From Moniliella sp. 'wahieum' (Eukaryota): a DNA stretch of 64,000 nt. The stretch covers positions 434,001 to 498,000 of the forward strand of contig RSEE01000011.1 in the NCBI GenBank assembly GCA_003971905.1, written 5' to 3'. Positions within the stretch are counted from its first letter, which is position 1. The number at the start of each line of letters is the position of its first letter. Positions 1-64,000 of the stretch are shown piece after piece. The notes under the pieces are model-generated. The model saw only the letters and a list, made by a program, of their open reading frames with translations. It was not told the origin of the DNA and did not search any database. A program made the position numbers and the translations under genes.

Positions 1-741
1 CTTGGACCAGCTTGTTCCAATTGGTGCTTAGTGCTGGGAGTAGTCAGAAGCAGCCAGCTGGGCGTCACGCGCGCGGTTCACCGAGTTTGTATCTTGTTGT
101 ACTTGGGTTAGCGCCGCTTCCGCACGTTTTGCGTCCGTTTCCAGGTTGAAGGTATGCATCCTCCATGCGTTGGCGCCATACGTCTTGAGTAACGATACAT
201 TTTCTGAGCGAATTTGTTGAGCAGCAAGCGGACGCGCGCATTGTTCAGCGCTTCCTGCCTTCTTCGCAGACGCGCTACTCCCCTTTTCGGGCCAGGGACG
301 GAAATTTGGTGGAATCAAACAGGACATCTCGCTCCAACGCATGTCCTGAAGGCTTGTGAGATCGGCGCGCGTTTCTGGAGACAACTGTGCATAGCAGGTC
401 AGCATGGTGTGTCCTGGTGTTCTGTGGTAACGGAAGCAAAGGCAAACGGAGGCCAGGATTGAACCAACCTTAGTTGTAGAAACGGTTCCAGTCGTAAGGG
501 GACCCATACTTGTTCCATTTGCTTGTCCACCTGGGCACGAGACGAAGTGCTGGCTCGTGCCTGGGCCGCGATTTCAGCATCAACACGAGCGCGCCATTTG
601 GGGTCCTCGATCTCGCGGTCAATGTAGGCAGGCCGCTGTAGCGGCACAAGAAGAGATGTGTACGCCGGTGGCACAGGTGCAACGGTATTTGCGTATCCGG
701 TGTGGCAGAGGCACAACAAGCGCGGACGAAGTGGCTGCCAT
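1..741 (-). CDS. SPF27: Pre-mRNA splicing factor SPF27/BCAS2/Cwf7 family protein; 3' end runs off the window; intron-containing and frameshifted
   Basis: ORF pieces AYIDREIEDPKWRARVDAEIAAQ (399..833) and QQIRSENVSLLKTYGANAWRMH (28..507) match the BCAS2 motifs LPYID and NLxLLxxYGxNAW. Candidate ATG at 741. Confidence 0.8.
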
Positions 742-1399
742 GGGGGCGGTGGGTATGGGCGCGGAGGGGGGTGAACAGATACTGGGCCATACTCATACGC
801 GTGATTATGGTCACGGCGTAAAAATTCCGCCAAGGTTGCAGTTCCGGTGTGAGGGATAGCCGGGCTTATGAGCGTAGGCCCTGCTTTAAGCTTGTTTGGG
901 GTGTCCAGTGCTTCTACTACCTCCTACCTTGCTTTGGTCCGCTTCTAGCCTCTTGAACCAATCTGTCCCCTCATCTTGACATTCGCATCGCCGACAGACG
1001 TCCGGTTCATTTCGTACCTTGCTGGTAGTAACCATTGAGGTGCATGGACGAAAAGTGGTGCTCGTATTGTCCCAGAGCCACATACCCATCTCTCTTTGCG
1101 CTACCACATCTGTGGCCACCGTATACCCGTGCCAGAGTGTTCGACTCGGGCTAATTTTGCAGTACACATTTGACATCGTCAACCCCCTTTGTATTGGCAG
1201 AAACGGGTAGCCAGCAGGCCCGCTGACGAGGTGGTGGTATCCACATTCAGTGCGGCTTGTTCGCATGGCGCATCATGGTTGGGCCATTTCCCTCCCAAAC
1301 TTTTGTTCTTCCCGCAGGTGAGAAACCCCACACAGGATGGACGAAGGTTACGCCACGCCCCAGCACTGGGGCTCCTTGCACAGGTTGGTTGGGGGGTCA

Positions 1400-1736
1400 T
1401 TGCAGATCTCGTCGGCCGCGAAGTTGGTAGGTCGCCGGGGGAGGTAGGGGATGAGGCGAGTTGCCAAGGCCCAGACCATTGGCGCAGCATGCGATGACCT
1501 TGTTGCAACGCGTCTTGATTTGTTCCTTGTCCGTCATGCCCTTGGTCGCATCAAACTCGTCCCGGATCCAGCCAGTGTCTCGCGTCGCGCTTGCGATTGG
1601 CATGCCCCTCGACTCTGCACAATGTTGCGGTAGAGTGCAACGCCCTGGGAGCGCAGAATGAATGCTTGAGCGTCAAGGTCGCACTGGGGTCCAACTTGCT
1701 CGCCGTCCGTGCCACGGTCATGGAACTGCGTAACAT
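1400..1736 (-). CDS. Mitochondrial LYR-motif protein (LYRM2-like), frameshifted
   Basis: Joining frames gives MLRSSMTVARTASKLDPSATLTLKH-FILRSQGVALYRNIV...WIRDEFDATKGMTDKEQIK. It has the LYR tripeptide, the downstream R.EF motif and a basic presequence-like N-terminus. The 3' end is uncertain. Confidence 0.7.
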
Positions 1737-2105
1737 GTTCCCCCACCAGTGGTGGCACTCAGCAAATGCGCCACCTGCCCCCAGTGGAGAGAATCGGAGG
1801 AATGTCCTGCAGCACCCGCCCGACTCATTGAACGTTTCATCAACTAACTCTGGTTTCCTATCGTATATTGTGCGTCGACTGGACACCATGAGCATTCGCC
1901 CGCATACTCTGCCACCTGCTAGGCGATGCTGGTCATATATTCTACCAGGGATTGACCTCCACGCACATGTATACGGTTCGCATCTGGCTATCAGATCTAT
2001 GGTTCATGCCAACAGAAAATACATCAATCTGAAAAAGGGGGGAGAAGGGAGAAAAAAAAAGGCAAGAACACTATAGTGTACAACGCAGATGTTGTGACAA
2101 GCTCT

Positions 2106-5100
2106 TCATCCGGCCGTAGAAAACACGGGAGGCGGGGGGGGGGGGGGGCATCGGCGCGGTATATGAGGGTTGCTCTTGTCGACGAAGGAAAGGATAAACT
2201 GGCAAGGATTAAACTTGGGAGGTGCCTGCAGGGCTGGTGTCGGAAGCACTAGGGCCTTGGGACTGGGACAGCTGATGCACGACAGATTGGTGGTGCATTT
2301 GGAGCTGCTGATGATACAGTGCTTGGGAGGTAGACGTAGGGTCCGAAGAGTCCGCTTGACGAGCGGTACCGTCCGCAGGCCCTGACTCGGATCCAAGAGA
2401 TGTGGAAGACTGGGAGGCAGAAACGCCTGTCCTAGCAGGCTCCACCCCATCAGCAGTACCAGGAAGAGAGGAGGGAATCATCTCCACCGATGAAAAGTCA
2501 ATTCCGGGAAAGAGGTTGTCCAATTGAATCGATGACAGCCCGTCCATTCCGTGGGTCAGGTCGGACAGTGGGTTGGGCATGGAATTGAGGGGGGAGTGAT
2601 CGACGGCCATGGCGTGGGCATTGGTTGTCACCTCCGTCTCGGGCAGGGAGATACTACGCCCAACTGCACCAACAAGCGAGGGGGGTTTCGGTTGTACGCC
2701 GCCGCGCCCTATGCCCGACACACTCCGTTGCACATCCTTGACCAAGGGCGCCATTGGCTTCGGTTCGCCATTAATCGGAGTAAAGGGACGAGGAGCCGAA
2801 GTGCGCCGACGCTTCTCCGATCGTCGACGTTCCATCTTAGGAATAAAGTCGTCCACTTCATCATCGTCATCGTCCACGGCCCACTCGGTGTCCTTCTCGT
2901 CAATGATCACTCGGGGGCGGCCGCGCAAGTTGCCATGACCAGTGGAGGACGTTCGGCTCAAGGGCGCTGGAGAGCCCTCGGCCGAAGCTCGGCCCGAACT
3001 GGGCATCGAGCGGGAGAAAGAGGAGCTGCGCCGCGAGGCGGATTGGTGCTCTGCAGGGGAAGGTTGAGCCGGCGAATCGGGCCGGAGAGCTCAGCTTCCG
3101 AGTCGGCATAAGCTGACTCGGACCATCCGGGCACCGGATCATCATCCACTGCAATGTAATACGGAGGAGCATAGATTTGCTGTCGGTGTTGGGCCAACCA
3201 TTCCTTCAAACATGACCGAGGGAAGACGTCGACCGCGCAGCTCAAGGGGAATCTCGTCCACCACAGGACGATCCCGTCGCCAACGCCGCGTTACGGGTCT
3301 AAGCGAATCGCTTGGCCCATTCTTGGAAGAGTCGCGTCTCCTCGCCCGCGCCTGGAGGTAGTTCGACCCTTGAGCGCTCGGTTGTCCGCTGCAATGTACG
3401 CCCGGGTCAATGCTGGGTTTCGCCAGACAGGCGTCAAGGCTTCGTAGTCATGGCACTGCTTGAACTTGCGCCGAGGACGGCCACCAGGAGAAGAGGGAGC
3501 ACTTCCAGGCGAAAGATCAGGGAGTTTCCTAGCCCGCTCGGCTCGCCACTCGTCGATCGATAGGTTGTGCAAATCCTCGTCACTAGCGCAATCGTCGCTG
3601 TATGCGCCTGGGATCAAAAGTTGGCGTGGGATGGGTTTGCGCAGGCGGGAAGCCCCCCAGTCACGTTCTTGCCGTTTCAACTTGGTTCGCTCAACCAGAC
3701 GCTTCCGGACGGCCTTTTGCTCGGACGTCTCTTGAGCATCCTGAGAAGGTAAGGTTCGTACGGCTTGGCGGAACCCAGACCGGGCTATCCATCAGATCTT
3801 TCGCCACATCCTCAATGTGACCAGACTGCAGCCCCCGCGTTCGCAACGCCATACTCGAACGGTTGGGCCTGAGCCAGCCCTAGACCGACACGGATCAGCT
3901 CGTCCATCAGCGCCCCATTGGTGCGGTAGTAATCCTTGCTCTGGAAATCAATGTGAAACAGGCGCGTGTCGGGAAAGACACCGATGCGAGCCAGAGATCC
4001 TCCCACCCGGAAGTGACGCCATGGCAGTGCTCTCAGTATCGGGATGAGACACCCACTCCGCGACGTTGTACGTGTCTGTAAGCAGGCGGAATTCTGTGGT
4101 GCCCAAAAGCGATACAGGTACTCCCTCAGGTCGCGCTACAGCCAATAGTCGGGTTAGTCGTCACGCTCAGAAAGAAGTGGGCAAGGGACATACGAGGAGT
4201 TTGCGGTTGCGGTAACGTTTGTCACTGGGTGCGATTTCGGTTACCAAGTCAGCTTCAGACTGGGACATCGACGCTGACTTGCGACCCGACTGGTAAGAGG
4301 TGTGCGGTAGACCATATCCCTGACCCATTTGGAGGAGGGGGTGCAGCTGGCCTTCGGCAATGGGTAAGGGTTGCCTGCCTGACCAGGCATCGGTAAATGG
4401 GGAACTTCCCTGGGGAGTGGCTGCAGTACCGAGACGTTCATGCCCGGCGGAGGTTGCGCTGGGGGTGGGACGAGTGGGGGGTGGGAACACTCCCTTTGAA
4501 AAAGCCCCAGCCGGTGCTGGTCGCCCCCTGGCAGCCGACATGTTGCTAACAAGTGCGAGAGCGAGGGGTAGTACCACCGACGTTCTCCATGGGGGTGGAA
4601 TAGGGGCCTGGGAAGGGTGAAATCAGGTGCCGTGGATTGGGCAGGATAGTTGTTGGGGTTCAGCGGGCTGGGACGCGGTGCCATTTGGTTCATGGTGGTC
4701 AGCGGAGTAAATACCGGGCGTACAGCTTGGTGCGCACCAGCACTGGAGCGTCGGTTGGAAGCCGCCAAAGGATGATCAAAAGTGGGGAGGGCCGAAGCTG
4801 ACTGGGTGCGTACGCTGGGGGAATCCATGCCCGAGGCCAGCGAGCCCATCGCATGCGGAAGAGCGAGACTGTCATAGACGCCAGTCATGGGTATCGGATG
4901 ATCTCCCGTGGAAGTATGTTCAAATCTAGAGTCATGGGAGGAAAGAGGCATGCCTTGTCCCAGACCAGTGGCGTCGAGCATGGGTTGGTCAGTGGGATAA
5001 GTAGGCGGCTGCGAATCAGGAACTTGAGAGTGGGATGGATCCATCCCTTGGGCCGGCGACTGGGATTGAAGGTGAAGTTGCTCCATCTGAGTAAAGACAG

Positions 5101-6407
5101 GGATCTGGTTGGCCAATCCACTAGGCATGCCCGTTGCGCTGATACTGGAGGCATGGTGGCGAAGAGGTGGTCCTGAGCTGGAATCAGCATTCCGGGACAT
5201 GGGTGTGGATGCGGGGAGGCTCAGGCGCGCGCTGCCAGACTGGGTGTGGGCAGCCGATGGATCAAACATTGTGGGCGTTCCAGATGCCAACCCAGGGGGG
5301 ACTGCTGGCGAGCTGGTGTAGGACGGCGTTGCTACCGGTGCCGAACCTGCTGGCTGGGGCCGTACGGGTGGATGCGGAGGCATGTCCGACCCAAATTCAG
5401 TGTTGATCCGTGTTGGGTCCCATTCCGACGAAATCTGGACTTGCGATCCATTCAAATTAGACGCAGGAGGGGCAACGTGGGAGGCCGGATCAGGAGGGGT
5501 GGGAGCCAAGGCCACGGGATCATTGAGGCTGAGCACATGAAGATGCTTAATCTCCTCTTCCATCCAGAGCTGGAGGCGACGAATATCGGCTTCGACCGTG
5601 GCCACGTCATCTGCACCCAGCTCGCCCCGAAAGTTACGCCGAGCATGCAGGCGACCAGCAATGGTTCCGAGGTCTGCTCCGACCGTGGCGTACAAGTTGG
5701 CCGCCCGAGCAGCTGCATCGCTCGCCGATGATTGAGCAGACCAAGCGGTGGATGGGAGTTGGAGATTTGAGGTTGAATGCTGCGAGCCCTCCTGGACGTG
5801 CGGTTGCGGTTGCGGTTGTGGTTGCAGTTGTGGCTGCGGCTGCGGTTGCGGTTGCGGTTGCGGCTGCGGCTGCGATCCGGACACCCAGGGTGGCAGTGGG
5901 AAATGAGAGGACGATTGGGGAGGCTGAGCTTGGGCGACGTGGGACAGCACCTGGTTGGGTCCCAGCGATAGTGCAGACAGGTGACCGGGTAGGGGCTGAG
6001 CCGTCGCGGAGGCAAGCGAGTCTGGAGCAAGTGGGGTGTGGTCGGGCGCAGATTGGGAGGGAGCTGGAGGTTGGGGATGAGTCTGAGCTTGGGTCGGGGA
6101 CTGGGACTGGGACGGAGTCTGGGACTGCGTGTGGGCCTGCGGACGCATCAAAGCCAAGGACGTGGCCATGTTGGGGTCGAGCCAATGGTCGGGCACGCCC
6201 AGGGCAAGGGACTGCTGGGGGATCTGGGGGGCTGGTCCCAGGGCAGGAGTGGGGGCGTCGGAGGCAGAGGCAGGCGTCGAGGCAGGGGCAGGGGCAGGCC
6301 CAGCGGCAGAGGCAGGCCCAGCGGCAGAGGCAGGCCCAGCGGCAGACCCGGGCTGGGGCCGGCGTGGTTGGGGCCGAGGCGGGGCGCGCATCGGAAGTGA
6401 AAGACAT
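2106..6407 (-). CDS. Large hypothetical protein: P/Q/S-rich disordered ends with a globular-looking central region
   Basis: Collinear minus-strand ORFs 4241..6391, 3948..4145, 3812..4006, 3291..3680, 2958..3245 and 2209..3006. A GTATGT...CTAAC...TAG intron lies at about 4138-4193. No family recognised. Confidence 0.6.
5801..5873. repeat. Coding hexamer microsatellite (GCGGTT/GCGGCT)n encoding (QP)n
   Basis: Directly visible tandem hexamers; translates as QPQPQPQP in ORF 4241..6391. Confidence 0.9.
6293..6346. repeat. 18-bp tandem repeat, about 3 copies, encoding SAAGPA
   Basis: GGCAGGCCCAGCGGCAGA is repeated in tandem. Confidence 0.85.
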
Positions 6408-7372
6408 TGCAGGGCTAGCGCAGCCGCCTCATCGGCAGCTCAGTCGGCGAGGGCAGCGGGACGGATGGATGGGGATGGGGTGGGGGCAGCGGGGGAGCGG
6501 GCGGGGTGGCGGAATGGCGGAATGGTGCGGATGGGACGGATGGGGCGGATGGCGGTGCAGCGACTGACTGGCTACCAACGCAATGCGGCAGCGGGTGGTG
6601 GAAGCGCGGCGACGGGCTGCAATGCGCACTGGCCAAACGAAACACGCTGCTAGAAGCGTCTGCTTTCGCTTGCGCTTTATCATCGCATCGCATCGCATCG
6701 CAGTGCATCGCGCTCCACGCCCTGGCGCCCCGCTCCGCTCTGCTCTCCCACCGGCCACCACGCAGTCACCTCCAGCCACCCGCTTCGGCCCGGCTGACGC
6801 TGACGCGTGACATGCGACAGGCGCTTGACCGGCGAGTGCCGATGGCTGCACCAGCCCAGTGTTGGCGGCTGCTCGTCTGTGCAACTGCCGGGCTACCCGG
6901 TGGCTTGCGCCGATGGTGCTTGGCCCGTAGCACACCCACCCGCTGCGCACTGCATCAGTCTCGTCGCTGCCATCGGGCTCGCCTCCTCCCTTGGCCCTGC
7001 CACTTGCACCCCCACGGCCTGCGCCCACACGATCGACCCCCACCCATCGCTCCGACGTTGCCAACCCAACCACGAGCCTGGTTCGCGCTGCCCATCCCAA
7101 CGTCCGCCATCGGCCATCGACCATCGGCCATCGACCATCGACCAAGGACACACACTCCCCCCCCCCCCGCCCCCCCCCCCCCTCTCACCCCCTCCACAAA
7201 AGTACCAGCACTCAACATCCTATCGAGTACCTGCACCAACCAAAACAGAGCAGGAACAGCAAAACAAATGAAGTGGGACGCTCGGACCGTCGCCGAGACA
7301 AAATGGGATGCGAAATGGTTGTTCTAACGAGGCGGTCGGACCTACCGCCAAAGTAAATGGGTGCCGCACTCG

Positions 7373-8192
7373 TCAGAAGAACTTGATGTAGACAATAAAG
7401 CAAAGAGAAGCCCCACTGCACCCACCCTTGCAACCCATAGCTTCAGTTAGTCCCATTGCTTTGCACAGCACACAAAGTAGGGGGAGGATACACATACGGG
7501 GCCCATTTGCGGATCATGGCGTCAATGTTGATCTTGCGCGCAGACCTTCGGTATCTCAGTGATTCATCTCGCAGCGAGCTGGACATGGTCGACATTTCTG
7601 ATAGAGCAGTCATGTATCATGTTAGAAAGGATGCCATGCTACTGGATTCGGGAACCAGCACCGTATACATACGATCCAAACTATCGCCCCGCCACAACAG
7701 GTCCTCCATGTTCTTGGTCATGATGCGCGTCACGTCCGCCAAATCCTCGTTGAGTCGGTCCAAGTTGTTGGACTTGGCCGATTGCGCGGTCCTTGCGTCG
7801 GCATAAAGGCGAGTGGTGCGCTGAATGAATGTGTCGAAGGCAACAAAGGCATAAGGACGAAGAGTACGTTGTCCTACTTGCTGGCCATAGGATTGGCCAA
7901 ACTCAGCGGCGAGCTCGTCGAGATAGGAAAAGGCAAGTTTGCGAGGGTAGGACTTTTCACAGATCGCCACAAATACCACTGCCAATGGGTCAGGCGCAGG
8001 CGGACGAACAAGATAGTGAAGTGTCATGGGGCCACTCTCAATGCTGCATCGCGCCTCGCTGCCCGGGCCGAGACGACGAACGACCAGCTTGGCCTGCGCA
8101 GTGTATTCGGCCAACTGGGCCGAATTCTGCCCCTCACTCTGAGCAAGCGGAAGGCCATCGCTGACTCGGGCGATGAGCGTGGCGCGTACCAT
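7373..8192 (-). CDS. SEC22: ER-Golgi R-SNARE Sec22 (longin + synaptobrevin + TM anchor), 2 introns
   Basis: MVRATLIARVSDGLPLA, YPRKLAFSYLDEL, RPYAFVAFDTFIQ, DVTRIMTKNMEDLLWRGDSLD. Introns at 7598-7672 and about 7427-7497. Hydrophobic tail ...FIVYIKFF-stop needs one indel. Confidence 0.95.
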
Positions 8193-9005
8193 GGTCAAGC
8201 GAGGGTCGACGTGTCAACTGTCCAAGGAGCCGTTGGTTGCAACCGACGATCATCTCACTCCGCCCTCTTAACCCATCAAAGGCGCTGACTTGCGCCGACA
8301 TTGAGCTAGTGGAAAGCTGGGCCCCAATGCGTTAGGTAAGCAACCGCCTTTTAACTTGTATTTGACACGTGACATGGACAGGACACATCACATGTGACGC
8401 CTGAATGTGATGTCGGGTGATGTTGGTGCCGATGATAGATTCAGAGACGTCATCGAGTCATCGAGTCATACATCGGACTGATGCATCATGCATCATGGGC
8501 GTCATGGATCGCGATGCCGCCGCCAGAGGAGCGACAGGTGGTGCTGGCAGGGGCGATGCAGAACGGCAAACGGCCCACAGCCTGCCCGACATGGACAGCT
8601 GTTGGTTGGGCCTGCTGCCTGAGGGCTCGCGGTCGGTAGCAACTGGCCATCCTGTTCGATGGTGCGGTGCTCAGGGCTTCCACGTCGGAAGACTCGGACT
8701 CAGCACGCGCAGTGTGGTACTCAGCCCAGCGCTGAGTACGAACGAGCACGTCGGTACTTTAGGGTGCTGGTTGGCACGCAACGTCCATTACGCGTTGGTA
8801 CGGCCCAACTCGCAATTCGCACCTGGTAACTGGGAATCGACGATACTCAGAACTCATTAATCAGCGCCAGTTATTCAACGTTCAAGCATCAGCTCATCGC
8901 AGCCCAGCTGCTCGTACGAAGAGTGTACTCAGCTCTGTCTCTCTTGGCTGCAACTCCAGCCCCAGCCCTCCTCTTCCCGTCCAACCCCCTGCCCTGTCCC
9001 TCGCC

Positions 9006-11783
9006 ATGCTCGGCTCGGGCAAGCACAAGCGCCCCGACACCAAGCTCCTCGACAACCTCATTGCCTCCCAGAAAAAGCTCACCAGTGCCCTCAGCAATGC
9101 CCGCACCGCCTCCGAATCCAGCAACCTCGTCACCTCGGCCTGGTCCACTCCCGACGGTTCCAATGCGATGCAGACAGCCGTCATCTTGAACCGCGCTCTC
9201 GCCGCTACCAACACTGCCCTGGATGATTATTCTGTCTCCATCACCAACTTCACCAATGCTCTTCATGGCCTCTTGGCCCAAGAAGCCGCCGTCGCGGAGA
9301 TTATGCGCGATCGCGGTATTCTCGTTTCCCGCCTCGTCCGTCTCACCAAAAAGAAGCCCAAGGCCGGCCAAGAGGACAAGAATCTCCAAGCTCTCGCCGA
9401 CACGCAACAGGAACTCGCTGCCTGCGAGACCGTCCTGGCTGCCGAGCAGAACACCCTCTCTGCCACCCGCCGCCAGACCTTGGCTGAGCATACACGTGCC
9501 CGTCTTCTCGCTCTTCAATTGTTTGGCTCTCAAATCCATCAGGCTGCTGTAGAGGGACTGCAACAGTTTGACAGTTTATCTGGTACGTTTGATCCATCCT
9601 TATCGAGGTCTTCTCCCACCCTGTTTCTCCTCCCGTCTCCCCGCATTCTGCCGGACGGAAATACTCACCTACCCCCCTCGCGTCCAGCCTACGCATCTTC
9701 TGTCTCGCAACCCCAAGCACCTCAATTTCCACTCGACCCCGCGCCTGCTCCCCACGTCCCATCTGTGATTCCAAGCTATGCGAGCCAGCGCAGAACCCCC
9801 TACACGAGTGGGGTGCCACCTCACTATGTTGCCCCCCGTGCTTCTACATCTCTTCCGCCTAGGAGCATGTACGAGGCGGAACCAAGATACGAGACTGCCG
9901 ACCAGATGTATGACGCGCGTGATGCTGGGACGACTAGCGTTACGCCTGTGCCGCAGCACCACGAGTCACGTCAGGACACCCCTTCTGCGTTTGAACCTAC
10001 TGTGCAACTCCCTGGGGCTCAAAGGCCCGATGGAGAGATGGATGGGATGGCCATGGCCATGGCCATGGGCACAACTGACCGCGAAAGCGTACCGAGGAAA
10101 CGGTACAGCTCTGACCCGGTCGGCGTTCCGTCTCCGTACCAAGCGGCTGAAGTGGGGGTTGTCGTGACTGCTCCTGACACAGCGGAGCAGCAGGCCATGG
10201 CAACCCATGTCCCAGTGGCAGAAACCCCAGGCCGTACGCTCGAAGCGCCTGAAAGCGAAGAAGTTTTTCTCACTCCGGCAACCGAGTTGACGCCTGAAGA
10301 TTTCGACCCTGGAAATTCCTCTTCCGACCCGGACGCGAATGCAGTAGCACACCAAGGTCCGTATGTGGCCGGCTTATCTACCCGTCCCACCTCCCACCCC
10401 TGGCCCACGTCGCTCACGACCCCCGGCCCAGAGTGGAAGTTGACCAAGAAACGCTCTACCCGTCGCGTGGTCCACCATCGTAAGCACTCATCGGCGCCTA
10501 GTGGGACGTACACCACTGGCCCGGATGGGGCGATTGATGCTGTAGGTATCGTGAGTCCCCCTGGTAACACCGTCCCCGTCGCACGCGATCGGGACAATGG
10601 CAGTAGTACCTCTTCGGAACCGCCCAAGCTCTCGCACCATCTTTCCTTGATGGGACACCGAAAGAAAGACAAGAGCAGTAAACCGTCCCATCCCAGCGAG
10701 CACACTTTTCTTTCCCGCTTGAACACGGTTTTGAAAACGGACATCACGGTTGCTGCGGCCGAGGCGAGTCACGATGAAATGACGCCGGGGGAGAGCCGCG
10801 GTGGGTTCCTCCGTCGTAGCCAATCCTCTTCCTCGGGTAAGCGCCACGCTTTCCCGCTCAAGCGCTCCTCGACCAAACTAGGCAAATCTGTTCTGCCTGT
10901 CGAAGAGGACTCTTCGGAAGATGAACTGGCTCGCAGCCCGGTGCACTCGACGTGGCAGACACGTACCGACCAGAACCTCCAGGATCGCGGAGCAGGACAG
11001 ACCGAGGTCCGGCACTCTACTACCAAGTCCTCAAAGCGCATCCCTTCCAGCCTCTTCAACTCCCCTCCGCCTCCTCCGCTCGAGCCAGAGCGGTACGTTG
11101 TACAACAAACGCCTCGCCACACCCGCCAAGTCTTGCAGCCCGAACCCAGTAGCCCCGTGTCGGTGGATCCTCAAACTCCAGCCGGTACGGGAACGGTCAT
11201 GGGTACGGCCACGGGTACGACGTGGACCCAGTCCCCGTCCTTTGCTCCGGGCGGAACTACCTCATTGCAGAGCACACCCAACGTACGCCGATCCCCTCGA
11301 GTCGAGGATGCAGGAACCCACACAGTGCCTTCCTCATCTACCTGGTCAGCACCTAAAGTGGCTCCTTTGGGCTTGGGACTGGGCTTGCCCTTTGACCCTA
11401 CCAAGGGGGAACCTAGTAACTCTGCAGCGCCAGAATCTCCCAGTACCCACTGGACAGCTACCCCGGAAGTCCTCCCCCTCCCCCTATCCCCTGGCGCATC
11501 TGCATCTACCTCTCCCCCAGTGGGGCGGACGGGGCTAGAAGATCATCGACCGCGGCCCGGTGCGAGTCAAGAAAGTGATTCGGGTCAAAAAGACTCGCAA
11601 GCCCGTTCGTCGGTCGGGGAAACCGACCGAGCAACTCGACTGTGCCTTCCACTTATCCTTATTCCCCTACCTCCGTCCCGAGCTCCGTGGGAAGCGGACT
11701 GTACTATGTCACTCACTGCGCCTCCAAGCATGCTCGACAGTTACCCTTCCGTGCCCAAGGCCCCGCCACGAGGTGGGTACTGA
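9006..11783 (+). CDS. Protein with an N-terminal Pil1/Lsp1-like BAR-type helical domain and a long S/P/T-rich disordered tail
   Basis: Helical N-terminus DTKLLDNLIASQK...RDRGILVSRLVRLTKKKP...QQELAACETVLAAEQ resembles basidiomycete eisosome-type BAR proteins. Probable in-frame intron at 9583-9687. Confidence 0.6.
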   Translation: MLGSGKHKRPDTKLLDNLIASQKKLTSALSNARTASESSNLVTSAWSTPDGSNAMQTAVILNRALAATNTALDDYSVSITNFTNALHGLLAQEAAVAEIMRDRGILVSRLVRLTKKKPKAGQEDKNLQALADTQQELAACETVLAAEQNTLSATRRQTLAEHTRARLLALQLFGSQIHQAAVEGLQQFDSLSGTFDPSLSRSSPTLFLLPSPRILPDGNTHLPPSRPAYASSVSQPQAPQFPLDPAPAPHVPSVIPSYASQRRTPYTSGVPPHYVAPRASTSLPPRSMYEAEPRYETADQMYDARDAGTTSVTPVPQHHESRQDTPSAFEPTVQLPGAQRPDGEMDGMAMAMAMGTTDRESVPRKRYSSDPVGVPSPYQAAEVGVVVTAPDTAEQQAMATHVPVAETPGRTLEAPESEEVFLTPATELTPEDFDPGNSSSDPDANAVAHQGPYVAGLSTRPTSHPWPTSLTTPGPEWKLTKKRSTRRVVHHRKHSSAPSGTYTTGPDGAIDAVGIVSPPGNTVPVARDRDNGSSTSSEPPKLSHHLSLMGHRKKDKSSKPSHPSEHTFLSRLNTVLKTDITVAAAEASHDEMTPGESRGGFLRRSQSSSSGKRHAFPLKRSSTKLGKSVLPVEEDSSEDELARSPVHSTWQTRTDQNLQDRGAGQTEVRHSTTKSSKRIPSSLFNSPPPPPLEPERYVVQQTPRHTRQVLQPEPSSPVSVDPQTPAGTGTVMGTATGTTWTQSPSFAPGGTTSLQSTPNVRRSPRVEDAGTHTVPSSSTWSAPKVAPLGLGLGLPFDPTKGEPSNSAAPESPSTHWTATPEVLPLPLSPGASASTSPPVGRTGLEDHRPRPGASQESDSGQKDSQARSSVGETDRATRLCLPLILIPLPPSRAPWEADCTMSLTAPPSMLDSYPSVPKAPPRGGY

Positions 11784-14332
11784 GCACTGCGCAGTGAGCA
11801 CCGAGTAGCGAGCACTGAGAAAGTTCAGGATTCTCGCCTAGCGTGTGTACGTGTACATGTACGTGTCGCGTCCCTGACCCAGCCCATCCATCGCTCGCAG
11901 TTTCAATGCCTCTTCAACGCTGCCGCCTTCGACCTCAGGTCCTCAGGTCCTCAAGAGCTCTCTGGCTGGGATGGATGATTACGGATTGCATATGACATGC
12001 ATCCTCCACGGTCTACGTTCCATGTTTGTGCCTCTCGTTTTGCTGTGGTTAGTATAACCCTGGCCCGAGGACCACCGACACGGTCCCTGCGTTTTGTCCT
12101 TTGCCCTTCCCCTCATGTCTTGCCACGCTGCACCATGCACCGAACTATGCAGGTAGGCTTGCTTCTTCACCAGCTTCACCCTCAGCGTTTCAACAATCGT
12201 TCAACAATCGTTCAACAATCGTTCAATGGGGGCTTCCTAACCGTAATGTGCCCCTCATCCCACTTCCGTTCCTTCTTTTTTACGGCCGGCAGGCGTCAGG
12301 TGCGGCCGCTTCCAGCTTCAAGCTTCAAGCTTCAAGCTTCATCCAGATTCAAGCTTCAAGCTTCACCTCACCAATCCTCTTCCTTTGTCGATGTTTTTTG
12401 TCGCCGTTTTAGGCTCTTTTCTCGGTTTGTTTTTTTTTTTTTGTTGGGTCAATGTGCAATGTACCACCAAAACTTCATGAGTGCGGGGGGGACGTGTTGC
12501 TGTGGAATGAAGGATGTCTTCAAGTGGTCGCGGATGTCATTATCAATTGGGAAGAGTCGAGGGACCGCGAGTTCCCAGGCCTAAGGCTAAGGTCTAAGGC
12601 CTCTAAGGCCGAATGGCAAAAGGGAACGGCCGAGGTGTGCGAGATCTGTGAGATCTGAGAGACTTGAGGGCCTGCGATCATCTCGATCGTAGACCAACCA
12701 GGCTATGACACAATGTACTTTCCGCGTAGAGCCTGTAGCATCTGAGATCTGAGAGCCGTGTGACACATGTGACAATGTGAAGCTTCAAGCTCCAAGAGCT
12801 TCAAGCACTTCAAGCTTCAAGCTTAGCTCTTCGAGCGCTCTAGCAGGCGACTACGCATATGGTGTGTGACGCACGAGATATGATGCAGATGGCCAGAGAG
12901 GTGCCTGTCTCGAGCTGTTGGACCGTGGTCTCTGCATGAAACAGACCATGGTTTTGGTTGGTGTTTGTGTTACATTCTGGTTTACCCCATTTACCCAACT
13001 AGCGTTCCCAGGACCCGAGAGAGAACTCCGACGTGCCAGGATGTTTGGCCCTCGCTCCGGCCACTGTACATGCACGTGGATTGAATATTGAACCGACCAC
13101 AACTCGGGCCTCAGGCCTCCCTCAACAGCTCTTCAGGCTCGCGCTCAACATGCCCAACATGGCTCACGAGCTTTCCTTTCGAAGTTCCGTCGTGCGGTCT
13201 CCTCGCTGTGGGGGTCAGCATTATGATGCAATGATGCGTGATGCACGATGTGTGATGCGCCAATGATAGAACATGCTTGCTGTGCCCTCTGTGCCCTCTG
13301 TGCCCTCTGTGATCAGAGCAGGTGAGCGCATCGAGGTTGGGGTGGGCCCTTGCCTGTTGCGTAGCACAGCAACCCCACTCAATATTCAATGTCCTACTTG
13401 AATCGGCCAAGTCAAGCTTCAAGGTGCTCCCAGATCTGTGGGGCACACAGCTCTGTTCTCTTACCCCAGGGCCACATGATTCAGAGCTGTCTGTCTGCGA
13501 TGGGGATCCTATGTTGTGGGGAGAGTCAGGGAGCCGGCGAACGGCCGAGCGGCCCACCTGATGCCATGCGCTCTAAGATCTAGTACGCGCCAGAAGGATG
13601 TGGCAAAAGGGGCGGGGCATACTACAAACAAGGGGGTGGCAACATGCAACCCAGTGCGAGAACTAGCAGTGGAGGCTGCGTATATAAAACCCGTAACACG
13701 TAGCGGGGGAGTTACTAGTTACTAGTTACTAATTCCTGGTGAGGATTGTGTACACTGTGAAGCTTGAAGAATGCTTTGCGTACAAGTTGAGTACTGAGTC
13801 GGAGTACCTCCCCACTGGAGCACTTGCTTGGTTGGCAAGCGCACGCCCCCTCCTCGTTCCCTTCCCCCATCCACGCCTTGGGCGATACGTCGGCGACTGT
13901 GATATGCGTCGTCACATCGTGATTAAGGTGATTGCTGATTGCCCAGACAGCAAATTGGTCAGCGATCGAAGCATAAATGGGGGCTTTAGATAGCAGGCAC
14001 CAGACCACCCTGGCCACTGACGCAGGGCAGGCCAACGTTGGATATACGTTGATGCGTTGAATACGGCTGGCTACGCACTATGTACGCAGCATATAGGCCG
14101 TAGTACCTGCACCCGCGCAACGTCCGCCCGCACTAGCCAGCACCGATCTGGGCAGAGCAGGCCTGGCCTTGGATGGCCCATGCGCAGCATGCCTGTCCAT
14201 GATAATACACTTGGATCATTCATTAATCAGTCGGTGATTGGTTTGTTTATCGTCTCGCATCGATACAGCACACTGTCCATCGCGGTCCCCCTTCTCTCCT
14301 CCACCCCGCCACCTCCCTCCTCTCGTCGCCCC

Positions 14333-16305
14333 ATGTCCACTGCCCCCCCGCAGCCCACCCCGCCAACATCAGCCAACCCCAATCGAGCCGCCGCCCTCGC
14401 CCCCTCCCTTGGTCCCACCATGCCTATTGGCTGGACAGCACCCCCGCCTGCCTCACCAAGCAGCCATCCTTCCTGGCCAACCGCTGGCCCGCTCCTGGCG
14501 TTGTCTCCCTTATCCCATCTACCCCCGCCTCTTCTCCAGGAGCCCCTGCTTCGTCTGCCCATCCCGCCCATTCTCCAGCCCCAGCGGCATGGGGATGTCC
14601 TCAGCCATGATCCACTCCCCCTTTGCTCCATCCATTCCAGTCCCCATCACCCCCGAGGCTCGGTGGACTACACGGTCGGATTGGTGGGTGCTCCCTTGGC
14701 CCAGCCCAAGGGCCTCCTGGTAGGCGGCCGACTCAACTGGTGTGACATGATTTGCCAAGCACTTGCCCAACAGTCCAATCCGCACATGGTTGTGCAAGAC
14801 CTGTTTCTGTTTATGTGCCGGCTCTTTCCTGAGATTCGCGAATGGGCGGTTGGCAAAGATTGGGAGGTTAGTTCTCGCCCGGTCGGTATGTCTTTAGTTG
14901 CTACCGTCTCATTGACTAACTTGGGCGGTTTATTTTCCTCTGTCTCCACAGGCCAAGGTTAAAAACCGTATCAAGTCCACGTTATCTATTAAAACTCATA
15001 TATTCTCCAAAGTTCCTCGCCCTTCCAATGTGCAGGGCAAAGGAGCCTGGTGGACCTTGACACCGGAAGCCCTTGCTGAATGGCGGCAGGGAAAGAAGGC
15101 TGTGGTGGTGCGCTGCCCACCAGGCACTCTCAATACGAACCCCCGATCAAACGCGACTGTCCAGGCTGCAGGTTCGGGCGGATCGACTCGTCCAAGCCCC
15201 AAGAAGAGTCGGGGGCATCCTCAGTCCCTTCCTACCAGTCGGTCAGCTAGCTTGTGCAACAGCCCTATTCCCCTCGTACCTGGTCCCAGTCCAGCATTGA
15301 CAAGCTCTGCTCCACCTCCACTTGGAAGTTGCCCCCCCTTTCCGATGGGGATCCAGCATCCCAATTCGTTCGGACTGGGCTACGATGGCAGGGTATTGCC
15401 TCCTTCAACCCACACTCTACAGCTGATTGATACGGCCAATCTAACCACCACCTCAGCACCCTCCCTTGGTCTGCACTTTGGTGAGGCAGCCTCGACGTTG
15501 GCATCCATCTCCAACTCGCCTCCCGCCCAATTTCATCCGTTCGTCCTGACGAAGAATCCGGCTCATCAACCATTGCAGGATCCTTTTTCCTGTGCGCCCT
15601 GTTGGCCCGCCATCACATCGCCCCCGTTGCCAAGTCCGCATTCCATCACGTACGTCGCGTATCTGATCCTACTCAACAAGTGCTTACCTGGCTATGCTAA
15701 CATGAATTGGTTCGGGTTCGGCTCGGTAGTGGCTCACCGGAAGGTGGTCTGGCACTGCGCCGGCCATCGTTGTTGCCCGATGGGTCTGGCCTCAGTACCA
15801 GTCCATCGTCTTCGCCGCAGCCGCCAAAGCCTAACCCGATGCGGGCCGAGATGGACGTGATATTTGGCTGGACGGGATCGGAGTCGTACGAGCACCGTGG
15901 CATGATCAATGATGGTACCCCATCTACCCTCTCTTTCCCTTCCACTTTGTCGGTTGACAATGCTTCCCCCTTGCTCGACTATGCGGCGGACCCGTACCCG
16001 TACCCGTACCCACCAGGAACAACCCAGGGGACAATGGTGTGCCCAGCCCAGTCCATTCCGACTCGAGCACAGAACCAAGTGTATGTACTACAGGGATGGA
16101 CAATCCCCTGGGGGAGCTCGACTCGCCCAGTGGACATCTCTTGTCCTTTGATGCCGATACAGGCGGATCCGATCTCTTCTTGTTTCATGGTATCCAACCT
16201 GATGGATGCGAGTGCGATACCAGCTCGTTTGTCAAACCGTTTGCCGCGGTGGACTACAGGGAGGAGAGCCCATTCACCCTCGGGCTCGCTCGCTCCGGGA
16301 ACTGA
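14333..16305 (+). CDS. Forkhead (winged-helix) transcription factor, Fox1-like
   Basis: Spliced domain: NWCDMICQALAQQSNPHMVVQDLF...GKDWE|AKVKNRIKSTLSIKTHIFSKVPRPSNVQGKGAWWTL, with an intron at 14867-14951. GKGxxW is the forkhead wing signature. A second intron lies near 15650-15730. Confidence 0.85.
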
Positions 16306-17366
16306 TGCCACCTTCTTTCATCGGCTCTTCGTTACCTTACCCTTCCAGGTAAGATAAGGGTAGGGCCGATCCGGTCCTGATCAAGAGTCCCTTCAAGCTT
16401 CAAGCTTCACTAGCTTCACTAGTCATTGATTGAGACTCAGGATGATATATGATATTCCCGCGCCCGATCGCCGCACACACAAGTCAAGGTGTCTTGGCTA
16501 CTCCGTTGTTCCCTGCATTTTTCTTGGATTACTGTTTTTAATGCCTGTTCCCAACCGTTATTCGCGTTATTTTTGTACTTTGACCTGCCTATCTTTCTTG
16601 CCTACCTTGCACCCTATCCCCGTATCCCCGTATCCCGTTTATCTCTCACTTACACCATCGAGCGTGGTACACGTGGTACATGTTACTTCTTCGCTTTCCC
16701 CCATCTCGTCTATCCATTCGTCCATCTCCACTCATCCATCCATCCATCCGTCCATCTATCCATCCACCCATCCACGCTCTGTACCATCCTTTTGTTCTAC
16801 ATTGATATTGATTCTCCTCGCTGTGCATGTGCGTTCAATATGGAACGTTGAGGTGGGTCGATTGAGATAGTAAACGCCAGCGGCGGGCCGAAAGGTAGCA
16901 AAAGGGAAGACGGCGGCAGGATGACTTGTGATCCTTCAAGCTTGAAAGGAGGGGACAGAGGACGATGCTAAGCTTACCCCGGGTACCTTACCCACCTTAG
17001 TTTGGTAAGCTAGTTGACATGCCACGCACAGTCGTAAGACGGCAGCCTCTCTTCATCCGGCGCCATGCCCCGCCGCAAGCCCTCGCCGCAAGCTCAGCAG
17101 TACGATCGTAGCCAACAACTATGCTTTCACGCCCATTTTCATCCCAAGAAGCTCGTCCACGCCCACGAAACTAACGCAAAGGATTCGCATAGCTCCCACC
17201 GGGAGGTTCATGCATAAGAGGAAAAGGAGACAGAAGAAGAAAAAGAGAAAAAAAGAAAAAAAGAGAACAGATTGGGCTTACTAGATTCGATCGTTCGATC
17301 AAAGCAAGTCAAAAAGGTGCCGAGCGCTCAAAGCTTCGGGTTCACCTTACCTTAGGCCTTAGGCCT

Positions 17367-19543
17367 CTAGGGATGGCATGGAACAGACGACAATGTCTGG
17401 TAGCTTGCCACATTAGGCCGCCGCCGGATCGGGGTCAGCGGCGCGACAGGGACCGAGGCACGGGGCTGTTGGTCCCGTGTCATGGCCTGCAACGAACGCA
17501 ACAACGTATCCGACCACAGCGGTTCCGCCGCGTCGTTCGACTCGGACTGGCGGAACAGGTCCGCGAGCGGGTCGGTGCCATCCTGCGGTGCACGACGTAG
17601 TTCCTCCGAACGGCGCAGACCTAATTTGGTCCATACCTGGTCCAAGGCTTGCACTAGGTGGTGCACGTCGGCCGAGGTATGGCCCGGAGTCGGGGTGATG
17701 CGCAGACGTTCGTGACCCTTGGGCACAGTGGGGAAGTTGATCGGCTGAACGTAGCAGCCGTGTTCCTCGAGTAACAGATCCGATGCCGCCTTGGCCTTGG
17801 CCGCATCGCCAACGAGAACAGGCACAATGTGCGAAGGGTTGTGTTCGAGTGGAATGCCAGCCTGGCTTAGCAGACGGACCGTTTCGCGCGTACGGACTTG
17901 CTGCGCAATGCGCGACTCGTTGCTTTCCATCAACACTTCGACCGCCGTCCGGGCTCCGGTAACCACATGCGGCGGAAGCGTCGTACTAAAGATAAACTGA
18001 GGCGCATAGGAACGAATCATGTCGATAAACCGGTTGGATCCAGCAACATATCCACCCACGTTCCCGTACGCCTTGCCCAACGTGCCTGTGATGATGTCAA
18101 TCCGATCCATCAGCGTCGGCTTCTCCCCCGGCTGGGCACCACCGCGCACCTGCACATCCCAATCGAGATGTTCAGCAACACCAGCCCCACGCGGACCGTA
18201 CATCCCCCCGCATGCACCTCGTCCAAAAACGTTAACGCCCCGTACTTCTCTGCCAGCTCAATCGTCTTTTCAATGTGACCCACAGTACCCGACATGGAGT
18301 ACACCGATTCAAACGCGATTAGCTTCGGCACATCAATCGGGAGAGAAGCCAGTTTGGCTTCTAGGTCAGCCATATCGTTGTGCTTGTAGATCAACTTCTT
18401 GGAACGACCATGGCGGATGCCGTTGATCATACTCGCATGGTTCATCTCATCCGACAAGATCACACAATCCGGAAGCTTGGATCCCAAGAAGCCCAGCGTC
18501 GCATCGTTGGCAGCATAGCAGGAGCCAAAGACCAAAGCGCCATCCTTACGATGCAACTGCGCCAACCGTTCTTCCAGATCCTCCACCGCACTGTTGTGCC
18601 CGGCAATGTTGCGCGTACCACCGGCACCAGCTCCGTACTTGAACAAGGATTCTTGCATTGCCGCCAGCACACGAGGATGGCGGGACATGTTCTGGTAGTC
18701 GTTGGAACACCACACTGTGATCTCATACTCCTCGTTTTGAAGATGGCCACGAGGTGCGCGACCAGCAAGACGATTGATGTTGTTAAAGTACCGGTACGAC
18801 TTGTCGGTATGCTTGGCAGAGAGTTGGTTATGATAAAACAGTTCATAGTCGAATCCCGGCGCTTGCTTCAGCTCCGGAGCCGGGATCGGCCCGAGCCCCG
18901 AACCAGGCTTGCGCACTTGCTTCACCACCGCACGACGACGAGCAGCAGCGAGCTGGGCTTTGGCCTGGGCTGCCGCCTCGTCGGCCGGTTGAAGCGGGGC
19001 TTTCCCTTCGAGCGTCGCTTGCTCTACCGCGGCTGCCGCAGCGACGTGCGGACACTTGGACGCATCGCCATGGCCATTGGTCAGCACACCCTGCGTAGCG
19101 TGGATGCGTGACAGCTCGTCCGAGGGCGAGTCTTGGTCCAGGGGCGACGCTTGGCCAGCATGAGCCGAGGTGGACATGCTGCGGGCCTGACCAGCGCCGG
19201 CACCAGCAAAGGGGCACCCCGACGCGCGCGGCGAGGCGACTTTGTTGCTCTTGGCAAAAATGAGCGCATTGAGCGAGCCGCCGTACACAGCCGAACCAGC
19301 CGCAACGCTCATAGCAATCTCCTCGTGGCCCGGGATGGACGCGAGGTCGTACTGGCTCAGGTCAATCTGGTCACGGATGGCAGCCGACATGACGGGGCAG
19401 CGCTGGGCGCTGACGGCGAGACGGGTGGGGCCGCCCGGGATGAGGGCGGTGGTAGACATGGCACGCAGCTGGGCCATGGAGGTGTGGCCGAGGAACGGGC
19501 AGGATGTGCGCAGCGAGCGGAGCGCGTTCATGCTGCGGTCCAT
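17367..19543 (-). CDS. HEM1: Mitochondrial 5-aminolevulinate synthase; frameshift near 18205
   Basis: [66 protein letters not shown] (PLP lysine), [21 protein letters not shown]. Confidence 0.97.
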
Positions 19544-20816
19544 CGTGGAGGTGGGGGTGGTGGGGGGAGTGAGAGAGAGGGTGCAAGGGTGGCCGAGAAG
19601 AACCGGAGGGCGCTGGGGGGGTGCGGAGAAAAAGTGAATTGAAACAAAGCACCACGCTTCCCCAACACGGAGCAGGCAGCAGGCGGGCAGTGTGCTGCTA
19701 GGGCGCGGAGGCAGTGGCCGGGTGGCTCGTGGGGGACCGGTGATCGATGACCGAGCCTCGCCGAAAGGCACCAGGGCAGTGGCGAGGCGCGTGCGGTTAC
19801 TAATGGGCACAAGCGCCGCCCCGACACGGTCTCTGTCTGGGCCGGGTTGCCGCGGCGGCTGAAAAGGACCGGAGGCGGGGCAGCGCGCCTCGCCCGCCTC
19901 TGAGTAACTGGTACAGACATCTGACAGCCACTAGTCACATCTCCGCTGAGTCCATTTCGTCTTGGTGATCCGTTCGGCTGGCCTCGCCACTGCCTGGTTG
20001 CGACACGCGATACCCGTCTTCCCTTGGCCTGGATTCGACTCGATCCTTCCAGCCTTCGTCTGTCCTTGGCCAGTTACCGGTTACTAAAAACTGGCCTGAG
20101 TATTATACGCGCCTGCTTCTAGTTCCCCCCTTTCCCCTCATGTGGATAGGTAAGAAACTCGCGGCCATCATATCCCCACTTGAACCGGATACGAGTCGCT
20201 TGTATACCTGCTATCATACCTGTGCAATCACAATGCGCATGATGGCGGGTTAAGCGCCGCCGACTGAAAGATAGTGTCATAGAACAGTTTGGGAGTGGTG
20301 GGATATCCAACAGAGAGAGATACCTAAGATATGTTTAACCAGTGACTCTGCCGCCATTTATCGACCCCCCGAGATATGGTAGAGGGAAGAGTGAGAGTGA
20401 GGTCCGCAGCTCAAAATGCTCAATCCTAAGCTAAAAAAGTTAAGGTCCTTCACCATGTCGATCATCAATCGTGGAAACGTGATTCAGTGGACAACAGGAG
20501 GAAAAAGGAAATCGGTGCTCATCTGGAACGAAGGGAAGGGAAGTGAGGACAAGAGAGCTGGGGGACAAGCGGTAACGGTACAGAGTATATCTACTTCACG
20601 CCGGTCGGCAAGTACTCATCGGACAACCGGGTGCATCAAAGAGAGGATCAGGGAATGAGAGAGGAACAAAGACAAACGAAACAAGCGTCAAGGGAGCCAG
20701 GGACGTGAGAAAGGGAAGAAAAACGATGCTGAACGGAGGCGGGTCAAGAAACGTGTGCTTTTAGTACGGTAGGTCAATGGAAAAAAGGAGGTCCTGATGG
20801 TCGTTGGTCCATCAGC

Positions 20817-22671
20817 TCAGCTCAATGTGGAAAGAAGCTCACCCCCTTGACCAGCAAGGTAGTGGCCGACATCCTGGTAGAGTTCTACCAGTTCCTCGGG
20901 TTGAAGCCCCGCAATCGCCATCTCCAAGACCGACTTGACGGAAGAATGATGCTGGCGGATCAGGGCCGTGTAGTACGTATAAGCCCATAAGCCCATGAGG
21001 AACTGACAGTCAAACCGGTCGGTCAAGCCGCCATGACCAGGGATAGAATCACCAAAATCTTTGATCCCATAGGCGCGTTTGAACCCCGAGGCAAAGAACC
21101 CCCCAAACGGTCCGACGAGCGAAGCGAAGGAAGCCATGACTAGCGTGTGGAACTGGAAGAGCGTGTAGGGCACATGCGTGACTGCCGTACCACCCGTTAC
21201 AGGGCTCAGCAGAATCGTGGCCAGTGTTGCTGCCCACTGCGGTAGCGCAAAACTGTGCCAATGAAACGCGGGGTTGCGCTCGCAGGTCATCTGGCTCCAA
21301 GCGTTCTCCCCCAGCGATCTAGCAGGGCAGACCTGGATCATAATCATAAGGGAAATAAGTCAGTATGGTGCGTGGAGAGGGGGGGGGAAGGAGCGCTGCG
21401 AAAATGTAGGAGGTGAGAGAAGAAGACGAACCATGTAGTTAAAGTGCTGGAACAAAGAGCCCCAAAAGTAGGCAAAGATGACCGTGATGACAAACGCACC
21501 CACAAAGCCTTCTCGCGTCTTTTAGGGGAGAGGGAGATGAGTTGGGTACGCCCAAAGAGCATCCCGCACACGTAGGCAAAAACATCGTTGCAATGATCAG
21601 CGAGGCCGGTACCCAGAACCAGATGAGACCCTCCAAAATCGAGTTGACCATGAAATGGCTGCTGCCCACAATGAGGAAAAGCGTCATGTGGATCCAGGCA
21701 AAGAGGCCAAACTGGGTTTGGAGGTTGTCTCTTCGCAAATGAAGAATGAATGCCATGAACCCAAAGACGTAGAGCATTAGGCTCAGGAATCGATGGCTTT
21801 GAGCAAAGGGGACAAAGTAGACCGTCTCATCGTACACAATGGTTTCAGGTAGTACACCAACGATTCCCCATACAGGTAGTAGTTTGCAATGCTAAACATG
21901 TACCACGACAAGGTTTTGTTCCACATGGCTTTCCGAGCCGCTGGCTCGTCGTCTAGCGAAATGGGACCTCTACCAGGAAGGTCGAACAGATTGACAATCT
22001 CCTTGTACACAATGGTGGCCAAAACGGTAACCAATAAGATCATGTACGGGTGCCCCAGCAGCAAGAGCGTAATAAAGCCCCCAATCATTGCAAATGTAAG
22101 GATGGTACGTTGGTACACCTTGGTCCAGAAAGCTTCATTCGCCTGCCGCCTTTTCTGCTCCTCTGTTGCCTGTGCGTTGGCAACAGGAAGAGCATCCGCA
22201 GCCGAAGCGGCGGGAACGACAGTAGATTTTTTTGTACCTCTCGTGCAATGTGGTATCGCCAAAGTCGGCGAGGACAATTGGACCTTTCTTCTCACTCTCG
22301 GTAGGCATCAGCCCCTGTCGGGAGCAGGGGGGATGAGGGGTTGTACTGGGTGTAGGAGTGGTTCCCTCTTCAACGGCGTGGTGCAAATCCAGGGGCGAAT
22401 GCGGTGGGGAAAGAGCTCCGTCCCGCTCGGAAGATGATCCATGGGAGGGCGATGCGCTCCGCTGGGGTGAAAGGGGAATGAAGGGTCCCTGTGGTGCCTT
22501 CAACCAGAGATCCTTTCCCTCCGGATGCAGTGTTGGGGCTGTGGGAGCATCCAACACCACTTTTTCTTCTTTGGAAGAATGGGGCAGCGCCGAGGAGGGG
22601 AGGGGAAGGGAAGTGGAAGGGGGAGAGGAGTCTTCACCTTCAACGATCAGTGCTTCAAAGGGGTTGGGCAT
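20817..22671 (-). CDS. CDS1: Phosphatidate cytidylyltransferase (CDP-DAG synthase); intron plus several frameshifts
   Basis: LFGRTQLISLSPK and the signature FASLVGPFGGFFASGFKRAYGIKDFGDSIPGHGGLTDRFDCQ; multiple TM segments. Confidence 0.95.
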
Positions 22672-22954
22672 GGCACAGCCAGACCTGTAGTGGGTAGGGT
22701 GTGGGTGTAGGTGTGTTGGGGGTGTGCGGAGCAGTGGAGCGTGCTCAACACGCGGGGACGGCCGCGGCAGTGAGTAGCGGGTAGTAGGGTCAAGCCTAGC
22801 GGTGGCGAGGACAGGATGAATGGATTGACTCGGTGGCCAAGCGTCGTGAGAAGGATGGGAGGAGCTGGAGGGGCGAAGAAATGGGCAAGCGGGGACGAGG
22901 AGGTGGGGGGTGGGGTAAACGGAAGCGCCGCCGCAAGGGGCGAAACGCTATGGG

Positions 22955-23022
22955 AGCTTCAAGCTTCAAGCTTCAAGCTTCAAGCTTCAAGCTTCAAGCT
23001 TCAAGCTTCAAGCTTCAAGCTT
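22955..23022. repeat. Perfect heptamer tandem array (CAAGCTT)x9 upstream of CDS1
   Basis: Directly visible. Shorter arrays of the same unit occur at about 12314-12365, 12779-12825 and 16393-16410. Confidence 0.95.
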
Positions 23023-24199
23023 GATTTCTTCGCACGTGCGGGGTTGGTGGGGACACTGGCCCTGTGCGCTCGCGCACGCGCCCTGCTGCTGAAACCGTAC
23101 CGAGTCGGATGTATTGACTATCGATTGTCTTCCCCAACCTCCGAGGTCCAACGTCCAAAAACTCACTTGGACACCCACCAACGCCGAAGCGATATTCCAA
23201 AAGCTCAGTGCGATCAGCGATCAACTGATCGTTCGACTCGAGGTCTTCTCGGTCCTTGGACGTTGCACGTTGAAGTGACTGCTGGGCTGCTGAGTACCCG
23301 CTGACTAGTAACTAGTAACTTGTACTCTTCACGATGACTTGATTGCGGGTGCTACTTTTTGGCGCCACGCCCACAGACAGACGGCGACTAGCGAGATCTG
23401 AGAATGTCCCAACACTGCGACGGAGATTGGGGAGATCCCAGGGATGCATGATGCATAGCCGATGATCTGGATGATCATTCGATCGCTAATTCATTCACTA
23501 AGTATAATTGCCACTTGGGAATCTAAGCCTCAGATCTCAGACTGGGATCTCAGATGTGATTCATGTGATTGTGGGGCCATAACGCAGAAAGAGCACCAGA
23601 CCCCACAGAGCATCTGTGGTGGCGCACGTGACGTGGAGAAGATAGCGTCGTGCAATTTACGCGTTCACGTGCATTCCGTGTGCTCAGTACTGAGTAGGTG
23701 CCAAGCTCCAACGGCGGCGGAAGATGGATAGGGTTGCCACACCCACCTACGCATGCTTTAGTAGTCTTAGTAGTACTTGAAGCTTGAGCTCCCTCCGCCA
23801 CTCCCCCTCCTGTGTTGGCACAGAAGCCGCGCCATGCAGAAGCGTCGGCGTGGCACACAGTTGGGGGGGTGTATCCATGTGACTTGCGCCGCTGCCAAAG
23901 AGGAAATCACTTTGGTCTTCTCCGATCTCACCCAGCAATGCGTATGCAGCCAGCATCAGTCATCGACCGTGGGGGTCAGCAAAAAACCATAGGAATCCTA
24001 GTACTCCCACTATACTACGTCCGTTAATGCGGTTGAGAGAGCTCTACGGAATCGACAGGCTGCATCATCTGTAGGGCACAGAAAAGAAAGAGAGAGAAAA
24101 CTAGAGAGGGGGGGAGGGCGTAATACAACCACAATGTGGTTCCTCGCACTCCTGTGATGGTTCAATAAAGAACCTTGGGAAAATGGCGTGGAGGAGTGT

Positions 24200-26542
24200 C
24201 AAAGAGGGTTAATTTTCGTAGCAAGATAGTCCAGTCTGTTTCTCTCTGAAAAACGAGAGAGCGATCTGAAGCGTAGGTCCATCCGGGGAGCAGAAGTCCT
24301 TTGGCATTCGCCGTCGGTAAAAGTATTCCTGAGGCAGGGGGGTGGGATATGGGAAAAACGGATTGGTTGGAGTAGGGGAAGAGGAGAAGCAAGTAGGAAA
24401 GGAAGGGCGTGCAATGGCCAGGGTCGCTCAAACACACCCGATATCATAGATCCACAGCAGGTAAAATGGATCTCCATAACAGATGACGTGACCGTATACT
24501 CATACAGCGTGCGGTAGATTGGCAAATGAAGAGGGTGATGGAGGGGTTAATACGTGAAAGGGGGGCAGGGGTTCTAAGAAGGGTGGGTCATCGTGATCGA
24601 CATGAGATGGTCTCCAATCAAAAAGAGAAAGGAGACTGCTTGGGAATAACGATCGCGGTAGGAGCCCGATAAGAAAACACTGGCAGAGGCTGGAGAAGAA
24701 CGACGTAAACAGGTGGATAGTGGGAGGGGAAGTTTGATGCCAGAGCAGGTTGTCCGTGATGCTCCCTTTTCCCTTTACATCCGCCCCTGATACTTTCCAC
24801 AAGAAGACCATCAGCCCGGTTCCGCGAGGGGTTTCTTATATCGCTTCCCATGAAGGGTGCGGTGAGGCGGGGTAGATATTGGTTCGACAGATGTACCATC
24901 CGCCGCTTGAACAAACAAGGCGGGTACCTGGTGAGCCATGGGCATAGTTGGAAGGAACATGCCGGGTTCAGTTGCTGCTTCCCAGGAGACGGACGGGAGA
25001 GGTAGAAGGTAAGAGATGCTCTTCACCTGAGAGGCTCATCTCGTTGTGAACATGGGCCGCGGCAGAGTGGGTCGGATTGTGCTCTGTGAACGAGCCAGAG
25101 TTGATCGAATGGGATGACCCTCGAGCTCTTGCAGGAAAAGATTCAGTGACATCACTCGAATAACTGGATGTACCAGCCTGAACAAGCAAGACAAAAGCAG
25201 AGATGTGTGCAGCCATTCAATCCTCACATGTCACAGTAATCATTCCCTTTTGGGCTCCTGGCAAACCATAAAGAGAAGAAGGTTGTCGAGGGAAACGAAG
25301 TAGTAACACACTGACCTGACGAGGCATAAATTCCTGATGATGAATCCAATCCCCTAGATTTTGTTCAAGTGGATAGGCGGGAGGGAGTGTTCCAAGTGCA
25401 GAAGTCTCCGGACCCCAAAGCATGGAAGAAGTACGGATATCCGCATCGTCCATTAGGGCAATGGAGATGGCACCAATGATTGAAGGGGGGAATGATCTTG
25501 ACCGACACCACTCGATTGGAACCGAGGAGATCGAAGTAAGAGTGGGGCCTTGTCGCTCCACGAGCGCCCCTTGGTGTGGGGAGAATGTGGACCACTTGCG
25601 GGATATGCCGGTAAGGACGAGAGCCAGGTCGGGGACGTGAGGAGGGGGGGAGGCGGATGGTGGAAGCCTTCTAGAGACTCGGAATGGCCCACCAAAGGTG
25701 GAAATGTAGAGGATGATGATGAGGGTGCAGTGTTGAGGAACCAGCCTCGAAACCGATCGCAATGAGTTGCCAATACCCACGTTTCTCTCGTCCGGAAGAG
25801 AAGAGATCAGTTCCATGCGGATGATAGAGGTTGGGATTCTGCATCCTCATAGCAGCCTCAGTATCGGGCATGGGAGTCCAGTCCAGTCCCAGAAGAAATG
25901 GTAGATTCATAAGGTCAATGCCCTGAAGAAGAGGAACTTGGTTTGTTATCTCTCCATCAGGGTAAGAGAAGGATGCAGATGAACTGGCCGCGGCACTTGC
26001 ACTGGCTTCCGCAGAGTACGTCTGCCATACACAGAGTTAGGGAAATTAGCAACAAAACCAAAGGAAAAGAGACGACTCTATTATGATCACGACAGAAACC
26101 AAGGTGCGGATCAAGTAACAGCCGGAAGGGTGGTACGGAACGGGAGGAGGGGGATGAGGGCGGATAGGACCTACACATTCCAGTTTCTTCTCGCAGCGAG
26201 AGCATGGTCGTCCCAAAGAGCATCTTGCCTTGCCTTGACGCAGGACACAGCTCTTTTGACGAGGGATATGGGGTTTGCGAGCCGATCTTTTCGCGCTTCA
26301 CGTGTCGGGCAAAGAGATCATGACGAGTAAAACTTGAAGCAGTTGGGGCAAACGTGCTGTTGGTTATTGTGTGAAGGGGGAGGACGAGAAGGTTCCAGTG
26401 GAGGAGGAGGGTGGGGTCGCCCATGAGGCTGGCTCGCACTGTGCCGGGACCGAGTTTTGCGTTGAGGAGGGGCGTACAAGGAACAGGGCGAAACAGTATC
26501 AGGTTGGACAGCGCGAAAAGCCTGGACCGTCGTTTTACTCAT
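24200..26542 (-). CDS. Transcription factor with an N-terminal C2H2 finger followed by a Zn(II)2Cys6-like cluster; heavily frameshifted, possibly a pseudogene
   Basis: HVCPNCFKFY..RHDLFARHVKRE (about 26290-26360), then RQKSCV...KARCSLGRPCSRCEKKLEC (about 26175-26262) followed by a GTAGGT donor. The downstream frame is fragmented and the 3' end uncertain. Confidence 0.55.
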
Positions 26543-28512
26543 GCAGCAGCACCTTTCTTCACGCTAGGGGCGGTTGTAGGGAGTAGCCAAAGAAGAGGCG
26601 AAACGACTGAGAAACAGGAACACGGGCGCGTGAGTGCTTGTAGTGGTGGCAAGGGGGGGTTGGTGCAGCGAAGGAAATAGCAACAGGCAAACAAGCGTGG
26701 ACAGCTGAAGTTCAACGTTCAACATTCAATGTATACCAAATGCAGCGTTGAATATGGGGTGCCATACCGTGTGGGATACATAAGCATCACCAAAAGAGGT
26801 CTGACCTACAGCAGCTTACGTAGTGTGCGGTATCCCTCTGTTAACAACTACAAGTGATGGCGCACGTTTTTGCTGCCTTTGGTTCGTCCAAACTCAACAA
26901 GTGTGTGGGTTCAACACGCGGACAAGCCTTCGAGGCCGCGTGTAGCGTGTAGAGCCTGGCCTTGGCAAAGAGTCATGTCGAGCGAAAGCAATCCACACCT
27001 TGCGCAGCCATGGCGAATGGAAGTGCTTCACGTGCTCTCTTCTGAAGCTTCTTGTGGCGAGCAGATCTACTGAATGTCCAAAAAGGCGTCGTTCGCTTTT
27101 TGTTCTTCCTCTATCTGCTGCCATCGGGACGAGGACAGGGTGTTCTAGCAGGGCGTGGGGTCGAATTCGGAAGTGCTGGGAGTGGAGCGGGAAAGGAGTA
27201 TGGAGAAGGGGAGGATCACACCGGGGAATGTTCCTGAACATGCGGGTTGCTAGCATAGCACGAGTGCTGTTTTGCAATCGTTCCTTCCCTTATCGGTGAT
27301 CGTCGATGATCGGTTATCATTCTCACGCGTCACGTTCCTCAGGGGCTGAGCGCTGGGCCTCTCGGTGCTGGAGCTGAGTACTTAGCTGAGTATACGCTGA
27401 GTGCCGGACGAGAGCCCCAGCGCCTCGGCCCAGGCGCTCAGCACAGGGCGGCTTTGCGCGTGCTGAGCGGAGACGAGGCGGCTGCGCAGCCTGAGCGCCT
27501 GAGCGCTCTCGTGCATCGCAGCCGTCGGAGACCAGACGACCGACGCTGGATCCGTCGTGTTTCACCGCGCCGCAAGTCCGCGTACTGCCGCCCAACTCCG
27601 CGACCGAGGCACACGTGGCAGAGAGCGTTGGTCGTTTCAAAACGGAGTGGATACTTCGACTGCATGGTACACACCGAACGCGTTCTCATTTCACGCGTCA
27701 CGGGTCCGGCGATGGTCGACGGCCGATAGACTGGGTCTCGCCACGCAAGAGCGCCACCTCGGTTAGTGTTGTGCCAACATCAACGATTCAACGCGCAATC
27801 TTTTGAATGGATGGTGGTTACGTGGAAACCCAAATTCGCATGTGTCCTGCAAGTGGTTGCTCTCGGTTCCGGTCACCGGTCACCGCCGGTATGTCCGATC
27901 ATACTCACGTACAGACTGGCTGAGAAGAGTCAGGCCGATTCAATGGCACTAGACCCCCGCCACTGCGGCTCCACTGCCGCTATGTATACGTCCCCAAGAA
28001 TGTTCCGCGATCTATATCTTCCACCTTTTCCATTTAAAGGTATTCTATTTGAAAGCCACATAAGTCAAAGGGAGATAAGTGTGTACTATTGCGTGGTACA
28101 AAAAACGACCACTAAAAGGTGAGAATCACCGGCCTCTCACCAACGAAACCCAAAGGCACAAAGCGAGGGAAGAGGCAAATTTCCCTATGCTTGCATCACA
28201 TGAAAAAAGTGGCAAAAAAGGTGGGAGGGCCTTGTCGTAGCAGAAACGAGGGTAGGGTATCGGGCAACGGGTTATTCCAAAAACGTGGTACTCAACATTT
28301 ATACCCGTGACTCCACATCCATCAATCGCCCTCAAAAGGATGGATGGGATCTGAGCGTCTCAAAACAATGTCGGCGGTATGGGCTGAAGGGGAAGCCAAG
28401 AAACCGACGGTGCTTGGGGAGAGGGAAGGGGGGGAGAACGAGTCGAAAATGAAGGAAGAGCCTAGTCTGTCGATTCGGACGGCTTCTCCGTTGCCACGGC
28501 TCTTCAGCTGGC

Positions 28513-29628
28513 TTAGTATCCGTCTTCTTGGCCGCCCTCGTCCGGCTCGGTCTCCTTCGGGGACTCGGTTGGCTTCTTGTGTTCAAACTTGCCGGTCGTC
28601 CCGAATGCCCTCTGGTACGATCAAACAAGGAGTTTGGCCCTGAGACTGGTACTGTTCCTACCAGCTGCCTTTGTGGCAGGAGTAGAGTACCTGTTTCAGC
28701 TTCCACAGTACCGTTGGCAGCTTTGGGCGCGTCGCCAGGCTTCTCCTCCTCAGCCTTGGGCTTCTCACCAGGCTTCTCTCTCCCTTCTGCTCTTCCTTCG
28801 AAACTTCTTTCTCAGCCTTGGCAGCCTTCTCCTGGGAGTCTCCTCGTTTTACTGCCTCAACTTGGCTGTAGCATCCTCAATGGCCTTCTTTGTACGGTCC
28901 AGTAGGCCCGAAGGAAGCTTAGGAACCTTGATACTGAGGCGCCGACCCGCTTTAGCAGGCGCAGCTGCATCCGGTTTGGCGTTTTCCGCGCGATCTTGAC
29001 CTCCTTGGTCTCCTCCTCGGGCTTCTTCTCAGATGTGGGTTCCTCGGTAGGCTTCTCCTCAGCCTTGGGTTCCTCCTTGGGTGCTTGTTCCACTTTGGCA
29101 GCCTTAGTCTTCTCAGGAGGCTCTTCTGTCTTGCTGTGCTCAAACTTGGCCGCAGCATCCTCAATCGCTTTCTTGGTCCGGTCCAGCAGTCCGGCGGGCA
29201 ACTTAGGAACTTTGAAGCTGAGCCGGCGCCCGACGTTGTCTTTGGCAGGCGCAGGAGCATCAGGCTTTGCATCTTCAGCCACAGCCACCTTGACCTCCTT
29301 GGTTTGCTGGTCTTCGGCAGCCTTGGGCTGTGCTTCGCTTTCGACTGGTGCCTCCTCCTTCTTAGGCGTCGACGTAGGCGTTGCAGCACTCTCTTTGCTC
29401 TTCTTGTACGATAGGGGGGTTAAGAGGGATTGGAAACTGAACACGGTGTGCTTAGCGGGCACAGGCTCGGGCACGGCACGGGCTCGGGCTGGGGAGCCGG
29501 CTCGGTCTTGGCAGCTGTTTCGGCCTCGGTCTCAGGCGGAACAGTAGCCGCGGCTGCTCAATGGTAGCGGCGGCTGGAACAGGCTCTACCACAGCGGCGG
29601 CCGGCGCAGTCTCTAGCGCAACGGACAT
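28513..29628 (-). CDS. Hydrophilic K/E/P/A-rich protein with an internally repeated module of about 50 aa
   Basis: ORF 28857..29474 and flanking frames. ATG at 29628, TATA-like element near 29880. The module KPDAxAPAK..GRRLSxKVPKLPxGLLDRTKKAIEDAxAK occurs twice. Stop position approximate. Confidence 0.65.
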
Positions 29629-31812
29629 GTCTGTGAGGGTAAATGCACAAACACACAGCAGCAGTTAGGATCTGCCGTGGCCTTTTCGGCCTGCAGAGCC
29701 GCAATGGATGGAGAGGTGGGGGGAGGGGTACGTGCCTTGTAGAGGGGTAGAGGGAGTGGCGGGCAAGATGAAGGCGAAGGGGAGGGGTAGGATATAATAG
29801 TTGTCTGCCAAGCCCGGTGGTGAGAGGTTGGGAGAAGGTCGTATCTATGCGTTGGCTCTGTCCACCATGCAAACCTGTATATATAGAGAGTACCTCCATA
29901 CTATGAATACGCAGTTATCAGTTCAGGCCTCAGGTGGGTCCGGTGCGCGTGTGGCGCAATGAGGCGCGCGCGACGGTGGGGATGGCGAGGCTGACGCCAT
30001 GGGAGGTGGTGTGTGTGTTTTGCGTTTTGCGTTATTTGTGAGCGCGGAGCGATGAGCCGCTAAAGAGCTAATCTAGTTTTTCGCCCCCAAGTGGGCTGTA
30101 TATATCTGACCCAGCCCATGCGATCGACGATCGTAGTGTCCGACAAAAGGGACGTTACGCTACAGCGCACACAGACTACGGAGGAGAGAGAGGATGGCGG
30201 TCAGATGCTCTTAGCTGTGATCGATGATCTCCAGCCAATACCCAGGTATGACTGCCTCAGGCCCCGTCACCGTTCTCCCACCAAGGAATACGCCGATAGG
30301 CGCCCCCCTCACCCGACCGTGGCTGTGGAGTGCAATCGACACCCCCTGAATTTTAATCCTTCCTGTAGCACAGCGGCTCCACAAGTATGCTATGGCGCTC
30401 AAGTGCCCTATGCCACGCGCGCCACAGATACCGGTGACCGGTGACCGGTGACCCCGCTCGGGGACACAGCGTCATTGCGTCACCGCGCCACAGTATAAGT
30501 TAAAAGGATCCAAATTCAAAAAGTCCATGGCAGGTATTGGATTTGCCCGCATTATCCGACTTGCTTTCATTGGGCATTGGGCATTGCCCCTGATAGTACC
30601 TTCTTGCTATTACTGTGCTGCAGTTGTCCCAACAAAAGCTACCATCAAAGCCTCTCTCTCGAGAGAGAGACATCGTAATTAGGTGCTGGTGGTTTGTTGG
30701 CATTTGAAGTTTGACCAATTTGGTCCACCCCATCGATCGTGTAAAAACGTTTACCAAGTATACTATACGCTCATTCAGCCCCATGCGCACTGCATCCCGT
30801 TCGGACATGAGTCGTGAGTGGCCGGCGCCAGTAGTTCCTGATCTGCTGGCGAATCTCTACTAGTGGTTCTCCAATAAAGTCGGCACGAACACGATCGGAG
30901 CAACAGCAAATGTCGCCTTTGGTCCACCACCACAATTGACCGTAGTCTAGCATGAAAATGAGCAACATACTTATATACCCTCGACCGAGAACCTTCCCGC
31001 CTGCTCGCGCCCCGCTTGGCCTTGCCTCGCACAAGAGGGAAAAAAAGGAGGAGAGAGAGAGATCCATGGGCGGGAAACTGGTCTCCGTGTCCAATCACTG
31101 TAGCTACACCCACCCTGCGCCCGCCCGCCTTGCTTCCTGCACATCTGCCTATACCGTGCCGTACCTGCGGAATGGTATGACGGAGGACAGTTTATGCGTG
31201 TGGGGAGATGCTAAGTGTGGGGTCACAGCCCCGGGAAGGGAATAAGGAAGAAAGAAGGAGGAAGGAGGAAGACGATGGAATGTAGCCTCTGGTCGCGTTG
31301 GTAAAAACGAGTGTGTATCGTGCGAGCGCGAGGGATGCAGTGTAGGTGGCACAAATGGGTTGCTGGGACGGTATGGTAGGTATGGTATGGTGTGGGATGG
31401 TGTGGGATGGTATGGGTGGGGTGCTGGGGTGGGTGGGGAAGACGGCAAACGAAGACAATTGAACAAGGCAGCAAGGGCACGGAGGTACGAAGTAAACGAA
31501 AGCAAGAACGTCAAACAAAAAGGAGGAGAAGGAAGGAGCGTGGGACCGTGAGGTCAATATGGTTCAATAGGATCCCTCTTCACCAAAGTCAACCCAACCC
31601 GAGCGAGTAAAAGGTAAACGGGCGAGCAGAGACAAACAAAAAAGGACAAGGGGAAACACAAATGCCAAAGCACAGAGCAGAGACTGACAAGGATCCAACA
31701 CAGCACAGCACAAAGCGCTAGCGAAGAGGGAACACAGCCCCAAAAGGTGGCTCACACTGAACCGGAACAGTGTCAAAGGGGAGAGGTGTGGAGGGCAGGG
31801 GGGTTCCAAATC

Positions 31813-33824
31813 CTATCCGACCAACATGCATGGCAGACCAACATGTACCGTATCCCATGCTGCAGCATCCGCTGCTACCAACCAAAGTCCAGGTCCGGCT
31901 CGGTCTTGGGTGGCAACTGCAAGCCACCACGCGCCCCGTCCGCTCCTGGACGAGAGATGGGGATGCGCGGACGGGAGACGTGTAAGGTAAGCCCAGATGG
32001 ACTCCCGTGTCGCCCGTTTCCCACCCCCACAGAGAGGTAGAGGTGGTCCGGATGCGTGTGCATGTGCGTGTGCGTGGATGGACACGCACACGCGGAGGGG
32101 GAAGCAGGTACCGCGTGCACCCTGGTTCGGTTGCCGTAGTACCTGAGGCAGGGGAGGAGGCACAGGAAGTGGATCGGGTTCGCGGCGGGACAAGGGCGAG
32201 GGCGGAGGACGAAGGGAGCACGGTGGGGTTCGAGGGGGAGCGAGGTAGGTCCGGTAAGGCAGAGGACAAGTGTGGGTCGACTCGAGACTGTTCCGTGATC
32301 GTAACGGAGACAGTAACAGGGAGGAACAGCTAGGGTCGCCTCGTATGCTCGGCACTAGGCTGCGGTGGGGGGAGGTAGGGAGTGGGACGGGCGAAGAGGG
32401 ACATGCGCCCAAGGACCCCGACAAGCCTAACGAGCTCACTGCCGCCCAGGTCCAGCTGGGATCCGTTTCGAGCACCTCGCGATCTTCTGTTTCTTCTGGC
32501 GAGAGCGATAGAGCCGAGACGGAACGACCGTCAAGAGGAAGGGAGGAGAGCGAGTCGGTGCCATGCTGCGGGTACAGGAGTGGGCTGAGGTGGGACCCGT
32601 GTCTCCTCTTCGCCCTCGACGGACAGGAATCTTGTTTCGCCCGCCAGGCCAGCCAGGCTTCTCTCCGCATCTCCCTATAGTCCGCGCTCGAATACCGACT
32701 CGGTCCGCGCCGGCGCAGGCGGCAGACCGGGAAGGATGGTTTGCGAGTGGTACGTGGGTGCCGGAGCTGGGTCGTCTTCCCATTCGGGCCAGGAGGACGG
32801 AGGAAGAGGAGTAGGATGCACAAGTAAGTAGCCGCGATCAGCATGGATGAGCCAACGACGCATCTTGCCTACGCCTTCGTACCCTGCTGCACGGGTGGTG
32901 GGACGCGGACGCGCGCGCTCCTCTTCCTCCTCCGAGTCCAGCCCATACATTCGATACGGTACAAACCTTTCCCGTCCCTCGGCCGGTGGGGCCGCAGTCC
33001 AAGGTCGTCCAACGGAAGAGGCGCAACACGGTTCGTGCCTTTCCCCGTGGGAAGACGTGGCAGCTGCGGAGACCAGGGAGGGATGCTCATCGTCTGGGCC
33101 AGCGCACCCCCCCTCCCGACACGGCGCGATGCCCCTTGACCGTACGCATTGGTGAAGGTTCGCGGGAACCAAGGAACGGAGACGGTGCCCCTCCCGCGGA
33201 CGTACGGCTGCCAGAGGGGGTGGCGTGCGAGGCGTCGCAAGAGTCATCGGCAATGGACTCTGGTTCTCCTTCGTCCCATCGGTGGGCTTGGTGTACCACT
33301 TCTTTCCCTAGCACTGAATCTCACTCTCGTGCCGCCTGTGGATCTCGGCCGCCTGAGCAGGCGAAATCCATGTGCTTGCACATCTCCTTCCTCCCCGTTA
33401 CGGGGTACCGTGCCGGGGGAATGCGCCAGACTGGATTCCAACTCCATCTCCATCTCCATCTTTGGAGACGACACGGGAGACGCCACTTTGGATGGAGAAT
33501 CTCGATGGCTCACCATCGTAGACGTAGAGGCTGGAAGAACTGGACTCAGATTGCGATTCAACACGCCGTAGCCCCATCGGCCCCCCTCGTTACCAGTGGG
33601 TCTGTGCCGGCGTGAGTAGGAGGTGGGAAGAGGTCCGGCGGGCAGGCACCTTGGTGCCATCTGGAAGCGTGACTGTGCCTGTCCCCCCCGGACGAGCAGC
33701 AAGGATGGCCTGTCGAGTCTTCCAGCGCGCCAGCTCAATATCTTCCAGCGCTGGGGGCGGTGGCGAGGGGGGCAGATGACTCGTCGAAAGACCGAGTGGA
33801 TGGACCTGAAAGATGATTTCCATT
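31813..33824 (-). CDS. Hypothetical protein with one hydrophobic segment; frameshifted
   Basis: Overlapping minus ORFs 33590..33880, 33244..33738, 32675..33253 and 31813..32844. TATAAAAGG lies just upstream of the ATG at 33824. Hydrophobic segment LIAATYLCILLLFL. Confidence 0.4.
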
Positions 33825-33879
33825 AGCATTCCTTTTATACACATTTGAGGGGTTAGGGCGGTATATAAATGGCATACCA

Positions 33880-35300
33880 ATTAGACCACACCGCCTGCTC
33901 CTCCTCTTCCTGGTCGAGGTGGGTGGGACCCGGAGACCCGAATGCGAGTGTGGGCGGAGGCCGAAGTGGGGAGGACGTCAGGGGGCGCAGGATGGATCGG
34001 AAGTGGATGAAGCAAGTGGAAGAGCAGCGCTGGCGGCCCCTGGCGATGCCGAGGGTGAAGAGGAAGGGGCATGCGAGGTGGGCTGCGGTAAACGCAAGTG
34101 CGAAGCCGAGGGTACGTTTAACGCGGCATAGACGCTGGGAAGTGGACCGAACCGGACACGTAGGGGGGGCAGCGGCAGGGGCGGTAGTAGACCGCAGGTG
34201 CAGTGCGATCGTGGCGGACGAAGGGGGGGAAAGCGCGGATGCGAGCGCGGGGGACGGCGCCTTCGTACAGGCCTGGGCCGCGGCAGCAGACATGCGTGTA
34301 TTGATCAGTGCATTGATCATGGCCAGATCCTCGTCATCGAGTTGGGCTGCGGCTCGTCGTGCGTTCTGATGCGGGGGCGGGGTGGTCGGGGGCGCTGTGG
34401 CGGGAGCGCTGCGAGTCGAGGGAGGCAGGGCGCTGGTGGAGCAGGGCCGGAGGGAGACCGGGAGGGGAGGCATGGAAGAGCTGGGAGCGGCGGAGGGCAG
34501 GCTCGGCGGGCGGGGCGCGGATGCGGGTGGCGGTGCCCTGGGTGCTGGGCTCGTGGGCGATGAGGCAGGCGAGGCGGGCGCGGGCGCGGGCTGGGGGCGG
34601 CGTTGAGGAGGATGGAGGGCGGGCCATCCATGCGCTGGGCCATCGACGGTTGCGGGCGGTGGGGGGAGAGCGAGGCGGGGGTCGGCTGGGGCGGGTGGCA
34701 TGGCGGCGGGAGGGAGAGTAAGTCGGGTGTAATCGGTGCTGGGGTGATCGATGATCGATTAAGCTTAAAGCGTAAGGCTTAAGAACCCGTGGTTGAGAGG
34801 CGCTGCACACGGGCGGTGTGGCGTGCGTGCCGGGGATCCGAGCCCGTCGCATGCCGCGAACTGCCCAGCACACGCCGGCACTGCTGCACGCCCCACTGCT
34901 GCACTGCTGCCCCTGCTTCCCCTTGCAGCTGGGCCAGCCCGGCGCGGCCCTCTCGAAGTTCTGTGCGCGCCCGCTCCTGCCCGCCCGCGCTCGGCCAAAT
35001 GCTGGGCCATGCGCGGGGGACACTGCTGCCGTGCTGCCTGCCCCCCCCCCCCTGCCCCCCGCGGCGGGGTCTATGTGCCCCACAGACAGGCCCCGTGCGG
35101 CCTTCGCTGCCCGAGCTTCTGCGAACCAAAGGCGTTCGCTCAACACACGACTGAATGTTGCATCATTGAATATTCCACGTTCATCAGCGTCATCGCGTAC
35201 AGCCCAGTGGCAGCTAGTCTTTTCTTTTCGTCTGCGGAGCACTTCGTTGTACAGCAAACCCAGCAGGCCACGTCCCAACAGAAATCAACAGTTTTGTACA
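33880..35300 (-). mobile_element. Possible degenerate retroelement gag-like relic (DIRS/Ngaro-type)
   Basis: Very GC-rich island. ORF 34334..35278 reads LYNEVLRRRK...CHW...FNDATFSRV, then a G/R-rich linker and a Cys-rich CSSGACSSAGVC...H segment. No RT, RNase H or recombinase motifs are seen. Confidence 0.3.
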
Positions 35301-35510
35301 AAAGCGCAAAAGAACGAAGAGGCGTGGGCTGGTCACCGCCACGATCATCCGTGTCAACCGTTGGGGGGCCCAGCCAGCATGGAGAGGGGAGGGAGATACT
35401 ATATATACAAGACATGTGGCCAGACCGCAAGCAGAGAGCCCTCCGTCGTCCAGAGGAGACAACAAGAGCCATGCAGCGGCTGGGGAGGGAGAGACCATCC
35501 ACATGTTAGG

Positions 35511-37517
35511 TTAGGCCGTCTTTTTAGCGTCTGCCTTCTCATCCAGCTCATCGGATGGGGACATGGCATCAACAGCAGGCAGCATGTGCTGGTCGCCCAC
35601 ATGTTCAATCCCTTCTTCATCCTCGACCATTTCTTCCTGGCGGGAAGGACCATGTTCCGAGGTGCGCACCGCCGTTGTTGCACCAGCAATCGCATCCTTC
35701 TCAAAGTGCGCCCCATGTTCTTCCGGCCCACCACAATCACCGCCAACAAGTAAGCGCATACGACCCCGAGCAAAATCCCAGAAACCGTAGCGTAATCGGG
35801 CAAGGTACGTTCATTGTCCTTGCCCACCGGACGGGAAGGGTCGTATTCCGGATTGTCAATGCGAATTCCTTCTCCGCCCCGTGTCTCAATCTGGGCCGAA
35901 GAGGCCGAGACCATGTTGCCCAATTGGTACGCCAAGCCACTAAACGTCGCGCGAAAACCTGGGGGCGAGATTTCCGACAGGTAGACCGGCACGACGCCCC
36001 AGGCACCTTGAACCCCAAATTGGAGAAAGAACGCGCCGGCGGCCAACCCCCCAAAGCTCGAAGGTAAGATCCACGCTGGGATCAGCACGCCTGACAGAAT
36101 GACAAAGATGGCCATCGTCAGACGACGCCCGAGCCATTGGGAAATGTACCCGGCCAGCGTGCCCCCCACAATCGCACCACAGTTGGAAATAATGGTCGCT
36201 TTCGAGGCCAGCATGCTCCCTTCCTTGGCGGGCAAGTCGGCAAACTTGACCTTCTGAACCATGGTGGGGTAGAGGTCCTCTGTTGGGCGTTCCAGTCAGC
36301 CGTTCTTTTCCCGCAAGAAGAATACAAGATCAAAACAAGAAAAAGAGAGGAGGCAGTGGGCAACGTACGAGACGAATGACTGAGCCAGTTAAAGCCCGAC
36401 ATGAGCAAGATGCCATAGATGCATCGGACCCAATGTTCCTTGAGCATCGCCCACATATCCGACAAGAATTTGCGCACCTTGGATTGAGTCGTGGTATCGA
36501 TCCCAGCCTCTGCCGCTTCCTTTTGGGCTTTGTGGTATTCCAAAAACAGTTCCGACTCCCATACCACCCCCGCACCCCAGCGGAAAACAACGATAGCGCC
36601 GCCCCAAAGTAAAACAAGATCTTCCAGTTGTTGGTCCGGTTGACCACCGATACATTGACCGAGGCGGCCAACAGGTAGCCAAGCGCGTAACATTGCTGCA
36701 ACAAACCACTAAACAACCCACGCGGTGCGACTGGCATGTTTTCCAGCGCGGTGGCCGTGGACATGCCCCAGATGCCACCTGATTGTAGGTGGGTTGAGAC
36801 GAGGTGGGGAGACTCACACAGTTAGTCGTCACTGTATAGAGACGCTTCCTCCTCCATCACCCGCACCGCCTCTGTGTGCTCGTTTCCTCCGCCTACTCTT
36901 TGTCGTGAAAGACAAAGGGATACAAAGAGCACAGAGAGACAAGAGGAAAGCTGACGTACCCATGAAAATGCCAAAGAGGGAGCGGACCGCCAGGAACGGT
37001 CCATAACTCTTGCAGTATGTGGTGGCGAGCGACAAGGCCGAGACGCAGAGCAAGTTGAAGCAGAGGGGCCACTTGCGGCCAAAGCGATCGGAAATCAAGC
37101 CAAAGATGGCGGCGCCCAGAGGGCGGAAGAAGCGTAAGCGTGATAGAGGTAGTAATGTCGTTGGTGGATTTGTTGTATAGGACCGAAAGACGCGTGCTGG
37201 CCAAACTGACAGAAAAAAAGGGAAAAACAGGAACGGTGATGGTCTGAATGCCCCTATTTGTAAAAGGTGGGGGAGACCGACGATACGCTTCTCTTTTTCT
37301 GTTGTCCTTCAACCTCGCAAGTGACTTATGAAGTAGCGGGAGGGCAGAAGGGTTGTCCAATCACGTGAAAGACATTGCCAGGCTCACCAGCAAGGCGGGA
37401 ACTAGAGCAGGTGTGGAGAACAGGACAGGAAATCATCCGAGTCATTGGACGACCATGAATGGGCAACATTGGGGGAACCCGTAGCTGTGCAATCGTTGTC
37501 AGGTGACGGTTGCTCAT
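35511..37517 (-). CDS. JEN1: MFS carboxylic acid (lactate/sialate:H+) symporter, JEN1-like; introns plus frameshifts
   Basis: ITTSITLTL, SDRFGRKWPL, ATALENMPVAPRGLFSGLLQQ, SQWLGRR, QFGVQGAWGVVPVYLSEISPPGFRATFSGLAYQLGNMVSASSAQIE. Start uncertain. Confidence 0.88.
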
Positions 37518-37612
37518 CGCTCTCTACCAAAAAAGTGTGTGGAACGGGGGAGAACGGGTAGGGATGCGTGAGGATCGGACTAAGGAAAATGAGCCAGTAT
37601 ATTCAATGCCAC

Positions 37613-38419
37613 TCATGGGGTGCGTATTAGCCCCCCATCTGCCAGAGTTGTCAATAGACATATGAGGCTGAACTGGCTCGCTTGCATCTCTTCGACCGCC
37701 TCCTGTTGATTAGGCGTGCTAATGGAACTGGCTGCAGAATTGATGGGCAACGGTGCCTCGTTCTCTGGGAAAGACTGAGAGCATCTTGTAATATAAGGGG
37801 ATGATCTGGAAGGGGAAGAGAAAGCCGAAGAGCTGCCGTCATTCTCGATAGAGGGAGATGATGGTGGGGTGGCGTTGCTTGTCCCGTCTGGGGCACGGCG
37901 TGGGGTCAAGTGGGCCATGACCCAGGTTACACGCACGGTGGGGCTGGGTGCTTGACTGAGGGGGGCGGTATCATCGCGGCTTGGCTTAGGGGAACGAGAA
38001 GGTTCATCTTGAATACGGAGTTGAAGGGCTGCGGTGGCTTGCCGGGGCCGGATGAGCTTGAATCTCAGGACGCGGTGAATTCCCTCGTACACCAAGCAGT
38101 TGAACATCACCCGCCCTCATCGAGGTAGAAGTAATGGTACTGCGCGCATCGAGCAACAGTCCCCCAAAGGGTCTGCATGGTGTTGCCCGTGGTGACGCGC
38201 ATTGTGCCGTAGGCCTTGCCTGTTTCGAGCAAGCGACGGATGGGACGGAGAGTAGGTTCAGAAGCCTCGATGATCTCCCGAACGTCCTCGTCGTCGTAAG
38301 TCCGTCGAGCGGGGCAAGCAGCGATGGCAGACCTTCGATACTGGCGAGCATGGCGCTTGGCACCTCGCGCGGCGCAAGGCTGCGTAACGGCACAGAGGAA
38401 TGCGGTTACCGGCGTCCAT
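37613..38419 (-). CDS. Hypothetical protein, possibly a homeodomain-less paralog of the neighbouring HD genes
   Basis: ORFs 38258..38488, 38107..38532 and 37613..38110 join across frameshifts. The LWG...YEGIHRVL segment weakly resembles LWG...YEGLREIV of the adjacent HD gene. Confidence 0.4.
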
Positions 38420-39023
38420 ATTAGGTGTTGGGGTATGGTATGGTGAGGTAGTGTGGTATTGTGAATGGAGGGGTAAGGCAAAGGGCACGACAGGCGAAAG
38501 GGGGGATTATGTGGGGAGCAAAAGGGTTGCATAATGTGTCATGTAAACTAAGAGAGGCGTGCCAAATTATAATCCAAAAAAACTCTATAACTCACAGCAG
38601 CGTTCGACATATAGAAGCGAGCCAGACACGCACAAGCGAAGATGCAGAAGCGTGCACTAATAAACGAAAAAGAAAAACATTGAGGCGCTAGTGAAGCTAG
38701 TGAAGAGGGTGCCAAGTGTGACTATACGGAACGCTACGAGCAATACGAGATGAGCTTCAAGGCGTACTACGAGAAGGCCGGCAGTCACACAGACATAAAA
38801 AGTTGTCCACGCAAGCTGCATTGCGAAGTGCAACTTGAGAACAGGGAGAACAGAGGCACACCTTCAAGTCATACGAGAAGGCAGGGCAGGCAGCCACAAG
38901 TCCTTTTCAAGCGAGCTGAAGGAAACGAGAAATGGCAAGGGAAGCGATTCAGCGCAAACAAAGGGAGATTCCGCAGCCCGCGCACAGAACGAATCAACAG
39001 TCGAGCCAGCGAGCGTCACCCAC

Positions 39024-40283
39024 TCATTGGGGAGTGTTCATGGCAGGGTCACTGGGGTTCGGAATACCGACATCGCCCAAAATGGAGTTGGGGAACTCAT
39101 GGCCGTTGACAAACTGTTGGGAAAATTCATCCGCATTCGGGCCCGAATCGTCGAAATTATTTTCGGCGGGGTTAGGCTGACCTTGAATACTGGCTAACTC
39201 GGGAGCGGAGAATGTATTGCACAACCACAACCGACGGCTGGATGCCCACCACACGGTCAGAATCCAAAACAGCAACAACAAAGGTATTAGGAAAACTCAC
39301 ACGGCGTCCTCATCCGGCAAGACAAGATCAGGGTTGTCCCTCTTTGCAGCGCTGAATATGTTGTTACAAGCAACCATTTGCTGCTCCGAGTTCCTTCCCT
39401 CACTGCCTTCATTTGCCTCTTTCCCCAGATCTTGACTCTCACTTTCACTCGACTTTCTTTTGTGCCCGAGGATGCTCCCGGCCCGCACACTCGATTCTTC
39501 GTTATTGCTGGAGGGTTTGGAGCGGTGCCGCTTGTTCTGATACTGTATCATTCCACACATGGGGGTTAGACTGTTGCTCTTTCACACCACCCTTGGTCTC
39601 ACCCACGAGAGGAGCGCCGCCAAAGCGTACCCAGTCATTAACTTGTTTGTAGCTAATCCCAATCATCTGACTGAGTCTGTGCTGCTCAGCCTTGGTAGGA
39701 GCCCTGCACAATTTGTAGGACTTCAAACAGAATTTGGCGCTTATCGTCGGGTATGTTCTCCCTTTTGCACGTAAGGGAGTTGTCGTCCTCCCCATCCCCT
39801 GGTTGAGAATGGGAGCAAAGAAATTGAGCCAGTATGCCACATTGAAGAGATCGCCCACTAGGACCTCAACCTCGACGCGTAGTTAATAATGTTGTGACAT
39901 GGGCCCAAAGACCTGTTCTTCGCCAATCGGCCGGCTGTTGCCCTCACGAACCCGAATTACCTGTGACAAGTCCTTGACTATCTCCCGAAGGCCCTCGTAG
40001 GCGTACTGGCAAGCACACTTGCAAATATTGTCGACCTGGAGCTGATTGAAATGGTTGATGCCGAAAGCGTCCCTGATGCCCCATAGTTGGGAGCGAAACT
40101 GGACCATGCGGGGACGAAGCCAATGCATGCACCGGTCGCGAAATTCGTTCTGTATGTCAAGGTTCGAATGGTGTTCACTTCCAGCATTCGGTTCCGTCCA
40201 TGGCGTGCTCGGTGTCGTGTTTGAATTCGGGATCGGGCGCGGGTTGGGGTGTGGTGGTCAGACAAAGGGAAGAGCGCGATCAA
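39024..40283 (-). CDS. Homeodomain transcription factor, HD2/bW-like (copy A)
   Basis: KSYKLCRAPTKAEQHRLSQMIGISYKQVNDW | intron 39543-39630 (GTACGC..CTAAC..CAG) | YQNKRHRSK gives helix 3 WYQNKR. Start and end approximate. Confidence 0.85.
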
Positions 40284-41383
40284 GGGACGTTGGGATGGCT
40301 TGCGATGGGGAGAGGAAGAGAGAGGATATGGATGTGGACGAGCCAGGAGCGAGATTGGGATGGACGAGGTCTCTGCTTAATAGGTTTACCTTCGAACCCT
40401 TTTGAGCAGTAAAGCCCCCCTACACTGCGCAGAATCAAGTGCCCCTCAGATTGAGAGGCTTTTGACATGTCTTTATTATCAAACCAAAACGGCTATGCTG
40501 CTACCTCACCCCATTCCCTCTGGCTACGAGAGAGCACTTCCTACAGTGCTGTTGTGCCTGATGTACCACCATCATATAACCGGGGTGGGCCTCACTGTGA
40601 GAGAATACGAGTTTCAACAGCCAACCGCATAGGCCACTAGGCAAGTGTTGCTCAGGCTCCACAGTTATCGCCCTCCGCCCAACGGCGCACTGGGCGAGCC
40701 GACTTTTCCCGCACAAGGTCAGAGAGAAATCACTGCCCTCTCACAAGCACATAGTTGCGCCTTGCCTTTTGTCATATTTCCCTACTGATTATTGTAAGAG
40801 TGTCGTTCATTTTCCGTTCATACTCTTTGGCCACACCAATGCGCATTATCTTCTTCGTGTCGTGACGGTGGAGAATCGGGGTGGATACAGGTGTTGTTCA
40901 TGGGGAAGGTTGCAACCGTGTGGATAGGGAAGACGTGAGAGGTGGCGACCGTTTGTTGTGGTCAATCATATAATAGTGTTCCAACCGTAGCGTCAGACTA
41001 TGCGTGCCCGTATTAGCTCCATATACTTATTGAGCAAGAGCAGAAGGACAGAGGGAAAGAAAAGGACTTGGGAATTGATGTGCCATCAGTGTGCTACTAT
41101 CGAACTGACAATCCGTCGGAATACATCCGCACTCTTCTTTTAGGTGATGAAAAAGATGTTGAATGAGAGCAGAAAATTGCGGGGTATTAGACTTAAGAAG
41201 TGGGTGAAGCCAAGGTCAAACGGAAGGAGATAAGAAGAAACATGCTTGGACCCCAACATTCACAGGTCGTTCACTTATGGCGGGGCTGATCCGCTGCGGG
41301 AACTTCTAGTATCTCCGGCGAACTCGGTCGCGCAAGAAGACGGTCTTGACGCAAATGGGAAGAGTATTTGTAAGGAAGTTGAC

Positions 41384-43113
41384 TTATTGGTGCTCAACCA
41401 CGCTAGTCTCATCCAAACGTGAGTAGGACATCCGGCTGCCATCTCCACACTGTGTTGTGATGAAGGCAGTGTTTGGAGGGGGAGGGGTTAGAGGTGATGA
41501 GCCTGGTTGAAATGCGTCGGGGGAATAAGGGTGGGCATGCTGGGCGCCTGGCATAGATGATGTGCAGGGGGGCAAAAGGATTGCGCGCGTGCCAATGCTG
41601 AGAAGAATTTGGGATGAAAGAGAAGGGTACACTTGTCAAGGCCCCTGGGGGATCTGATGACTCACTCCACGGCTTATGTGCCGTAACCAAAGTCCAGTGC
41701 CCATTTTCGCCGGAAGGGAGGCTGGAGCTGGAACTAAGGCAATGGTGGGGGGGCGAAGTGGGAATCTGGAGCATGTTCCAACACACCTAAGTCGACCGGA
41801 CCACCATCATCACAGATAGTAGGAGCTTGAGGGCTAAACCCACTCAAGTAGCGTTGGGATTCGGGTGATCTGGAGAGGGATGGTCCGTGGCTGAGATACA
41901 TTGGCGCCATGCCCATAAAGCTGTTGTCAGAAACCGTGGTGGAACGCGCGCAAACAGAGCAGAATCCCGGTCAAAAGCAGTTGCTAAGAGGCGCGGGAGA
42001 GAAACATACTCGCCCTGCTCGAGATTGTCTTTGCTCGAGAATTTGGTCGTAATTTCATGAGGGGGGGGCAGGTCCCTTTTACCACGGTTTCCCCAATCGT
42101 ATTGAGCCTCCTCATTCCCTTCTTCCTCTGTGTCTTGCAGAGCCTCTTGCTCATAATCATTTTGTCCTCTTGCATCTCTTCCTCATCTTGGTTCCCCTGA
42201 AATTCGTAACTGTCTCTACCCCGTTCAGGGATGCTCGACGAAGGCAGGCGAGCGAGACGGGATGCCATCAGGAGCCTTTGATTGCGTTCTATTGTTGGCC
42301 CGCTTGGCTTGTTTTTTCCCTTTGATGGAGTTGGAGCGGTGTCGCTGATTCTGTAGCTATGTGCTCTCATGTTAGTGCTTCCTATCATCCATTTTGTGGA
42401 CGTGCCGTGACGGTCGAGAATAACGTACCCAAGCGGTAACCTGTGCTCGTCGGAGTCTCGTCAGGTCGCTGAGGACCTGTTGTTCGGCCCATGTAGAATG
42501 CGGGGAGAGGGTAAACGCATATTTCAGAATAGCGACGGCTTGTTGGGGATGAATCGGCCGGAGACGCTGCCGGTTTGCTTGCTGGACCCTGCCCGCAGGC
42601 GCTTGAGAGATGAGGTTGGTTTGTCGGACCACATCCAACAGGGGAGACATAACCTCGTCAGAAAACATAGAGGGTAAGGTCTCCACAAAAGAAAGGAAGA
42701 CTGCTCGGCTGCTGAGCGTCGTGCTCCCTTGGCTGGCGCACATGGCTTGGAGTAGGTCAGGCAGGAGTTGGTGAAGGCTTGGATGGCGTACTGGTAGGCA
42801 TGCTGATGACCCTTCGACTTGGGGGACAACGGGTTAAGTGATGCCGTCGTCTTCAGGCCAGAGCGGAAGCGTCGGCAGGGAGCGAAGGGCATCGTTACAC
42901 ATATCGTGGAAGGCAGCTTCAATCTGGGACTGATGTGAGGGCTCAAAGAGAACTGGCTTGGGGTGCCGTTGGTAATATAAGTTCTGGTGGTGGTATCATT
43001 GTGGGTGTTGACCGTTGGCAGGGCGGGTGGAGGTGGAGGTGGAAGTTTCTCACGGAGTAAAAGAGCGATGCTTTGGAGAGACGAAGAACCCCTGCTGGAG
43101 GGGAGATGGCATC
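41384..43113 (-). CDS. Homeodomain transcription factor, HD2/bW-like (copy B)
   Basis: RLRPIHPQQAVAILKYAFTLSPHSTWAEQQVLSDLTRLRRAQVTAW | intron 42357-42428 (GTACGT..CTAAC..TAG) | LQNQRHRSN gives helix 3 WLQNQR. An acidic region follows. Start and end approximate. Confidence 0.85.
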
Positions 43114-44142
43114 ATGGCGGGGGCATGAAGCCAAAAGTTGTGAGGGCTGAAGATTCTGTTAGGGGTGCTGGCTGTGGGTGGGCAAAAGCTCCAGTGCGAG
43201 TTCAGAAGCCTTTCAAGTAGATGGACTATATAGATGTCAAGCTACCACTAGCCCCCGCGCCCGAGCTGAGAGGCTGTTGAGAACGTTGATGAGGTTCCAA
43301 CATAGTATTACAGGGCCGGTAGCCCCTCTTGCAATTGATTGTGTTTGATTTACACTGCCCCCGCGCCGCGTCTCCTTCAGCGTGACGACAGGCATTTTAT
43401 ACTTAGTTGGTTGTGCGGAGCTCACTACAACAGCAGCTGGACAACCTGTCACATGTCAGACCTGACACTACTTACCTCATCCTCACCCTCCCGGATCGGC
43501 AATGAAGATCCCACTTCTTCCTGGCCAATCCGAGAGATCAACACAATTACAACACAACACAATCACAAGGCCTGCGATCTCGGGCCCCACAGCCCGGCGA
43601 CGATGAAGACTCTCTCCTGAGATCTGAGATCCATAGGAGTTTTTTTTGTCTCGATGCCTGAACTCTTGCACCCCGTTAACCGCTAAAAGGCTTGGCCCGC
43701 CGAGAAAAGAGGGGTGCGCCAGGAATGGAAGACCCGCTGGCGCGGCTCGGTTGTGTCCTGTGTATACCCTTGGGTGGATGATATGAGTTCGATGAGTGCC
43801 TTTTGTTGTTGCACAATGCAAACCGGCAGACACAAGCACCTGGCACAATAACCCTATCTCGTGACTGCGCCTGTGATGGAAGCCCGCGGCGACCGGTGAC
43901 ATCAGACGAATGATCGATGACGGGAGTTTTTCACCACGCCAAAATGAATGTCACAATTGGCGCGGCCTGGTTCCGGGCGGGTGAGAGGCGCAGCAGCGAT
44001 TGGCTTTGGGGAGGCTGCCGATTGCCGGCCGATTGCCGATTGGATTGGCGCGGGTTGCGGTCTCCTATCTTGGTCACTGGTCTCGCCACCGCCACCGCTC
44101 CCACCCCCCGCCGCCGTCGACTCTGCCCCCCAGTGCGCGGGC

Positions 44143-47100
44143 ATGTCCAAGTTCGTCAGCAGGCCATCCGACCGCGATGACTTCCAAGCCCTGACCCAGT
44201 CTCTCCTCCGCCGCGACTCGATCGAGGGCCCGAACCATGAGGCGCGCCAGTCCGGTCTCCTCCCGCCCAGCGACGAGTATTCCCGTCCTTCCAGCCTCGC
44301 CGACCCGCACTTCTCGTCCGGCCAGCTTCCACCGGCGCAACTCGGAAACGATTTGCCCCGGGCGGCCGCATCGTCGGCTGCGTCTCCCGGTCCTGCTGCG
44401 CCTGATTTGGAGGAGGACCGCCCTGCTCGGCGGGCAGGAGGATGGGCATTCGCTACCACATGCCCGGGGTACGGTGCCCTGGATAGCGACCCGGCCGGCG
44501 AAAATGCTCCCCTTCCCTCCCGCCATGGCAAGAAGGGCGTCACATTTGAGCCCGGTGTGAAAGCAGATGGGTCCGACAAGAAACGCAAGATGGGTTTGCA
44601 ACGAGAAAATTCCTTTTCCCCGACGACGTTGCTCCGCCCCGCCGGCCCACCATCCCAAAGCGGGCGGCAATGATCTCCCCTGCTGAGTATGCGCCGAGGA
44701 AACTGGGGACGTGGGACGGGTGTTTATGCCGGTCAGCTGAATGTATGTGTCTTGCTCGTGGGGAGGCACGCTGGCTCGGCCGAGCGGTACTAACGCTGTT
44801 ATGTCCATGCAGATCCTCGGTATCATTCTCTTTCTTCGCTTTGGCTTCATTATTGGCCAAGTTGGGCTGCTGGGTGCGTTTGGGTTGCTGGTGGTCAGCT
44901 ACGCAATTGATACCCTGACCGCCATGTCGCTCAATGCAATTAGCACCAACGGTCAAGTGCGTGGCGGTGGGGCGTACTACCCTCATCTCCCGCAGTCTCG
45001 GACCCGAGTTTGGCGGGAGCATTGGCCTTATCTTTTTTGCTGGTCAAGCGTTGAACGCTGCCATGACGTGCTTGGGTTTGTGGAGAGCTTGACTGATGCG
45101 TATGGCGAGTCGAGGATGTCCGATGGTCTGCCCGAGGGTCCAATCTGGCTCTTCTTCTATGGAAGCCTGTTGCTCTTGCTCTGCATGCTCGTCTGTCTTG
45201 TCGGAAGCCGGCTCTTTGCCCGCGCCACACTCGGTCTCGCTGTCTCCTCTCTGCTGCCATCCTCTCCATCCCCCTTTCCAGCATTGCCGTGCACCCCTTC
45301 CGCGACGCCGAGCGGGGCGCGTACTTTACCGGTGGTCACTGGCCACGTTGAAAGCCAACTGCTTCCCGCACTTTACCTCGGGGGCCGCCGGTCCTCGACG
45401 GGGGACAAACCCGAGAGCTGGCAGTCGGTCTTTGGCGTGCTCTTCCCTGCTGTCAATGGATCCTAGCTGGGGCCAGTATGTCTGGCGACCTGCGCAAGCC
45501 GAGCAAGTCGATCCCCAAGGGCACCAACTGGTCCTTGGTCTTCACGTTCATCATCTACCTCGGCACTTTTATCATCCTTGCCTCGACGGTGGATCGTCAA
45601 AGCTTTTACAGCGACGCTGGGATCGTGAATGACATTGCGCTCAGTCCGCAACTGATCACGTTTGGCGCATTGGCCTCGACGGCATTTTCAACCTTGATGG
45701 GCGTCTTGGCGTGTGCCAAGGTGCTCCAGGCGATCGCACGGGACAACCTGCTTCCGGTACTCAATGTCTTTGCCCAAGGCACTGAGGTCAGCGATACACC
45801 CCTACGCCATCTTGATCACTTACCTCTTTTGCCAGCTGGTCTTGGTGGTCGATTCGGTCAATGCGTTGGCGCAGCTCGTGACCATGACGACGCTGTTGAC
45901 GTTTGGTACGCTGTGCTTTGCCACGGCTGCCTTGAAGGCTGGGGGTGCGCCCAGCTTCCGGCCCTCGTTCCGGTACTGGAACATTTACACTGCCTGGGGC
46001 GGCACGCTGATCAGCTTTGGCGCCATGTTCTTCACGGATTGGTGGGCGGCGCTCGAATGCCTCGTGTTGACCTTTGGCTTGTTTGTTGCGGTGCACATCT
46101 ATGCGCCGCCCAAACCGTGGGGCGACGTGACGCGCAACTTGAACTACTACATCTCGCGTCGTCAGATGCTGCGGATCGATGAGCGGAAAGGCCATGTCAA
46201 GTATTGGCGTCCGCAAGTGCTGCTGTTGGCCAACAATCCCCGCACCGAATGGAACACGATCATCTTCTGCAACGCCCTCAAAAAAGGTTCCCTCTACGTC
46301 TTGGGCCACGTGCTCAAGGGCGACTTTGCCGAATGCCTGTCCGAGCTGAAACAGCAAAACGTATCGTGGCTCAAGCTGATTGACTTGACGGGCATCAAGT
46401 CGTTTGTCGACATTGTCATTGCGCGTGACGAGCGCGAGGGAGCACGCAACTTGATTCTATCCTGTGGCTTGGGCGGGATGCGACCCAACATTGTTGTGAT
46501 GGGCTTTCCGTCGCACATGCAGTTCCCACTCCGGATGATCCACGGCAAAAATCCTTGGTCGCCGGGTCGGACGAGAGCGAGATTACGATCCGCGGGATGG
46601 CGAGCCCGACCGAGGAAAGTGAGGAAGAGAATCCGCAAGGCTACATGACTTTGGACGTGGAAGAGCTGCCGACGGACCAGGCGCGACGCGAAACCCCCAT
46701 TCGAGCCCAAGCGTTTGTTGGCATCATGGAGGACACGTTGGCGCTCAACAAGAGTTTTGCCATTGCCTATGGCTTTTCGCACCTGGACACATCGGTCACC
46801 CAAGCGCTTCATCCGACCCATGGTGCCGGCTCCTGGTTCTCCTCGTCCCCCTCGCACAGTGGGGGAGAAGAAGTACCTCGACTTGTGGCCGGTGCAGATT
46901 GCCAGTACGGAACCTGGGAACGATCAGTCGCGCACCTGGGACAGTTACACCATGGTCTTGCATTTGGGCACGATCTTGAGCATGACCGGTGCCTGGAAGC
47001 GGCATCAGTTACGGGTGAATGTGTTTGTCGAGGTGCCTGAGCAAGTGGAGGAAGAACGGGTCGGATCCAGAGTTTGCTGGACAATTTGCGTGTCCGGGCG

Positions 47101-48285
47101 GAGCTCCGATGTTTTGTCTGCGCACGGCCCAGGTGAATGCGTACGAGGCGATCGTGTTGGGTCACAGAGCGTCGGAGCGGATCGAACGGGCGTTGGAGTT
47201 GGATCCGTGGTGGGAGACGTTGAAGGAACTGCGCAAGGAAGATGCCCGGCGCTCGACGTGCCCAAGCGGCGCTTTCGAAAAAACGCGTGTCTACGACGGA
47301 CCGGACGAGCAGCCCAGCACGCCGTACGCGCAAACAACAAAATCTGTTCGGCTTCACCCTCCCGCCCGAGCATATGGCTTACTTTAAACGCAACATCCAA
47401 ATTGGCCTCGCCCACCCCAAGGCGCGCCCCGTCTGTCCACCAGCTCCGACGCCGACTCCTCCAGCTCGGGAAGCGAGTCGGATCGGACAGCGACCTGAGC
47501 GACGAGCTCTACCACCTCTTCGACCCGGACCAATGGGGCAGTAGTGGCAGCCCCGCTCCCAGTCCCAGATTGCCGCCCCTGGCGGGGGAATTACGACCGG
47601 CCGATCGAGTACGTTCGATACTAATACTACGCGCAAACGCCACAAGGCCGGTCGCAGAGCATGTCCGCTTCCCTGGCCCGAAGGGTGCATACGGTGGAGG
47701 AGCCGCGGGCGCGGGCCCGGCCCTCGTTTCCTCCGCGTTCATCGTCCCGCTCGAGTCTGAGGCGGACCAGGACGGGGACGCGACGATGCGCGGGACGGGG
47801 CCAAGCGTGCGGTCCTCGTTTTCCTCTTCGTCCTCTGCGTCTGGGACTGCGGTGCATACGCGCGGAGGGGACAAGCAGGCTGGAGCGAGGGGGAGCAGGG
47901 GGCGGGGAGGTGGACGTGGAGGCGCAAGCGAGCGAGGCCGGATCGGGAGCGGGGACGGGCGGTCGTCTTCGCGGGCTGCGCTCTCGCAACATGCGCTACG
48001 GATCTCCCACGCCAGACGCGGCGGGCCTCCGCTCATCTCGTTCAACGACTTGCCCAACAAGGCGCAGTATCTGATTCTCACGAGCTCATCCGCACCCCAC
48101 TCGTCGGTGGCGGGGGGGACGAGTGTGGTGCTGACGGCGCTGCCCGCCCAGGCGAGGCGGGGGACGGCGGAGGACGAGCTGCGGTCGCTGCGGTACCTCA
48201 AGCTGCTGCACACGCTGTTTGGGCGGGGGGGGCCGCCGGTGCTGGGGGTGCATGCCAAGACGATGACAATGACAATGACGCGTAG
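44143..48285 (+). CDS. VHC1: Cation-chloride cotransporter (SLC12/CCC family), vacuolar VHC1-like; many frameshifts
   Basis: PRKLGTWDG, ILGIILFLRFGFIIGQ, AISTNGQVRGGGAYY, MSGDLRKPSKSIP, LQAIARDNL, HVKYWRPQVLLL, CGLGGMRPN, SFNDLPNKAQYLIL. Confidence 0.92.
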
Positions 48286-49353
48286 CCCCACGCGGGCAGC
48301 GCAGACATGGACAGCCGCCAAAAGCGCAATTCCAAGTCGCTGCTTATTCGGCAGCCGATCCCCCAACCGTAGTATGTGCGCCGGCATGCATGCAGCCGCG
48401 CCTTAATTCCGCCCGCCCCCACCGGGGCGCTGGGCCCGGCCCGCAGCCCATCGGAATTGTTTGTGGGGGCGCGGGGCAGCGCAAGCGCAGTGTGGGGGGG
48501 CGGTGTCGGTTGACGTGTGATGCATGACGCCGGGGGTTTGATTGGCCGCGGCGGAATGCGGGGGAGGGTGATGCGTGCGATGTGATGGATGGGTGATGTC
48601 GGCTGGCGGCGCTGGGCGGGTGGGGTGGGGTCGGGTGGGCTCAGGGTGCAGCGGCAGGAGGCGTTGGGCGTCTGGGGCTTTTGGCTTGGGCTGCTTGCCC
48701 CGCTGGACAGAATTCCATCTGGGTTGGGACGCAGCGCGGCGTGGAGCGCTGCCAGTGCGGGGCCACTGCGTCCTGGCTGGGCCACCGCCCGTGCACCGTG
48801 CCTGCCCTCCCACACGCCCACTCCTGCGCCGTCTCAGCGGCGTGTCTGCAGTCCTGTGCCTGCCTCCCGCATCCCTCGGTCGGTCGGTCGGTCGGTCGGT
48901 CGCCATCGTCCTCACGTACACATGCGACACGCTGTCCCAGGGTGCGCACACCCCCCAGCCACCCCGCCAGTCCCACAGCGCCGGGGCCGGAGAGGCTGGG
49001 CGCCCATCCCCACCCACGCTGGCCCTCTGCCGCGTCACCCGTCGCCACGGCCACGCTGCTCATCGATCAGACCCATCCTCCAGTATGCGTCATCGTAGTC
49101 ATCCATCATCCATCACCTATTCCATATCACTCATCCATCACCCCATCCATCCGCCTCACCGCTCGCCCCCCCTCACGCATCCATCAGCCATGCATCAGCG
49201 TCAACTCCCTGCGCAGCGCTTGCCACCTCCCCACTCCCCCCCCTGCTTGCTCCAACTCGCCGCCACCATCGCCACCGCCGCCACCATCGCCACCACCCCA
49301 CCTCATCCACCCTCCCCTCCCCCTCTCCCGTCCTCCTTGCTAGCCCTGTCGCC

Positions 49354-52300
49354 ATGTGGTCCTCCTCCGCAGACCTGCACGGCAAGCCCACCCCAAACGA
49401 CGCCCCCCCTTTCTTCCCCGGCCCCGCCCCGCCCGAACTGGGCGCTACCGACTTTGCCCTCGACTTTCTTGGCATGCTCCCACCCGAGCAGCTTCCCCAG
49501 CAGCCCTCCGTCCCTTCCGCCCCTCCCGCGCCCCTGCCCCTTCTCGACCCTGCCGTCGCCGCTCCATCACAAAACGGGCACGATGCACTCTTCCTCCCCA
49601 GTCCCCGCTTAACCTCCACGCCCTCTCCTCCGCCCACTCCTTCCCCCAGGAGGTGCCCACCTTTGGCAACCCCTTTGCCCCTGACGTGGGATCCGACCTG
49701 CTCAACGGCACATGGACCAACCAGTGGCTTGAGCAACATACCGCCCACCCATCCGCCCACGCTGCCGAGTTCCGACCCAATGCGAGCCCGGCACCACCTC
49801 GGCGCCCTCCTTGCCAGCCCCTTCTCTCCCCTCGACCGCCTCAGTGTCGGGACCGTCCCACCTGTCCGTTCCCTCTATCGGCTCTGGCTCAGAAACGTCA
49901 CCTCAACTCGAGCCATTGGCACCCCACAGTGCTGTCCCTCCTCCCATGCACCACAATCCCTCGACAGCCACGTCCCTCTCTGATGCCTTTCCTGCCCCCC
50001 CCCTCCGGCACCACGGGCACGCTTAAGGCGGTCAAGAGCAAGGCCGGCAAGAGCCGACAGGCCGACGACAGAACTCGTCGTGCGATGCGTGCCGTGCGAG
50101 CAAGAAAGGGTGCGACCTGCAAATGTCGGTTACTTTTTCGGATATTGGTGTGACGGGCAAGCCAGTGGTCGGGTGCTCGACGTGTCGCCGCCGCGGAATT
50201 GAGTGCACAACCCACGAAGTGTTTATGATCAAGGCAGCAACCAGTTTCCACAATACGCAGAATGCTCCACCCAGCGGAAGGAAACTGTCGGCCGCCTCGT
50301 CGGGGAGGAAGCTGTCGTCGGACACGGTGAATGTTCCCTCAAAACGAGTCCGACCGGAGCCGACTCCACCAGACGAGTCTGGATGGTCGTCCACTCTCCT
50401 CTCTGGTCCAAGGAGAGGTGCAGGAGAAGGAGAAGGAGGAACGGAAGCAAGCTCTGTTACCGCATCGCGCCATGCAGGGAGAAACGTGGGATGCCGCCCA
50501 GGCAATGCGCTTGCTGGACGAACTGGAGTCCCTTGCGGCCATTCCAGGCACCACACGCACCATTTCTTCCATCAACCGGGGGCCATGATGGCGACACTGG
50601 TATCCCGTACTCTCTGCTTGTATGCCTCGATTATGGAGGGACCCATGACGTTGTGGCTCTCGCACGAATGCTCCTATGTCAAACCTGTCTTTGTTGCAGA
50701 GGAGATGGAGCGCCGTCTCACCCTCGAAGCACCGAGGGAGCGTTCTTCCTTTGGTTCCGGATCAGGCCGCTTCCAGACGCTTGATGAGTTGATTCCTGCC
50801 GAAGATGAGACGGGCAAGTTGTTGAACGTTCTGCAGGACAGCAAGGCCAGTTGGTCCGAGTGGACTTCTTCCGGTTCCGACTTCGGGATCGGTCTGGCCG
50901 ACAAACAAGGGTACAACTCCTCCTCCTCCGCAGCCCAACCTAACTTGTTTTTGGTTTCCGTCCTGCTTGATGCTGCGTTTGACACGTCCATTGATCCTTC
51001 TCAGGCGGGCAAGCCAAAGACGGCATGGACCCAGCGGGCGCATAGACGGTCTTGGGTACGTCTTTCCCTTGTAGGAACGCTCTCCACTAACTCACGATCC
51101 CTCTTCCGTTCCGATTTCAGGACGAAATCAACGAAGCTATCAAGGCTGTTCTCACTGCGTTTGGGGCCCAGTATCTCACCAGTGCTACGATGCCCCTACG
51201 CGTGCGGGTGCCAAACCCCTCCATCTGCTCGCCCAACGGGCTACGTGGAAGCATGCACGCGATCTCCTTTTCCCGTTGGCGACGGTGCCTTCGTTCCGGG
51301 TCGCGTATGGCCTGCTACTCTTTTCTATCATCCCTCCTCCCTTTAATGCCAGCGTAGCCTCTGTGGCAGTGTCGATCCACTTTCGCCCCGTCCGTCGGAC
51401 GATGAGGAAGCCGAATACATGGCGGAGCGTGCCGCGCGGGAATGCCGATTCGCCGCGACAAGTGGCGTGCGACAGATGGAAGAACTGGTGTGCGGGCACG
51501 CAAACTTGCCCGCCAGACGGAACACCATCGCCAAGCAGCCGAGGCACATCTTCGTGCTGTCTCGCCCGATTGGGCGCGGCGCAGACCTTCTCTGCCCCCG
51601 CCCGAGCTACCTCCGGTATCGCCGTCGCTGATCCAACCCTGTTGGGCCTGTTGGAGACGCTGGCGTGGGCCACCCTAATCTTTGACAATAGCCACTCCAT
51701 CTCGTGGCGCGTCAGCTCCACATGTCCTCGTCCTTTGCCGAGGAATGCATTGATGCCGCAGCGCGCTTCCAAGGGCTGGAGTACTACAACACGCATGCGC
51801 CACAGCTGCAGCACGTGCATGCCGCCATTGCTTCTTCGGGCGGGGAAGGGTTGGAGGAAGTGGGGGCCGACCGGCCGTCCAGTCCCCGCCCGACGGAACA
51901 GTGGCACCAAGCTTCGTTGGCTTTGGCGCGGGCCAAGGCCGTTGCACCTCGTGGCGGAGACGACCTTATGCTCTCCTACACTGGGCCAACGCGCTCAAGA
52001 TCTATTTGTGGCGCCAAGTATCGGTATTGCAAGAGGCGGTGGATGCCGGCATCCCGCATCCGGCGGCAACCCGCGCAGCGGCTGTGTTGGCTATAGACAT
52101 TGTCCGACGGCACTACGGCACGTTTGGATCGCTGGTCCAAGCGTGTACGCAGGCGTATGCGCTGTTGGACACGGATGCGCAGATGATGCTGTACTATTTG
52201 GTGCTGCACTCAACCTTGGGCACGTTCCACCTGTTGGATGTGCTGAGGAACTAAAATCAATCCGACCAGAGATGGATTTGATGAGTGCAGCCGAGAGGGT

Positions 52301-52860
52301 GGCGACGATCCAAGTGTCTACCGGCTTTGTCGCCGACATTTCCACCGCGATGCGGCGCTTGACACGCGAGTCGGCGACGCAATCTTCAGGCTTGGCGCCA
52401 ACGATTGGGCACCCGCTCGCACCGCACTTATACACCGTCCGAGGCACCTCGGATCTGGAACCACCCGCTGCTCGATATGGCGTTTGATGCGTTCTTGCAC
52501 GCCTCGGTCTTTTCCGCCCGGGTCTGGGCCGAACAACTGTCCATCCCATCGTACCTGACCCCGGCTGGGGCCAGCCTCCGCAGCCGAGGCGAACCGGCCT
52601 TGGCGCAACTCAGCGTTCCCCGGAACGAGGCGATGGCGACGCGCACGCGCCTGCTGGCGTGCGCAGGGGCGCTGCAGGACTTGACGCGCCACTTGCCCTC
52701 GCTCTTATCGTGGCGGAATGCGACGCGGGTGAAGGACGTGCAGGAGGAGGTGGCGCGGTTGGAAGCCGTGTGGGATCAGTTGACACATACTACCCCCCGC
52801 GTCGGCACCAGCCGTGCTCCGTCGCCCCATTTGCCCGAGCCGCCGGTTTCGGTGTGGTAG
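49354..52860 (+). CDS. Zn(II)2Cys6 transcription factor, AlcR-like; frameshifted, with an intron at about 51056-51120
   Basis: RKGATC..KCR...CD..KPVVGCSTCRRRGIECT cluster at about 50105-50210. YASIMEGPMTLWLSHECSY resembles the AlcR-family middle motif as recalled (YxxxMExxLxxWLxxxxCxY). Confidence 0.75.
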
Positions 52861-53080
52861 CGGCAGGGGTCGCATGTTGAGGAAGAGGATGTGCTTGTAC
52901 TTTTTGTTGTTGTTTGTGTCTTTTTATCGATCTTGGCGTATAGATGTTCTTATCTCAAAGGGGTAATGTATGAAGCGGTCATCGGCACTTGGTGAGATGG
53001 AAGGTAGTGTCGTGCACCTGGAGGTAAATAGCGATGGCTGCTATGGGTGAACTCCTCCTCATGCTTCGGCAACGCATCCA

Positions 53081-53168
53081 GGATCCTTAGCTCAGTGGCA
53101 GAGTGTTACTTTCCGGCTTCTTTCGAGAGTAATGGTAATGGTCGTCGGTTCGACCCCGGCAGGATTCG
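53081..53168 (+). tRNA. tRNA-Arg (anticodon CCG) with a 16-nt intron at 53117-53132
   Basis: Acceptor stem GGATCCT/AGGATTC; D-arm GCTC-AGTGGCA-GAGT; anticodon stem TTACT/GGTAA with loop TT-CCG-G^T; T-arm GTCGG-TTCGACC-CCGGC; discriminator G; T-rich Pol III terminator immediately downstream. Confidence 0.88.
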
Positions 53169-53526
53169 CTTTCTTTTGGGGCGACCGATAAGCCGCCCGG
53201 CGGAACTCATTTTTCTCCGCGGCGGAAGATGAGGCTGGCGGAATTAGTGATGGCGTGGACTGACAGGGAAGGTGCCAGAAACGGGAGGGCGCACGGGGAG
53301 GCACGTGGGCAGTGTCTGGTTATCGCGGGGCGCTGCTGCCGGTGGCTGGCCGAGTGGTTGGCGCCAGCGCAGGCAGGGGAGCTGTAATGAAACGTCACCT
53401 GCTCCCACGCTGCGTTCAGTTTGGCTTTGCCACTGGGGCGCTCGCCGCCGTCTCCGCCCAACGCCCACCACCACCACCTCCCCAACCCTCGCCCCGCTGC
53501 TCCTCCGCCCAACGATGCTCGCTGTC

Positions 53527-54732
53527 ATGTCTGCCCCTCCCCCCGCACTGCCCGCCAACCACAGGACGACCTGTGGGACATGCCCACCACCGGCACCCCC
53601 ACCGCCGCCGCCAGCAAGAAGAAGAGGAGCAAGCGCACACCGCCGCCGCCTCCAGCCCCGCCTTGACCTGGCAGCAGCAGCTGCTTGCCGCCTCGCCATC
53701 GCCCTCCCCCTCGCCCTCCCCGTCGCCCTCCATTGCACACTCCCTCACACCCAGCAAGAAGAGTGCCAAGAAACGTTCGGCCCTGGCCTCGGCACCCGTA
53801 TCGAGCTCTGCTCCCACATCCACCACCGATCTGACCTGGCAGCAGGCCCTCTTCCCCCCCAGCACTCCCACCAACACCGTGCCTCACCCGCAACCCCGGA
53901 AGAACAAGAAGAAGTCGGCAGCATCCACACCAGCTGTCCCAGTTCCGGCTACCACGCCGATCGCTGACGGGGAAAAGTCGTACGCAGGGCCTTCGTTCCA
54001 CATGTCTCCCTGCCCAGGCCTTGCCGGCACCTAAGTTCAAGCCTAGCACTTCCAACCTCCGTGGCTCGCCCGAATCCCCTGCACCGGCTGTGCCGGCATT
54101 GAGTAGCGACACTTCTTCCTCCAGTGCCGATGCCTCATCCCCCATCGCCATTCCTGCCGCTTCCTCACACCCCTCTGCTGCCCTCAACTCCCTTCCCTCG
54201 GACGCATGACCAAGGTCTCTCCCACTGTGCCTGCCCCGCCTGCAATGGGCCTGCCCCTAAGCAGTGCGCCCCACTCTGCGCCCGTTACTACCTTCTCTCC
54301 GCCAGCCCACATCCCGTTCCCTGTGCACCCTCCTCCCCACCATGCCAACGGGTACATGTATCCGCCTTACCCGCCCCACATGCCCCCCATCCGCATCCGC
54401 ATGCACACTCGGTCGCGCATCCTCCTCCGCATCCCCGTGGTCACTCGCATCCCTATCCGCCCGCACAGGCCCCCTCACGGACGTACCCTGAGCCTTGCCA
54501 CCCTCTTCCCGAACCACACCTTTGGTTCGGAATCAACGCCCCCTACGGGCGGTACGCCCCCCGCCCCAAGCCCACCTGCACCGAGTTTGGCGCCCCTTGC
54601 CCCCCCCCCGCCCCCGCGCCGGCCACCACGACGCACTACACCGCGCCTGCGCCGACCCCGAGTGCGGCCCCGCCCCCGCCGCCTGGTGCCCCTCAGACGA
54701 TCGAGACCCTTCTTGCTAAACTCATGGTCTGA
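53527..54732 (+). CDS. Proline-rich protein with a PNRC/Edc1-type decapping-activator motif
   Basis: EKSYAGPSFHMSP followed across a frameshift by LPAPKF, matching the YAGxxF..SP....LPxP motif of PNRC1/2 and Edc1. Confidence 0.75.
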
Positions 54733-55829
54733 ACTTTTGTACACTTTTGTACTACCGTGTCTGCTCCGTGTCTGCTTGTTCCGCTCTCCGCCTTGTACAT
54801 CCCCCGTGTACTTCTACCTCCCTTGGTCTGCCTAGGTTCTTCTGTGACCTAGGCACGGGATTACTGTCCCTCGTTTCGTTCCTTGGGAGGGCTTGGATTC
54901 TTGTCTCGTGCCCCGCCCCGTTCGCGATGCTGTGCCTGTGGCAGCTTGCTCGGGTGCCTTCCTCCCTTCCATTCAAGTGGGGGGGGGGAGGGCGTAGGAC
55001 GTCGAACTCCGGCGCTCACTCCTCGTCGGATTCGGGTCCTACTTTTTCTCGTTCTCCTTGCTTGCTCCCCTCCTCTCCTTTGCCCCCTCCTACCTTCTCG
55101 CTACCCTCCTCCCCTCCCTCGTTTCTTTCTTGCCTCTCTCTCCCCTGCTTCCCACACCCCTTTTCTACTGCCATTTCGCGTCCCCCCCGCGCTTACACAC
55201 GTCGTGCCTCCGTTTCTTGTTGGGACTAGGGCCGTGCTGTGGGTGGTTGCGACCTGCGTGGTGAACCCGACCGGATTATTGCCCGCCTTACCTTTTTTCC
55301 CTGCCTTTCCCTGCCTCCCGATTTCTTCCAGTGCCGTTTGTGCCTGTACCTTCAAATGCCCATCTCCTTCCCCTGTATGTTCCGATGTGTAGAGAGGATC
55401 TGAGGTTTGGGTGTGGGGGATCAACTGGGCAGCTCAGGCCAAGACCTGAAGAGGGTATCGTCGTTTTAGAGGCGAAACGGGGGGGTTGGCTATTTCTGTA
55501 TTTTGCTTGTGGGAACTGAGTTGTGCGCAGGCAGTGGGTTTCGTCTCGGTGTAACATGTAACCTTTTCAAGTGAGTGCAACCCCGGAAGTAGGAAGAGTA
55601 TAGAGGCCAGTTGGGGAAAGAAGCATGTGGGGCCGGGACCGAGAGAAAGGTGGGGGAGGCGAGAGGCGGAATGGGACTCTACGTTGCCTGGCCTTAGCGC
55701 TCACCCACCGTTGAATAAGAACCCCACAGCAGGCGGAATTGCGAGCGAGCGGCCACCGAGCCAGGTGGGCTGGCTCCCCCTTTTCTCCTCGGCTGCCCCG
55801 CCACCGCCACCCCCCTCTGGCGCGTTTCG

Positions 55830-56897
55830 ATGGACGTCAAGAAACACACGGGCTTCTATCTGCGCATCTGCACCTCATGCCTCGGCGTACGCCGAGGAAG
55901 AGTCGAGCCGAATGACGCTGGGCATGTTTGTGCTGGGTGCGCTGGACGTACTGGGCCAGGTGAGGCCAAGTGCCGCCGCCGAGATTGCCGGGCTACAGGA
56001 GTGGGGGATGCACACAGCAAGTGTCTACTGGTGGTTCCCGGCAGCCCAAGTGCCGGTGTCGCTCGCTCGCCCCGTTGCCGCGCGGTGGGAACGTGGTGAT
56101 GACGTACTCGGCGATGCTTGTGCTCAGTATTTTGCGCGACGACTTTACGCGGCTGGATCGCGGTGGGGTTCGTGCGTGCTGACGGCGTGCAACGACCCGA
56201 TGGATCGTTGTCGCGTCGCCCAACACGGACGAAGCCGATGTGCGCTTCCTTTATGCCGCGTTTGCTGTGGCCCACTTGGTCGATGCATGGGATGCGATCG
56301 ACGTGCGCCTTGCTCTCACCTACCTAGCCCGCTGCCAAACGTACGACTGCGCGTTCTCCCAGGCGCCAGGGGAAGGTCCCATGGCGGGGTAGCACCTATG
56401 TGCCGTTGCTTCGCTTGCCTTGGCTGGCGAACTTGCCCACTGGCAAAAGGATGGGAAACTGGACGAAACTGCCCGCTGGTTGTTAGCGCAGCAAGTCAGC
56501 GATCCTGTCCACCCTGGCGCTGGCTTCTCAGGCCGAAGGGAAAAGAAGCCCGATGTGTGTGCTACAGTTCTGGTGCGGCGCCGCGCTGGCGCTGCTGGGG
56601 CACATGGTCTGATCAATGCAACCCTGGACGTAGAGTGGATATTGGCGTGCCAGAGCCCCGTGGGAGGGCATCAGTAAGGTGCTGGACGCGCTTCCGGATG
56701 TGCTGCATTCCTACCTGGGCAGTGGCTTTAGTATGAATCAACACGCTACCAATGACCAAGGGCAGATTCCGAAGACCAAGATACCACCCTCGCCTCTCTC
56801 CGCCCCTCTTGCCGTCGACCCGGGGCTGAACATGAGCCTTGCCTCGGCCCGCTGGGCGCGCGACCATCTCCACAGCCAGCCATGGAGACGGGAATGA
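55830..56897 (+). CDS. CDC43: Protein geranylgeranyltransferase type I beta subunit; frameshifted
   Basis: MDVKKHTGFY, SSRMTLGMFVLGALDVLG, NVVMTYSAMLVLSILRDDFTRLDR, QRPDGS, EADVRFLYAA, CQTYD, FSGRREKKPDVC, DVLHSYLG: prenyltransferase repeats. Confidence 0.85.
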
Positions 56898-57852
56898 GCG
56901 CCTGCACTCTTTCCTTGCTAGTTCCGTTCTGTGTTTGCTGGACCAGCGGGGGATGAAGCAGAGACACCAGCGTTGGCCATTATACGAACCTTACCTTGCT
57001 TCCCTTCACGTGCCTTCCTCGCTCCATCCCCCGGCTCCCGGATATTATACGTTTCATCTATCGTTGTTTTTTATTGCGCTGCCCGCGTGCACCCCCTCCC
57101 CCCTATTCTCGAAAGCCGCCTCTGCTGGATGAAAGAACGAGGAGGGCTGATGTGTTGTTTCTTTCGACCTGAATGGGTTGGGATGGGGCCAACTTGCGAG
57201 GTGAAGTCGCTGCGACCAAATCCGGCCGGCCGACAAAGTCAACCATACATATAATCGTTCTTTCCGCCTGATCTCGATTACATATTACCACCACATATGA
57301 ATCGCAGCGATCACATCCGGAACGTAGACCAGGTCCTCCCGTCAATGTAGACCGTTAATACCATTACCAGCGATGGGCTCGGTCGATTATATTGGTCCTA
57401 ACGGTGGCGATGAGAGCATTGGCACCCAAGGCGAAGCGAAGGTAAAAAGATGATCTGGTACCGGTGTTATCACTAAAACGGCGCTTGATTCTCTCCCATT
57501 TGAGGCACCTCCCCGCCAGATGTTGGGTTGGGCACAACAAATGAAGGCACGGACGGAATGACTTGTATTTTTCCTTGGTCGGGATGCCATGCATGCTATC
57601 ATGACTTCGACAGCTGGAGCGAGATGGCGAATATGGAATTCTAGTACGCATGCGCCCTCTACGCTTGCTTGTCAGGGTAACGACAGTGTATAAGTCGAGA
57701 GGGTACAGCGGGCAACAAAGAGAAACGACAGAAAGAGGAGGAGTAGGTAGTAATACGGGAGAAGCGGCATCTGAAACGGCGGGTGGGCAGGTTGGAGGTT
57801 GTGATGCAGTCTAAGGGGCTGGGCCTTGAGGCTCAAGTTGAACCTGTGTGCC

Positions 57853-58503
57853 TCATACGTGGCCATGCACGGCCGTGGAAGGCGCACGTTGGGCCAAGTG
57901 CCGTTCAACAAGGTGGACGTTGCGTGCATTCGCTCCCCACACGGCGAGGAATATATCCCTACCAGTGGAATGAGGTCAACCGCACACCCAACCATCGCAT
58001 TAAACTTCATCCGATCCACCGTGCCCGACGGCAAACTGGATAGGGCCAGGTCAGCACTGCTCTGCGCCTCACTGCATCGACAAAGGGAGAGAATACGCAC
58101 TCAAAAGTTTCTTTTGCTGGTTGATGACGAGGTAGTAGTTTAGCGCACCATTCGCGGCAGTGCCAACGTAGGGGAATATGCCCAGGATGGCGGTGTATCC
58201 AAACCGGAGCCCGGCGATACGGATGCCACGGTCGAGGCGATGTGCGTGCTTGGCAATTTCTTCCACACCTTCTCTTCGTGCGGGTTAACCCAGGGAGGGG
58301 CGCGTTTGCGACGCTTCTGCTTGCCCTTGGCATCTTGGTAGTACTCGTAGAAGGGTCCTGATGACAAGACTCATGTTAGTGGGATGAGGCGCTGGGCTTC
58401 GCTGGACGCTGGCTGCGCTGCCCCGGAAGGCACATACTTCGGGGTGGTACTTGGCGGCGTACTTGTCTGCCTGGTTTTTGGCGACGGAGGTCCAGATGGC
58501 CAT
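57853..58503 (-). CDS. DUF4112 family membrane protein; intron and frameshifts
   Basis: AHRLDRGIRIAGLRFGYTAILGIFPYVG, AVDLIPLVG and ANARNVHLVERHL match DUF4112 motifs. Confidence 0.8.
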
Positions 58504-58658
58504 GCTCGGGATGGTGATGGGAGCTGACAGCGGTGCGCACCCTCCGCCGGGACAACAAGTGCCGTGGCGGTGTACGGCTCAATAAAACGAGGCTTAGTTG
58601 CGCGTGTTGAACGTCGTTGAGCCTTGTCGGGCCTCCCGCTCGTGCGGTGATCGGTCCC

Positions 58659-58790
58659 TGACGTCACACCCACGTCACACAGCTGCCTTTTCTGGCATCC
58701 CTGCGATTGAAAGTTGAAACGCCACAAAGTGAATATTGTATTTTCAGATCATCACGTGACGTGACTCAATCGACGAGTTTAACCCTAGGG
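58659..58790. promoter_or_regulatory. Divergent DUF4112/RPL31 promoter with CRE (TGACGTCA), E-box (TCACGTGA) and telobox-like (TAACCCTAGGG) elements
   Basis: Motifs at 58659-58666, 58752-58759 and 58780-58790; function inferred only. Confidence 0.45.
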
Positions 58791-58935
58791 CGTAATCGCA
58801 CAGCTGCTGCGGCAATTTCAAGCACGCAGTGGGCCTGTGTTTGCCTCTTCCGTTCGAGGCTGCGCGGCCGGCTTGGTTTCCCCAGCTGTCCCACCCGTTT
58901 CCTGCTCCTAACCCACCACCTCAAGACCTAGCATA

Positions 58936-59403
58936 ATGGCTCCCGGCAAGAAGACCCGCGCTCCGTCCTTAAGGACGTCGTGACTGTACGTATTCGCCTG
59001 CTTGCGGCCTCCATGCCATTTATGGATGCGCTCGCCCTCGCTTGGTCCCGAATTTTGTTGGTGTGCATGAGCTGACCGATCTTCCCGCAGCGCGAGTACA
59101 CGATCCACCTTGCCAAGCGCGTCTTCCGCATGCAGGACAAGAAGACGGCCCCCCGTGCCATTAAGGAGGTGGTCCGCTTTGCCCAGCGCGCGATGAGCGT
59201 CAGGACGTGCGCATCGACCCTAAGCTGAACGAGGAGATCTGGAAGCTGGGTGTCAAGTCGGTGCCCCGCCGCATCCGGGTCCGTCTTGAGCGCAAGCGCA
59301 ACGACGACGAGGACGCCAAGGAGAAGCTCTACGTTGTCGCCACCCCGTGTTTGGCATCACCTCGTTCAAGGGCCTCGAGACGGTGGTCATTGACCAGGAT
59401 AAA
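58936..59403 (+). CDS. RPL31: 60S ribosomal protein eL31; intron at 58986-59090; small indels
   Basis: DVVT|REYTIHL...APRAIKEV...[43 protein letters not shown]. Confidence 0.96.
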
Positions 59404-59950
59404 TCCACCGCTACTATGCTGCCTTGAGGTGTCATGTTCCCGCTGGGGGGGGAAGGGTACTGGCACACTTACCCTGTCCGGCCGTATCCATGAGGCTTGC
59501 GCAGAAGGCTTGACGAAAGGGACGGCGGGACTCGAAAATTCTATGCCGTGCCGCATGCCCATTCATTGTTAGGATGCGTCGTAGTGTGCTGTCTGGTGCT
59601 GTGCCCAATATTCTCTCTGTGCGAGCGGCAGTGTTGCGCGGCTGACGCTTACGATTCAAAGGCCAAGCAGGATGGGTGGTGGGTCTGTTTCTTAGGGCTC
59701 GGGAGGGTGTAGGGGCATTGGTGCAATCAATTGATTTCTTTTTTCTTTCTTTTTGCACTTGCTGTTGGAGGCTGTATGCCGAATCAGATCTCAGAGCCAT
59801 CTAGTCATGCATGGGTGGAGAGTGATAGTGACGTAACCGTGTGTGGACAAGATAAACAAAGATGGGATAAATCGAGTAAAACGCAGCTGGCCGTCCCAAG
59901 GTGGATGCTCCACCACATGTTTGCGGCTGCTTGCGCGCGTCCCGTTGGCC

Positions 59951-60554
59951 ATGTCCGCATCTGCATCCGCGTCGTCTCCTTTGCCCTCCGCCTCCGCCCC
60001 CCGCGGGCCCGGCCTTCGACACCCGCATCCTCCCTTGCCCCCTGCACGCCGTCCAGTTCCCCGCCCCCGCCTCCCTGAGACTCAGACTGGCCCCCACAAC
60101 ACTGGGAATGAAGTACCGCCACTACTCTCCCAATGCTTCTGTGATCGCGCTGAATTTGTCAAAGGACGGGGTACGACTGCAGGACTTGCTTCAACGAGAG
60201 GCCGAGACCACTCGTACCCCTCGGTTCGTCGCGGGGCTCATGGTCGCCCGTGGCTCGCCTCTCCTAGCGACAGTAGAGGCAGCTGCGCCTGCGCGTCCCG
60301 TCGCTACAGGCGTCCGAGCTTTCACATTTCCCTTGGCCCGAGGCCAGGCCGAAGTATACGCGTACGACATGGGCCCTCACACGGCCGACGAAGCAGCGAG
60401 GCGGCTGTTTTCTGGGCTGCGCTATCTGGACGAGCAGGTTCCCGGGGGGTGTTCAGTGATCCTTGTGGAGACTGTGCCACGAGAACAGCTCGGACTGGCA
60501 GTGATGAACCGACTGGATAAAGCTGCGTCAGAACGGATACGGGTGCAGGCGTAA
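59951..60554 (+). pseudogene. SUA5: SUA5 (t6A threonylcarbamoyl-AMP synthase) derivative: N-terminal stub joined to the C-terminal SUA5 domain, YrdC domain absent
   Basis: FDTRILPC...VQFP is followed within about 15 codons by GMKYRHYSP, then AARRLFSGLRYLDE and LGLAVMNRLDKAAS. No PTETVYGL or KGRPxDNPLI motifs, and no room for them. Confidence 0.75.
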
Positions 60555-60673
60555 GTGAATGCATCTCTTGGGATAGCTCCCCCTCCCCCTCTCCCCCTCC
60601 TCCTTCCTACACTTACGTACCTCGACTCGTGGCCGTGGGACATGGCATTACATGATGGATGCATAGATATAGA

Positions 60674-61452
60674 TCATAGCCCTTCCGCCGGCCCTGCCGC
60701 TCGCCCGACGACGGCTCCTTTTCCAGCGCAGCCATCACCCAGTCCGGCCGGGCAGGGAGCGAGGTAGGCCCCTTTTCCCCCACACGCCTGCGCTCGGCCG
60801 GACCAGGGGTGGGCCCTCCCGCAGGGCAGGGAACGCTTCTGGCGTCTCTTTCCTCCGTCCGCGCGGCCGTGGCTCCGGCGGCCGCGGGGCGAGGGCACAG
60901 GGAAAACGGGCTCGGTGCGTGGGATGGACCAAGCCCAGGCACTGCGGCAGGTGGTCGTTGCGGGGTCCAGCTCATCAGTGAGTGGATGGGGGGGTGCGTC
61001 CAAGGAACGGGGTGGGGTCCATTGCGGCGCGGACGGGTCCAAGACCCAGTCGCCCCGGGGCGGACGGCGGCGGGCGCGGCTGCCAGCTGCAGGCGTCGGG
61101 TCCAAGGACGCAGAGGAGAGCTAGAATCCGACGGCCCGAAAATGCGCGCGCGGGCGGCCTGGTACGCGGCCTCGCGCTCTTGCATGGTCATGTGGCGCCG
61201 TTGCGGGGCAGGGGCGGGGGCATGGGGAGCCGGGGAACTGGAGCTGGTGCTGGGGGTAGGGCTTGTGCGGCTGCTGCTGGATGGGCTGCCGGGGGAGCTG
61301 GTGCTGCTGCTGGCGGCGGGGTGGGGCAGGAGGAAGACGGGCGCGGAGGCCGAGGCCGAGGCGGAGATGGAGGCAGGCGCAGACGTGGCACTGGGCTCGC
61401 GGCGCATGATGCGGATGGACGGGCGGGCGGCGGGGCCGCCGGGGTCGGACAT
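60674..61452 (-). CDS. SUZ-domain protein (putatively RNA-binding)
   Basis: SIRIMRR...RRHMTMQEREAAYQAARARIFG is the SUZ signature. C-terminus frameshifted. Confidence 0.8.
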
Positions 61453-61831
61453 GGCGGCGGGGGGGGGGCTGGGGACGGGGCGGATTGCCAAGGGTCGGTC
61501 GCGTGACGAGTGCCGTTGGCGGGGCGGCGAGCCAAGCAGCCCAGGCAGCCCAGGCAGCCACAGCAGCCAAAGCAGCGCTGGGCGGCTCACCGCCTCCCCG
61601 CCTCACCGGTCATCCAAAAAAAAACCAGCCATCGTCCGGCCACAGCAGAGCGGAATTGCCCGCCACACCCTCCCGCACGGCGCCAGTCTCTACGTCAGAT
61701 GCTGGCCACCCCGTATTAAAACCCAACCCACCCCCCCTTTGCGCTCTTCTCGTCCTCCTTCCTCCTGCCCACGCCCAACGCCACCAGCGATACCAGCCAC
61801 CATCGGCCTGAGGCCCGAGGCCATCGTCTCC

Positions 61832-63820
61832 ATGTCCGCCTCCATGTCCGTCTCCACGCCCGCCTCCATGCCGTCCGCTCCTCCTCCTTCCTCCCATCAG
61901 CCACAACTACCCCCTCCGCGACCCCCACCGCCGGGCGTTTTTACCCCCTCTGCTCCTCCCCCGCCCTCCTTTGCCCGTGCCCACTCCCCTCGCCGCTACA
62001 CGGCCATTCCCCCGCCGCACCCCCCACCTTCACACTCTGGCCCAGCTCCTTCTCCCCCTCTGCATGCTACTCTCCGCGCCCTCCATGTCGCTCTCCCTGG
62101 CGACGCTGCACCGTCTCACCCTGCTTCCGATTGGGTGCCCCTCACCCTTGCGTCCTCTCCCTCGGCCGTGTCGAAAAGAAATCCCATCGTCTTCTCGTCC
62201 GCCCTTTCTCCCCCCCCTGTGCTTCTTGGTCCGCCTGTCCCTCCCCCCGCCACACCCCCACCACCACCCAAGTCCAATCCATGGGCACGACCCAAGGCCT
62301 GGACCCAGCTCGATGCTGTGAAAAGCCGTCCTAGCCTGACCATCTACGAGGGTCCTGTGCCGGACTCCACCCCCGCACCCGCTCCCACGTCTGACTTCCC
62401 GAAGCCTCCTGGTGTGCCATCTGCCTCTGCAGCGGCGCTCGAAGCCGCATTAAACCACGCAGCCAGCAACCCGCTTGCTCCTCCCGTCCTCCCACGCGGG
62501 CTGATCAACACAGGCAACATGTGCTTCGCCAACAGCATTCTCCAAGCTCTGGTGCACTGCGCTCCATTTGCGAACCTGTTCCGTGCTAAGGAGCTACGCC
62601 AAGGCGCTTTTGCTCCCACACATCCTCTCGCTCTGTTCCCATCGCTTGGGAAGGAAGTGGAGCCGGCGGGCCCGGCCGCCGGGCAGCTGGTTCGTGCCAT
62701 GGTTGAATTTGTGGCCCAATTCCCCTTACCCAAATCCGAGCCCGCGCCAGAACCCTTTGTGCCGACCGGGGTGTACGATGCGATGGGTCAGAGCGGCCGA
62801 TCGGCGCTGCGAGCGATGCAATACGGCACCACGCAACACGATGCCGAGGAGTTCCTCAACCTCCTCCTCGATACCTTGCACGACGAACTTCTGTACGCCA
62901 CTTCATCCCAGTCCGAGGCACCGCTGGCTGGCGGGGTGCGTTCCCCGCCCTCTTCCTCGCCTGTCTCGGGCACCGAAAACGGATGGCAAGCTGTTACATC
63001 AAGCAAGGCCAAGCCTCCTCGCCCAGCCACAGGCAAACCAAGTCCGACGCCAGCTCAGGTTGCGCAGACGTTTGCGGCAGCCTACTTTTCGGTTGGCCAA
63101 TCCTCTTCGGGCCTGTCGGGGGTCAACGAGGCACTGTCTCCGATCATTCGTCTGTTTGGAGGCATGACGCGCTCTACTCTGCGGTACACCACGGTCGTTG
63201 GTACGCCCGGTGCGCGTGCGGGTGCAGGCCACACCCGCACGCGCGAAAGCGTGACGCGCGAAGCGTTCCTAACCCTGCCACTGCATATTGCGGACCCGCA
63301 TGTGGTGCGGGTGGAGGATGCACTGGCCCAGCTGGCACATGTGGAAGTCATGGGCACCACCTCCACAGCGACCGAGACGACGAGGATCACAAAGCAAGTG
63401 CAACTGGAGCAGTTGCCAGCTGTGCTGTTGGTCCAGCTGAAACGCTTCGTGTTTGATCCGGTGGTGGGCACACCGCAAAAGCTCGAAAAAGAAGTCCGCT
63501 TCGACCAGCACCTCTTCCTTCCGCCCGAAACGCTGGTAGGCGGAGCCAAAACCCAGTCCTTCTCCACCGGGCGCGCGTACCGGCTGTTTGCAGTGGTGTA
63601 CCACCACGGTACCCATGCCTCAGCAGGCCACTACACCGTCGACGTCCTCCGTCCGCGCTGGGAAGAGGAGGCAGAAGGCTGGGTGCACATTGACGACACG
63701 GTCCTGACGCCCATCCTGCCGGCGGCAGTGGTGGGCCGGGAAAACGAGCCGCCGGTCCGCGGCCACGACGGCACACCGTACCTGCTGCTGTACATGCGCG
63801 AGCCGGCGCGGGCTCGCTAA
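61832..63820 (+). CDS. UBP3: Ubiquitin-specific protease Ubp3/USP10 (peptidase C19)
   Basis: Cys box PRGLINTGNMCFANSILQAL, QHDAEEFL, QLKRF, His box VVYHHGTHASAGHYTVDV, WVHIDD, YLLLY. Pro-rich N-terminus; intact ORF. Confidence 0.93.
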   Translation: MSASMSVSTPASMPSAPPPSSHQPQLPPPRPPPPGVFTPSAPPPPSFARAHSPRRYTAIPPPHPPPSHSGPAPSPPLHATLRALHVALPGDAAPSHPASDWVPLTLASSPSAVSKRNPIVFSSALSPPPVLLGPPVPPPATPPPPPKSNPWARPKAWTQLDAVKSRPSLTIYEGPVPDSTPAPAPTSDFPKPPGVPSASAAALEAALNHAASNPLAPPVLPRGLINTGNMCFANSILQALVHCAPFANLFRAKELRQGAFAPTHPLALFPSLGKEVEPAGPAAGQLVRAMVEFVAQFPLPKSEPAPEPFVPTGVYDAMGQSGRSALRAMQYGTTQHDAEEFLNLLLDTLHDELLYATSSQSEAPLAGGVRSPPSSSPVSGTENGWQAVTSSKAKPPRPATGKPSPTPAQVAQTFAAAYFSVGQSSSGLSGVNEALSPIIRLFGGMTRSTLRYTTVVGTPGARAGAGHTRTRESVTREAFLTLPLHIADPHVVRVEDALAQLAHVEVMGTTSTATETTRITKQVQLEQLPAVLLVQLKRFVFDPVVGTPQKLEKEVRFDQHLFLPPETLVGGAKTQSFSTGRAYRLFAVVYHHGTHASAGHYTVDVLRPRWEEEAEGWVHIDDTVLTPILPAAVVGRENEPPVRGHDGTPYLLLYMREPARAR

Positions 63821-64000
63821 GCGTACGCACGGCGGGCCAGAGGAGCCGCTGGGTTACGCTCGTTTGCATGCATATGTTCTGCTAGCTGTATTGCCGACGA
63901 AGGACGACCTCATAGACCCAATCAGTCTCGATCCGTAGTAGTTCATTGGGTCCTACATGCCAAAACAACCCCTGCTGTTGGACCTTCGTTCTGCGGCCTC

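Follow-up and report, generated by a model that had tools for sequence, protein, structure and literature searches.

Two tandem bW-like homeodomain genes with altered recognition helices and no linked bE in an Ustilaginomycotina basidiomycete

At the b mating-type locus, the HD1 gene bE normally adjoins the HD2 gene bW and is transcribed divergently from it, and the usual neighbours of the pair in Ustilaginales are c1d1 and nat1. Ustilaginomycotina bW proteins carry a 60-residue homeodomain behind an N-terminal region of 100-150 residues, with the invariant helix 3 sequence I-W-F-Q-N-R-R-N-R-K. In all 16 Ustilaginomycotina genomes surveyed by Kijpornyongpan and Aime (2020, PMC7766764), bE adjoins bW and self/non-self recognition after cell fusion depends on this linked pair; every bW row of that survey (16/16) has I47, F49, R52 and R53. 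The same source also documents variation: Meira miltonrushii has three bE copies, meaning that HD gene copy number does change within the subphylum; Tilletiaria, Malassezia and others are on record with truncated bW or bE proteins; a DEAD-box helicase adjoins the b locus in most species, with this synteny failing in six of 16; and beyond Ustilaginales the gene order around b is not conserved (PMC7766764).

Three further arrangements are relevant here. The MAT locus of Agaricus bisporus H97 has two HD2 genes arranged head to tail on the same strand, a layout explained there as two ancestral HD1-HD2 pairs of which one HD1 was lost (PMC8305134). In Cryptococcus neoformans MATa (SXI2a) and Trichosporonales A1 (SXI2), each haploid MAT carries HD2 only, with HD1 on the opposite mating type (PMC6730849). 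Finally, the HD locus of Kalmanozyma brasiliensis, itself a member of Ustilaginomycotina, has two MAT homeodomain genes on the same strand (PMC10262431).

The locus examined here lies in a 64-kb window, by which we mean the whole stretch of DNA that was analysed, and consists of two minus-strand homeobox genes in tandem, A and B (Table 1). Both share the bW plan of a 60-residue homeodomain behind an N-terminal region, but in contrast to known Ustilaginomycotina bW loci there is no adjoining bE, there are two tandem copies and the known b-locus neighbours are missing among ORFs of at least 120 aa; both genes also deviate from the invariant bW helix 3. A tandem HD2 arrangement has a precedent in A. 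bisporus H97, and HD genes on one strand have one in K. brasiliensis. H97 retains one HD1 divergent from its HD2 pair, has the canonical HD2 motif and belongs to another subphylum (PMC8305134); the Cryptococcus and Trichosporonales loci have a single HD2 and are fused with pheromone/receptor genes within about 50-100 kb (PMC6730849); and the K. brasiliensis pair is bE plus bW, whereas A and B both have HD2-type spacing and Q50 (PMC10262431). With moderate confidence, we interpret A and B as lineage-specific tandem duplicates of bW with an altered recognition helix.

Table 1. Positions of genes, domains, spacers, flanking genes and pheromone response elements (PRE) in the 64-kb window
Feature	Position	Strand	Details
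MFS transporter flank	35402..37308	minus	pieces across frames; Pfam Sugar_tr
PRE ACAAAGGGA, exact	38958..38966	plus	~60 nt downstream of gene A stop codon
Gene A	39024..40201	minus	four exons and three GT..AG introns
Gene A exons	39961-40201, 39631-39870, 39301-39542, 39024-39237	minus
Gene A introns	39871-39960, 39543-39630, 39238-39300	minus	GT..AG
Gene A homeodomain	39507..39774	minus	residues 1-48 at 39631-39774, 49-60 at 39507-39542; helix 3 W-Y-Q-N-K-R-H-R-S
A-B spacer	40202..42224		B stop to A start; no homeodomain or bE-like ORF
PRE ACAAAGGGA, exact	40262..40270	plus	61 nt upstream of gene A candidate ATG
Gene B	42225..43115	minus	ATG 43115, stop 42225-42227
Gene B introns	42984-43053, 42701-42741 (candidate, 41 nt), 42357-42428	minus
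Gene B last exon	42228-42356	minus	homeodomain exon ends at 42429
Gene B homeodomain	42321..42572	minus	residues 1-48 at 42429-42572, 49-60 at 42321-42356; helix 3 W-L-Q-N-Q-R-H-R-S
B-to-SLC12 spacer	43116..43947		~830 nt to first ATG of SLC12/VHC1 ORF; normal place of divergent bE; no homeodomain ORF
SLC12 cation-chloride cotransporter (VHC1-like) flank	43948..48406	plus	intron-less frame changes

The flanking SLC12 protein is 79% identical to that of Tilletiaria anomala and 73-76% identical to those of other Ustilaginomycotina. The host is an Ustilaginomycotina basidiomycete without a close sequenced relative, and the bE/bW system is therefore the appropriate frame of reference. The SLC12 gene also reports on the quality of the assembly, which contains indel errors: its frame shifts between 45801 and 45803, where an intron is impossible, and several further shifts occur downstream.

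The original prediction of two minus-strand homeobox genes, each interrupted by an intron directly after the helix-3 tryptophan, agrees with the coordinates and GT..CTAAC..AG signals that we find. In gene A this intron is 88 nt long (GTACGC...TCTAAC...ACAG) and is preceded by the TGG at 39631-39633, and in gene B it is 72 nt long (GTACGT...CACTAAC...ATAG) and follows the TGG at 42429-42431; both are phase 0 at the codon 48/49 boundary. The frame resumes with Y-Q-N-K-R-H-R-S at 39542 in gene A and with L-Q-N-Q-R-H-R-S at 42356 in gene B, restoring the WYQNKRHRS and WLQNQRHRS that had been expected on splicing, and we infer splicing from these intron signals together with the restored homeodomain motif. 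The literature that we searched holds no statement on intron position in canonical bW genes. With its introns removed, gene A reads through 330 codons without a stop, and its candidate ATG at 40201 is off frame by one base. Gene B ends 43 residues beyond W48, and its N-terminal frame is uncertain: it calls for a 41-nt intron, which is implausibly short, or for the frame to be corrected at one to three places. Codon-position GC follows a coding pattern, with GC2 below GC1 and GC3 in all four gene A exons and in the chosen frames generally.

Several comparisons indicate that these are almost certainly real homeodomain genes. Before splicing, the gene A exon matches Pfam Homeodomain PF00046 at E=0.006 (16.8 bits, against a cut-off of 22.9) over profile positions 17-47 of 57, and the gene B exon has no homeodomain match in Pfam. 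The spliced domains score 47.4 bits (A) and 35.0 bits (B) on a local homeodomain HMM, with the best of 500 shuffles reaching 3.5 and 7.2, respectively; because the sequences behind this HMM had themselves been collected with an A+B profile, only the gain contributed by the post-intron residues (13.6 bits for A, 9.8 bits for B) counts as independent. The A+B profile itself had six matches at E<=0.001 among 1.84 billion proteins, all six of them homeodomain proteins. Both domains have the typical 60-residue spacing, without the three extra residues that TALE domains carry between helix 1 and helix 2. Since W48, Q50, N51, R53 and R55 are retained in both spliced genes, helix 3 of A and B has most likely kept its ability to bind DNA.

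A and B are very probably paralogues, as they have derived residues (Q31, S35, H54, S56) and two intron positions in common, the second intron lying at a near-equal place, 13 residues past the QYA motif in one gene and 14-15 in the other. Over the ungapped homeodomain they are identical at 17 of 60 positions, a count attained by none of 20,000 shuffles, and at the DNA level they match at 20 of 23 nt in helix 3 and 14 of 16 nt at QYA. The N-terminal likeness claimed earlier holds for QYA; the second motif, IEAAFHDMC of gene B, is less secure, as it connects with the remainder of the gene only by way of a frameshift. With a single N-terminal motif firmly in frame, a dimerisation domain common to A and B is not supported. 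Two alleles collapsed into a tandem arrangement were considered and rejected on the 17/60 identity.

For comparison with bW we used the published alignment from the 16 Ustilaginomycotina genomes (Fig. S2 of PMC7766764). Counting back from W48, the aromatic residue 20 and T27-x-A29-E30 align with the 16 bW rows and not with the bE rows. In a count made by eye, rather than by a scored alignment or tree, over the 30 positions at which no fewer than 14 of the 16 rows agree, gene B retains 19 (H8, A12, I15, L16, A19, F20, T27, A29, E30, L34, T38, L40, Q44, V45, W48, Q50, N51, R53, R55) and departs at 11 (E17, N25, I26, K31, G39, P42, R43, I47, F49, R52, N54), and gene A retains 13 and departs at 17. 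Further bW residues shared by gene B are V13, A14, P24 and T46, and it has all nine of the positions that we judged, by our own choice, to be bW-specific. Its helix 1 bears the bW-type signature (H8/A12-V13-A14-I15-L16/A19-F20), and helix 2 is also bW-like. A bW helix-1 pattern, in which position 17 had been opened after gene B was seen to be without the invariant E17, matched only gene B across six frames of the 64 kb and had no match in 30 shuffles; the helix-2 pattern was likewise loosened, to allow Q31. Gene B resembles the short, divergent bW of T. anomala (PMC7766764) in being short-tailed after the domain and in having Y18 and H54, two states that occur in that row alone among the 16. 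Of the four invariant positions I47, F49, R52 and R53, only R53 is kept in either gene, and a six-frame motif scan found no C-terminal LDFDDL-type motif in A or B. None of the standard searches put A or B among the bW proteins. Taken on their own, gene B is very likely derived from bW and gene A probably so.

No bE (HD1) partner is linked to A and B within the 64-kb window. When all 121 stop-to-stop ORFs of at least 35 aa in 38400-44000 were compared with Pfam, none outside A and B had a homeodomain match at E<=0.05. Motif scans in six frames likewise detected neither a bE-type helix 3 nor PFPS..K nor a C-terminal bE motif anywhere in the 64 kb, so that the earlier statement that no HD1-like ORF lies nearby stands. 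Open pieces downstream of the gene B stop, in the A-B spacer, run in frames other than that of B and match no known family. Features of bE, namely the TALE insertion with P-F/Y-P-S/T and the helix 3 W-F-I-N-A/T-R-R-R-S-G-W, are missing from both genes, which have Q50 instead of I50, and the idea that gene A is a diverged bE was rejected on spacing and Q50. R55-S56 is common to A, B and bE. A Q-N-Q-R-K-R match at 26053, examined as a possible third homeodomain, was rejected as it has no homeodomain context. Of the flanking genes first proposed as JEN1 and VHC1, the latter is upheld as an SLC12/VHC1 gene, and the other flank is an MFS transporter by its Pfam Sugar_tr match. Window ORFs of at least 120 aa gave the Pfam families BCAS2, longin, forkhead, ALAS, CDS1, MFS, SLC12, L31e, Sua5, SUZ and UCH, with no DEAD-box helicase, c1d1/nat1 or STE3 among them, and a search for CAAX ORFs found no pheromone precursors near the locus or elsewhere in the 64 kb. 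We consider it unlikely that the genome as a whole lacks HD1.

Under the tandem-duplication reading that we favour, a bW gene would have duplicated in tandem within the host lineage, and both copies would then have diverged, A beyond B, including in the recognition helix (F49 to Y in A and L in B, R52 to K or Q, N54 to H). The resulting locus could be the HD mating-type locus from which bE has been lost or moved away, or it could be surplus to a canonical b locus situated elsewhere; that it is the species' HD MAT locus is a tentative proposal, to which we give somewhat less than even odds. Tandem bW-derived genes that have an altered helix 3 and are not linked to a bE would represent a layout new to the subphylum and, should the lack of bE extend to the whole genome, one unusual for fungal mating-type loci. 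Three histories could account for it: HD1 loss as in Cryptococcus/Trichosporonales, duplication of a sublocus as is seen in mushrooms, or the co-option of a MAT gene for a different function. The locus offers a concrete place to study how a two-component HD system is dismantled or rewired as breeding systems change.

A serious competitor, toward which we lean less, holds that a normal divergent bE/bW pair lies elsewhere and that A and B, as redundant copies of bW, moved out of MAT and are evolving freely or toward a new role. It draws on the adjoining bE/bW pairs and near-invariant bW helix 3 of all 16 sampled genomes (PMC7766764), a helix that A and B break, as well as on the lack of both a bE alongside and the usual b-locus neighbours, and on the HD copy-number change known in the subphylum from M. 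miltonrushii. The missing neighbours count for little, because b synteny breaks down beyond Ustilaginales, and the Y18 and H54 that gene B has in common with the T. anomala row alone are what would be expected of a bW orthologue in that lineage; the pheromone response elements flanking gene A, described below, also speak against this explanation.

It is improbable that the lineage is asexual or homothallic and that A and B are decaying relics of its b locus, with bE gone and both bW copies pseudogenes or nearly so. Frame problems at the start of A and in the N-terminal part of B, the short end of B after W48, the relaxed helix-3 core, the want of an orthologue and a GC3 of 0.59-0.64 in A and B, below the 0.67-0.78 of neighbouring genes, would all fit such decay, as would the truncated bW and bE proteins of Tilletiaria, Malassezia and others. 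Yet the conserved SLC12 gene is also frameshifted, and since the assembly itself generates frameshifts, breaks such as those in A and B are to be expected from it. Against decay there is also the 330-codon reading of gene A through three in-frame introns, the coding-type codon-position GC and the persistence of W48, Q50, N51, R53 and R55 in both genes.

The original prediction had offered two readings, an HD2-only locus derived from MAT and a lineage-specific homeobox array; our results favour the first, on the bW signature, spacing and host, and count against an array unrelated to bW. That the likeness is simply that of any two typical homeodomains is quite improbable. Database searches did give no tie to bW: word-based searches against longer proteins had no match for the A exon, nor for the B exon with E values allowed up to 10, and a PDB sequence search with both exons returned no homeodomain and two chance matches, to D-Ala-D-Ala ligase and VP16 (both E=0.2). 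The six profile matches are multi-homeodomain proteins (chytrid, nematode, unnamed), none a relative worth aligning, and the single metagenome locus was rejected because it lies within a prokaryote-like MFS gene and matches there by chance, out of frame. Language-model look-alikes in a protein atlas fell in generic homeodomain clusters with low scores of 0.76-0.80 and serve as leads only, and many of the 13 bW positions kept by gene A are generic homeodomain ones. Gene B, on the other hand, is bW-like where generic homeodomains, by the Pfam consensus, differ (H8, A12-I15, A19, A29, T38, T46), and within the window the bW helix-1 pattern is unique to it. A conserved non-MAT family should moreover show orthologues in the 1.84-billion-protein search, which at E<=0.001 yielded no orthologue and no Ustilaginomycotina protein.

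In our view it is highly improbable that this is the species' only HD MAT locus, with bE lost from the genome and replaced by the two bW paralogues pairing together, in which case a pheromone-induced HD2-HD2 heterodimer from one haplotype would give self-compatibility or development uncoupled from mating.

The motif ACAAAGGGA and the role of Prf1 in the pheromone response are described by Kellner et al. (2011, PMC3248468). In a test made after the locus had been seen, and with PRE use outside Ustilaginales not established, the window holds four exact copies where 0.64 are expected, a number that none of 100 shuffles attained. No exact copy lies upstream of gene B. Two of the four bracket gene A, and because exact elements flank it in this way, their placement suggests that gene A may be switched on by a Prf1-type pheromone response, as smut mating-type genes are.

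Genes A and B, the two adjacent minus-strand homeobox genes of the original prediction, were confirmed by their structures, homeodomain scores, and shared intron at W48 (homeodomain numbering); the reading that fits them best is a tandem, diverged pair of bW-class (HD2) genes at 39.0–43.1 kb. The intron predicted at the same position after the helix-3 Trp was likewise found in both: the Trp48 codon ends an exon, after which come GTACG(C/T), a CTAAC branch site, and AG, placing a phase 0 intron between homeodomain codons 48 and 49, and the next exon starts x-Q-N-x-R-H-R-S. We infer that the introns of both genes are spliced. With its three introns removed, gene A is open for 330 codons with a single stop at 39024, its sole flaw being an ATG (40201, the closest one upstream) that misses the frame by one base. 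In gene B, the homeodomain exon ends at 42429 and the last exon stops 43 residues past Trp48.

Coordinates of features in and around the gene A and B pair
Feature	Position	Strand	Remark
Gene A exons	39961-40201, 39631-39870, 39301-39542, 39024-39237	minus	four exons
Gene A introns	39871-39960, 39543-39630, 39238-39300	minus	GT..AG ends
Gene A basic patch	39460-39474	minus	H-K-R-K-S
Gene B start	43115	minus	ATG
Gene B introns	42984-43053, 42357-42428	minus	
Gene B stop	42225-42227	minus	
Short interval in gene B	42701-42741	minus	41 nt, GT..AG
Open pieces 3' of gene B stop	41384-42182	minus	80-125 codons
Exact ACAAAGGGA copies	36912-36920, 38958-38966, 40262-40270, 58080-58088		
SLC12/VHC1 gene, part with frame changes	44650-47430		
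ALAS	17370-19930		
CDS1	20820-22307		
Weak Forkhead ORF	14916-15857	plus	

Indel errors occur at a rate of about one per kb or more, and the assembly appears unpolished. The neighboring, conserved SLC12/VHC1 cotransporter gene switches frame repeatedly where introns have no room, as at 45801/45803, where the Tilletiaria SLC12 homologue continues from residue 431 to 433, and ALAS and CDS1 are likewise split across frames. A gene B model without frame correction needs the 41-nt interval as an intron and a Pro/Ser/Thr-rich N-terminus. If an intron, this interval leaves gene B fully open, and it sits within one or two codons of the first-intron position of gene A; 41 nt is below the usual fungal intron length, and deletion errors may have shortened it. 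Codon-position GC favors the originally predicted gene B frames over this model; in those frames, the first N-terminal motif (IEAAFHDMC) and the QYA motif shared with gene A (AYQYAIQAF in B, ACQYAYEGL in A) lie in different frames, with a shift near 42836. Past the gene B stop are several open pieces in differing frames with no family match and, given the indel errors, the true length of gene B could be greater than its 43-residue tail suggests.

Pfam and database searches saw unspliced window sequence only, so the domain was tested in pieces: the unspliced gene A exon matched Homeodomain and Homeobox_KN below cut-off (E=0.006–0.008), and the unspliced gene B exon matched neither. Among 1.84 billion proteins, a two-exon A+B profile retrieved six at E<=0.001, every one a multi-homeodomain protein. 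We built a local HMM from their homeodomain copies and scored exon against spliced form; absolute scores are circular here, while the gain from splicing is not, since the post-intron residues were absent from the query profile. Adding those residues gained 13.6 bits (A) and 9.8 bits (B), and the best among 500 shuffles were 3.5 and 7.2. Both domains keep W48, Q50, N51, R53, and R55, and we consider their identity as homeodomains settled.

SLC12 exon identity is 79% to Tilletiaria anomala, 73–76% to Pseudozyma, Thecaphora, Testicularia, Ustilago, and Sporisorium, and lower to Malassezia and Mixia. By this gene, the host is a Ustilaginomycotina basidiomycete without a close relative in the protein collection searched, making the bE/bW paradigm the right yardstick. 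In the supplementary alignments of 16 Ustilaginomycotina genomes (Kijpornyongpan and Aime 2020, PMC7766764), bE (HD1) rows carry a TALE insertion (P-F/Y-P-S/T) and the helix 3 W-F-I-N-A/T-R-R-R-S-G-W; bW rows are typically spaced, and their helix 3, Q-V-T-I-W-F-Q-N-R-R-N-R-K, is near-invariant. Counted back from W48, A and B have the typical, bW-like spacing. In a comparison by hand with the published alignment, 30 bW positions are shared by 14 or more of the 16 rows; gene B keeps 19 of them (including H8, A12, I15, A19, T27, A29, E30, and T38) and gene A keeps 13. Gene B also carries the bW majority residues V13, A14, P24, and T46; it lacks E17, N25, I26, K31, G39, P42, R43, I47, F49, R52, and N54. 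Its Y18 and H54 occur, among the 16 bW rows, only in the twelfth, Tilletiaria anomala, also the nearest relative by the neighboring SLC12 gene. Across all six window frames, only gene B matched a bW helix-1 pattern in which position 17 had been left open after gene B was seen; 30 shuffles gave no match.

Over 60 ungapped homeodomain residues, A and B are identical at 17, a count reached by 0 of 20,000 shuffles (maximum 13), and unlike the bW majority they share Q31, S35, H54, and S56. The DNA matches at 20 of 23 nt in the helix-3 motif and 14 of 16 nt in the QYA motif, the stretch directly before the homeodomain is alignable, and the first intron of A and the candidate short intron of B lie 13 and 14–15 residues past QYA, respectively. 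Tandem duplication of a bW-type gene in this lineage would account for all these likenesses.

Word-based protein searches, the profile search, and a metagenome scan found no relatives of A or B; the only metagenome match to the A+B profile (L001, 1976–2158) fell in the wrong frame within a prokaryote-like MFS transporter gene and was rejected as chance. MAT homeodomain proteins evolve fast and the incomplete query needed ~40 bits to pass the profile search, so this absence fits a fast-evolving bW derivative, and it speaks against a conserved family because these searches would have picked up a conserved non-MAT homeodomain factor.

The predicted lack of a nearby HD1-like ORF held throughout the 64-kb window. 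Pfam on 121 ORFs of at least 35 aa in 38400–44000 found no homeodomain beyond A and B and no Ustilago mating family, and in six-frame motif scans of all 64 kb, the bE helix 3, P-F-P-S..K, and the bE C-terminal motif were all absent. The ~830 nt from the gene B start to the SLC12 ORF is too little for a bE gene. According to PMC7766764, most of the 16 Ustilaginomycotina species have a DEAD-box helicase close to bW/bE; elsewhere in the window, Pfam on ORFs of at least 120 aa found ordinary housekeeping genes, and neither this helicase nor STE3. No CAAX-type pheromone precursor was found near the locus.

The tandem bW-class pair may be the species' HD mating-type locus after bE loss or relocation. 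ACAAAGGGA is described as the smut pheromone response element in Kellner et al. (2011, PMC3248468), its use being established within Ustilaginales only. In a post hoc test, the window contains four exact copies where 0.64 would be expected (a count matched by 0 of 100 shuffles), three of them within 36.9–40.3 kb, and 27 sites with one mismatch allowed against 13.9 expected. Two exact copies bracket gene A, one lying 61 nt before its ATG and the other ~60 nt beyond its stop, a 1.4-kb stretch in which ~0.014 would be expected by hand arithmetic; none lies upstream of gene B. These elements lend modest support to a mating-related role for gene A. Agaricus bisporus MAT also has tandem HD2 genes but retains HD1 beside them (PMC8305134), the same-strand pair of Kalmanozyma brasiliensis is bE/bW (PMC10262431), and the HD2-only MAT alleles of Cryptococcus and Trichosporonales belong to MAT fused with pheromone/receptor genes (PMC6730849). 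Within Ustilaginomycotina, truncation of bW or bE proteins and additional copies of bE are on record (PMC7766764), and our literature search, of limited coverage, found no report there of a bW-bW tandem without bE. Rather than the mating-type locus, A and B may be surplus paralogues in a genome that also has a normal b locus. They may also be relics, but the assembly carries indel errors, so broken reading frames in the two genes cannot count as pseudogenization.

An ORF some 24 kb away from the pair matches Forkhead weakly, below the cut-off (E=7.6e-5), and may be another transcription factor gene. The basic patch of gene A, ~21 residues past the homeodomain, recalls the K/R-K-R-K patch of most bW rows, there 35–45 residues past the domain, and may be a nuclear localization signal.
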